Assembly: GCA_002269645.1 (NCBI GenBank)
Contig: NIVC01001189.1
Location: forward strand, 186,001-250,000
Reading direction: 5' to 3'
DNA: 64,000 bases
Source of the DNA: Macrostomum lignano
Taxonomy: Eukaryota
In this document: in pieces, positions 1 to 64,000 of the stretch
How positions within the stretch are numbered: the first letter of the stretch is position 1
How the letters are laid out: the number at the start of each line of letters is the position of its first letter
Notes under the pieces: model-generated
Databases searched by the model: none
What the model was told of the DNA's origin: nothing
The model's input: the letters and a program-made list of their open reading frames with translations, nothing else
Made by a program: the position numbers and the translations under genes

Positions 1-279
1 GAATACAGTGTGACCTATAGCTCAAGAACGATTTGCTAGACGATTTGGCATGGAAGATGAGAGCCCTGATTCAGATGGCTCATCAGATGCAGAATACGAA
101 TCCAGTAGAGATACAAGCTGTGAAAACCCACAGATTTTTAAACCACTGAATTCTAATTCCCGGAACTATTTTTGCATAGATTCTAAATTTGAAGTCATGC
201 TCAAACAAAAACTTGTTAACAGTTAGGAAAAAGGCAAATATGGGAGTAATGCATGTTAAACTAAGATTTGAGGCCTTTG

Positions 280-965
280 CAAATTCTCTCCATTCCTCAA
301 TCTTCTCATCCTCTTTTTCTTTTCTCTCTCATCCCTTATCCCTTCTCTCTTTCCTCTCCTCTCTCCTCTCTTTCCTCTCCTCTCCTATCTCTTCTGTCTC
401 CTCTCTACATTCTTATCTCTCCTCTCGTCTCTCCATTCCACTCTACTCTCTCATCTTATCTTCCCTCTCGTCTCTCTCCACTCTACTCTCTCATCTTATC
501 TCTCGTCTCTTTTCTACTCTCTCATCTCTCCTCTCTTCACTCTCCTCTCATCTCCTCTTTATCCTCTCTTCTCTCATCTACTCTCTCCTCTTTCCTCTTT
601 CCTCTCTTCTGATCTCATCCATCATCTTTTCTTTCCTCTTTCCTCTCATCTCCTCTTCTCTCTCATCTCTTTTTCCTCCCTCAGCTTTTCTCTCCTCTTC
701 TATCTTTTCTCCCATCGCATCGCTCGCCTCTCCTCTGTTTGCTTATCTCTAATCTTCTATTCCCTCTACTTTGAAGTAAGAAATTATGCACATATTTTTG
801 CTGAAGATAAGAGAGAAGAGGGCATTGAGGAGAAAGGGTAGAGAGAAAGGGGGAGAAGAGAGGAGAGTAAAAATGAGAGGAGAGAGATGAGAGAAGAGGG
901 AAAAGGGGGAGAGAGAGAAGAGGGGAGGCAAGGTAGAGAAGAAGAGAGAGATGAGAGTTGAAGAG
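280..965. repeat. Low-complexity CT-rich tract (about 280-750) followed by a GA-rich tract (about 810-965)
   Basis: Near-pure pyrimidine run, then near-pure purine run. The Ser/Leu-rich ORFs here are compositional artefacts. Confidence 0.9.
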
Positions 966-1029
966 ACACCAACCTTGCTGGTTAGGAAGTTTCAAAGAAC
1001 CCGAGGGGCGAGGGCCAGATAGAGGGGCT

Positions 1030-1056
1030 TCGCGAGCCGGAGTTTGCCAACCCCTG
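1030..1056 (-). mobile_element. hAT/Charlie-like terminal inverted repeat (one end only)
   Basis: The reverse complement reads CAGGGGTTGGCAAACTCCGGCTCGCGA, the style of hAT-Charlie MITE ends. The partner end was not found in the window. Confidence 0.45.
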
Positions 1057-1240
1057 CTCCAGAGTTTGAGAAATCAATGGGAAACTGTTGACGCAGGCTT
1101 CTGATTTCAAAGATCTTGTCTGTGGTTGAAGGCTTCTATTCTGTTTTTGCTCTCCTGCCAAACTTGCACCTACTACCCCCTGATTGCCTCTGATTGTGAC
1201 TTACTTCCCTCTTATTGCGACTTAGTTGCTTCTTTTTGCG

Positions 1241-1700
1241 ACTTACCTAATCCTTTTTGCGACTTACCTAATCCTTTTTGCGACTTACCTAATCCTTTTT
1301 GCGACTTACCTAACCCTTTTGCAACTAAAAGACTTACCTAATCCTTTTTGCGACTTACCTAACCCTTTTGCGACTTACCTAATCCTTTTTGCGACTTACC
1401 TAATCCTTTTGCGACTTACCTAATCCTTTTTGCGACTTACCTAATCCTTTTGCAACTTACCTAATCCTTTTGCGACTTAGCTGATCCTTTTTGCGACTTA
1501 CCTAATCCTTTTTGCGACTTACCTAATCCTTTTGCGACTTACCTATCCTTTTTGCGACTTACCTAATCCTTTTTGCGACTTACCTAACCCTTTTGCGACT
1601 TACCTAACCCTTTTGCGACTTACCTAATCCTTTTTGCGACTTACCTAACCCTTTTGCGACTTACCTGATCCTTTTTGCGACTTACCTGATTATTTTTACA
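1241..1700. repeat. 21-bp minisatellite GCGACTTACCTAATCCTTTTT, about 21 copies
   Basis: Direct tandem repeat with T-run length variants; gives spurious CDLPNPF ORFs. Confidence 0.95.
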
Positions 1701-1939
1701 ACTTAGTTTGCTTCTTTTGCGAATTGTTTTTTTTTGCTTCACCATTTTCCCTGAACTGCTATTTCTTTCGCTTTCCTCTTGCCTTTCTTGGTTCTTGTGT
1801 TTTTCTGTTTTTGGTTGACTCAATTTTGCGACTTACCCCTGGTCAGCCACGATTTACGGTGGCCGGATCGGCCAGGTCGGCCAGCAGTTGTGCATGTATG
1901 GCATCTCACTCTTGCAAAACAATATAATAGATATACATG

Positions 1940-2304
1940 CCATAGTCCGGATCATGGCAGGCATACACTGGAATGAAAATTCATGTTTTTTCAATTTTAC
2001 GCTGATGTAAAATAAAAAAATGTGCCAAGACTAAAATTATTTATATGCCATTTTTTCAAAGCATATATATTTTTAGGAATTCAAAACTTTTACTTAACAT
2101 TGAAACGGCTGAAGAGATTTTGACATTGGTTGATATTTAACTACACAATTACATTAGCCTTGAACTTGGCTATTTTTTGTACGCTAACTATGTACACTTC
2201 ATGTCAAACCTGAAAATTCTATATGCCAAATGTGTGCTAAGATTGTCAGCGAGAACAAAAATATGCCAGAAAATTTGGCATAAAGGTCACCTTCCGGACT
2301 ATGG
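1940..2304. mobile_element. MITE with 12-bp TIRs, probable hAT type
   Basis: CCATAGTCCGGA (1940-1951) and TCCGGACTATGG (2293-2304) are perfect inverted repeats. The 8-bp flanks TATACATG and TATACATA match at 7/8. Confidence 0.65.
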
Positions 2305-3019
2305 TATACATATAATGTCATATTTTTTTGAAAATAGATAATTTGAAGAATCCATTATATTGCATATAGTGTTGCAATAGCAAATTGATTGATTTTATTG
2401 ATTTCAACTTTATTGATGCAGTTGCAAAAAAGGTCCTTTATTGTCGCAATGCCTTATAGGCCCCATGTGTAAAGCATAATTGCTGGCTATGCACTGCAAG
2501 CAACTTCTATGGCAGCCACAAAATGTTCCCAAGCAGCTGGTGCATCTACAAGACTATGGCCTATAGGTTGTGACTCCCAGTGGGGTTGTGTGACTTATTT
2601 TCTGGGGGTCGCAGCTCTAAGAAATGATAGACAAAAAACTTAATGATGCATTATATTGATTATAAAAGGGGTTGCAAATGTTAAAAAAATAATGCAAATG
2701 AATAAATTAAATTAGGGCTGCCTAAAAAGGTTGAGAGCTGCTGATATTTACTACTAGTTTTTGAAACTTATTTTAATGACAGTAGAGACTAAATATACCT
2801 TACTTTTAAAAATTAGTCAAGTAACCAAAAATAGATTTTTATTATGTTTTAATTATTTAAAACTTCAACTTTTTATTTATGTTTTTGCCTATTTTGTATA
2901 TCTTGATCATTTTTGCTTAAAACTTTGCTTTTTACTAATACTATTAATATATATTTTCTAATTTCAATATCTGTGCAGGGCCCCTCCCGATTTCTTTATA
3001 TAATAGTCACCGTTTAGTC

Positions 3020-3160
3020 AATTTGAATTCACGCCAAAACTAAGAAACATATTTTGTTTTAATACTTGTATTTTCTATAATATTTTGCGCTAACAAATTT
3101 TTGTTTAAAACTGTAGCAAATTTTAGTATAAATAGAAGCATTTTTGGCAGAGGAGAGACC
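3020..3160 (+). mobile_element. Diverged LTR relic related to the Gypsy LTR at 10082-19668
   Basis: Shares AATTTTAGTATAAATAGAAGC (21 bp) with the minus strand of the LTR, plus colinear weaker similarity on both sides. Confidence 0.5.
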
Positions 3161-4850
3161 AACCTTGCGTATTGCGGTTCTGCAATAAGTGATTGATAGC
3201 GAATAGTAAGAGTTCTGAGAAAATAAGAATCAAAGAAGTGTTTTCTATGTAAATTCCTTTTACGAAGTAAGAGTGAAATAGACTGAAGCATATACAGTAC
3301 ATACTATTGAGAAGCAGCAGTATTGAGTAGTAAGAGAATACGAAGTAGATCTAAAGTGATACGTGTAAGAATAACTGGAGGCTGTGACCCTCTGATCTTG
3401 GTAACACCCAAGGACTTGCAAACTTCATGAAATACATATACCAGTAAGCCAAAATACCACTCAGGCCAAATTATTAAATAGAATGCTACCAGAATAACAG
3501 AATGCTACCAGAATAACAGAGGAGTAAAATCTTTCAGGGCTAACAGTTTTCTAAGAATAATACTCAGACTAAATACGCAGACAAAATACTTAGACCTATT
3601 CTAATAAAAATTCTTATACTTATTCTAAGATTAATAATCTCATAATTTATTAATAGAATAGTCTTGGTGGCAGCTACCAACATTTATAAAAATAGGAGTT
3701 TAGCCCTTTGACAACTTTATTGACAGCTATGGAATCATCTGAAGAGATAGAAGAATCAGCCCTTTGACAACTTGGTTGCAGCAGTGGGATAATTTCAGTG
3801 AGAGCAATTACGCCTTTGACATATCCAATGTCTTTTTAGCTTTTTTATCTATTATCTATTGATAACAATAAATCTAATATAGCCAGAATAGCCTAAAACT
3901 TAGCAAAAATACCAAATAAGTCAGCTTTGGGCCTAAAATATATAGGAAAAATATATTAAAAAAACATTTTTGCTCTTATCATTATAATCAATAATTTTAA
4001 TTGCTTCTTATTATTACATAAGATATAATTTAATATATTTAAAGTTGCTTACTAACAAAGGGCAACAAAGCTAACCTATTGAAAAAAAGTGTGAAAAATG
4101 TATGAGAGATTTATTCTGTTTTCTCTTGTTCATAATTGCTTTTTATTGTATGTAATTCCATTGCAAAGTTATTTATTTGTAAAAAAACCAGTGTAGGCAA
4201 GTCATAGGACTTTTATTAAAGTCCTTTTCTAAGTCATATATTCCAAACAACTAGCTAACCAGGGCTAGAGCTATGCATTTTTGGGAGTATTGTTTTTACT
4301 CTTAGTCCTTGGTTCTAAACTTATGGTTAAAAGTTGAAAAGTGAAGACACTATCAATTTTTCACTTTTGCATATATATAATATGCAGCATTGGCTTTTTT
4401 TATATTTCATAGTATTAATATTAAGCTCCTTTGAAGTTTTCCAGGCTACAATGTGTTCTCACAAACCATTCCTTCTTGCCATACCACCAAAGGGGTCTAT
4501 CTGAAAAGTGCAGCAATTAGACAATCGCAAAATGGCATATTTTTCAATAGGGATACAAAAGAAAAGATTAGTCTGACTCTGATTGATCTGTTTGTGCCTG
4601 TCTGCCTATATGATATTGTGCATAAATTACGCATCCTATTGTACAGTGAGGAAGTAAAGAATACTTGCAATAGTTTAACCTATCACTCATTAAATCTCAG
4701 TTATTGAGCGCCCAATATTACTAAATATGGGATTTAGATATACATTCCTGTAGCCATATCCGTACCTACAGTCAGTGGATCTCTACTATTAAGTGATACA
4801 ATAAGTTTTATTGATTAATTTGCAGTGCTTGTGCCAGCCAACCAGCAGCT

Positions 4851-6418
4851 ATGCGCCGCATTTATATTGGCAACTTGTCATCGCGCGCAACCAAGCGCGA
4901 TATTGCTAAGTTTTTCCATCGCTACGGCCCGCTGGAGGATATCCTGCTGCGTGACGGCTTTGGCTTCGTACAGCTGAGCTCCTCAACTGACGCCGAAGAT
5001 GCTGTTGACTATCTGAACGGCCGGGACCTGTGCGGCAGCCGGGTGTCGCTGGAGATGGCCAGGTCGGAGCGCCGTGGCGGCCGCGATCGCTATGGTCCGC
5101 CAACGCGCACCAGGTACCTACTTTTAGTAGTATTATAACTGTTTTTATTTTTATTCTGCCACAACCAGCGCTGAGTCAATTCTGCTGACTCCTGAGCATG
5201 TAGAAGCGGGCAATTACTGTACAAGGTGTGCCCCCATACACACGCCCATTCAGTGCGTACAGTGGCCCTGACTTATAATCGCCAGGCATGTACAGTGCCT
5301 TAGGGAGATTGGCCGAGCACAACCCCAAATTAATGTGTAGATACCATTGAATGGCTCCGCCCCTTATTAATTTATTAATTTGTCATAGAACCGTTCTCTT
5401 AAAAGTTCGGCAAGTTCCAATCTATGCAGTACCATATTAATTTGGAGACGGCCCCCAACCTGGCCGCTGTACACTTCGGGTATTGTCTCGTCGCTGGTTG
5501 CGGGCTTTTGTCGCCTTGATTTGCGGCAGCACTCATAGCGGCCCCTGCAGGTAATTAACTAACCTGAATGTAGAGCCACAGGCACGTAAAACTCGCGGTT
5601 ATCACGTAATAATCAATGCTGTACAAAGCGACGAAAAACCATGTTTTGAGTGATTTGAGTCAGGGGAAAAATGAGTGAAACCTAAATTGAAACTCAATAC
5701 ACTATAGCTTTCTTGAAACCTGTCGCAAATGCCCTGGGCCTTATTGACGTATTTATGTCGCTAAGAATACTGCAAAAATCGCCAATTCAGGCACCGCCTG
5801 GTTGTCAAGAACCTGGGCTCCGACGTCAAGTGGCAGGACCTTAAAGACCTGGTTCGCCGCGCCGGCGAGGTCACCTTCGCTGACGTACACCGACCTGTTC
5901 GAGGCGAAGGCATCGTTGAATTTGAGAGTCGTGACGATATGCGCCGGGCGCTAAAGCAGTACGACGGATTCGAGTGGCACGGCCGCCGGCTGCGCCTGTC
6001 TGTTGACGGCGCCGACGACTCGCGACGGTCGCGCCGGTCCCGGTCTAGGTCCCGGTCCAGGTCCAGGTCCCGATCTAGATCCCGTTCTCGCACCCGTTCT
6101 CGGTCGCGCTCGCGCCGGTCCAAGTCCAGGTCCCGGTCTAGGGACCGCTCGAAGTCCCGGTCGGTGTCTAGGTCCCGGTCCCAGTCCCGATCACGTTCTC
6201 GTTCCAGGTCGCGCTCGCCGATAAATAACAACGACAAGGCCAAGGCTAGGTCGGCGTCCCGGTCCAAGTCCAAGTCTCGGTCTCCGTCCCGCTCGCGCTC
6301 CAATTCCCCCGGGTCGCGCCGTTCCCGCAGCGGCTCGCCCGGCGCCCGACGCGACAATAACGGCGCCGCTGCCGAGCGCCGGTCCCGAAGCCGCAGCGAC
6401 TCCAGAGGCTCGCGCTGA
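4851..6418 (+). CDS. SRSF6: SR splicing factor, SRSF4/5/6 (B52/SRp55) class, 296 aa, two exons
   Basis: Exon 1 is 4851-5113 (RRM1; donor CAG|GTACCT). Exon 2 is 5791-6418 (acceptor TTCAG|; RRM2 with KWQDLKD, then an RS domain). The 891 nt are in frame. The symbol names the family; the exact orthologue is unresolved. Confidence 0.93.
5430..5550 (+). other. Candidate poison cassette exon in the SR gene intron
   Basis: Acceptor TATGCAG| at 5429 and donor CAG|GTAATT at 5551. The exon is 121 nt with an in-frame TAG at 5536-5538. Confidence 0.45.
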
Positions 6419-9400
6419 TGTGGCGGCTAACAATGACTATGGAGAGCGGCAGCGGATGGCCCGGGCTAATTGCAGACTCCTGGTGGGCCCAGATTCGCCG
6501 CCTGCCAAGCCAGCTCCCAGTATGTTTAGCCATTGTTATTGCCTGTCCTGTTGTTTTCTCTGTTTATCAATTAAGTTCGGGCCTGTTAAAAATTCTTATT
6601 TATCCGTTGTGTCTCCCTGATATTTATTTTGTGGCTGTTGTGTGTTTTCTTGCTGTCGCTGCTGCTGCTGCTGTTTCTTTTTAAAATCGGAATTTTCTGT
6701 TAGAAATTAACGTAAAAAAGCAAACGGTTTTCAGTTGTTAGGAAAGCAAACCCATGTTGTGTCCGTGTTTTAGGCTATCCCAGCAGGAGCAGCGGCTTCG
6801 GTGTTAATCTGTTCCGTATTTTGCATACACAATAACATCTTACTAAACCGCCGATCGTCCCTGAAATGCAAATTTCTGCCGTGTTTTTACCAGCCTGTTG
6901 GGGGTAATTCAAATGCAGCACACCGAGCAAGTAACGGGACATTAATTTAAACTCTGCTACGGTTCTCCTACTACGAGTAGTGTTATACGTAAAATCATTA
7001 ATTCCTCACTAGTTTGTCATTTCTGCTTGGTCAATTTGTTCTTTTGTAAAGCTTGTAAAGCTCGAAAAATGTTAATTAACTTTTTTATCAAATTTTTTTA
7101 TTGCTGGCCTCTTATAATTGCTATAACAACACTGAACGCAACCTAAATCCATCAGTCGATATGTGAGGAAGTGTCGACTGGCGATTCATAATTTCCTTTT
7201 TATTGACCGTGTTAGAAACCACAAGTTCTCTGTAAACAAGCTGTCCCCCTGTTCAACACCTTTATGGGTTCGCTGACCAGTTATTTTTAATAGCAAACAT
7301 ACCTTAATAATTAATAAGCTATCCGGGCAACGTAGTTGGCTAAGCTCCAACTGATATAATATTTTAATAGCATGCGCGTCATTAGCCTGCATTATTATTA
7401 ATTGCTGCTTTATCTACGCAATAATTTCTTTGTTTCTCTCACTCTTTCTGTCCATTTTCGATCAGCCCCCGGGGCCAGCCGACCCGCCGGTCCCAGTGCT
7501 GTGAGAGGGAGCTGAGCTGATCCGGCGCTGTGCTGAGCTGAGCCAAACCAATGGTGCCTTGGTGCTACACACCATGCGGGCAGGCCTAAGGTGTCTACAA
7601 TTAGCAGGCGGAGATCTACATGCAACCTGGGTAACCAGGGTGACTGCGTGCATTGTGCAGTGTGGTGTGTTTGTCTACTGATAGAGCTGATTGCAAAGTG
7701 TCCGCAACCTGAAAAGTACATAAAAAGTGGCAAAGCATTCAGTAGAATTAGCATAGCATATAATACTCTTAGTAACGCGTACCGCACCATTATTAATGCT
7801 GAAAACCCTAATTAGATAACGAAGAGCTGGCTTTTGAGATGAGAGATCGGCGATTGCTTTACCTCCGTTCGGTAAGATAGATTGAATGTAATTCACACCG
7901 AAATGAGAAATAATTTAATAACAAAGTACGGGTATTTGCAGCTTAACATAATGTAGACGTTTTGACAGCTTTAATAGCTGGCTTAGCAAGTCCTCATTTT
8001 GCACAATTTTGAATTCCGTACCATTTAATAAATTAAAGTAAAGAATTGCCGTGAAAGATACTTTTAGGTAGTAGCAACGTTTTGAAGTCTAAAATTTGAT
8101 AGGTAAAAAAATCTGTTGGGTTATGCTGTTGCTCAGTATTGTTACGGTTGTCGAACTCCTAAAATCAACATTTAGAAGTCGGTGCGTTGCTCCGCGTAAG
8201 AGAGCTACATTTAATTTGTGCCCTGCAACTGTGCCAACTGACCCGAGGCTGCGAGAGCGACCCCGGGTTGCCTGCAGGAGCCGCAGACTAGAGGGTCAGT
8301 CGAGCTGTGAGGCCGTGTCTGTCTACTGCTGCTAATTAGTACAGGTAGATCACGTTGGATATGCGTAATTTACTGACAGTAGTATATGATCCAGCTGGGC
8401 AATATTGTAGATAGATGCTATTATTGCCGGAACAAGTGATGCTTGTGACGTAGTAATGAAGCACTGATTAGTTGGGCATAGCTGTATACAGTAGGTGAAC
8501 CTGGTCGCGGCTGAATGGAACCGAGAGAGCCCGGCAGTCTTCCGAAGGGGAATGTTCGGGGAATCTGGTTCAATTCGAGAGCGGCAATGGGACAACAGTG
8601 TCGCTCCCCGGCCGTTAGGACGAAACATTGGAAGCCGTATCGCGCCCGTTGCTACAAGCGTACAAGGCCAATTTGATTCTATTGTGAGTAGATTACCCGT
8701 GAAAATGTGTTAAACCTCGTGTAAATATAAACAACCGCAATCACTTAAGTCTTGGGATGAGAACTGTAAGCGTCACAGGACGCGTCCCAATGCTAGCCAG
8801 TTGACGAAACGCCGAGTGCGCGCCTGTCTTCGCCGGCAGGGTGCCCGCCGAAGTCGCCGACAGTGCAACAGGTCGGTTGGGTGACCAATCTTGAAGCTGA
8901 CAAGCAGCAGGCCAGCATGCGCCTCGTCCACCTGCTGTTCGAGCGAGTCTTCTCAGCGTCCAAGTCTTGGCCACGATGTGGAGTAACGCACCGCCTTCTG
9001 TCGGTCTGGTATGGCCTCTGACTGCAGGACCAACCTCACAGAAGGAAACGCAGTCCGCAGCCCAGGCAAGCCAGTAATGATGACAGAGATTCTCGAAAGC
9101 GTCTAGGAAACAGCTACCGCCGAGGTAGACGAACTGCTGACATCGCGGAAGTTCCGTCGCCTGTCCGTCAGCGCCTGTTTAAGACGCCTAGAATTCACTC
9201 CTTAAGGAAGCTTACACTGGCATCTCTCTTATTTGTAATTAGTACTTTCGACACACTAATAGAGTACTAGAAAAACAGTTTAATAGCACTGATTTATCTA
9301 CTTATGATGTACTTTTATGTTGTAATTGTGAGTTCTTTGCTGTTGTATGGGATATTTATTTAGGAATCTTTACCCCGGCGAGAGGCATTTCTGCCCATTC

Positions 9401-9429
9401 CGCCGACTCCCATGAGCAGGCACACAAGC

Positions 9430-9680
9430 GCGTGGATACGTACGCAGTCATACGCACAGGCACACACTCACACAGGAGTGTACAGCGGCCCTAACTTAAT
9501 TTATCATTAGGCATGTACACTTCACTGTGTCTTGGGTACTGGCCCTCAAGGCCGTTAATTGCACGAGCAGAGCCAAGCCGAAGTTCCAATTTAGCCCCAA
9601 AAATTAATGCGACTGCACTTGGAATCGAGCCTGGGCCGCTGGCACATGAGAGCTGCGCACTGGCTCTGGGGGGGGGGGGG
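9430..9680 (-). mobile_element. tRNA-derived SINE-like family 2, copy 1
   Basis: B-box-like GGCTCGATTCC on the minus strand. The body is shared with copies at about 5250, 22030 and 26960. Confidence 0.55.
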
Positions 9681-9912
9681 CACGGACCCCCTTTGTACAA
9701 TATGAAATCTTACAATTAAGATTATTTTTTCCTTTCACAAGTAGACGTATATGGAGCAATTACTGAATTATTGCCATAAAATAATTGGATTGTCAATATT
9801 GACGCAAGATATAAATCGAGGATTAGCCGCAGCACTTATTGCGTGCAGATTTTTTCAGGCTCGGTCGCTTTTTATACGAAAAAAAGGTAGTTATATAGAT
9901 AGATTTCGTGTT

Positions 9913-9926
9913 GTTACCATGGAAAC
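9913..9926. promoter_or_regulatory. RFX X-box-like palindrome GTTACCATGGAAAC
   Basis: Matches the X-box consensus GTHNYYATRRNAAC. No target gene identified. Confidence 0.35.
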
Positions 9927-10081
9927 TTAATCGTGTGTTATTATGAATTTGAAATATAAGCTTAGTCGCTCAGATTCTGTTGGCGCTTATTTTTATGTTA
10001 TGATAGTGAAGTGAGCTCCGCGAATTTGACACCTATGAAAAAATTTATGGCTAGTCTTTTTATTGCTTTACGTGTCTGTAT

Positions 10082-10792
10082 TGTAGGGCACCTTTATTAT
10101 TCTCTAAATCCCACCACAATCACCAAGTTGTTGTAGGGGGGGGGGGTTTGGCTGTAATTCTAGAATTTTATTATATTAGCTTATTGGATTCGTTATGAAC
10201 TACTAAAATACGGTGTTACTGAGGCAAGGCTATGGGCTTTCACGTAAGCACGGATTGCCCTGGTAGCGCGCAGTGCCCGAGCGGCAAGACACTGTTCAGC
10301 TAGGGGGAGAGGGGGGGTGACTAAGTCCTAAAGCAGCGTCCTCCAATGGATCGAGTTTGCCCGGTGAGTTTCAATTTCCTCTTACGGATTTTCTTTTGTC
10401 ATATACGACTTTCCATTGGTTGTTCAGTTCGAACAGTTTATTTGGATATTCCTCCTCTTTCTATTGGCTGATTACGCCCCTGCTCTTTGCTAGTACGCTA
10501 TTGGCTCTTCGACAATTCGTCTCTTGCTCTTGGTAATTTCTACCTCTAGTCCTATGAGCATTCGCTCTTAGTTTTTAGCAAATGAAGGAAGGTTTGGAAC
10601 GCTTCTTCAATTTTATAGGCAATTCGCCTATGAACCAAAAGATCTAAAACTTCGGTTGCCTCTCTGGGCACAAAATTCGCTTCTATTTATACTAAAATTG
10701 GGGTGGGGAACAAGACGCGTTTAAACAAAGTTCTAAAAATATACGTTTCCATAGTAAAGGCGGGAATTTAAAACTTGGTCTCTCTCAACTGG
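10082..10792 (-). repeat. 3' LTR (711 bp)
   Basis: Identical by eye to 18958-19668 except CCACCACAAT versus CCACCGCAAT. A short purine tract AGGGAAG (10793-10799, minus) adjoins it as a weak PPT. Confidence 0.95.
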
Positions 10793-11294
10793 CTTCCCTA
10801 AGGATAATTGTCGAATGGAAGAAAAATAAAAAGTGAGAAAATTATTCCATTTGATACAATGAGTAGTCTATAACGCACGCCTAACAAAAAATGCAACATA
10901 ATGTGAGTATTAATGGAATATAAAAGCGCGAAATTAGGTGCACAGAAAATGTGACAGTCATAAACTAAATACGGAAAGTGTGAACTAAATATGGATGCAC
11001 GCACAAAGTTCAAACAGTTATGGTGAATAAAACGGTGTAGATGATAAAACAAATGTGAAGTGGTTTTAATGAGTAAGCAAAAACACAAAGTTAGACAGTA
11101 GTAATTGGATAAGCAATTTTATAGGTAGCACAATAAAAAAATGGAGCACAAATGCCAGCAAATATATGAATAAGCAGAAGGCTAAGCAATTTTATTAAAG
11201 GATGAACACACACTACTAATTTGTAAAATTTTTACGGTAAATTGCAGAGGCAGAATTATATTGCAAATGTTAATATTTGGCAAAGTCACCTGTA

Positions 11295-11483
11295 TTAGTT
11301 CATATTAAACTCCTCTGGTAGCCCACGCTCGTCCGTCCAGCCGAGAAGATCTCCCATCCAGCGTACTTCGATACGCAGGAGGATCCCGTAGTACGGGTGG
11401 CCCGCCTGCTGAAGCGCGTGGAGAGTGTAGGCGACCGCTCGTCGCCATGCCGCAATTGCTTGCTCGGGCGTGTAGCTGCTCAT
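11295..11483 (-). CDS. Retrotransposon ORF4, 62 aa, unknown function
   Basis: The ATG at 11483-11481 overlaps the ORF3 stop (TGATG). The frame is open from about 11570. The peptide has ordinary globular composition (MSSYTPEQAIAAWRRAVAYTLH...). Confidence 0.5.
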   Translation of the reverse strand: MSSYTPEQAIAAWRRAVAYTLHALQQAGHPYYGILLRIEVRWMGDLLGWTDERGLPEEFNMN

Positions 11484-12853
11484 CAACATCTGTAGTACTG
11501 GCCGAATATGCGCCCGTTGCGGCAGAGCGCGGTCAAGACGCACGTTGGCATCAAATAAGCCTTGATGAGGGCTATCATTCGCTTAAAGTGCGCATGGCGG
11601 CCTTCGGGTATTTCAGCCAGAGCCCGGCTCAAGTTGGCACCGAAGTCATTGACATCAGCCGGACGAGGGAACTGGCTCGATTGTGGTTGAACTTGAAATT
11701 GCGCCTGGTTCGCGTCCATGCCGCAAGCAGCGTTTGATGATGGAGGCACCGTTAATATCGGCTGCGGTGGTTGCTGTGACTGTGGCGCTGGCGACGGCTG
11801 CTGCGGCTGTATCGGCTGCGCTGGCGGCGGCGGAGGCTGAGGTACTGGCGGTGGTTGCAGCACTTGCATCGGCTGCGGCAGCTGCTGCGGCGGCTGCTGC
11901 GCTGGCGTCGATTGCTGCGGCGGCTGCTTCACTGGCAGCTGACGGCGCCGCTGCTGCTGTTGGCGATGAGGCTGTGGCGGTGGTGGCGGCGGTGGCATCG
12001 GCTGCTGTGACGGCGGCTGCTGTGGCTGCGGCGCTGGCGTCGGCTGCTGTGAGTGCGGCGCTGGCGTCAGCTGCTGCGGGGGCTGCTGTGACAGCTGCTG
12101 AGCTGGCGGCAGCTGCTGTGTTGGCGCTGACTGCGGCGGACGACGCTGAGGGCGCTTCCGCGGAGCAGGCTGCCGCTGGCGGCTTGAGTGTGCTGTCGCC
12201 TGCGTCGGCTGTCGCTCTTGCAGCGGGGTCCGCGGCAGAATCCGCCGTACAGCCGGGCCGAGCCGCATCATTATAGTGGAGCGCGCCTCTGTTGGACGCC
12301 GAGCCATTGCCGTGGCGCTCGCCTCTGGTGCCTTCGCAGCCTGTCGCCGCAAAATAGCAGCCCGATTCTCAGCTGCCTGTGGCACCGGAATCTTTGAAGG
12401 GGCTGCTCGCTTAGGCTGTGTGGGCGCTTGCACTGGCGAGCCGACCCTTTTTACGACAGATCGCAGCCGGCCTCCAGGCTTCGATGGTTGCGTCGGCTGT
12501 CGCTCGGGCGCCTCCAGCTCTTGACCATCATTGATGGGCGGCCGTTTTGGGACCGTACTGCGATTGTCAACTTCTGCAGTTGCTGCCGTGGTGGCGCTCG
12601 TGCCAGCTGCCTCACTACTGCCAGTGTCGGCTGTTGCTTCCGTGTTTGCCATGCCGGCCGCTCTGCTGTCTATTTCGACTGTTGTGCTTGTCACTTCGAC
12701 TGGTGCGTTAGCCATTTCGGCTGCTGCATTCGCCCTTTCGGCTGGTTCGTTGGCCCTATCGGCCGTAGTACTATCAAGTCCATCGAACGTATCAAATGGA
12801 TCCTCAATATCGAGTAATTCTCTAAGCCACGAAAAATCCTCTTCTTCACTCAT
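11483..12853 (-). CDS. Retrotransposon ORF3, 456 aa, non-env; acidic N-terminus, P/Q-rich middle, BESS-like motif
   Basis: Long ATG-initiated ORF between pol and the 3' LTR on the element strand. No signal peptide or TM helix is visible. Confidence 0.8.
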   Translation of the reverse strand: MSEEEDFSWLRELLDIEDPFDTFDGLDSTTADRANEPAERANAAAEMANAPVEVTSTTVEIDSRAAGMANTEATADTGSSEAAGTSATTAATAEVDNRSTVPKRPPINDGQELEAPERQPTQPSKPGGRLRSVVKRVGSPVQAPTQPKRAAPSKIPVPQAAENRAAILRRQAAKAPEASATAMARRPTEARSTIMMRLGPAVRRILPRTPLQERQPTQATAHSSRQRQPAPRKRPQRRPPQSAPTQQLPPAQQLSQQPPQQLTPAPHSQQPTPAPQPQQPPSQQPMPPPPPPPQPHRQQQQRRRQLPVKQPPQQSTPAQQPPQQLPQPMQVLQPPPVPQPPPPPAQPIQPQQPSPAPQSQQPPQPILTVPPSSNAACGMDANQAQFQVQPQSSQFPRPADVNDFGANLSRALAEIPEGRHAHFKRMIALIKAYLMPTCVLTALCRNGRIFGQYYRC

Positions 12854-12918
12854 TGCTCTTCCGAAATTCTCGGTCTCTCTGGAAATCTGTGGGGCTTCCG
12901 GGGCGTCAGGGGTCTTGC

Positions 12919-13013
12919 TTATATAGGCCTCTCCGGGGAGGGGTCCCGGGAGAGGGATCGTGGCCTCCGATTTGCTTAGACAAGCAAATTTCCAAATAAC
13001 GCGCTCTCATTGG
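12919..13013 (-). promoter_or_regulatory. Internal Pol II promoter for ORF3 (CCAAT and TATA boxes)
   Basis: On the minus strand, AGCCAATGAG (CCAAT at 13013-13009) and TATATAA (12925-12919) lie about 85 bp apart, about 65 nt upstream of the ORF3 ATG. Confidence 0.55.
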
Positions 13014-13099
13014 CTCTCCGCACTCAATTCCTCTCTTCCAATGGGATTGCTTCCTCACGCCTTCGCGCCTGTGCGCGCCTTCCTTCTGCTTCCCGTCTC

Positions 13100-16000
13100 T
13101 CAATAGGTCAGATTGGGCAATAGGCGCCACACTGTAATCAGCCTTTTCAGATAGCACGAGCATCTGTTCGGGGGCTTGATCTGACTACGAGTGTTGTACC
13201 TCTTCTCGGGCCTAGCCGCCTCTTCGGTAATCTCGTTTGCCTCTTGCTCAGTTTTGAGCTCTTCTCTTTCTTCCTCTTGCATTGGCTCTGCTCCCTCCAC
13301 CTCACTGCCTTCTTCCTCAAAGATCTCACTATCTGACTCACTTGATACTTCATCCTCGCTTTCACTTTCTGGCTCTGAATTATCATTGTCTCGGAGATTG
13401 CATTGCCAATTCAGGCGGTCTTCATCTTCTGATTCTTCTTCTTCTTCTATCTCTTCCCTCCGGGGGTGGCTTCCCTTAGCTTGCGCTTCTGCGGTGCCGC
13501 GCTGGCTTCCCTTAACTTTAGGCTCTCTCGTAGCTTTATCTGGCTGGCTGGCGGCAATCTCTTTAACTGAATTTGGCACTACTGCTAAATTATCTCTATG
13601 CACTAACAACTCTTTTCCTATTAACTTTCCTTCTTCCTCCTTCTGTACTTTAAATACTACTGCTGAAATTTGCTTCAAAACTCGGTATGCTGATCTTCGC
13701 TGTCTATGGAATTTATGCGACTCCTCGTTATCTAGCTGCGGGTTATTAATAAGCACTAAACTTCCTAACGGTACTCGTTTTGGCTGTTTGCTAGTTTCAG
13801 CAGCGGTCTGTCTTTGGTTTATCACCTTCTCCAATTTCTCTTTTACGAGTTTCTGGGCGACATTTAGTCTTTCGGCATGTTCGGCAACATAGGATGGATA
13901 GCCTGCGTAGTGCTTTGGGTCCTTGATCTGATTGTCCATAGGTAACACGGCTTCCCTTCCGAATAACAGGAAATGGGGTGTGAAACCTGTTGTCTGATTG
14001 ACACTGGTTCGGACAGCAACTAACGCAGCGGGAATCATTAGATCCCAGTTATTGTGGTCTTTCTTGATAAGGCAGGTAATAATAGACTTTATCTGTTTAT
14101 TGAACCTTTCTACCAAGCCGTTGCTCTGGGCATGGTAGGGGGTGGTGAATGTCTGCTTGACATTATAGAGTTCACAGAAAGCCTTGAACTGTCTGCTGGA
14201 GAATGTTTTACCATTATCAGTATGAATCCAGTGGCACTGTCCGTACTCACTGAAGATTCTCTCCTGCAGGATTTTAATGACAGTGTCTGATTTCTGGTTG
14301 CGGATTGGGAAGGCAAAGGGGTATCGCGTGGTGCTATCAACCACTGTGAGCACATATCGATGCCCTCTTCTACTCTGCTTGGATATTGGCCCGATTATGT
14401 CAATATGGAGGCGGTGAAATGGCTCGCTAATAGGGAAGGATTGGATGGGGGCTTGGACCTTGTGTCCTCGTTTGCTTTCCAGGCAGGGTATACATTCAGA
14501 GATGTACTTCTCAACTGCCGTGGTCAGACCGGGTCTCCAAAATCTCTCGCGGACTTTCTGGATGGTCTTGTCTCTGCCTAAGTGTCCAGCTAGTGGGCTA
14601 TCGTGGAGATCGCCAAGAACTAGCCTGTCTAATGACTCTGGCAGGACAACTTTCCAATTTTCGTCCTCTTTCACGATTAACAATTCGTTTTCAATTCTCA
14701 TAGCCTCATAGGCTTTGCACATTTGCTTTAACAGCGGGGGGTCGATTCTCTGGGGCACTGGGATTTCAACTTTCGCACATTTCCATTGCACGAGGGTTCG
14801 GATCGAGGGGTCCTCTCTCTGGGCATTAACAATTTGGTCACGCTTCAGCGGGACGGGGAGGTAGTCAGTCAAGAGCTTATCGACTCTTCGCACCTCGCTC
14901 TCTTGTTCGTGTCTGGACATTACAGGGATTTGGCTCGATTGCGCAAGGCTCAAGCTCAGTGGCTCCAAATTGTTATCCTGAACACAATTACAAGGGGCAG
15001 GGGGCTGGGGGACTGAATGGCACGGGGGCTGGGCGGCTAAATGGTTCAGCGAGAGGGGGGTTGGGGCAGGGCAATCGGGTATTGAGTCCTCAACTGGCGG
15101 CTGGGCCTGGCTTGTACAGCTGTCCTCTGCCTTTGCCTTCTGACTCAGTTCGGCCAATTCGGCTCTGTTGGGGAAGGGAAATTCTGGGTTGGCATTATCG
15201 CCTTGAATCACCAATTCAGTGTTTGATTTATCATTCTGGCCTGTTTCGGCTGTCTCAGCGGGTCTCCTGGACAAGCTGTCCGCGTTGGTATGCTTGGCGC
15301 CACTTCTGTGTTCAATGTCAAATTGGAACTCAGTCAGGCGCTCAATCCAACGTCCTAAGATACCCTGGGCTTCAGTCTGCCGTAGCAACCAGAGGATTGC
15401 TTTATGGTCAGTTCGGGCAAGAAATCTTTTTCCGATCAAATAGAAACGAAAGTGTCTCATAGCGTCTACTAGTGCTAACAACTCTTTTCGAGTGATAGGG
15501 TAGCGCTTTTCCGACTCTTTCATTGCGCGGCTAAAATACGCAATAGGCCTTTCGACACCATCGGACTGGATCTGGCCTAAACAGGCCCCAATCCGTCCTT
15601 CACTGGCATCGGTATCCAGAACCATTTTGACATTTTCGTCATCTACGAATTCAGGATACGCAAGCACCTCTGTTGACATCATGCGCTGTTTTAATGATTC
15701 AAAAGCCTTATCATGCACATCTGTCCACTTTGCTGAGAAATTTTGCACTCCCTTTCGGGTGAGCTGGAACAGTGGGTGCGCGGCTTCAGCATAGTTTTTT
15801 ACGAATCGACTGTAATAATTACACAGTCCTAGAAAGCTGCGTAGCTCTTTCACCTCTTTCGGTTTGGGCCAGCTTTTGATCGCTTCGATCTTTGCTTCGT
15901 CAGTTCGAATACCATCTCTACCTATCACGTGGCCTAAATACTTCAGCTCTCTATGGAACAAATTGCACTTTTTCGCTCTAAGCTTCAATCCGGCATTGAT

Positions 16001-17904
16001 TAGTCTCTGGAAAACTTCTTTCAAATGGGACAAATGGTCTTCGAACTGCTTTGAATAAGTGACAATATCGTCAATATAGGACATAGCAAACTTGTGCTGA
16101 ATTCCAGCGAGTACTAAGTTCATTAGCCTCTGAAAGGTACCGGGGGCATTGGATAATCCCTGCGCCATCACCTGGTACTCAAACTGTCCTCTAGTCAGGG
16201 TGGAGAAAGCTGTCATGAACTTATGTTCTTCCTTAATTGGGACCTGCCAATAGCCTGAGTTAAGATCGAGGCTGCTGAAGAATTGGCTTCCTGTGAGATT
16301 AGAGAAGGTTTCTTGGATGTTTGGGAGGGGGTAGGGGAAATAGTTCACTCGCGAGTTTAACACTCGGAAATCGCTGACAATGCGAATGGTGCCGTCTTTC
16401 TTTGGCACGATAACTAGTGGGGTGGAATAGGTGGAATAACAGGGACGGATGAGATTTTTCGCTAGCATATCGTCTAGCTGGGCGTCAACCTGCTTTTGGA
16501 GATGGGGAGGAATTCGGCGGGTAGGGATTCTCACAGGGGTCTCGTCTTTCAGAGAAATTTCGTGGGTCACTAAATGAGTTAGCCCCATATCGAGATCATT
16601 TTGCGAGAAAGCTTCTCGGTGTTCTTTTACTAATGCTACTACTGCTGCTCTCTGTTCAGTAGTCAATTCAGGACCAATGCTAATTTCACTCACCCACTCT
16701 TCTTCAGTGGCTTGAACTTGATTGACACGGGCTGAGTCTTGTACTTCGGCTGCTGATTGCTGATCTGATGTCGGCACTGACCAATAGATCAGATCTTTGG
16801 CCTTCATGGGCTTAGCGAGCCCTACCAATGCAGATTTGGGCAACTTGACTTCGACGGGGTGTCGATTCACAATTTCGACGACTGCGGCGCCCTGCTGCAT
16901 GGTGACCAGAGTCGGGATCATTTCGATCGTTAGCTCTTTGGCTCTTACGCCATCACCAATTGTTTCTATGGTCATTGGAGCGCCATAGTTAGCTTCGGCA
17001 TTCTTCGCCAGTCTAACTGGAATGCGCAGTGCGCTATTCGCAGGGATAATTGCCTTTTCTTGAGTGTACACTCTGCAGACTCGTACAGGCATGTGCGTGT
17101 ACTGCATAGGTATGCAGGCTCCTTCTTTCAGGATCAGCATCCCTTTTGTCAGATGAATGCTTTCGCACTGCTCAAGAAAGAATTCCATTCCCAAAATGTT
17201 GTCACATTCGTGGCCACATAATAGGAACGTTATTTCAATTCGAATATCTCCGAACTCAACAGCAACGGAAATTTCTCCTTCTAGCTGAACTGTAGCTCCG
17301 TCAAAAGTAGATACTCTTCTACTTGTACTTTTAATTTGCTCAGGCTTGAAAATTTTAGACCAGACTGACTTACTCAGGAAATTATTGCTAGCTCCAGTAT
17401 CTAGCAGGAAGTCAATCTCTTGGCGATTGATGTTGCCTACTACGATTGCTTCGTAGCTCTTGGGGCTGATTAGCTCGAGTTTGGCATTGGCTGGAGTCTT
17501 CTTGGATTTGCGGCGGCGGTTTCGACGCGACTTCTTGGGCTTGACTGTCATCGGCGTGATGACTGAGGTCTCGGCGGTTGACACATTGGGCGAAGTAAGC
17601 AATTGGGATGCTGCGGCAGCAGATGCGGGTGCTGCAGCAGCGGGTGCTGATACTGTAGACATAGATGATGCAGGCATAGTAGACGCAGTTGGTGCAGACA
17701 TAGTGGACGCAGTTGGTGCATTTCGCATAGATACAGGGTGCATTTTCGCATTGGGTGCATAAGCATTTCGCTTGCGCCTTTTTACAAGTTGCCATCCTCC
17801 GTTTGCTGTATCACAAGCGGGTTGGCGGGGATTTTGGGAGGCCTGCATTTCGCTTGGGGCTCTGCTTGAGGGACGTGGCCTCGACTTCCGACCCTCGCCA
17901 TTCA
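13100..17904 (-). CDS. pol: Pol polyprotein (protease, RT, RNase H, integrase), reached by -1 frameshift from gag
   Basis: Motifs: LLDTGAS protease; YIDD RT; DTDAS...ELLAL...TDH...ADSLSR RNase H; HHCC zinc finger; HIDIIGP...HTDNG...VERFN DDE core. The frame is open upstream of the ATG at 17848 back to the slippery site. Confidence 0.96.
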
Positions 17905-18858
17905 GTTTCCCTGATTCGGGTTTCTTGGCGGAAATCGGTGCTGGTTGGGTCTAGCCGATGGTGGCTGAGACTGCGCTTGGAACCTGGGGCGCTGGTTCAT
18001 TAGCGGGGGTGGCTGTGGCTGATACGCCCTGGGCTGATATCGCACAGGCTGGGGCTGAGGAGCCATTCGTACAGGCTGAGGCTGTACTATAGCAGGCTGA
18101 TAATGCACTGGCTGAGTAGCCATTGGCTGATACACCTGCACCTTCTCTTTGCGGCTCTCCGCCTGTAGCTCCTGAATGAGTTTTCGCTGCTTTTCCAGCT
18201 CCTCTTTCTGCTTCTTGACAATTTCTGTCAGACTCTCCTTCTCTCCTTCTTCATCTTTCATCACTCTTACTCCGTTCTTGTGAGACATGTGCCAAGCAGC
18301 TTCAATGCGCCTCAACATGCGCCTAGCTTCCTGCAGGCTAGCTGGCTGCGCAAAAATCAGTTTCTCCCTTGTATCTGAGGGGATTCTGACACCTTTTATG
18401 AATTGTTCTACCACCTCCTCTTCTCGTTGCTCGGCATTCATGTTTTGGAATGCTCGGCTTGACAGCTCTATCAGGGCATCCGCGAACATGTCGGTCGCCT
18501 CATTTCTTCCCTGCATCCTTCCCCTAAATTCTTCACGGAACTCGGAAGCACTTCCTAGCCTACCAAATCTTTCTACAAGCCTATCCTTGAACTCCTCGTA
18601 GGTCAGCTCTTCTGGCAAATTCAATCGCTGAACTGCAGCGAAAGCAGTGGACAAGTCCAAATTAGCTACTAACTCAGTTTTCCTATTGGCTACGTCTATT
18701 CCTTCGGCGTCACATCGCTGATCAAAGGCTACCAGCCAGATTCGGATGTCTTGGCTGGGGGTATACTTCTGAATTTTAATATGTCTCATGGGCCCTAGTT
18801 CTAATCTATTCCTCAACTCTTCTGCTAATAGTCCAATAGCATCGTTGATTGCTGCCAT
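17902..18858 (-). CDS. gag: Gag, 318 aa (Ty3/Gypsy capsid-like; no CCHC knuckle)
   Basis: Capsid-style motifs WL..F...C, TYEEFKDRLVERFG, QGRNE...FADAL and EQFIKG, then a coiled coil and a Q/P-rich tail. Confidence 0.9.
   Translation of the reverse strand: MAAINDAIGLLAEELRNRLELGPMRHIKIQKYTPSQDIRIWLVAFDQRCDAEGIDVANRKTELVANLDLSTAFAAVQRLNLPEELTYEEFKDRLVERFGRLGSASEFREEFRGRMQGRNEATDMFADALIELSSRAFQNMNAEQREEEVVEQFIKGVRIPSDTREKLIFAQPASLQEARRMLRRIEAAWHMSHKNGVRVMKDEEGEKESLTEIVKKQKEELEKQRKLIQELQAESRKEKVQVYQPMATQPVHYQPAIVQPQPVRMAPQPQPVRYQPRAYQPQPPPLMNQRPRFQAQSQPPSARPNQHRFPPRNPNQGN
17905..17911 (-). promoter_or_regulatory. -1 ribosomal frameshift heptamer G GGA AAC
   Basis: Sits directly before the gag TGA in X XXY YYZ phase. 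The -1 frame reads GKLNGEGRKSRPRPSSRAPSE and joins MQASQ of pol. Confidence 0.85.
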
Positions 18859-18939
18859 GGCTTCCGAGTCTATAATTTCTCTTTGTCAATTCGACTTTTT
18901 CAGCAATATCGGGTCTTTTCACCGGATCTCGATCCCTTT

Positions 18940-18951
18940 CCGCTGCCACCA
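18940..18951 (-). promoter_or_regulatory. Primer binding site TGGTGGCAGCGG (tRNA-Leu type)
   Basis: 12 nt complementary to the 3' end of metazoan tRNA-Leu AAG/TAG (...CCGCTGCCACCA), recalled from known sequences. Adjacent to the 5' LTR. Confidence 0.8.
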
Positions 18952-18957
18952 AGTTAT

Positions 18958-19668
18958 TGTAGGGCACCTTTATTATTCTCTAAATCCCACCGCAATCACC
19001 AAGTTGTTGTAGGGGGGGGGGGTTTGGCTGTAATTCTAGAATTTTATTATATTAGCTTATTGGATTCGTTATGAACTACTAAAATACGGTGTTACTGAGG
19101 CAAGGCTATGGGCTTTCACGTAAGCACGGATTGCCCTGGTAGCGCGCAGTGCCCGAGCGGCAAGACACTGTTCAGCTAGGGGGAGAGGGGGGGTGACTAA
19201 GTCCTAAAGCAGCGTCCTCCAATGGATCGAGTTTGCCCGGTGAGTTTCAATTTCCTCTTACGGATTTTCTTTTGTCATATACGACTTTCCATTGGTTGTT
19301 CAGTTCGAACAGTTTATTTGGATATTCCTCCTCTTTCTATTGGCTGATTACGCCCCTGCTCTTTGCTAGTACGCTATTGGCTCTTCGACAATTCGTCTCT
19401 TGCTCTTGGTAATTTCTACCTCTAGTCCTATGAGCATTCGCTCTTAGTTTTTAGCAAATGAAGGAAGGTTTGGAACGCTTCTTCAATTTTATAGGCAATT
19501 CGCCTATGAACCAAAAGATCTAAAACTTCGGTTGCCTCTCTGGGCACAAAATTCGCTTCTATTTATACTAAAATTGGGGTGGGGAACAAGACGCGTTTAA
19601 ACAAAGTTCTAAAAATATACGTTTCCATAGTAAAGGCGGGAATTTAAAACTTGGTCTCTCTCAACTGG
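18958..19668 (-). repeat. 5' LTR (711 bp)
   Basis: Direct repeat of 10082-10792. Confidence 0.95.
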
Positions 19669-20797
19669 GTATACAAAACTATATACACTACAAGGTGCTG
19701 CGAACGGGCAATACAGCAATAAAAAGCTAATGAATGAAAAAAATCCCGACATCATGACAGTTAAATAAAGTTTCGTACCCAAATTATTCGAGCTATTTTT
19801 TGGTATCAATATATGAAGCCTAACTCGGTTGTATTCTGGCTTGTAGTCTTTGATGCATTTTACTTGAATTTCCATTTTATCTCTATCTTCTTCAGTCGTT
19901 AGGTAAAGCACTTTCTTCTGACCGGTCCCCTAGCGTTTAGATATGAAATCCCAGGCGCAACCGCACAAACAGAAAGGAAACTAAATAGGTTTAATTACGA
20001 TCGCCGTATTTTTTCTGCAGTAAAGATATTGCATATTGATATTAAGTCTGCGTTCTAAATTCTATTCATGTACGTTGCGGACGTGCCGAAAGTCAAGTCT
20101 ATTTTGCTGTGCAAAGTCAACACAGACTGTAAACGGACTTGTCGTCTTCTTACTAGGTGATTTTTCACAGCATTTGGTTTAAACTTTGTCTTAAATAAAA
20201 ACCAAGGCTCCCAGCTAGACTCCCAAGATACTCAGAAAACTTCACGAGCATGCTCTCGAATATTTTTACCAGCTATCTCATCCAATGACATCGGATTTTT
20301 GTGCATGGATCGTGTCCCTGAATCCAACATCGTTAAGCCTTTCGCATGCCTATATAAGTGACGGCTACAGCGCTACAGATACTTTCAAGTTCAACTGTAT
20401 CGAGTGGCACAGTTAAATCATCTGATTCTTTTCTTCTGATGAAAGTCCGACACATCTGTAAAAGTTTATTGGGTCAGGTTGCTAGCCTGTACTTCTAGGT
20501 AAAAAATCACAATAACGGTGGCGCTATATAAAAAAATACGACTAAGCAATCATAATCTTGGATAAAAGGAATAAATATTAAATATATAGGCTATCTTCTA
20601 ATTGTATATCAGATCTGCAATATGATACGCCAATGACGGCAGTCTCTGAACTGCTCTTAAGCTAGTGCATAGTCCGGTACTTGCACGAGCGCATGCGAGA
20701 CTAGATGCACTGTGCAGAAAGGAGTGGCAGGATGTCCGGTTGGAAAACTGTGGGAGATTTTTAACAGCGCATGCGCAATAGCGCAACAAATCAAAAG

Positions 20798-24036
<3,239 letters not shown>

Positions 24037-25199
24037 CTACTTGCGATATTTGTTCGCAGGCTGTCTCAGTGTATTATTGCTATCCTGCCTGTCTCAATAA
24101 TGATACTGGGCGAGCAGAATTAGTCCTATAGTCTTTTTATTGCTTTAATAGATACGCGATGAGCTCGCCTGCGGCGGGGTTGGCCGAACAGGGACAGACG
24201 AAATAAAAGTTTGAGCAGCCGGTCCAATCGTGCGCATTTTAATTTAAGCGTCTTACAAGCCCCAGCACCCCCCATTATAGTTGGCATTCATTCTTCACCG
24301 CCCGTGTGTCTCTTCATTTTTTTCGACCCCACTTGAATGGGAAAGCTGGCCTGCGCAGTGTTCCTCTTCAAGCCCTTCTCGAGAAGCTGTCCAGGCAATT
24401 TCAGGGTCTCTAGCTACTTCGTAGTAGATGTTATTTCAATGAATTTCAATAAATTTTCTAAATTAACCATCGAAGCTTGTTGTGACCTCCTCATCTTTGT
24501 CATACATGTAGTAATCATACTGTATTATTGTAGCAAAAAGTACTGGTTGTACTTTTACTTTACAAGCGCATTAGCGGAGACAATGAGACAGTTCCAGAAT
24601 TGTGGCTTCACAAATTTGATCGTTTCATTCTCACATTGGTGACAGATTCCAGACCTTGTAGCAGCAGAAGACTGCAAACATCGGTTCAAGTTCGTGTCAT
24701 CTTATTAAACACAAGCACACACTTAATGCATCCTTGGAGCTGAACTTGTAAAAGACGGCCAGTTTCCTTCAATAGTTTTTCTGCCCTTATGCTGTCTCTA
24801 TTATCTTTGAGCAGAGCATTTAGTATTCACGCATTACTGTACAAGAGAGGCCGGCGCACTCCAGTTCACAGCGTACCACAGCCGTTTGAATTGCTGCCTA
24901 CAATAGAGATCGAATGGAGAGACAAATTGAAAGACTTGCATGGCTTGTCCTGCAGCAGCGACTCTGTCCACTGCAGCTCGCTCAATATCCAAGCTGGCTT
25001 GCATGACCCCCTTGCGACAGCGTCTCAAGCTATAAAAATGCCCGTCCTCTTAGCCAAGCACAATGAGCCTGCGCATAGCTTGTAAAAGCATTGCTGTTCA
25101 AAATTTGTTTGCCTATCGGAGGGTTGTAGGATGTTTTTTTGCGAGCGTTTCCACAAAGCCACTAAAATGTTATTCATTTCCGGGGGGGGGGGGGTTGTG

Positions 25200-25482
25200 C
25201 TTTCATATATCTGACACTTTATGTCTCCGAAACTTCAACTCCGCGAAACTTCATATATCCGACTTTTCATATCTCCGACACTTCTTAGCTCTGACACTTC
25301 ATATCTCCGACACTTCATATCTCCGACACTTCATAGCTCCGACACTTCATATCTCCGACACTTCATAGCTCTGAAACTTCATATCTCCGACACTTCATAT
25401 CTCCGACACTTCATATCTCCGAAACTTCCTATCTCCGACACTTCCTATCTCTGACTTTTCATATCTCCGACACTTGATATCT
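25200..25482. repeat. Degenerate 16-bp minisatellite ACACTTCATATCTCCG
   Basis: Direct tandem repeat. Confidence 0.9.
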
Positions 25483-25502
25483 ACGAGTATCGCTAAGGTT
25501 TA

Positions 25503-26152
25503 AGTGACTAAATCCAGAACCGAGACTCTCAGAGTCAAATTTGAGTGACTAAATCCAGAACCGAGACTCTCAGAGTCAAATTTGAGTGACTAAATCCAGA
25601 ACCGGAACTCTCAGGGTCAAATTTGAGTGACTAAATCCAGAACCGGGACTCTCAGAGTCAAATTTGAGTGACTAAATCCAGAACCGAGACTCTCAGAGTC
25701 AAATTTGAGTGACTAAATCCAGAACCGGAACTCTCAGGGTCAAATTTGAGTGACTAAATCCAGAACCGGGACTCTCAGAGTCAAATTTGAGTGACTAAAT
25801 CCAGAACCGGAACTCTCAGGGTCAAATTTGAGTGACTAAATCCAGAACCGGGACTCTCAGAGTCAAATTTGAGTGACTAAATCCAGAACCGAGACTCTCA
25901 GAGTCAAATTTGAGTGACTAAATCCAGAACCGGGACTCTCAGGGTCAAATTTGAGTGACTAAATCCAGAACCGGGACTCTCAGAGTCAAATTTGAGTGAC
26001 TAAATCCAGAACCGGGACTCTCAGAGTCAAATTTGAGTGACTAAATCCAGAACCGGAACTCTCAGGGTCAAATTTGAGTGACTAAATCCAGAACCGGAAC
26101 TCTCAGGGTCAAATTTGAGTGACTAAATCCAGAACCGGGACTCTCAGAGTCA
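25503..26152. repeat. 41-bp minisatellite, about 16 copies
   Basis: Unit GAGTGACTAAATCCAGAACCGGGACTCTCAGAGTCAAATTT. Confidence 0.95.
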
Positions 26153-26959
26153 AGTTCAAGCGGCTTAAAGTCGCTACTGGAACTCAACTCTCAAAGAGCG
26201 ACAAAGATTGTAGATGAAGCGACAGTCATTCTATAGACTTTTAGATTGCTTGAATCTTTGCTTTGCGGTTTTATTGCCATTTTCTACAATGGAGAATAGC
26301 CACAAAAATGACCCAAAAAAGCACCCAATTACCCATTACCCATGTATAGAGCTATTGTCGATGAAGTCGTGGTTTATGACTTTAAAGTGAATCCAAACAC
26401 CACGAAAGCTGGTCCAATCGCTCAGGCACCGCCAAGCAGCTCCAGCATTGTCCTTAGCCTGTCTTTGTCGTCGAAGCCACCCAACTTTGTCTTCTTCTTC
26501 TGGCCGCTCCGTTTAAGCTGGCGCCGACTGCTGCCTCTGCTATGCGCGCGCTGGTTGCGCCTGAAATTGATTAATTTTTACTATTATTTTGCAACGTTAC
26601 GCTAGTAGGCTGGAAGCTAAGCTAGATGCACACAAATAGACTTCACTCTGTCATCATTACTCCTTTGCCAACTTTTTACAGTGCTTTTTTGCGAAACCAG
26701 CTGCCGTAGAGACTGCTTCCCCTGAACTTCTCATCAAACTCTTATCAGGGATCAAATCAAGTCAAGTGAAGTCAAGATTGTGAGAGTCGTGAGCAGGTTG
26801 ATCATAAGCACTCTAACCCCTCTCACCCTTCTCACCCTGCTTATTCTTCTTCCCCTTCTCATCCAATCACCTTCTCAACCTTCTAGCATTTCGGTTGTGG
26901 GCACCCTGACGCAACGTCTTTGGCGACATTGTCCCGCAAACCAGCGCTGACGGCAACTC

Positions 26960-27130
26960 GTACACACGCTCACACAGGGTGTACAACGGCCCTGACTTTC
27001 TAACCGTCAGGCATGTGCACTGTCTGTGCCTTGTGGGTTGGCCTTTATGGGTGCGAATCGCTTGACAACCCCCGGGCCCCAACTTAATATGGCCGCGCAC
27101 GGAATCGAACTCGGAATTGTGCCTACACGG
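26960..27130 (-). mobile_element. SINE-like family 2, copy
   Basis: Minus strand has the B-box GAGTTCGATTCC and CCTGACGGTTAGAAAGTCAGGGCCGTTGTACAC. Confidence 0.55.
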
Positions 27131-27182
27131 CCCCCTAGGTTTAGGGTTAGGGATAGGGTTAGCAAACGGCAGTCAAAAATCG

Positions 27183-27568
27183 TAAACCCCTCTTACCCCT
27201 CTCACCCTCTCACCCCTCTCACCCTCTCACCCTCTCACCCCTCTCACCCTCTCACCCCTCTCACTCTCTCACCCCTGTCACCCCTCTCACCCTCTCACCC
27301 CTGTCACCCCTCTCACCCTCTCACCCCTGTCACCCCTCTCACCCTCTCACCCCTGTCACCCCTCTCACCCTCTCACCCCTCTCACCCCTCTCACCCCTCT
27401 CACCCCTCTCACCCCTCTCACCCCTCTCACCCCTCTCAACTCTCTCACCCTCTCACCCCTCTCACCCCTCTCACCCCTCTCACCCCTCTCACCCCTCTCA
27501 CCCCTCTCAACTCTCTCACCCCTCTCAACTCTCTCAACTCTCTCACCTCTCTCAGCCCTCTCTCTCAC
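27183..27568. repeat. CACCCCTCT-type 9-10 bp repeat
   Basis: Direct tandem repeat. Confidence 0.9.
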
Positions 27569-27599
27569 CTTTGGCCACTGCGCTTTGATTTTCCGCGGC

Positions 27600-28860
27600 C
27601 GCCCGCCTTGCCGCCCTTCCAGCCCCGCTCACGCCAGTACTTCTCCCGTCGCCTGGTAAGGAAGCGCCGATAATCTGCCGCCGGATCTTCGGCTTCTCCC
27701 CGCTGGCCCCGGCGGCCCTGACGGTCCGACCGGCCACCGCCGATCAATACCATCTTGGCCGAGCCGACTCGAACTCGCTTCCCGTTTGCCACCAACACAA
27801 AGCGAAGCGCAACGTCGCCGTGGCGCCGGTCTCGCTTAGAACGGCGCATCAGTCGGTGCGCCTGTCGCAACAGCTTGCGCAGGGATAGGCGCAGGGTGCA
27901 CTCGTTTCTATGGCAACTGGTGCGTACGCCGCTCAACCGTTGGCCGCCGCCACTTGAGCTGCCAGCGGCCACAGCTTTCTGACTTTTTCTTGACGGCTTT
28001 GCGTGTCTCTGGCGACAGTTCTTCGGCGGCTTGGAGCCGAGCGGCAGAGCGACCAGATCTTTCCCGATCTGGTTGGACCAGAACAGACATAACATGTACG
28101 CTTGTAATTCCAAAAACTTGAGTTCAGTTAAAGATTTAAATAGGTCATTTCGTATGTTGGACTTTTTTTTAAAAACTGAACTGAACTGAAGTGAAGTGAA
28201 CTGAAGCAATGCAGAGTTAAGTGTCTTGCTCAAGGACACAGATTGTTCCGGGTGGGTAGAGAATCGAACCCCCGACCTTCAAGTCGTGAGTCCGACGCTC
28301 TGAGCACTAGGCTACAACCCCCTGACCAAATATTACCACGAAAGTGTATAAAGACGACTCTTTATTACTAACAATTACAAAAACGACTACCATTGAAGTG
28401 CACATGTAGCTACAGGTGTAAAGAGACGTTGACTTTCTCACCATCATCAGGACCAACTTTCTTACCTGGTACACAATCCTCCACGACCGATCGCCGCGTT
28501 TCCTAGCGTACACCCGGCCGCGCCAGATGGTCAGGCGACGTCCTTCCCAGCCGCGCTTCGCCAAAGTGAACAGTGTCATGCGCTCCTGCTTCTGCTTTTT
28601 CCTCACTCCTCCTCCTCCTCCTCCTTTTACACTGACGCTGCCCAGCCAGGAGATCCGGTAGGTTGCATCGCCGAACTGCAGCCGGCCCGAGTCGCAGCGG
28701 GCTCGGCACTGGCGCCAGCTGCGCGCTCCGTGACCGGCAAGGCGGCGGCACCAGTCGGGCACCGGCTGGCAGGAGGCGGCTGGCAGCAGCTTCGCAGCCG
28801 GATAGGCGGTCTGGCAGTTCAGCTTCCTGGCGTTGCTGCCACCGCTGCTCGCTGTCACAG
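27600..28860 (-). CDS. Putative two-exon coding region, product unclear
   Basis: GC-rich open frames at about 28860-28466 (ending at donor CAG|GTAAGA) and about 28100-27600, separated by an AT-rich intron-like stretch containing a SINE. The joining frame is not resolved. Confidence 0.3.
28182..28322 (-). mobile_element. tRNA-derived SINE family 1, 3'-truncated copy
   Basis: Minus strand reads GGGGGTTGTAGCCTAGTGCTCAGAGC...GGGGGTTCGATTC...GTGTCCTTGAGCAAGACACTTAACTC. Confidence 0.8.
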
Positions 28861-29029
28861 TGTCTGAACTGCCAGTGAGTGGGATAAAGGATAAAGCGAT
28901 ACTGTAGGCTTAGCTAGTCTACTTTGCTTTTGAGGGGCTTGTATCTTTGGAGCTGGAAGTTTTGCTGCGGATCCTTGTTCTCAAGGGATAAAAGGTTTCA
29001 GCATGAAGTCGCAGGCTTAGCCAACCCAA

Positions 29030-29358
29030 CACGCGGATCGTACAAGCGAGGCAATATCGGTTCTGTTCTGTTGCGTCACGCGGATCGTACAAGCGAGGCA
29101 ATATCGGTTCTGTTCTGTTGCGTCACGCGGATCGTACAAGCGAGGCAATATCGGTTCTGTTCTGTTGCGTCACGCGGATCGTACAAGCGAGGCAAAATCG
29201 GTTCTGTTCTGTTGCGTCACGCGGATCGTACAAGCGAGGCAATATCGGTTCTGTTCTGTTGCGTCACGCGGATCGTACAAGCGAGGCAATATCGGTTCTG
29301 TTCTGTTGCGTCACGCGGATCGTACAAGCGAGGCAATATCGGTTCTGTTCTGTTGCGT
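29030..29358. repeat. 47-bp minisatellite, about 7 copies
   Basis: Unit CACGCGGATCGTACAAGCGAGGCAATATCGGTTCTGTTCTGTTGCGT. Confidence 0.95.
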
Positions 29359-30059
29359 GTTAGCAGCTGGTCAACTCTGCGTCACCAACCTTCCACAATT
29401 CCTGAAGCTCCTGAAGTCCTGAACCATCAAATTAGCCATAAAAATGTCACACAAAAGGTGTTAAAAGCGAAGAAAGGAAATCTGTACAAGCCATTTGACG
29501 GAGCAGAAGTGAAGGAGCCTCAGGGAACCAAGCGGTGGTAACGCTCAAAAATCGGGAGCCCCCTCCTAGGAAATTGTCTACTGAATAGTAGGTAGGAAGG
29601 AATTTAAAGCGAATCTCTAACAGAGTGCAAAATCCCGGCCTTTCCCCCCTCCTTCTAAAGCTCCCAAAAAGGGAAGACGACCTGAAAAAAATTTATAGGC
29701 TGTTCAGTGATCGCATTAATTTGATTTGCTTGTTTTTAGTCAGCTTTAATTTTGAAGCACCGTTCAATGCAACTAACAGTTAGGAACGGTACTAAACACT
29801 TTCGTTTAGCAGAAAATAGCATAAAATACGAGTATGTTTCTGAAATAAAATGGTAAAGACTCACCATGTGACATACAACAGAAATGTCCAGGCTAGCAGA
29901 GCAACGCTTTGGGGCTACAACGCAAATTTTAGATATGAATAACATTTTTAGATTAGTTGAATAGCAATCAGCGCCCCCTGTTGGGGAAGCAACAAAGAAA
30001 GAAGTTATTATTTTTGAATAAACTGCATGTGGCTTCTGACCTCTCACTCAGCCGTGCCA

Positions 30060-30262
30060 TCTCACCAATTCCCCCGTGAGCCTTGACATCTCAGCAATTC
30101 CCCCGTAAGCCTTGACATCTCAGCAATTCCCCCGTGAGCCTTGACATCTCAGCAATTCCCCCGTAAGCCTTGACATCTCAGCAATTCCCCCGTAAGCCTT
30201 GACATCTCAGCAATTCCCCCGTAAGCCTTGACATCTCAGCAATCCCCCCGTAAGCCTTGACT
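30060..30262. repeat. 29-bp minisatellite, about 7 copies
   Basis: Unit CCTTGACATCTCAGCAATTCCCCCGTAAG. Confidence 0.95.
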
Positions 30263-30425
30263 TAAGTAAAGTAGATGTCGAAGGTCGCTACACGAAAAGT
30301 ATGCCCGGAGATCGGCAACGCACAAAATATAGCTGTGTTTTTTTAAAAGATTTCGCAAAAAAAGTTGCTGCTTTTTGCACAGCGCTGAATGGGGTTGTGG
30401 CATAGACTTTAGTGCTCAATTCCCA

Positions 30426-30720
30426 GGGGGCTGTAGCCTAGTGGTCAGAGCGTCTGACTCGCGACTGAAAGGTCGGGGGTTCTAATCTCGATCTACTGGA
30501 ACAATTTGTGTCCTTGAGCACACTAATTAACTCTCTGCATTGCTTCAGTTCACCCAGCTGTAAAATGGGTGCCAGCATTAGCTGGGGTAATTGAGGGTGT
30601 GTGTGGCGACCCCCCAGTCCTTGGACTGAACAGCCGTACGCAGCCTTCAGATACGCCGCGCAAATAGCTGCGGCTGAGCTGTCGGTTGCACATCTAGCCC
30701 ATTAGTGCAGGTGTAATCAA
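30426..30720 (+). mobile_element. tRNA-derived SINE family 1, about 300 bp
   Basis: A-box TAGCCTAGTGG and B-box GGTTCTAATC, then GTGTCCTTGAGCA and TTCACCCAGCTGTAAAATGGGT. Colinear with 49795-50050. Confidence 0.85.
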
Positions 30721-31669
30721 TTACAAACATTGAAACACTAAAACTGTTACCACTGCGTTGCTCTGCCATCCAGGCTTCGGACTTCTCCTATGCTACGCTC
30801 TGCAGGACTCATTTTATGCTTTTTATGTTTCTTTTCTGCGACGTTGGCGATTTTGAGCTGGAATGTAAAATAGCGCTCATATTCAATGGTTTAAAAACTT
30901 ACAGATTGGCGGCTCATTTGTCTTCTGCGATGGTAATTCGTCTTAACTTTCCACAAAATATAACTTTTTCTCCTTTAAAACGAATAAGGCTTCGAAAAAT
31001 ATATGTATGAAATTTGAGAGCACAATTTAAGCACGTGTGATTGTTTGACTTGATTTTCAACATTTTCCGTTCCACCTGCCCCGTAGCTGCGCCGACAAGC
31101 GGCTCTCATATCCGCCAACACGTTTTCCCATTAGGCCGAATTGTGCCGAAAATGAAATTTTCTTGACCCAGAATCTGACTGACTGGCCGACTGCCCTCTG
31201 CCGGCGCACCAAAACAGAAAAATCTCCCAAAAAATTCTCAATCAAAATATTTACCGCGTCCGTAGCTTCAGCAGTTATACTGTATCAAGTATATTGTTGA
31301 ATGAGAAAACACTGGTCAGAATGATATTTTGCTGAACCAAGCGAAAGCAATGTCTGCTAGGCCCAATGCAGAGGGTCACAAACAGCTGAAGTATCATAGA
31401 AAAAATATTGATAGAATCGAGCCTGTCTGCAGGCCAGGCCAGTCGGAGTTGGCAGGTCAAAAACGATGAGCAAAATAATAAGTTTCTTCCAATCCATCAA
31501 GCAGAGCGGAAAAATCAACATGAAATACAAAGTAAATAAATCTTTCATTACAGCTGAAGCCAGTTGTCACCAAGTGCAAATTTCACATTGGCACCATTGC
31601 AGTCCGCAAAATCAGGTTTTGCATGCTCAAGTAAAAGTTGACCCCTTGAAGTCCGGTTCAGCTGTTCAG

Positions 31670-34600
31670 CTACTGGACGCAGCAGGCCCGCGAGTTTTCC
31701 ACCCGGTTGACTCGCCACTGGCTCACCAGCTGCGCGATCTTCATGCCGGCGGCCAGAGACGGGTTGGTCTCGTCCCCGGCCCCGCCGCCTCCGGCCAGTC
31801 CTTGTCGCTCCTTGTACACGGCCTCCTCCTGCCGGCTGGGCAGCTCGTTGACCACCCGCACCAGGGTTGCGTCTGACGGGTCAGCGATCGCCAGCAGCGT
31901 CAGGGAGCCATCGATGCCGCCGCAGGCGATGCCGCGACCGTCAAGGGCGCTGACCATCGACTTGATCTCGGCGTGCACTTTGAAGTCGGCCAGCAGGGCG
32001 GCGTCCTCGACTCGGATTAGCCGGATAGTCTTTCTGCCGCTGTGAAAGTGCGCAATGTACTTGTCGCCCTCCGTGAATATTGTGATGCTGGGAAACACTC
32101 CGTCAGAAGTCTGCCGCCGAAGCACCCACTTGGAGTTCTGCGGCTTCCGCAAGTCGATCAGCTTCACGCCGCCAACCAGAGGTGAGAACAGGCCGAAGCG
32201 GCCGTCGGCAGTGCGCAGCCCTTGCCACTCGGGCGCGGAGCGCACCAGCTGCTTCTTGCGCGAATCCCAGAGCTGGCCTTTCTCCTCATCGATGAAAGCG
32301 ATCCAGCCCGGCTTGTCCGGCAGGGAGACAATTTGCTTCACGGCATTGGTGCCCTCCAGCTTTGGCTTTGTCTTCTCAACGAATGCGCCAGTCGCGGCGT
32401 TATAATAGGACACTATGAACTTCTCCTTGGCAGTGCAGGGTACCAACAGCTGCATGCTGTCGATGGAGAATATTGGCGGCACAAAGTCTACAAAGTAGTA
32501 TTCAAATTCATATAGCAGCTGGCTGCTGGGCACTGCGTAGCAGCAGATTGCAGCCGTCTTAGAGGCGCGCTTCTCCATGCTAACGGCCAGGACTTTTGAG
32601 CCGTCCGGCGTCATCTCCAGGGCTTCGACTGGCCCGAAGTCGCGTGACAAGAGTGACCCGCCGTCCGGCAGGGACCAGAAGACGAGGCGCCGGCTGTCGG
32701 CCGACACGGCCACGCTGGCATCGTGAGAGATGAGCGCCTTGAAGATGACAGCGTTTCCACTAGCCGAAAAAGTTTTCAACAAAACGCCCCGCTGTACGTC
32801 CCACAGTCCCAGGTAGGTGCGAGCCACCGTGAGCGCCGTGCAGCCATCCTTCGACAAGGAGATGTAGTCTATCGGCTTCTCCATGTGGTGAATGTTGAAC
32901 ACGCGCTCCATGATATTGTTAAAGTTCCACACCTTAATGGTCTTGTCCATGGATGAGGAGACAACGCAATTCAGTGCCACGGAATTGGTCATGGAGACAA
33001 TGCGACCGAAATGGGCGTCCAGCTTCTTCATCAGAGTGCCGGTCTTGCACGAGTAGGCCATGACTAGGTGGCGGACGGCGGAGATCATGAACTCATTTCC
33101 GCGACTGAAGATCAGGAGATTCTGCATTGGATTCTTATTCGGTATGTTCTGATAGCCTTTGGGCAGCGGAGCCCTGGCGCACGGACAGCCTTGCGAAGTG
33201 AGATGCCAAATTTTGAACTCAGTAGAGCATATGGCTACCAGAATCGTCTCGTCATCGCTGAGGGAGAGACCGACGAACTCGTCGCTGTTCTCTATGGACG
33301 AGTCCCAGGTGTAATTGCCGGTATCCTTGCGCCTGGAGTAGCGATGAATAGTGAAGTTCATGGAGCCGGCCTCGTCCCGCTTGGGAAGGAACATGTGCTG
33401 CCTACTGTTGCCCATGGCCATGCCAGTGTGGTACTCGATGCTATTCGCCAGGTCGTGGCTAAAGTAGACGCGATACTCCGACGCCACCTTGGTGTTGACT
33501 GTGCAGAAGTAGAAATTATCGGAGCCGCGATATTCGAAGTGCACAATCTCTTCGCCGGAGTCCTGCAGCTCGCCAGTGCTGAGCAGTTCAGCGGCGTGGC
33601 TGAACTCAAACCACTGCCGAGCGGTAAAGGCCAAGCAGACATCGGTGGTCACCAGCACACCGCGCACATCCGAGTCCTTCGGTAGGTTATAGAAGCCGTG
33701 CTCCCCAGATACTAGATTGGTGAAGACTAGCTGGTTGTTGCTGGTGAAGCTGACCGCTCGTCGGTCCTCCGAGTCGATGCGCATGCCTTTGGTGATGCCC
33801 TGCAGGCCGTTGATTGGGATGTTGCGGAAGATCTCGCCAGTCTGCAGATCCCAGATTATGAACTGGTTTGACACGGACACAAGGTACTTGCTGTCGCTTG
33901 TCACCTGCATTCCGTAGCAGGCAAACTGGTGGCCCTCAAGCGAGTACTCCAACGGACCGCCAGGTGTGTACAGGTAGTGGTGCGCCGGCACCAGAGCGCA
34001 GTGGACCGGGGCCTCTCGATCGCACTCGTGTATGAGATGGCGAACCTTTTCAAAGATGGCATAATAGGGCAACAGGCGGCCGCTGATCTGCGGACCGAGC
34101 ATATTCGGGTCCTTAGTGATGATGCTGGCGGAGAGTCGGAGGCACTCGCTCAGGATGCGCGCGTTCCGGTCGCTGGTCTTTGCGATCATACTGTCCAGGT
34201 CGGACAGGAGCGCTTGCAAGGGGAAGGCGCTCAGCTTGGCGTGCAGGAACTGGTAGTTGAACAGGCACTCGCTGGCCAGCTCCGCCATCCGGCCGGATTT
34301 CAACAGTTGAAAGGGCAGCTCGCTGAGCTTGCGCAGGTTGTACCGCACAGTCTTGCCGGCCTCGTTGACGAAGCGCAACGGCTGGGGCGGCACCTTGCGA
34401 TCGCTCTCCGAATTCACATCTTTAAGGCCGAAGCGTTGCTTCTGCAGCTCGCTGTAAACGAACGGCTTGGGCACACCGGCCCACTTGCCCAGGAAGTAGT
34501 CCGCCAGGTTCGAGTGGATGCCGGACTTGAAGTTGAGATTTTTGAAGTATCGCTTCTCGCACACCTGGAAGAACTGCCGGTGGTACCAGTAAACTACGTC

Positions 34601-36328
34601 GACACCGTCCGCTTCCTTCTCGACTAGGAAGCCGGGCAGCTCGTTGCGGATTCGCGTCCACAGCAGGGGCGGGATGCGCCGCGTCGGTGGCAGGTGGTAC
34701 TGGTAGACGTCATTGAGCACCTTCTCGTCCAGTGACAGGTTGTCCTCTAGCTCGGACTCTGATATGCCGCTTTTCGAGGCTGTGATGTAGGAAAATGCGT
34801 GAGTCACCAGTATGAGACCGTGCTGGTTCTCGATGCGCTGGAACAGCTGCATGATGCTGTCAAAGATGTTGAAGGACAGCACGTTCTTCTCCAGCGCGTC
34901 GTACGATTTCCATCGGCAGACTTCGTCGAAAACAATCTTGACGAATAGCGGCGAAGTGGACTTGGCGAGAGCTTTGTTAACCACCTGCCACTGCTGATTA
35001 GTGATGGATCGGCTCGCTGACTGCAACCACACTCGCAGAACTTCCAAAGATAGCGGCTTGCCAAGATCCTCAAGCTTCAGAAAATTTTCCGCTTTGTTCA
35101 CCTTGAGTTTCAGAGTTTTCAACAGGTTGAAGAAATTCGGCAAGATTGAGACCACAATTTTTACGTTAGGCGGAACCTCGTCAGGCAGCCACAGCAGAAG
35201 GTGGGCATTGTTCTCAGGCGACAACTCCTCCAGCGAGTCCAAAAACACAGTGAGAGGCCTGACGGCCGATGCGCAGCTCAGCAAACCCTTGAAGTGCTGG
35301 ATGAGACGCGGCAGCTCCTCCGGTATTTCGGCCGGCGGCTGGTCGTACAGGTAGCAGATGTGCCGACACAGATTGGTGAGCAGCACGCCGATTGAGGAAC
35401 TCTGAGGCGACGTACCGAGGAGCCGGAAGATCACATTGGGCTCGGCTGTCTTCTGCCACTGCCAGATCTGCAACCGGTGGGGGGGGTTGCGAGTAACAAA
35501 ATTTACTTAAATTCTATGAGTTGGAAACTCACCAGAGAGCTGGCCTTCGCTAGCAGGGAGGTCTTCCCGCATCCGGGGTCGCCGTACAGAACGAACAGCT
35601 GGCGGTTTCTCGAGTCCTGACAGTACGCCTCTATCTGCTGGAGCTCCGCGTCCCTGCCTTGGAAGACCTGGTTGTAGAAATTGGGGTTGGGGTGTATCGT
35701 GGTTACTTCTTTAAAGCTTGTTCAATCAATTATCGCAAAGAACAGGGCCCCGGCTGACCTCGCAGAGCTTGGCGCACACGTGCAGGTGCTGCAGGATCTC
35801 CGACATGGTCACATCGTCAGACAGCAGCCGGTTGTGCTTCATGCCGCGGTCGATCAGCTGCACAACTCTCGTGTAGAAGGTGTCGCAGAACTCGTCTACG
35901 TAACCTGAAAAGAGAAGGCCGGCCAACTAGATCTCATTAATTATTAATGCGGGTGGTCAAGCAAATTGGCTTTCCCCGTTAGCGTGCTTCTTCTTCTCAG
36001 AGTTGTTTGGTCTCAGCCGGGGCCAGCTTGCTCAGCGCACACAAAATCAGACTCCCGCTATGAAGGCATTGACCGATGAAGCTGCTTTAGAAGAGGCCCC
36101 TGCCAGCTTCAGGCCTGGGACAGAGGAAAACTTTGTCAAGTGTTAGTTTTTTACTGCTTTCCCCCAGATCTTAGCCTGACAGCGGCACTCTTGCCCGCCT
36201 GCAGTTTTCTTCTACAGTATCTCCAATACTTAGCAAGCCAGTCAACACAATTAACTGCATCCTGTGTCACTTGCATCTTGCATTTCCTTCCAGGCTGTAC
36301 TGTCCTCTGTTGTACTTCTCAGTGTCCC

Positions 36329-36417
<89 letters not shown>

Positions 36418-39400
36418 CTCATTCCCTCTCTCTCCTTTCTCAGTCCCTCTCTCTCCAGCCTCAGCATCCCTCCCTCCATTCTCGCCGTTATTGTAGCATT
36501 TTTGAGTCCCTCATTCTCAAGAACCGATTCAATTGTCTCTCCAACTCCGCGTGTCCCCAGACCCTTCTTCTCAAGGCTCGCTCACCGCGATGCGTGTCAA
36601 GGTGAATGCCGGCAGGGTCTACCCAGGGCTGCTTGTAGCGAATAATGGAAGATGCCCGCAGTTTGCTGGGAATTTTCACGTCGCGCAGGTTGTCCATGAG
36701 GTCCTGCGCCTCCCGGTCCACCTCTGAGCCGTTCATGTCAATAAAATTTCGCGCCACACGCCAGTTTGACAGGGTGATGCCCTCCAGGTGGCGCAGGAAC
36801 GCCAGCGTATGCCGACTGTTGTTTTCGGCGGTCAGGATGCCGTGAATATTCTCGCGCTCCGTCACTAAAAATTGAGGTTGGGGGTTGTGCAATAAAATCC
36901 AGCTACTTGCCACTCACTCTCTGTGACTGTTTTGAGAGGTGACGAAAACAGGCATCCTATCTCAACTGGGTACTAGTCACGATAAACTCTGCTTACCTGG
37001 CAACCCTAGTTCCAGTCGGGTTCAGCCACTCGCTGATCCATTCTCAGACACCCTCTATGATTCCTTCTTAGAACCCCTATGCTCCATTCTCAGACTCCCT
37101 CTATGATCCATTCTCAGTCCCCTCTATGCTCCATTCTCAGACCCCTCTATGATCCATTCTCAGTCCCCTCTATGATCCATTCTCAGACTCCCTCTATGAT
37201 CCATTCTCAGTCCCCCTCTATGTTTTCTTCTTAGAACCCCTCTATGATCCATTCTCAGACACCATCTATTATCCATTCTCAGTCCCTTCTATGATTCTTT
37301 CTTAGAACCCCTCTATGATCCATTCTCAGACACCATCTATTATCCATTCTCAGTCCCTCTCTATGATTCTTTCTGAGAACCCCTCTATGATTCATCCTCA
37401 GACCCCCTCTATGATCCTTCTATATAGCTTATCTAAATTAAGACTTTTCGCATGGTCCACATGCATTTTCGCCATAAATTCGTGCTCATTCGTTAATTCC
37501 CTCTTTCAATTATTGAAACTGCGCGGCTCCGTGAATTCAGCGAAGCGAAAAAATTGATTGATTCCGCAGCCAGAGCCCATTGTTATGCACTGAACTGAAT
37601 GAACAATGGACTTCGGAACTTCTCTATTTATAGCTAGGAAGCCGGTTCGCTAAAAGTTTGGTAAACAGACTTTCTCCAATGAAAGAAAATTCACGGGGAA
37701 TGTAGAAAAATAGCAGATAGCTCTATTTTTAGCTGGATAACTTTGTAGCTGCTTGACTGGGCAGCCGAGGTTGCCTCTGGGGGGGTTGGCCCTTGGCAGC
37801 GGTACAGCGGTTGTTTGAGAATTTTCCATCAAAGATAGAAGCTCCCCCAATCCCGGGCTTGCTCCGGTGAGTCGGTCCATGTTTGACATTCATCTGTCTG
37901 TGCAGACAGGTATCCCATTGTTTGCTGGGCAATGAAACTAAAAGCACTCTTCCCATAGCAGCTCTGAGCGAGTCTGGTGAATGATTTGCAAACTTTTCTG
38001 TGTGCTCTTGGTGGCCGGGGTTTTGTAGCTCAGGCTAATGCAGTTCTACCGCCTAAGCACTGTCAGCTGCAGGGAGATTGTGTACCCTGCAGGAAGGATT
38101 GTTGAAGAGAGCTTGGTATGCAGCAATGCCCCCCCCCATTCAAACGATAATTCAACTTCTGCTCGATAGGCTCAAAATTATTGGTGGTAAAGGCTTTAAC
38201 GATGAAGAATAAAGAAGTTTTGCTTCTAGCCAATAATATTATATTTATTTACCTGAAACTGCAGATACAATCTGCCTCATGATTGTGTTGCTAGGGCTAT
38301 GCCGGGAGGAAAGCGGGGCTCACCTGACATAAAATAATTATGCCGCTGATCGGCGTCAATCTTCTGCTCCTGGAAGAGCCGGTCAGTTGCCTGGCGAAAG
38401 ATCAGCTGCATCTTGCCCATTGTTGTCCACCACTCGTTCTGGTGGGCCTCCATCATTTTTTGCATGCCCTGTTAAAAGTTGAGAAGCAACGGAATTTGGT
38501 TAGAAATGTTCCCTCCCCACCCACGCAGTGTTGAGGCTTTTATTGAGGAATCGAGGAACTCCTGGCGATCAAATATTCTCTAGCTAAAGCTCATCTTTGA
38601 TTCTTTGGTTCTTTGGTTCTTTGGGGATTAAATGAGACGTACGTAAAAAAAAACCGATACTCCATATGCTCCCAAGACAAAAGAACCAGCAGGAGAGATG
38701 TTCAGAAGCCATGGATAAGCCATAGACTATAAATGGAGAATCAAAATGAGACACAGCCTATCAATATTTCTCTGTTTCTCTGTCAGTAGCGGATCATCCA
38801 TTTCTATCTGCCGCTCAGATCCTTATTTTGATTATCCATTTTTTATAGTCTATGGCTTATCCATTTGGAAGCCAAAGGGCTGCACCTAGACCATACCGAA
38901 ACGGTACAAAAGCCCAGAGATTCAAACATGTCAATGGCATCAAAAACCATTTAGGTAGTCAAAAGCGACTACCTAGCAGCACTATCTATCTTTGGCGTAT
39001 TCTTCTGTAGCGGTGCCATTAGCGCCAGTGTCACCTCAAGTAAATTTCCCCAGAGGTAAATAAAGAAGCGTGCTTATCGCGTTTTATCTATATTAACTGA
39101 GTAACCAAGCACTGGAATAAACATTACTAACGTGCTGAGCGACGAACTAGGTGCTAAAATAAATAAAAAACGTTGTGGGATACTACTACGCTACTTGTGT
39201 GTACAAATTGCCATAGTGCACAAAACACTAATTATCGAAATGTATTCAAAATTGAATAATTGTATTTTAAATGGAACCAAATTCAGTCAAGTCTTACTTT
39301 GTCCTGAAACAATGAGACAAGAGCGGTTTCAACAATATTAAGTGTGCAATAAATTGCCGTTTGCGAATTGAGAATAAAAGCTAAATTGCTATAGATGATC

Positions 39401-42400
39401 AACTTAATATCGATTCAAGGCAGAGGGTTGCAATTGAAAGTAGATTTCGGGTTAGAATGAAGCACACGAGCAGCCCAGTGACTAATTTAATCGTATAGCT
39501 TCTTGCGCTCAGTTAAATCATTTCTGTGTCCGATTCAAGAGTCAGTGTCTGAATCCTTCTGGTGGCCAGAAACTCGCATGTCTATGGCAAAAACTTTCGT
39601 GCTTAGTTAACGAACAGAAAACCTGAGCACCCAAAGCAGTGCAGTTTTATTTTAAGACCTTATTTAGCTGAGCGCCAAAAGTTAATTATTGATTACCCAT
39701 GATTTAAGGGTGTTAATGGCATATCCTTGGTTAGTGGGTTTATCGATATGCTATGCGCCATAGACATTTTTCCTTAGCCGGGCTTAGGGAAAGTGGAAGG
39801 TTTGGGGTGGAGTGGGGTGGGTGCGGGAATGGAGCCCCCGCGAGGAGAGTGTGGGGTGGGAGTGGGGTGGGTGCGGGAATGGAGCCCCCGCGAGGAGAGT
39901 GTGGGGTGGGAGTGGGGTGGGTGCGGGAATGGAGCCCCCGCGAGGAGAGTGTGGGGTGGGAGTGGGGTGGGTGCGGGAATGGAGCCCCGCGAGGAGAGTG
40001 TGGGGTGGGAGTGGGGTGGGTGCGGGAATGGAGCCCCCGCGAAGAGAGTGTGGGGTGGGTGCGGGAATGGAGCCCCCGCGAAGAGACTGTGGGGTGGGAG
40101 TGGGGTGGGTGCGGGAATGGAGCCCCGGCGAAGAGAGTTTGGGGGGGAGTGGGGTGGGTGCGGGAATGGAGCCCCAGCGAGGAGGGTATGAGGCGCAGCC
40201 TCCGCTCAATGCCATAGATAAAAATAAAAAGACAGAAAATAGTACTGTACTAAAACTCTAAGCAGAGACAACTGCGAGGCTATAAATAAATGGAAGATTT
40301 TGTTGGTGGATAATGACATTAAGTAATTTTCATATATTTTTCGCTGGCGATTGATTTGGGAGAACTTCAATAGAGTGAACGAGCTGCACTGGATGTTTTA
40401 CCTTATTGTTGAAATGGATGAGAATGGACGAGATCGGCTGCAGCACCTGCACAGGTGGTACAAGATTCTCGTCCCGCTTGTACCAGCGCTCCAGGTAGGT
40501 CGCCTCCTCAGCTGTGCCGTGCTGCCGCACAGTGTCCAGGATGAGGTCGAACTCGCTGGCGTCAATCAGGGTCGGGAAAGGCCTGTAGCCGTATTTCTGG
40601 CCTAGCAGCACCACGAAATTGGGGCCGACGCTGACACGCTGGCAGGTGCTGATCTCCTTCAGGCATAGGTACGTTGTCATGTGATCGTCCGTGGCCTCGT
40701 CTCTGACGCCCCAGCGCATGTCAACCACCTTCGATGGGTTAAAGTTAACAATAAGCTTGGTTCTAAGTTTGGTTCTTTTGAATAGTTACGAATTTTCACA
40801 AAGTCTGAGGTGTTACAAGCTGAGTGACTCGGCATCGCCCCCGAGTGACTCGGCATCGTCCCCGAGTGACTCAGCATAGCCCTAGAGTGACTCAGCATAG
40901 CCCCTAGAGTGACTCAGCATAGCCCTAGACTGACTCAGCATAGCCCCTAGACTGACTCAGCATAGCCCTAGACTGACTCAGCATAGCCCTAGAGTGACTC
41001 AGCATAGCCCTAGAGTGACTCAGCATAGCCCTAGACTGACTCAGCATAGCCCTAAGACTGACTCAGCATAGCCCCTAGAATGACTCAGCATAGCCCTAGA
41101 ATGACTCAGCATAGCCCTAGAGTGACTCAGCATAGCCCTAGACTGACTCAGCATAGCCCTAGAGTGACTCAGCATAGCCCTAGAGTGACTCAGCATAGCC
41201 CTAGACTGACTCAGCATAGCCCTAGACTGACTCAGCATAGCCCCTAGACTGACTCAGCATAGCCCTAGACTGACTCAGCATAGCCCTAAGACTGACTCAG
41301 CATAGCCCCTAGAATGACTCAGCATAGCCCTAGACTGACTCAGCATAGCCATAGAGTGACTCAGCATAGCCCTAGAGTGACTCAGCATAGCCCTAGACTG
41401 ACTCAGCATAGCCCTAGAGTGACTCAGCATAGCCCTAGAGTGACTCAGCATAACTCTAGAGTGATTCAGCATAGCCATATAGTGACTCAGCATAGCCCTA
41501 CTGACAAGCTTCCCGCATGCAAAAACATTTTGAATATTTTCCGCACCTGAAATTCCAGCCCATGCTGCTCCCTGCAATACTCCTTGATTTTTGGGTAAAT
41601 CCTCTCCATTAAAGAGTTGCGCTCGACGCCAGTATCTGAAAAGAGATCCGCGTTTCGTTGTTTGTATTTGAATCACCCAGTAGGCAATACGTAGCGTACT
41701 GATGGCGAGAAAGCTGGCATATGATTCACCTGTAAATGTCGAACTCGTGAAGATGCGCACAATTTTGCTTGGCATGGTCGGCAGGCCGTCCAGAAAGCCG
41801 CGGAAGATTTTGTCTACCACCGGGTGGCAGCCTCGGCTCAGCGCGCCCTCCAGAATCTCCGGCTCGGGGTCCTCCTCCTCGGGCTCCTCCTCGACCTCAG
41901 CCTCCTCCTCCGACAGCGAAGTGTAGTCCGCCGCCTCGCCCGTTTCTGCGTAGAGCTCTCCCGCTGCCGCTGCTTCCGCGTCCGGTTCTGCGCCGCCGCC
42001 TGCTTCCGGCTCCTCGCCGCCGCCGCTTCCGGCTCGTCCCGCGGGCACCCGCACGACCATCTGCTGCCGAACCACCGGGGCTCGTCGAATCGGCGCTGCC
42101 GCTGGTGTCGCCTGAGAAGCGGCTCCGTCTGCGACCTCTTCTTCTGCAGCTGGTGCAGCAGTTGAAGCCGCCTCACCTTGCTGCGTGTACGAGGCACCGG
42201 ACCGGCGCGAAGCAGCCGACGCTGTGGACGCCGCTTGCTGCTGTCTCCGCCGCTGCTGGTGCACCTGCTGGCGCTGCTGGCGCTGCAGCTGCTGTTGCTG
42301 CTGTCGCGACTGTCGCGTCGACTGCCTAGTCGGCGCCGCCTCTCCCGACGCCATCGAGGCCGGAGTCGCCGACACCGTCGGTGCCTGTTCCTCCGAGCGC

Positions 42401-45371
42401 GGCGGACTCTGCGACAGGAGCTGCCGCTGTTGAAGCGGCACTTCCGGATCGGACTCGGCGGCATCTTCGTCGTTATTGTCATCGAAGCTTTGAGGCCTGC
42501 CACCGGAAGCGGCGGTGGTGCCGGATGCCGCGGTGGCGGGCGACAGGCGGCGGCGCTGCTGCTTCCGCTGCTTCTGCTGCTGCCTGGAGTTGCGCTGCCT
42601 TGTTGGCCTGCAGATGCGGAAATCACGACAAATACACATCTTTCAGAATGTGTCTGGAGAGCTTCGAGGGCTATAAAACTAACCTTCAACATCGTACTGT
42701 TGTTTTATTCAAGCGTAGATGGATGATTTCAGAGTTGAAATTTAAAGAACTACACTAGATTAGTGCCCGAGGCGCCAAGATTAGTGCCCAAGGCGCCAAG
42801 ATTAGTGCCAGAGGCGCCAAGTTGAGTGCCCGAGGCGCCAAGATTAGTGCCAGAGGCGTCAAGATTAGTGCCCGAGGCGCCAATATTAGTGCCAGAGGTG
42901 TCAAGATTAGTGCCCGTGGCGCCAAGTTGAGTGCCAGAGGCGCCAAGATTAGTGATGAAGCGCCACGATTAGTGCCCAAGGCGCCAAGATTAGTGCCAGA
43001 GGCGCCAAGTTGAGTGCCAGAGGCGCCAAGATTAGTGCCAGAGGCGCCAAGTTGAGTGCCAGAGGCGCCAAGATTAGTGCCAGAGGCGCCAAGATTAGTG
43101 CCAGAGGCACCAAACTAATCCATCAGGTGCTGAAACCTGGCCTGAGGAGCTAAAAACTTTGAATCCTAAGCCCCCCAAACACCATCAAAGCCGAGGCCCA
43201 CCGCGGTTGACTTACGCCTCCGGCTGTGCTCCCGACAGTCGCGAATTGGCGACGGTCTCCGCTGCCTCCGCTGTTGAATCGGCGTTGTCCTCATAGCCGG
43301 AGCCGCCGGTCGCCTGCGTGTCCGGCGTTTTGGCCGCGGCAAGCAAAGTTTGCTTGGCCCGGACGCGATCCGGGCGGTCCCGCGTCTCCTGCCGGTCACC
43401 GTCCGGTCTCTCAATCTGGTCTTTCCTAGACCGATTTTTCCGACTTTTTCGGGGGACTGAGTCCTGCTGCTCTGTCGCGGGCAGCTCTGGACGGTCTGGC
43501 CTGTCGGATCTGTCTGGTCTGTCGGATCTGTCTGGTCTGTCGGATCTGTCTGGTCTGTCGGATCTGTCTGGTCTTTCAGATCTGTCTGGTCTGTCGGATC
43601 TGTCTGGTCTGTCGGATCTGTCTGGTCTGTCGGATCTGTCTGGTCTGTCGGATCTGTCTGGTCTGTCGGATCTGTCTGGTCTGTCGGATCTGTCTGGTCT
43701 TTCAGATCTGTCTGGTCTTTCAGATCTGTCTGGTCTGTCGGATCTGTCTGGTCTTTCAGATCTCTGTCGCCTTTCAGATTTATCCCGTCTGTGTGTTCTC
43801 TCAGACCTATCTGGTCTCTCAGACCTGTCTGGTCTCTCAGACCTGTCTGGTCTCTCAGACCTGTCTGGTCTGTCAGACCTGTCTGGTCTGTCAGACCTGT
43901 CTGGTCTCTCAGACTTGTCTGGTCTCTCTGACCTGTCTGGTCTCTCAGACCTGTCTGGCCTCTCAGACCGGTGCTTCCGACCTGTAGCATCTGGCGGATC
44001 CTGCCGGGCACGCATCTCAGACTTGAGAATTTTTGCTCCGCCGCTGTCAAGCTCGTCGGCAGCGGGGCGCCTTCGCTTGCCAGACCTTTCCCGCCGCTGC
44101 TTGAGGGCCACCTCCGCTTCCGCCTCCGCCTCTGTCGAGTCCGCCCTCGACTCGCCCGATTCGTCAATGTCGGGCTGTCTTCGACGCTTCGTCAGGCCCG
44201 TTGCTCCCGGAGTTGTCGACGTCGGCGGCAGCACGGGAAAGGCGGCCCGGCGCAGGTTGAGGCTCTCGACCGAGCCGGCCTGGCGCACCGGCCGGGCGCC
44301 CGTGGAGTTCAGATCCGGCACGCTGCGGTAGCTCCGGCCGCCGAGACCGCCGCCAACTGCTTCGCCAGCCTCGTCGTGGCCGCGACTTGCCGACGAGTCG
44401 CTTCGGGTCGCCCGCTCCTCTTCGTCCTCGTCGAACTCGTCTTCGTCTCTGTCTGAGACGATGGACTCCGACTCCGCGGAAGATGTTGAACGACGCCGAC
44501 GCTCTTCGAGTCGCTGCCGATGCCGCTGCAAATTGTGCAGCTGGCGCTGCCGCTGGTACTTCTGATAGGCCTCCTGGTCGGCCAGCTGGCTGCCGATGCT
44601 GCGCAGGACTCGCTTTGTCCGCTCCTGGGACGCCTCCGGGTTGTCCAGCGCTGGCAGGCGGTACTTCGCCGCTTTGCCGTAAGGATTCTGAGCAGCTGTT
44701 GGCTTCTTCTTCGACCGCTGAAATTGCGACTGCGAGTTCTGGTGCTGCTGCTGCTGCTGCTGCTGCTGCCGAGAGCCCGGGAAGTGCTGGACCAACGAGA
44801 ATTCCGACGCCTGCATCGGAGTGAGGGAGTTCAGCGCCTTGGAGAAGCTCGGCTGCAGCGAGCGCACGCCGAGCCCGGAGGCGCCAGCCGGAGACTCAAC
44901 CGGCAGCGAGCCAAAAGTCGCAGTGCCCAGCGGCCCGCCGCCCATCGTCGGCCTCTTCATGGCGGGCGCCTGGCCGATCGGCACGAAGGCCACCTCTCCG
45001 GGCTTCAGAAGCGACTTGGTAGGGGCAGCCTCCTGGCCGCCGGCGATGCGGACGTCGAACTGCTTGCCGGAGAACACGACAAGGACGTCCGTGTCCCGGC
45101 CGGTGACCCCTGGATGGAGGCCGCCGCCACCGCCTCCAGCTGCCGTAGAAGCCGCCGCAGCCGCCGCATTGCCGTCGCTGTAGTGTAATGCCGATGGCGC
45201 CGAGGCGCTGCCGCCTCCGCCGCCGTCGAAACCGCCGCCGATGCCGTCCAGCCGCTTCTTGGCCCGCTCGATGATCTCGCGCTCGAACTGCGGCCCGGCC
45301 ACTGGGATGAGGTTGGTCTTCTTCACCGTCACTGCAACCAGGCGGTGGCCGTGGCCCCGTGGACAGGACAT
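31670..45371 (-). CDS. NWD2: NACHT and WD40 repeat protein (NWD2-like STAND ATPase), predicted 2650 aa, nine exons
   Basis: Exons 45371-43216, 42607-41730, 41635-41547, 40728-40402, 38468-38324, 36864-36586, 35904-35759, 35667-35533 and 35467-31670. All introns are GT-AG and phase-compatible; 7953 nt in total. Motifs: KIVRIFTSSTFTD...ERN...VVDMRWGV (DUF4062-like), Walker A GDPGCGKT, Walker B VFLDSLEEL, WD40 repeats. The first exon and start codon are less certain than the rest. Confidence 0.9.
36336..36412. repeat. (CT)n microsatellite
   Basis: Pure dinucleotide run in an NWD intron. Confidence 0.98.
37035..37415. repeat. Degenerate 22-24 bp minisatellite CTATGATCCATTCTCAGACCCCT
   Basis: Direct tandem repeat in an NWD intron. 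Confidence 0.9.
39803..40185. repeat. 50-bp G-rich minisatellite, about 8 copies
   Basis: Unit GGGTGGGAGTGGGGTGGGTGCGGGAATGGAGCCCCCGCGAGGAGAGTGTG. Confidence 0.95.
40822..41502. repeat. 21-bp minisatellite with TGACTCAGCA core, about 32 copies
   Basis: Unit GACTCAGCATAGCCCTAGA(G/C)T; fills most of the NWD intron 40729-41546. Confidence 0.95.
42757..43110. repeat. 21-bp minisatellite AAGATTAGTGCCAGAGGCGCC, about 17 copies
   Basis: Direct tandem repeat inside the predicted intron 42608-43215. Confidence 0.95.
43490..43970 (-). repeat. Coding 18-bp repeat encoding (S[D/E]RPDR)n, about 24 canonical units
   Basis: Unit variants differ at third codon positions (AGA/AGG, TCC/TCT, GAC/GAG/GAA), as expected for a coding repeat. 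Confidence 0.85.
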
Positions 45372-46061
45372 GAGCACTATGGGCGACAGTGTTCTCACTA
45401 TTGTCTCCCAGAGACTTGCGCAGAGCTCTGACCCCGGCTCCGCTCCGCCAGCTTAAGACCCGCGGGATGCACAGCAGAGAAGCCCAACAGAGCGGCTTGG
45501 CCAAAGAGCAAAGAGAATTGTGGCTCTTCCCATTCACTCCCATTTTATTTCCCAATGTGACTTGGCGAGTTAAACATACAGTCTGCCCCCCGTCTGCTCT
45601 CCGCAGGCCCTACACTGGATGAAAGTCCACTCTCGGGGTTTTCTGTTCCCGCTTGAACCATTGATTGGCAGTTGAAGACACCTCCCTTTATACTTGCTCT
45701 TGTGGCAAATCAGCTGTGACTCAAGCTAAGCTATGAGTAGGCTTAGTGTGTTTGTCTTCTACTTTATTCTTCTCCCCATCATCCCTCCCAGCGCATAGCA
45801 ACCAGCTGTCACACCAGATGTGAGTCAATTCTTAAGACTGTAGCATCACCCGCCGTCACGCTGCGCTCAATGCTAGTTTTATTCCACTTTTTGCAAGCTA
45901 AACATGCGGGCCTCTTAAACGCGAAGATGGACCCGTTGGCCGCCTATGCCGGCCGGTGTTGTGTGCTTTGGCTGCGGCCGCAATTAAAAATAGCGGCTGT
46001 AATTAGTGCTGCCATTGTCTATCACCTGTTCTTGGCTAGAACAACTCCTTGAAACTTATTA

Positions 46062-46371
46062 ACCTGTTCCAGCTATAGCTATCTACCTGTTCCAGCTGTA
46101 GCTATCTACCTGCTCCAGCTGTAGCTTTCTACCTGTTCCAGCTGTAGCTATCTACCTGTTCCAGCTGTAGCTTTCTACCTGTTCCAGCTGTAGCTATCTA
46201 CCTGTTCCAGCTGTAGCTATCTACCTGTTCCAGCTGTAGCTATCTACCTGTTCCAGCTGTAGCTTTCTACCTGTTCCAGCTATAGCTATCTACCTGTTCC
46301 AGCTGTAGCTATCTACCTGTTCCAGCTGTAGCTTTCTACCTGCTCCAGCTGTAGCTATCTACCTGTTCCAG
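46062..46371. repeat. 23-bp minisatellite CTATCTACCTGTTCCAGCTGTAG, about 13 copies
   Basis: Direct tandem repeat. Confidence 0.95.
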
Positions 46372-47099
46372 CCCTTCCAGTTCACCCCATTTACCCTAGC
46401 AACTGCGAACTTGACAATTCGTGTCCCAGTCCCTCACCTGGCGGAGGCATGCCACTGATGGAGACTTTCCACAGGCTCTTGGTCTGCGGGCGTGCCTTTG
46501 GTCCCATTTCCATTAGTCGTCTGGAGTTGTTTATTTGTTATTGTCATGGTGATTGCTTATTCTTATTTAAAACATAAAACTATTAAAAAGGTAAGCGTAG
46601 TATTCATAGTGAACTTTATATATCCGTTATGATAGTGCGTATCATAGCAAAGTGTATGCATTGGATACATATTAATAAAAACAAAAACAATCCGGTAGTT
46701 CCATTGTCATATTCTATTAATAAATCTAGGACAATAAGTACAAAAAGCAGCACTTTCTACTAACTTAGTAGTGCAGAAGGAAAGTAAGTAGAAAAAACAT
46801 AATTTAGCTCTCTCTGGATAGTACCAAAGAGAAATGTTTGTAATAAAAATGAGTAAGTCTACCTGCTCAGAAACTGGCTAAAAGGCGATTAAAAAGAGTT
46901 TCATGTTTGTTGCCGCAGAAATGAATTGGTTCTGTCAAGAATACATAAGAAAATTGGTTTTGATTCTTGAGGTTCCAAATGTGCGGTGGGTTTCTAGAAA
47001 TTGTGTGCCCAAACGGCTAATTGCATCCAGGTCATGCGCGGCATGATCAAAGCTGAGCTGGTCTGAAATCAATTTCTTCTTTTTTTCACATTACAAGAG

Positions 47100-47512
47100 T
47101 GTTTCTGTCCCTCTGTCCTTATCTAATTTGTGATTGAATGATTCATGGAGTGTTCTTAAAACTGTGTTTGTATCCCTCTACCCTTTTGTGATTGGCTGAT
47201 TCGTTGGGGTGTTCTTGAAGCTGTGTTTGTGTCCCTCTACCCCTATCTTCTTTGTGATTGGCTGATTCATCGGGTGTTCTTAAAACTGTGTTTGTGTCCC
47301 TCTAGTCCTATCTTCTTTGTAATTGGCTGATTCATGGGGTGCTATTGTAGTTTTATTTGTGTCCCTCTACCCCTAACTCCTTTGTAATTGGCTGATTCTT
47401 GGGTTGCCATTGTAGTTGTACTTGTGTCCCTCTACCCATAACTCCTTTGTAATTGGCTGCTTCATGGGGTGCTATTGTAGTTGTATTTGTGTCCCTCTAC
47501 CCCAATCTCCTT
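47100..47512. repeat. Degenerate repeat of about 63 bp with ATTGGCTGATT core, about 6-7 copies
   Basis: Recurrent blocks TTTGTGTCCCTCTACCCC...TTTGT(G/A)ATTGGCTGATTC. Confidence 0.85.
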
Positions 47513-48300
47513 TGCCGTTCGATGAACTACTATGTTTTACCTTTATTTCGCAAATAGTAAAACAACTGCAGAAATGAGGTCTTAATGCTAACTATCAGAG
47601 TTTACCCCAGAGAAGAATACGTCAGAGAAGAGTGTTAAATTAAGAGTGACAATGGTTGTTCAGATCAGCAATTGATTTTGCCTTGGCAAGTCCTTGACAA
47701 TGGAGGTGGGTGGTTTATGCATGACAACTGGGCTCGGAGCAGAACAAAGAGACAATAGAGAGAGCCCAGCTGTGCTTTCGTCAGTCAGTCAGTTCAACTG
47801 CCGAACTAACAATACAATAACTATAGCTACTACTGCTATAAATAGTACATGGCCGGCTGCCGGCGCGCGTGACGTTAAGAAATGTAAGCTGGCTACGGAC
47901 AAATAGAGTTAGTAATAAAGAAATAAGTAAAGCTGCCTGAGTAAGGTGTTATAAATTTATGCCAATAAAATTTGAGGAAATGTTTCGTGCCCGACCTAGC
48001 GGTAGAGTCTGTTTGTTTCTCATCAGTGAGCAGCCTGCTCAGTAGTCATAGGCTGAGCAATGCTGGGCAGAGACTAGTTGCTATGCTTGAAATTAATTAT
48101 AAAACTTTAAAACCAATTCTCTTACAATTACAGCGGCCAAGCGTCACACAACTAAAACTAATCCTTTGCTAATCTGCCAACACTCACCTGGAGACACTGC
48201 GGCCTTTGTAAACTGCAAAAGTGTAGGGTAGATAACAAGGTACATGTATATTACATGATTAACTGTGGTTCTTAGGAACAAATGAATCACAAGAATTTTT

Positions 48301-48636
48301 AGGGATCACAAGATTCAGGGATCACAATACTAAGGGATCACAAGACTCAGGGATCACATGACTCAGGGATCACAAGACTAAGGGCTCATAAGACTAAGGG
48401 ATCACAAGACTCAGGGATCACATGACTCAGGGATCACAAGACTCAGGGATCACAAGACTAAGGGATCATAAGACTCAGGGATCACATGACTCAGGGATCA
48501 CAAGACTCAGGGATCACAAGACTCAGGGATCACATGACTCAGGGATCACAAGACTAAGGGATCATAAGACTAAGGGATCACAAGACTCAGGGATCACAAG
48601 ACTCAGGGATCACAAGACTCAGGGATCACAAGACTA
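48301..48636. repeat. 16-bp minisatellite GGGATCACAAGACTCA, about 21 copies
   Basis: Direct tandem repeat. Confidence 0.95.
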
Positions 48637-49794
48637 AAAAATTAAGATTAATATAGAAGGTAACTAGCAGTGCATAAATGGGTCAAGAAATGCGAGGCCT
48701 TATTAACGGCATACGAAAGCAACATGCTTCCAGATGGTCAGCGGAAGTGTCCAGATGTACTTTTGAAAAGTCGCACCCAGTTTGGCAAGGAGAGAGAAGG
48801 AAAGAGTGAAACAGAGGCAGTGAGAAGAGAGTCCAGGTAAGCAATGTTGCCAAGTTTCGCCATTTTCAGCTCCCGCTTAGCCCGTGGGTGGTTGCCAGCC
48901 TCCCCGGCAACCTTCTCCTTCCTCATCTAAGCTCTCTCTACGCGTCGCTTTTTAATCAGCTTCTCCCAAAGCTTGGGCGCCCAGGAAAGAAAGAAAGGAA
49001 AGGAAAGGAAAGACTGGGAGACAACCGACGTGCGAGAGCTTGTAAAAGCAAGGCGACTGCGGGCAGAGACAGAAATGGCACTATTTTCCACCTTTCAGGT
49101 GCTGCTTGCTGCTTCTAGTGCGTTTAGAAAAAATCTAAAATATTTAATAATCAGTTGGCGGGAGTTTGTCCTTCCTCTGCCTGTCTCGGCGCCTCCTCTG
49201 GCGTCCCCAGCAACAGCGTCTCTGCATCACGCAGGAGGCTGGGATGGGACCTTTTTTCCTCCCAATGGAGGGCTGCCGCCTTGTCGTCTATTGGTGCGCA
49301 GTCGATGTTTTCCTTTTAGCTTTCTTGGCTATGCAGGCCAAATCTGCGACTGTCCTGTTTCTCAGCTTGTTGTGCACTACTTTCGGAAATTTTCACCTTT
49401 GATTTTGCTTTTAGCTTAATAAATACACTCACTCGTTGTAAAGAAAAAGCTATTCGTTGAAATTAGCAATGGGGGCTAACTGAACCAGATGGCCGCCAGA
49501 GAAAACATTGGCGAGATGGGAAGTACTCAGTTCCCCAATATTTCACCTTCTGGAAGCCAGTTGTGTGTTTTTAGACGGATTTTCCCCGGACCGAATTTGT
49601 CTATGGTTAAACCAATTCAGCAGCAAATCTTTGCAAAATCCGTCGAGCAAGAAAACATCGATAAAGTACATATGTACTTTGGCGCTAAATTACTCGTATA
49701 AATATAATTATATTGGTTGTTGCGCTGATATTAATAATTATTTATTTGCCTTAATGACATCTGTGTGATGACAGATCACGCAGATCACACAGAG

Positions 49795-50050
49795 AGGGTT
49801 GTAGCCTAGTGGTAAAAGGGTTGGACTCACGACTTGAAGGTCCGGGGTTCGATTCCCGATCCCACTGGAATAATTGGTGTCCATTTAGCAAGAAACTTAA
49901 CTCTCTGCTCAGCTGTAAAATGGGTGCCAGCATTAGCTGGGGTAATTAAGGGTGTGCGTGGCGACCCCCACCCAATCCTTGGACTGAACAGCCGTTCTGA
50001 ACAATAGCTGCGGCTGAGCTGTCGGTTGCACATCTGGCCGAATTGGGGAA
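49795..50050 (+). mobile_element. tRNA-derived SINE family 1, copy
   Basis: TGTAGCCTAGTGG...GGGGTTCGATTCCCG...CAGCTGTAAAATGGGTGCCAGCATTAGCTGGGG; colinear with the 30426 copy. Confidence 0.85.
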
Positions 50051-51928
50051 GTGATCTATTTTTTATTGGCGTTTGTTTTCTTGCTATTTTTAAGACGAGC
50101 CACACTGCTCAGAATCCGTTTACTTTTTTGAAACTTTTTCCTTAAGTGCAGCATCCTTCATCCTTCAGTTGTCCATCAAAAGCAGCCTTCAAAACATTTT
50201 CCGAGAAACCGAGAAAGTGTCCCGACCTACTTCTAGCGGTCCTTGAGGGCATGGATGTGCTGATCAAAACAAATGACAATTTTGCTACTAAAGACAAAAT
50301 CCCAGTTATATTCAATTGTTCAAAGCAAAGCTTTTGTTCGATAGAGGATTTTGAGATACTTAGTAAGTAGTATTCTAGTAAGAGTGTATTAGTGTTCAGA
50401 GCGACAAATTATGGGTCAAACCTTTTCTGAGTATTTTTACTTCAATTCTCTCCTATTATGATAGTTCAGATGCACTTAAACCTCCTGGCTAAACCTATGT
50501 TGGTCATCATGCACTAAAGTTGCTCAGATCGTGATCTGGCTTGCTTAAAATGCCTTATTCTGTCCTTGGCCAGAGGTAAACCAAACTCAGTCCCGGGATT
50601 TCAGCTGAATAATAACTGCTCAGAGCCTCCCATGCAGCAGCCTCAGCACTATCTACACACTGCCACACAAATTCTCCTTCTTTATAGTTTGCCAATCGCA
50701 AAATTTGAAGTTAGCATGCAAATCGGTTAAACAAAAAATGAACGGCATTTTGTGAATGAACTCAAGATCGCTTGCAACCTGCTGTCAAAAGCACTTTTCT
50801 GCAATAATTTTTGCAACCTGTTAGATCTGTTTCTGCAACAAGATTGTCTTTCTTTTATCCTATTTTTACAACAAAATGAAGAAAAGCACCGGTGGGATGC
50901 TGCACTGTACCGTGTCCGTTCGGGTACTGCAGTGTCATGCTGAAGGCTTATTAGTGAAGAAAAGTTTCGCTGCTCTCGCTGCTGCTTCTAAAAGCAATTG
51001 TCCCCGACGCTCAGTCAGACTCGCAGCGCTTTGGCCGTGTTGTCCTCTGCTGGCATGCGGGCGCGAGTCAGTAAGCTGTTGCTTGGCTTCTCTGCAGTTG
51101 AGTCTGTTGAGTTTGTCCGCTCTCGGTCAGTTGTATTTGAGGCAAAAAGTGACTTTAATCCTTCCCCAAACTCCCTCAGCTTGAGGGCCTGAGGAGGTGG
51201 CTGAGAGCTCCAACAAGAGGCGGCTGCAGAGCGAGCTGTGGTTGGCTGCAGCTCCGGGATTGGGGGGAGGGGGGTAGAAAATGTCCGGGGGAAAACTTTG
51301 GGGCCCGCGGTGGCGAGTTGGCATGGCAACTAGATGAGAATGAGGCCCAAGTCAAACAGTCTTATCCCCTAATGCCTGCCCACCCGCCTTGCCCTGCAGC
51401 TTCGCCCTGCCAGGCGCATTCAGGATTCAGGTTTGCGAGGCACAAATTTGGTGACAAATATGGAGATTAAAACTGAATTAAAACTGCTTTGATATTCATG
51501 ACAATCGTGGAAGTTTAGCAGCAGAACAGGCATGAATTAGAATAAAAAGTCAAAAGAGTTATTTAAAAGCTTCTCATGCAAGTGATGCACTGAGGCATTT
51601 CTTCTGCCAGTGCAGTACCAATCAATTTTATCAGCTTATCGATTCCGGACCAAATTCTGAGAGGACCAGATCCTTTTTTTCTCTTACCTTGGTTTTATCG
51701 CTGACTCAACGCGTAGGATGCCTAAATGAGCTCTGCAGCCGGTTTCACGCCTCAGAGCCAGACTCATCGGTGCTCCATCCTATTAAGCCAATATGTTATA
51801 AAGTGCAAGACTCTTTTGTATTAATTTATAACATCGCCAAACTGCACACCGATCTTCGTTTCTCTTAACTTTTTTATCTTCAAATGTGTCTAAGAATGAG
51901 TGATCTGAAAAAATAGAAAATATCCATT

Positions 51929-53090
51929 TCTTAAGAGTATACTCCAGCTCGTTTCTAAGAAAATCGATTGAGCCGTGTTTCTAAGAGTATACTCCAGCTC
52001 GTTTCTAAGAAAATCGATTGAGCCGTGTTTCTAAGAGTATATACTCCAGCTCGTTTCTAAGAAAATCGATTGAGTCGATTGAGCCGTGTTTTTAAGAGTA
52101 TACTTCAGCTCGCTTCTAAGAAAATCGATTGAGTCGATTGAGCCGTGTTTTTAAGAGTATACTTCAGCTCGTTTCTAAGAAAATCGATTGAGCCATGTTT
52201 CTAAGAGTATACTCCAGCTAGTTTCTAAGAAAATCGATTGAGCCATGTTTCTAAGAGTATATACTCCAGCTCGTTTCTAAGAAAATCGATTGAGCCGTGT
52301 TTCTAAGAGTACGAGCGTATACTCCAGCTCGTTTCTAAGAAAATCGATTGAGCCGTGTTTCTAAGAGTATACTCCAGCTCGTTTCTAAGAAAATCGATTG
52401 AGCCATGTTTCTAAGAGTATACTCCAGCTCGTTTCTAAGAAAATCGATTGAGCCATGTTTCTAAGAGTACGAGCGTATACTCCAGCTCGTTTCTAAGAAA
52501 ATCGATTGAGCCGTGTTTCTAAGAGTATACTCCAGCTCGTTTCTAAGAAAATCGATTGAGCCGTGTTTCTAAGAGTACGAGCGTATACTCCAGCTCGTTT
52601 CTAAGAAAATCGATTGAGCCGTGTTTCTAAGAGTACGAGCGTATACTCCAGCTCGTTTCTAAGAAAATCGATTGAGCCGTGTTTTTAAGAGTATATACTC
52701 CAGCTCGTTTCTAAGAAAATCGATTGAGCCGTGTTTTTAAGAGTATATACTCCAGCTCGTTTCTAAGAAAATCGATTGAGCCGTGTTTTTAAGAGTATAT
52801 ACTTCAGCTCGTTTCTAAGAAAATCGATTGAGCCGTGTTTTTAAGAGTATACTCCAGCTCGTTTCTAAGAAAATCGATTGAGCCGTGTTTCTAAGAGTAT
52901 ACTCCAGCTCGTTTCTAAGAAAATCGATTGAGCCGTGTTTCTAAGAGTATACTCCAGCTCGTTTCTAAGAAAATCGATTGAGCCGTGTTTCTAAGAGTAT
53001 ACTCCAGCTCGTTTCTAAGAAAATCGATTGAGCCGTGTTTTTAAGAGTATACTTCAGCTAGTTTCTAAGAAAATCGATTGAGCCGTTTTT
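51929..53090. repeat. 50-bp satellite array, about 22 copies, with +2, +8 and +9 bp variants
   Basis: Unit TTCTAAGAGTATACTCCAGCTCGTTTCTAAGAAAATCGATTGAGCCGTGT. Confidence 0.95.
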
Positions 53091-54895
53091 CTACATGAAT
53101 ATTTCAGTTTTCCGTGTTATAAACTGAACATATCTGTTGTGTAAGCGGCTTGTACGCCGGTTAGGGTTCTTGCGTTCTGATTGGCTGGGGGGTGTCCATA
53201 GTCGTCTATGGGTAAAATAACTCTCAAAACAGCCAATTAAAGCGTGATAATAAAGTGTGTGATAATAAAGTCTTTGCATTGTTTTTCTATTTGACGATCC
53301 TAAAAACAATGCATTGTTTGTAGTAATGGATTGTTCTGCATTAAAAATGTGAATAATGATCGTCAAATTGCTAAACAATGGTAGATTGCGTAGTAGGTAA
53401 GGGACTGAAATAATGGCCATAGACACTTGTGAGCTACGCGCACTCGTGTTTGGCCTTACCTAGGTCTTACCTTACCTTACCTATTCATTCATCCATGTAG
53501 GTAGGCTGCAGCTTCCCACATGCATAGTTAGTCTAACTATTATAGACTTAATCGGGGAGGGGGGCGGCTGCGATCCCACTGCAGTGCAGGAAATGTTTTC
53601 GCCCGGAAACTACAGTTGGGTCAAACAGCGAGCTCCCAGGCAGGAAACTGAGGGACTAAAAAGAGTCTTCTCAATTCAAACACTGAATTCTCTGAGTGTA
53701 TACTGTGTGATGAGGACCCAGGCAGCCTCCCCAGACTGAGGAAGCCAAGTCCAGGTTCGTGCTCAGAAACAATTAGCAGCGCTGGTCATGGGCAGTGAGT
53801 ACAAGAAGCATCTGTAGCAGCGCCTCATCTCCTAACTCTCTCTCAATTCCTCCCAGCTCAGGAAGCCGCGAGTAGCCTGGTGTAGGGGAAATAAGAAATC
53901 GAAGTTTTTCTTCTCCACACGCACTCACCGCTACATATGCATGGAGCAGTACACAGGAGTCAGGCTGCCTTTCTGAAGCTCTTTGGAAGAAATTGATGAC
54001 TTACTTAAGTAGATCGTAATCGTGTGGAAGCTAAAAACATAAAACTGTTTCTTTAAGCTAACTCAGACTGCAGACTAACTACTCAATCTATTCAGTAGCA
54101 TGATGGGTATATTCCTTAAGCTATGACGGCAGTGAAACTGAGAAAATTTCAAGGCTATGGGGTCAAACTAAAACTCGATTTTTAAAACAGCCGCCAGAGA
54201 AAGAAGCAGAGTCAAAAATCGAATTCTAAATGGGGGAGCAGCGAGGGAGGCAACCCTTCTTGTTCAAAGTATTTTATTATTGAAAGTGAAAGCGCAACGA
54301 AAAACAAGGGGATTTAATTGAGGGAAACAAGGAAGCTGAGAGTTGCGGGCCCTTTTGTTGCCACGAATTCAACTAAATTTCACAAAGAAGCTTGGCTTTT
54401 TTGGCGGAGGCGCAGCGCTTGGCCGACAAACAAGTTAAATTCCAAACTGGCTCGGGTTTTCGACTGAGTGCGTTTTGCAGATTTTAAAGCATAGTGAAAT
54501 TCTCACAGAGAAAATGTTAAAGAAACAGCTATATAGGTATTTAGAGAAGACAGGCGCAAAGTTGCTGGGCAAAGAGGGACCCAATACAATTTACCAACAC
54601 TAGACTGTTGCTAAGAAAATCAATCAGACGGTTTGGGGGATTCAAAGAATAACAAGGGACAGACGGGAGGACAATGAAGCGAAAGCGGCAAAATTAATTG
54701 TCTTGCTTAACTTTTTGCAGAAAACTCAAACGCTCAAACAAAGAACTAGCGTACGGAGATACCAAAAAGCAAATCTAGACCGGTTGTGCCCGCTCGAGTG
54801 TTCGGCTTCCTTTTTAAACTGCATTGTTTAAGGACACTGAGTTATAGTCCACTTCTTTCTACCTTGTCGCTGTAATGAGCGACTCGATTTTGTCC

Positions 54896-56263
54896 TCAGT
54901 TGAGCACAGCGGGAGCGGCCTGGCCGGGGCTCGTCAGCATCGCCAGTCCCGCCTTGCCTCCGTTGGTTGAGGTGCCACCGGCCGCGGCAGCTGCGGCGGC
55001 GGCGGCAGCAGCAGCGGCTGCAGCAGCGGCCGACGCTGGCTTCGGGCTGCCACCTCCACCGGACGACTTGAAAGACACCTGCAGGGTCCGGTTGCCCACT
55101 GTGTAGCCGTTGAGCGATTGAATGGCCAGCAGGGCCTCTTCGTAGTTGCTCATGGTGACAAAGCCGAAGCCGCGGCACTTGCTGGTGCTGGGATCGCGGA
55201 TCACCTTCACCGTCTGGACCGCGCCGAACGGACCAAACAGCTCCCAGAGGATGCGGTCCTCGGTCTCCGGCGCCAGGTTATAGACGAATATGCACCAACC
55301 GCCGCTGGGCGTCATTCCGCCGTTTTGAGCCACCACAGTCTGCGCCAGCAGGGCATGGTTTTGAATGCCTCCCGTGTTCGACATCAGGTCGCCAATGTTG
55401 TTCATGCCGCTGTTCATGTGGTGGCCCTGGTACGACTTGATGTAGTTGCGGGACAGAGCGGCCAGTTGCTGGATCGGGCTGGAGATTTTGGCGGCCGCTG
55501 CAGCAGCCGGTGACGGAATGTTGCACTGCTTGAGGAAGCTGTTCACCAGGCTGCTGCCCTCCTGCCTGGCAGCGCTGGGACTGTTAGCAAACTTCACCGT
55601 GATGGCCTCGCCGCCTTCTTCCGGCTCGAAACCGTTCAACCGTTTGATGGCGTCCTCTGCCTCGCTGCGCTGGTCGAACCGGATGAATGCGACGCCGCGC
55701 GACAGGCCGGTCTTGTTGTCGTACAGAATGCGCAGCGTGATGATCTTGCCGCACTGGTTGAACAGCCGCTCCAGCTCGTCCTGAGTCATCTTCTTGGGCA
55801 GGCCGCAGATGTACAGGTTGGCCCCCTTGATCGCTTCGGAGCTGGGACGGGCGAGAGACACCTTGATCGTCTTATTCTGCAGTCTCAGACCGTTCAACGT
55901 CTTGATGGCCTTGTCGGCCTCCTTGGGCTGCATGTACTTGACGAAGGCGTAGCCAAGGCTCTCTCCCGTGGTACGATCGCGCACCAGCTTGCAGCTTTCA
56001 ACCTCGCCGATGCTAGTGAAGAGGGCGCGCACGTCCTCCTGCGACATGGCCGGCGGCAGATAGTTGACGATTAGGTTGGTGCGGTTCTCTGCGGATGCGT
56101 GGTACGACGAGGCGATAGCGTTATCTTGGGACTCGTCAGATCCAGCTGGGGAGATCTTCCCAACCCGATCCCCGGCTCCTGGCAAGCAGTTCAACCTACC
56201 GCTGTCGGTGATGCCGCAGGAAGAGTTATTCGTGTCCTTTCCCAGCATATCGCTCGACGTCAT
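54896..56263 (-). CDS. elav: ELAV/Hu-family RNA-binding protein, 455 aa, three RRMs, intronless CDS
   Basis: RRM1 TNLIVNYLP...SLGYAFVKY; RRM2 ANLYICGLP...[10 protein letters not shown]; hinge; RRM3 GWCIFVYNL...CRGFGFVTM...LQVSFK. Confidence 0.96.
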
Positions 56264-56851
56264 GTCTGGCAGTTCGGTTCAGTTTGGTTGCCAACGGTGA
56301 TGTGCGCGGCCCAAGTGTAGAAAAAATGACGCGAATATTAGAAAGTGCAGCGGCCAAGCAGAGACTTTTAAAAGCTTGCTACAGCTTGAGAGAAGAAGTC
56401 GCTCAGTAAGCCTAGAGCCTACTGTACTAGAGCGTAGCTTATTCCATAAACTGAAGGCTTGGCTGTTGTGTTGTCTATGGCCGAGAGCGGCTAGCAGGCT
56501 AGCAGCTGCCCAGCGCTGTGGCATCTTGATCCGATTTGTACTAATAGAGCTTTTTTATTATGTTGGCTGAATCTTTAAAACTAAAAGGCAAATGTGCAGT
56601 GAATTTTTCATATTCTCCCAGCAGATGATTATATGTTCTTATTTTTCACTTTTTCGTTATTTTTCTACACTTACTAACTGAGATGCGCTGACAGCATGCC
56701 ATGAATCAAATCAGAGGTAGTAAAATACATGTAATCATGTAGCTCTTAAACCCCGGAGCCAATCAAATTCGAGAAAGAAAAATATATTTAAGGCTTGAAA
56801 TCTAAGAGATTAAGAAATTTCCAAAGGGAGCATATCAAACGGGACATAACC

Positions 56852-58489
56852 ATGAATTCCCAGCGTCATAATGCCAGTAACAACAGCATTGCGCTTCCTT
56901 CCATCACCCCGCAGCTGGAGAACGACATCAATAGGCGGGTACTTCAGAGCCTGCTCTCCTTGAGCTGCTTTTCCGGGCTCCTGCTGCTCTACTGCCTGTA
57001 CTCGCTGAGCCGCGAACAGTTCCAGCGGTACCGCCTCGGCTGCGTGCTGCTGATTCGCTGGAACTGCATCGCCGACCTCGTCTGCCTGGTGAGCCGGGCC
57101 GCGTTCGCCCAGGCGTACAGGTTCGTCGACCCCCTTCTGGTCGGGCACAAACCAGCTAGCTGGTTGTGCAAGTTCTACCACTTCTTTGAAGGACTCACCG
57201 CCTGCTGCCAGGTGTGGCTGCTGGCTCTGCTGGCGATGGAACGGGCCGCTATAAGCGTTAATCCGCGCTTCGGCCTACGCTGGTTCAGCCGTCTGAACTT
57301 GCGCATCGGCTGCGTGCTGGCCGGCTTGATGGCGGTGGCCGCCTACCACAACTACGTGTGGATGTTCAGCATCATCGAGTTAGTGGAGCTCCGGGCCGTT
57401 GTGAACCACAGCGCCGACAGTTCCAAGTGGACACTTATCTACGTGTGCGGCGTGTCCTCTGGCTTTCATGACGTTTACCAGGTCAGCCGATTTTTTGACG
57501 TTACACAGCCGCACATTCCAGTTATTTGCTCACGCCTTCCCTGTTTTCCAAAATGTGATTTTTTCTTAGGCTTCTGTGTCTGTATCGACTCAGATATATG
57601 GCTCATCTATTGAAACCAGGATACTTGCTACAAGTGAAAAGCACTTGGGAGTGTCTGAATCAGTCAATCACACCAAGGACTGATAATACGAAAACTATCC
57701 AATAGAAAACTTATTGGGGATTTAAGCTAGATAAGTTCACATTTTAGGGGGGGAGGCAAGTAGTCGGGAAGCGTCCGCAAACGGGAGCGCGAACCCACGG
57801 TAACTTGATGCCAGAATCAGATCAGACTCAAAGCTACTCTCGGCCTACCTTGCCACCCACAGGTGATCATGGGACTGGAAATCTTCTGCAACACGTTCTC
57901 GGCCGGCCTGATCTCCGCCTGCTGCACCGCCGTTGTCGCCTACCGCCTCGTTCGCGGTTGCAACGGCGGCGGCACCGGCGCCCTGACGAATCGAAACGGC
58001 AACCAGCGGCTGAGTCGGCTGTCCTGCTCGGCCAGGTGGCTCCGGTCGGCCGATCTAGACGAATTCAACCTGCAGGTGAAGCTGCTTCAGCTCTGCTTGG
58101 CCGTCTTCTGCTATCCGCCTCTGATGGTCACCGGCCTGGTGAGGACTTACTCGTTTTGCACTCGCTCGGAGCTGTCGCAGGCGCTGCATTTCTACCTGGA
58201 AATGATGATCCAGCCGATGAAAAACATCCTAAGCTCGGTGGCTTTCACGGCTTTTATAGTCGGCCATCGGCTTTGGCCGATCAACAGCGCCATCAACAGC
58301 ACTACAACAGCGCCATCAACAGCACTACAACAGCGCCATCAACAGCACTACAACAGCGCCATCAACAGCACTACAACAGCGCCATCAACAGCACTACAAC
58401 AGCGCCGCAGAACCAGACAGCAAAAATTACCCTCGTCCCTCCTAACTACCGAATTAAGAACCGGCTCATGCATACTCATCTTCAAGTAG
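56852..58489 (+). CDS. Orphan class A (rhodopsin-like) GPCR, about 418 aa, two exons
   Basis: Exon 1 is 56852-57481 (donor CAG|GTCAGC) and exon 2 is 57863-58489 (acceptor CACAG|), phase 0. N-glycosylation sites in the N-terminus, TM2 IADL, TM3 WLCKFY...AMERA (DRY equivalent), an ECL2 Cys, and seven hydrophobic segments. Confidence 0.8.
58292..58406 (+). repeat. Five exact 23-bp repeats inside the GPCR C-terminal tail
   Basis: ATCAACAGCACTACAACAGCGCC x5. Confidence 0.95.
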
Positions 58490-58624
58490 ACAAACAGAAG
58501 TTTGTTGTGGTTCAGCAATATGATATATAAATTTATCGACCTGTTGTGATCGATCGTTGTTTTCGTCTGTAAAATGCGATATCTAATCGGATCCTGGCTT
58601 TAAAAAAATCTAAAAAACTGCGGC

Positions 58625-58855
<231 letters not shown>

Positions 58856-61800
58856 TAGAAATCTGATCGAACTTAGTTATCATCGTATTCAGCACACCTT
58901 ATCATTTCTTGCGAATTTTTGTCAATGAGAAAAATATTTCTTTGCTGCGTTGGCGATGGATGGGCTTCTGACGGATTTAAAGACTTTAATCAAGAATTAA
59001 CACGAATGCGAGCTCCAGTAAATCCTTGTTCCTTAGTTGACAGACAGCCTACATGTATATAATTGCTACAGACAGCAGGTTATTACAAGGCCGTTCGATC
59101 GAATCAAAAATCCGATTCTGCAATAAACTATAGCTAGAGCGATATCGAGAGTTCAATTTCAAGCTGGCAATACACCTTCCACGAGGTGATCGGGGCACCC
59201 GGCCTGTTAAACATACCTCATGCGCTTCATCAGCCATGGCCAGCAGCTGAGCCAACTGCTCCCGCCTTTGTCCCCGCTACAGTCTCGGGAGTCTGCCTGC
59301 AACTTGGCACATCCAATGGTCGTCCACGCGACAATCCACCGTCCGTGGCAGCACAGATGGGCCAGCATCTCAAGTTTGCCCACCAGAAACTCAATGATTC
59401 AATCCGCTGCAGTTCAATTGGAACAGGTAGGATTTTGCGTCCTGCCTGCACCTGCTCACGTTGGATAACAAAGAATTGAACTCGAAGCATGGTTTTTCTG
59501 GGCCCAGGCTGCTGCAGTCTACAGACCAGCCGAGGCAATGACCATGCCTTTAGGCCCGCAGATGCGGGCGACAGAAAAGTGAAGCCATGGCGCCTACACT
59601 GTCTCTCCTTTTATTTAAAACACTGCAGAACAGGCGCGTAGGAACGGAAACTCTTATAAGCTACATAGAACAAATGCGAATTACGCAGCTAGTTTTAGGT
59701 GCAGCCGTCCTTCGCAAATATGACTGCATTTTATGCAGCTCATATCCCTCCGTGGTTGAAAAAACTTCGACACCTCGAAGTATGGTTTAAAGTTGAACCG
59801 TGCTTGAGAATACTAGCCATGAGTAAAGTAATGTTGGACTCCTCCAGCCAGGTCGCTACCATTCCTCAGTTCGCGCTGCCATAAGGGGGTCAGCCTCGAA
59901 GTCCTCCACCTCGGAGACGGGCATGCAGTCCTCGTGAGGTATCTTAAGTAGCTTGACTGGCATGTCCATTGCATGCATAGATCGTGCTCCGGTCTTCCTG
60001 CCGGATGCACCGCAGATTTCCCTCACAGTCTTCTTGCTGTGGGGAGGCGACTCTTGGCCTTTGGGCCGAAACACTGCTCCGCTTTTGAGACGCATCGCCT
60101 CTCAGGGCAGGAAACTTGATCTGCATGCCGGCTGCCGAGACAGTGACGCCGGGGCTGACTCTCTTCTTGTCGATCCATCCGAACGCCTTTTGAACACGCG
60201 TCAGTTGGGGCGGCGGCTGCACCGTGGTGGCAGTTGAACTGAACCACCGTTGTGACCTAATGCCGTCTAGCACGCCAACAACAATGTCTTCTGGTCGCCG
60301 GATCTCGATTTGCTGATGTTGTGCTGTCCTTTAACCGGCTTCTATTCAACCCTCTGTTATCCTTCGTGACAGGAACTTCGTCTAGCAGTCTCACGCGGTC
60401 AGGGAACCATTGAACAGGTAATATTAGCCTAAAGAGAAAGAAAAATGGTTGAATAGGTTAGTCTCGAGCTTTCCTGAGTCGATCCCGACCGAACCATGCA
60501 ATGCGCTCACTGAAGGGGTAGATTTGGCTCGCGCGCAATATTGCCTTACCACCTAGTTTGTGGTCACCTTGTGTGCCACTTTCGGAAGTACCTCTTTAAT
60601 ATAAAGTTTCTGTGGCCAAAATATTAAACAAAATTTATTTATTTAAACAAATATTTTATTGACTGGTTGAAAAATGTGACTTCAAGAGTCAACTGGCCAC
60701 TGTCCCACTAAATTAATGACATGCATGTCCAAATTATAAATAATTCAATAATATACCTAGGTGCTGTGTCAGCTTTTGCTGAATTATGCGCCAGACATAC
60801 ATGTAATAATTGGGCAGCTATCAAGACTATCCTGGCAAAGTCCCTCTAAATAACTTTTTAGCGTGGTCGCCAAATATACGGGTCTAGCCGGCCGCTAACT
60901 AGAACCTTACATATGAGTAATTATAACTCAAACGAGGTAGAATATGCTTAGATGGTATAGTTTCCGATTAAGCATATAATTATATTTAATAACTGTGTTT
61001 TTTAACGTTTGTATAAATAAGTAAGCTACAAGCAGGGAGAAAAAAGTCTGAGACACAACGGTATAACTAAGCTACTTGAATGCTCTTATGCTCCTATACG
61101 CTCTTATAGGCGTAATATCTTACGCCTATCTACTTGGTCTGAGACCAAAAAGCCAATATATATTCATAAATCCATAGTAATGGCAGTGCTCAGTCTTACC
61201 CTCCGTTCACAGCTGGTTTCTGCAGAAGCGGTCGGTACGATTTACAAACTAGTTTAAGCAATTCAGAAGTTAGTAGAGAAAGTGAAAAGAGTAAAGATTA
61301 GACATTTAAGCCCTCGCTTATTTATAGTAAATTTCCCCGATGAAGTCCCTGTGAAACTGTCTGCGTTATCACTTCCCACGTCTTCCAGATATCGTCGCAA
61401 TTACATTCCGGCCGATTCTCACGGTCTCCCTGTCTCGTGCGACTTCTGAAGTGTCTGTTTAAAAATGTAATTGAACCCCACCCCACATAAAGGCATTCAA
61501 CCCCTTTAAAGTGGAAGCAGATTTTTAGGGCGGCCTGCACTCGCCCCTTTGAAATGCCTGCACTCGCTCCAGATTGCCGTCCTCGAGCGCTTGTGGCTTT
61601 TTGTAAGAGTGCAGCTGTCCACAACTGCTACACTCCACCATGCTCTGATAACAATGCAATTCCCAAATTTCCTAGCCTAAGTCTAAGTCCTATTCCTAAT
61701 AGTTCCTACGATAGTCCCTAAATGACAGTTGATTACCATCCTTATAGATGCATGGGGCCGCGGGGACAATTTCACACGTCGAAAGCGTGTAGCCCCCATC

Positions 61801-62054
61801 CCCTGTGGCGACTCTCCCGGATAAGTCTATTATGGGATCTGTTTGCAATTGCAATAGCCTATACTGAACCGTAATTGACTTTTGATAGATTTTTCGCTCA
61901 ACGCCAACTACATGTATAGTACATGCAATGATCAAGCGCCGCGAGCAGGCTGTTTTGACTTATACGCTCGCTATTAGTTCTACAGAAACCACTACCGGGG
62001 TATGTGCAACGACGACTTTTACGGCTTCTTAAACTAGTTCTTAGATTATACTAT

Positions 62055-62313
62055 GGGCCTTTTCATATTACCAATTCCAGAACCAGAATCGGTTCGAAAT
62101 TCCAAGAAAAACAGCAGTATAACTATTTAACTCTGTTAATATTTGACTGCCTTAACAACCTCACTAAGTACAATTTTCACTTTCTTCTTGGCGATTGTCA
62201 TTCAATAATAAAAACTTTATAGCACGTATCTCCCTCTAGTTATGGAGACAAAAAGTTATACTTCACAAATTGGTTCTGGTTCTGGAACCAGAACAAGCAA
62301 TATGAAAAGGCCC
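62055..62313. mobile_element. MITE, PIF/Harbinger (Tourist)-like
   Basis: 15-bp perfect TIRs GGGCCTTTTCATATT, subterminal TTCCAGAACCAGAA at both ends, 3-bp TSD TAT. Confidence 0.75.
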
Positions 62314-62605
62314 TATGAAAGAGATCTGTCAAAATGGTTTATGCTCCATCACAAATTTAAGGACCCCTATCTTCGACAAGAGAAAGCCTCTCATAGTGAC
62401 AAAACTAAGTCAAAAATGAATGAAAAAAGAATATTTATTTAGTGGGTTTTATAAAGATTATTGATATGAGAGACCACGGAGCTTTCTTATTTGTTTAAAC
62501 ACATGCGTGACGGATGCATAGTTATTTAAATGTAATGTCATTTTTCTTCTAGTACGTACCCTGAGCTCTGCTCATCTGCTCTGCTCTGCCTTTCGGCGCA
62601 TGTGA

Positions 62606-63240
62606 CTAAGATGGCCACACACCAAGATGGCCACACTCTAAATGTCTAAATAGATAATAATAAGGCTAGGTATATATATTTCACTCATTTCCTCTTGGTA
62701 GTAATTAGAGAGATAGATGTAATACTAATAGAATTGTATAATATTACAGGGCCTAGGCCCTAGGCCCTAATCATTCCGGATATTCCCTTTGGCCTTAGCT
62801 TTTATTGTAGCCTGACCTAGGGACCTATAGATATTTATCCACTATATAAAGCAAGTAACCTAACACAAAATAAATACCTTATTGCATATTTATCCCAACT
62901 TTTTGCATAGCTAGTATTATCACTAGCAATGGTTTCTTGATAAACTGATAGTGATAGATTTTATAGATGTAATTATAGAGAATAAGCCTAAATTGGCACA
63001 AACACTAAAAAAGATTTAAGTTTTTGTATCATAGGTAATTAGTTTCAAATCTATTATTGTATCAGTATTTTTATAAATATAATTGATTAAACATTAGGCC
63101 CTACGCCCTATGCCGGCTATAATTAATATAACAATAGCCTATATTGCTAATTAGGTAATGATAGAAAAAGAGTAGATATGAGTAGATAATATTGAGTAGA
63201 GATTCAATATTGTGGGCATCTTAGTGTGTGGCCATCTTGG
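62606..63240. mobile_element. Probable MITE or foldback element with doubled AAGATGGCCACAC inverted ends
   Basis: The left end CTAAGATGGCCACACACCAAGATGGCCACAC mirrors the reverse complement of the right end, CCAAGATGGCCACACACTAAGATGCCCAC. The interior is AT-rich. TSD not resolved. Confidence 0.5.
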
Positions 63241-64000
63241 TCTTAGTCTTCATCTTGGTTCATCTTAGATTCATATTGGTCCATGACCCAGACTAGGCCT
63301 AGCCGCCTAGTTTATATGTTGACCCATTCATTGGCTATCTATTTACTCATCTTTAGTCAATTGGCATATTTGTAGTAGTCAAATATAAAATATATGTAGG
63401 CCTAGGGCAACTCAGCCTCAGCCCTCAGTATGATGCTGTTTTCTTTTAGGGAAATTTCCTGAACAAAAATGGGTTTCTGACTCAAAGTCAAATATTTGGC
63501 ACAGACTCAAAGTAAGAATGATAGCCTAATATATAAAAAGGCTTAAATTACAATGTAGGCTGTATTATCAATTATCATGCAATACTATTGAAAGATATGC
63601 CATTTCTTTGGTGCAGACAGACATAGGTCTAAGCCAGGGTCCAGATTATGTAATAGTATACCTCGGAACAAGAATCCTATCTCAGCTAAATGTATGCCAA
63701 TATACACCAAAAAAGTTCCCTAAAATATATGCCAAAAATTCCTCTTAAAAAGGTAATTTGGTTTTTAGGAGTAGAGTTTCCTGAAAAAAAGGCTTTCATA
63801 CAAAAAGTACATTTAAAATATTACAAGTACTTTCATTTTAAAAAAAACTTGAATTAAACCTATAGAAATAATAATGCAAAATGTATGTTTTAGCAATCAT
63901 TTATACTAGGCCTAATCTTATTTATTGCTAATTTTAAAGAAGCAAAAAGTTTGTCCCTGACTTTCTAGACTATACAAATTTTCTTTTATTTTATATAAAA

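Follow-up and report, generated by a model that had tools for sequence, protein, structure and literature searches.

An accessory gene that is not env follows pol as a single exon in a very young Ty3/Gypsy retrotransposon of the flatworm Macrostomum lignano. The element lies in a 64,000-nt stretch of contig NIVC01001189.1 (the window), with every feature described below on the minus strand. We propose, as a tentative reading that is more apt to fail than to hold, that the gene is transcribed from an internal CCAAT/TATA promoter, with the transcript ending in the 3′ LTR, and that it encodes a nuclear adaptor recruiting the TREX export machinery. Regulatory accessory proteins are a hallmark of complex retroviruses. 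In animal Gypsy elements they are barely characterized, CERV being the sole export factor that we found in the literature. Here, an orphan candidate, whose domain is well predicted and unclassified, is carried by a whole, recently active clade, and the flatworm host is ready for transgenic work.

The Host Element

The element has the domain order of Ty3/Gypsy elements, with gag followed by a pol encoding PR-RT-RH-IN in a Pfam search, as well as TG...CA LTRs, a primer-binding site, a polypurine tract, and a target-site duplication. The Gypsy clades given for M. lignano are Mag, CsRN1, Gmr1/Osvaldo, and Mdg3/Micropia (PMC12801592), and the Gmr1-type order, with IN ahead of RT, is absent from this pol. 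The ends of the 706-nt 5′ LTR (18958–19663, TG...CA) agree with those of its relatives, nearly all of which also carry the primer-binding motif (18940–18951) 3′ of the 5′ LTR. We take this site to be one for tRNA-Leu; ARAGORN found zero tRNA genes in the whole window. The open gag frame (17902–18858, 318 aa) gives a Retrotrans_gag match under the cut-off (E 0.027) and ends in a slippery heptamer (17905–17911) that likely directs a −1 frameshift into pol, which is also open (13100–17848, 1582 aa counted from the first ATG). The polypurine tract lies at 10788–10799 and the 3′ LTR, with three AATAAA hexamers (10442, 10172, and 10098), at 10082–10787. The 4-bp target-site duplication (10078–10081) has its partner at 19669–19672, five extra bases from the 5′ LTR, and relatives are also flanked by 4-bp duplications. 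The two LTRs are identical at all but 1 of 714 aligned bases. The original prediction of an intact, very young element was thus right about its age and about gag and pol, but the accessory gene is not intact.

One Gene, Broken in the Window Copy

Behind the pol stop at 13100 lie, as predicted, a 456-aa ORF (ORF3, 12853–11483) and a small second one (ORF4, 62/64 aa, 11483/11489–11295) that overlaps it in a TGATG. These had been read as an intact gene and a separate, coupled one. Sibling alignments do not bear out either half of that reading: a single frame spans both ORFs in siblings L031, L034, and L035, and together they are one gene (11295–12853) that is frameshifted in the window copy. The frame break (11545–11552) is unique to the window among the copies compared, a frame-changing indel at ∼11550 separating it from each of the 10 whose alignment spans this site; an eleventh was left out because its alignment ended before the site. 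The window ORF3 is out of frame over its last 22 codons, and its TGATG overlap with ORF4 is merely a consequence. An ungapped RNA contig of run X10 (11250–11668) carries the form seen in the window, so the break is probably a genuine variant rather than an assembly artifact. At the same place, a contig of run X1 shows the sibling-like indel. The contigs of the four runs used skip a host intron; none of the source records is labeled as RNA.

Expression of the Accessory Gene

The CCAAT box at 13013 and the TATATAA at 12925 that the original prediction named are both present. The former is part of an NF-Y-type AGCCAAT (13009–13015) 160 nt ahead of the ATG. The TATA box of the predicted promoter (12919–12925) is the sole TATATAA between 10000 and 19700 and holds a conserved position in relatives. 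It is directly preceded by a GC-rich imperfect inverted repeat (12928–12955) and followed, after about 35 nt, by an initiator-like pyrimidine-A motif (12883–12894) whose sequence and spacing look similar by eye in several relatives; a transcription start is predicted near 12890. Among 14 diverged families, TATA occurs in 6, RRCCAAT (within the interval that holds the CCAAT box here) in 6, and both in 5, against shuffle means of 0.95, 0.70, and 0.05 with the observed values reached in 0 of 500 shuffles, a control that flatters these counts and the protein motif counts given below because patterns and promoter intervals were chosen after viewing the sequences, and because the families are related. 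A canonical TATA stands at −71 to −111 in 16 of 24 subclade A/B loci, and in another 7 a GATA variant takes its place at −90 to −100; 23 of the 24 have one or the other at −71 to −111. Conserved core-promoter elements between pol and ORF3, as in a Tor Penv-type ORF3, are accordingly present in subclades A and B and not in C, the six representatives of which lack the CCAAT/TATA signature in the intervals tested. The recurrence of both boxes in 5 of 14 diverged families makes an internal promoter likely, as judged from conservation.

Alternatively, the gene could be expressed through splicing or SL trans-splicing of an LTR transcript, the TATA and CCAAT boxes being no promoter at all. This would concern the mode of expression only, and we hold it to be rather unlikely. 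Pyrimidine runs ending in AG do lie shortly upstream of the ATG in the window, the host trans-splices (a leader-like loose end is present on a neighboring SR gene in 3 of 4 runs), and subclade C has no promoter signature. However, no joint or leader into the ORF appears among the matches listed, and the spacing of the TATA box is conserved. The pyrimidine run before the TATA box ends in AG in some families only, which suits a splice acceptor less well than a promoter element. The promoter zone is spanned by contigs of runs X1 and X2, as it would be by genomic RNA. Two further contig patterns were not used as evidence: X6 contigs leave 12877–13033 uncovered while X1 and X2 cover it, and the summed contig depth of X1 over the cassette exceeds that over pol, a quantity that cannot rank parts of the element.

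The proposed AATAAA (11191–11196) and the T-rich 3′ untranslated stretch (10800–11294; 44% T in sibling L031 and 37–47% among the 21 loci listed) also exist, but the hexamer is probably not a functional polyA signal. Of 14 families, 4 were dropped for want of a polypurine tract match; among the 10 whose 3′ UTR has a defined end, one contains the hexamer, and so do 22% of shuffles of the window family's UTR, which makes its occurrence no more than chance. Moreover, RNA contigs of two studies read past 11196 into the LTR. Since the hexamer is unconserved, transcripts likely end in the 3′ LTR, which would serve as the 3′ end of both the genomic and the accessory transcript; a minor isoform may use the AATAAA at 11196. 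A subgenomic mRNA that starts near 12890 and ends in the 3′ LTR is, on balance, probable. What remains of the self-contained cassette first proposed is the CCAAT/TATA signature and a genetic unit bounded at the pol stop, without a polyA signal of its own.

Architecture of the Accessory Protein

The accessory protein joins a disordered region, in which short motifs are conserved, to a helical domain of 124 aa (pLDDT 91). In the model of the natural copy L034 the domain is a conserved C-terminal bundle of five helices (11298–11662), which the frame break splits in the window copy; its net charge across the family is 0 to +9, with a mean of +4. An acidic, hydrophobic, LxxLL-like N-terminal helix (12800–12853; helix 8–13 in the model) opens the protein, acidic starts having been a selection rule in the family and promoter survey behind this evidence. 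The arm is P/Q-rich (P+Q 13–37%), and the short motifs include basic KRP patches and RS or RSRSP motifs. A linear motif R-x-P-T-R/Q-P (12485–12505) recurs in 19 of 24 families (shuffle mean 0.29). Residues 194–199 (12254–12274) form a phi-x-x-R-L-G motif, the class of ALYREF RRM ligand to which the HSV-1 ICP27 site belongs (PMC13370473 and PMC3017119). Of 12 subclade A/C families, 7 have its strict form (shuffle mean 0.07), which is kept in L038, L039, and L042, whose cassette is only 55–66% identical to that of the window. A single subclade B locus of 18 has the motif, and the motif scan did not find it in L074, L078, or L093.

The predicted lack of a signal peptide and TM helix in ORF3 extends to the family: by hydropathy scan alone, 0 of 35 ORFs has a TM-level segment (maximum 19-residue hydropathy, 1.11) and none has a signal-like N-terminus. 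The gene is therefore not env. A degenerate env or membrane fusogen would have the position between pol and the 3′ LTR in its favor and nothing else; the ORFs have 1–6 Cys and acidic N-termini, and the model is a small, soluble helical domain with the remainder disordered, free of any Cys-rich ectodomain or fusion-protein fold. We consider this reading extremely improbable.

Searches for relatives left the domain without a family or fold match, which does not in itself prove a new fold. Pfam assigned 0 families to ORF3 and ORF4, Pfam and NCBIfam gave merely scattered weak matches for 27 domains, and the best PDB sequence match had E 0.011. Foldseek against PDB and BFVD, a route to its identity that had been suggested, returned 0 matches at E ≤ 0.001, and VIA-align over 48,161 chains peaked at Z 7.4 (rmsd 3.2, 94 aligned), with none at ≥8. 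Neither structural search showed a resemblance above background to ICP27, CERV, Rev, or any RNA-binding fold, and no DNA-binding, chromatin-reader, or nuclease fold was found. ESM Atlas features for PAP/OAS1 (0.90–0.91, residues 385–456) came from a region that took in the off-frame tail and had no fold support. Its matches to bacterial hypotheticals and transposases showed low recognition, were inconsistent with the PAP/OAS1 hints, and likewise had no support from the fold; both were rejected. A presumed resemblance to the BESS motif received no support from Pfam. Named homologues are all from M. lignano except one beetle match (P0007), probably spurious, which covers 38 profile positions within a 7917-aa protein. 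Several database "hypothetical proteins" of M. lignano are in fact this transposon gene. The suggestion of a captured host regulator found no backing, as the homologue searches turned up no host gene family and gag or pol precedes the gene at 61 of the 72 loci examined; at the other 11, neither was within about 8 kb upstream.

Selection and Module Exchange

With at least 150 matches in the M. lignano genome and a dN/dS of about 0.1–0.2, the ORF is a real gene under purifying selection. The median dN/dS of the domain is 0.19, with none above 1 (14 pairs with dS 0.05–1 among 53 domains), and a codon model over 25 elements gives 0.082 for the accessory domain vs 0.016 for RT. Among the paired-LTR copies examined, the frame is open in 20 of 28 pol-bearing and in 9 of 13 pol-less or deleted ones, counts biased toward intact copies since the loci were picked from match lists.

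Two observations here are new. The promoter, the gene, and the start of the LTR are swapped as one module, with its boundary at the pol stop, over gag-pol sequences that are 95–99% identical, so many deeply diverged accessory alleles sit on nearly identical gag-pol. In addition, abundant pol-less elements of 5–6 kb retain the gene; their ORFs number exactly two, the accessory gene and a gag that is diverged and short, at about 190 aa.

VANC is a sequence-specific anti-silencing factor, and a similar protein, or an antagonist of the piRNA pathway, could have its alleles maintained by host conflict. The diverged alleles, their retention in pol-less elements, and a dN/dS of 0.64–0.78 among L134, L135, and L137 fit such a role, which we nevertheless think unlikely given the purifying selection overall and the lack of a chromatin-reader or nuclease fold in the searches. 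Less likely still is a particle or competition factor that binds Gag or genomic RNA and biases packaging or excludes rival families. That the pol-less elements keep only a short gag and this gene would suit it, but the KRP, RLG, and RS motifs look nuclear and the gene is exchanged independently of gag-pol.

A Possible Export Adaptor or Transactivator

As an ICP27/CERV-like nuclear adaptor, the protein would recruit host TREX to the unspliced RNA of its own element. Short motifs of the disordered arm would bind host factors: phi-x-x-R-L-G would engage ALYREF, and the acidic N-terminal helix might contact UAP56 or a coactivator. The basic helical domain would recognize a family-specific sequence in the element RNA or LTR; such recognition would account for the joint divergence and joint exchange of gene and LTR start, and for the fact that pol-less elements retain their own copy. 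Host ALYREF (L146) retains the residues that contact ICP27, and subclade B N-termini such as that of L104 resemble by eye the N-terminal motif of host ALYREF, which presumably binds UAP56. A complex prediction for the ALYREF RRM with a 35-aa RLG segment, in which alignments were unused, scored 0.22 vs a mark of 0.34 and speaks neither for nor against binding. Several points weigh against an export adaptor: the contigs over the promoter zone fit genomic RNA and the start is a predicted one, subclade C lacks the promoter boxes and most of subclade B the RLG motif, the searches showed no resemblance of the domain to ICP27, CERV, Rev, or an RNA-binding fold, no splice that would make an export factor necessary is seen in the contigs, and activation domains just as typically combine an acidic helix with a P/Q-rich arm.

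The last point leads to a Tas-like transactivator, a possible though doubtful reading in which the domain binds family-specific LTR DNA and the LxxLL-like helix and P/Q-rich arm activate transcription. The internal promoter of foamy viruses drives tas, and the Macrostomum gene likewise follows pol and has a predicted internal promoter ahead of it. The amphipathic acidic N-terminus agrees with this role, acidic starts being part of the selection. So does the finding that, in 28 of 30 pairs alike in RT (≥94%) and unlike in the domain (≤75% identical), the first 300 LTR bases are just 54–70% identical, but the gene and LTR start are physically linked and their covariation is expected regardless. 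Moreover, no DNA-binding fold was found, and the RLG and RSRSP motifs are left unexplained. Exact 8–10-mers common to the internal promoter and its own LTR show no excess over those of others in a weak test (p 0.25–0.38, 16 families). Overall, the export adaptor is slightly better supported and the transactivator is nearly as likely.

A bolder and distinctly less probable form of the export reading is that a Gypsy clade evolved its own Rev/ICP27-like adaptor with an unclassified domain, in dozens of allelic specificity types, each for its own LTR or RNA, shuffled over a shared gag-pol chassis and carried by pol-less parasites that borrow enzymes but license expression by themselves. The natural alleles on near-identical gag-pol, together with the pol-less carriers, make specificity testable without engineering whole elements.

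Comparison with Known Systems

In ICP27 and ORF57, an R-L-G arm stands ahead of a C-terminal folded domain. The short R-L-G site in a disordered arm is shared with HSV-1 ICP27 and HVS ORF57 (PMC3017119), without homology: the Macrostomum domain, of about 124 aa, has no ICP27 fold match, and most of subclade B lacks the motif. CERV of C. elegans Cer1 (PMC10309623) has H, M, and G domains, folded and joined by flexible linkers, and a spliced five-exon mRNA with exons in common with gag. CERV and the Macrostomum protein are both LTR-retrotransposon accessory proteins without outside homologues that combine folded and flexible parts, and CERV is a precedent for an export factor of a Gypsy-type element; the Macrostomum gene is one exon after pol with a single helical domain, and we found no sequence or fold link between them.

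Parallels in layout are Oikopleura Tor3b and Tor4b, whose third ORF follows pol and, by 5′ RACE, has an internal promoter in pol or the pol-ORF3 gap (PMC4402516). The Macrostomum promoter is deduced from conservation only, and its product is soluble and mostly disordered, whereas the Tor ORF3 is a membrane glycoprotein Env. In foamy virus, with its internal promoter plus tas/bel-2 (PMC7828637), the accessory gene likewise lies beyond the structural genes and ahead of the 3′ LTR, and extra upstream PPT-like tracts are shared too. It is, however, a retrovirus with env, and no similarity to Tas was found for the Macrostomum protein, a putative transactivator. Among bdelloid LTR elements, the non-env ORF3s (PMC5408684) are recognizable enzymes or TM proteins, and ORF3s are treated there as typically spliced; many of the additional ORFs of plant elements (PMC7264820) are antisense or TM-bearing. 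None of those described matches the Macrostomum helical domain; in common with the Macrostomum elements, they have an extra ORF that is specific to the family, stands after pol and before the 3′ LTR, and is gained and exchanged in modular fashion.

A Conserved Accessory Gene, Broken in the Window Copy

The element bearing the accessory gene is a Ty3/Gypsy retrotransposon on the minus strand of the window, which comes from a 764 Mb genome; a host protein with a 100% match and the accessory-protein homologues that carry a species name both indicate Macrostomum lignano. Its LTRs (19663-18958 and 10787-10082) differ by a single mismatch in 714 aligned bases, it has a 4-bp target duplication, and gag (18858-17902) and pol (PR-RT-RH-IN, 17848-13100) are both open, with the PBS at 18951 and the PPT at 10799. 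Downstream of pol, the CCAAT box at 13013, the TATATAA box at 12925, the ORF at 12853-11483, the short ORF ending at 11295, and the AATAAA at 11196 were all found as described in the original prediction. That prediction had treated the first frame (ORF3) as intact and the second (ORF4) as a coupled ORF of its own, and neither point held. A single ORF of 453-535 aa spans both in the related copies L031, L034, and L035, and when ORF4 was the query, 120 of 136 candidates matched, many of them within long open frames. Eleven related copies were aligned to the site at ∼11550, and all 10 that extend across it have a frame-changing indel relative to the window. Because a gap-free contig from RNA run X10 shows the window's form at this site, while an X1 contig shows the siblings' form, the accessory gene of the window copy is most likely truly broken, despite the open gag and pol.

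Several features of the element lie outside this gene. Each LTR has a second PBS-like stretch near its end (19001-18990 and 10125-10114) with an LTR-end-like motif ahead of it, which looks as though the LTR had absorbed an old LTR end together with a PBS and leader; the sole LTR mismatch (10116/18992) falls inside this stretch. The 5′ LTR is separated from the target duplication by five extra bases (19664-19668) that exactly match the end of the 3′ PPT region, which suggests imprecise removal of the plus-strand primer before integration. The 10-base PPT core also has two exact copies in the 3′ end of pol (13503-13512 and 13467-13476), which are possible central PPTs.

Distribution, Selection, and Module Exchange

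A distant family member used as a second query gave at least 150 matches (150 scored of 228 candidates), and 72 ten-kb loci were hand-picked across the identity range. Protein identity to the window is mostly 83-100% for RT and falls to ∼32% for the conserved C-terminal domain of the accessory protein. The gene has gag or pol upstream in 61 of the 72 loci. The remaining 11 have neither within ∼8 kb upstream (L075, L076, L079, L082, L084, L085, L094, L096, L099, L111, and L138) and represent truncation or, possibly, relocation or domestication. Thirteen loci match gag without a pol match, most of them in elements of 5-6 kb whose paired LTRs share 94-100% identity, and their gag, where readable, is diverged and ∼190 aa long. 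Young pol-less elements of this size (L104, L105, L123-L126, L130, L131, L134, L139, and L141) combine the accessory gene with a ∼190-aa gag containing a Cys/His knuckle. One pol-less type has 16 equal-scoring matches in the genome search with the distant member, the accessory gene of pol-less L126 is common to pol-bearing L127, and another pol-less element has an inserted 701-aa ORF of a different kind with a Cys-rich motif at its start (L136:4421-6523).

Disruption in most copies with dN/dS near 1 would have spoken against the original prediction; instead, the gene is open in most of the 41 loci with paired LTRs (20/28 pol-bearing, 9/13 pol-less or deleted), and median domain dN/dS is 0.19 (range 0.12-0.78; 14 non-independent pairs, dS 0.05-1). 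Pol is open (≥1350 aa) in 14 of the same 28 pol-bearing loci. A codon model over 25 elements, with dS near saturation, gives 0.082 for the domain versus 0.016 for RT.

RT reaches ≥94% DNA identity in 38 pairs; in 30 of these the domains are just 47-75% identical, and in 28 of the 30 the LTR starts are 54-70% identical. The window and the copies L039/L042 share 90-99% identity in pol but just ∼55-65% in the stretch that begins at the pol stop and includes the 3′ UTR. The RT data reject the domain tree and vice versa (p-AU 3e-5 and 4e-6, from 2000 replicates, below the advised number, with some RT nodes poorly resolved). Because similar RTs accompany divergent domains and LTR starts, identity falls at the pol stop, and the trees conflict, promoter, gene, UTR, and LTR start behave as a single exchangeable block, with template switching among co-packaged RNAs as the probable route. 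The accessory gene is a real, conserved orphan on an exchangeable module.

Expression

The promoter was assessed on the 35 of 72 loci with an open ORF and acidic start, clustered at <70% upstream identity into 14 families. With windows set after inspection, TATA at -130 to -60 occurs in six families (shuffle mean 0.95), RRCCAAT at -235 to -130 in six (0.70), and both together in five (0.05); none of 500 shuffles reached these counts. TATA or a GATA variant lies at -71 to -111 in 23/24 loci of subclades A and B and in none of the 11 subclade C loci inspected. An internal promoter upstream of the gene is thus probable from sequence; it is an inference, because RNA contigs cannot show transcription starts. 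The four runs, from four studies, represent RNA because a neighboring host intron is skipped in each. All four have contigs over the accessory gene, and a single X1 contig covers 12254-13478. The proposed polyA signal of the gene's own was not sustained: AATAAA is present in just 1 of 10 family UTRs, and X1 and X6 contigs continue through it to the LTR.

The Accessory Protein and Its Possible Role

A model of the domain from 27 aligned natural domains has five helices (pLDDT 91), and ∼330 residues of the full-length model are disordered, short helices excepted. Pfam, NCBIfam, PDB sequences, Foldseek, and VIA gave no match above background. A search among 1.84 billion protein representatives returned seven matches, five from M. 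lignano and one a doubtful beetle repeat protein, and extending the search to longer proteins yielded no further ones. No transmembrane segment occurs in the 35 family ORFs, as expected of the predicted non-env product, and an env identity is extremely improbable. ORF3s with an internal promoter are known from Oikopleura Tor, where the product is env (PMC4402516), and non-env ORF3s from plants (PMC7264820) and bdelloids (PMC5408684). Third ORFs of schistosome elements are env-like (PMC2582038), planarians have multidomain Burro elements (PMC6431247), and export factors occur in Cer1 (PMC10309623). Our literature search found no description of this gene; the words "ORF" and "accessory" are absent from the main text of an M. 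lignano LTR paper (PMC12801592), whose supplements 2-5 or ref 16, an earlier classification study, may mention it.

In the arm ahead of the domain, R-x-P-T-R/Q-P occurs in 19/24, S-V-V in 16/24, Q-A-x-A-P in 14/24, and RSRSP-like motifs in 7/24, with patterns drawn from the same data in which they were counted. The strict motif phi-x-x-R-L-G is found in 7/12 subclade A/C families, including the window. A preprint defines it as an ALYREF RRM ligand class (PMC13370473), and a second paper gives the ICP27 site and its ALYREF contacts (PMC3017119). Host ALYREF, located via PF13865, retains the ICP27-contact residues, and another host PF13865 protein (L149) also contains the motif. The protein might, tentatively, be a TREX-recruiting export adaptor; however, the case depends on this one short motif, which occurs in only 1/18 subclade B loci. 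A transactivator is nearly as likely; the acidic helix fits both of these roles. An anti-silencing factor is unlikely, and a particle or competition factor is quite improbable. Under the mechanism we consider most likely, a subgenomic mRNA would start at the internal promoter and extend to the 3′ LTR, and its product would be nuclear, with short motifs recruiting host factors and the helical domain reading a family-specific element.

Neighboring Features

The host gene with the skipped intron (5110-5788, its only one) encodes an SR-type splicing factor (4825-6418, plus strand), and three of the four runs show a loose end resembling a spliced leader at 4825. Summed contig depth in the four runs is very high at 9400-9700, which probably marks a short transcribed element that is highly repeated. 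On the minus strand, exons of one large gene (31670-34852 and 40330-42639), presumably an NWD-like WD40-repeat gene, have low-complexity ORFs apparently nested in its introns, and a 455-aa ORF with three RRMs (54896-56263) is one that we take to be ELAV/Hu-like.
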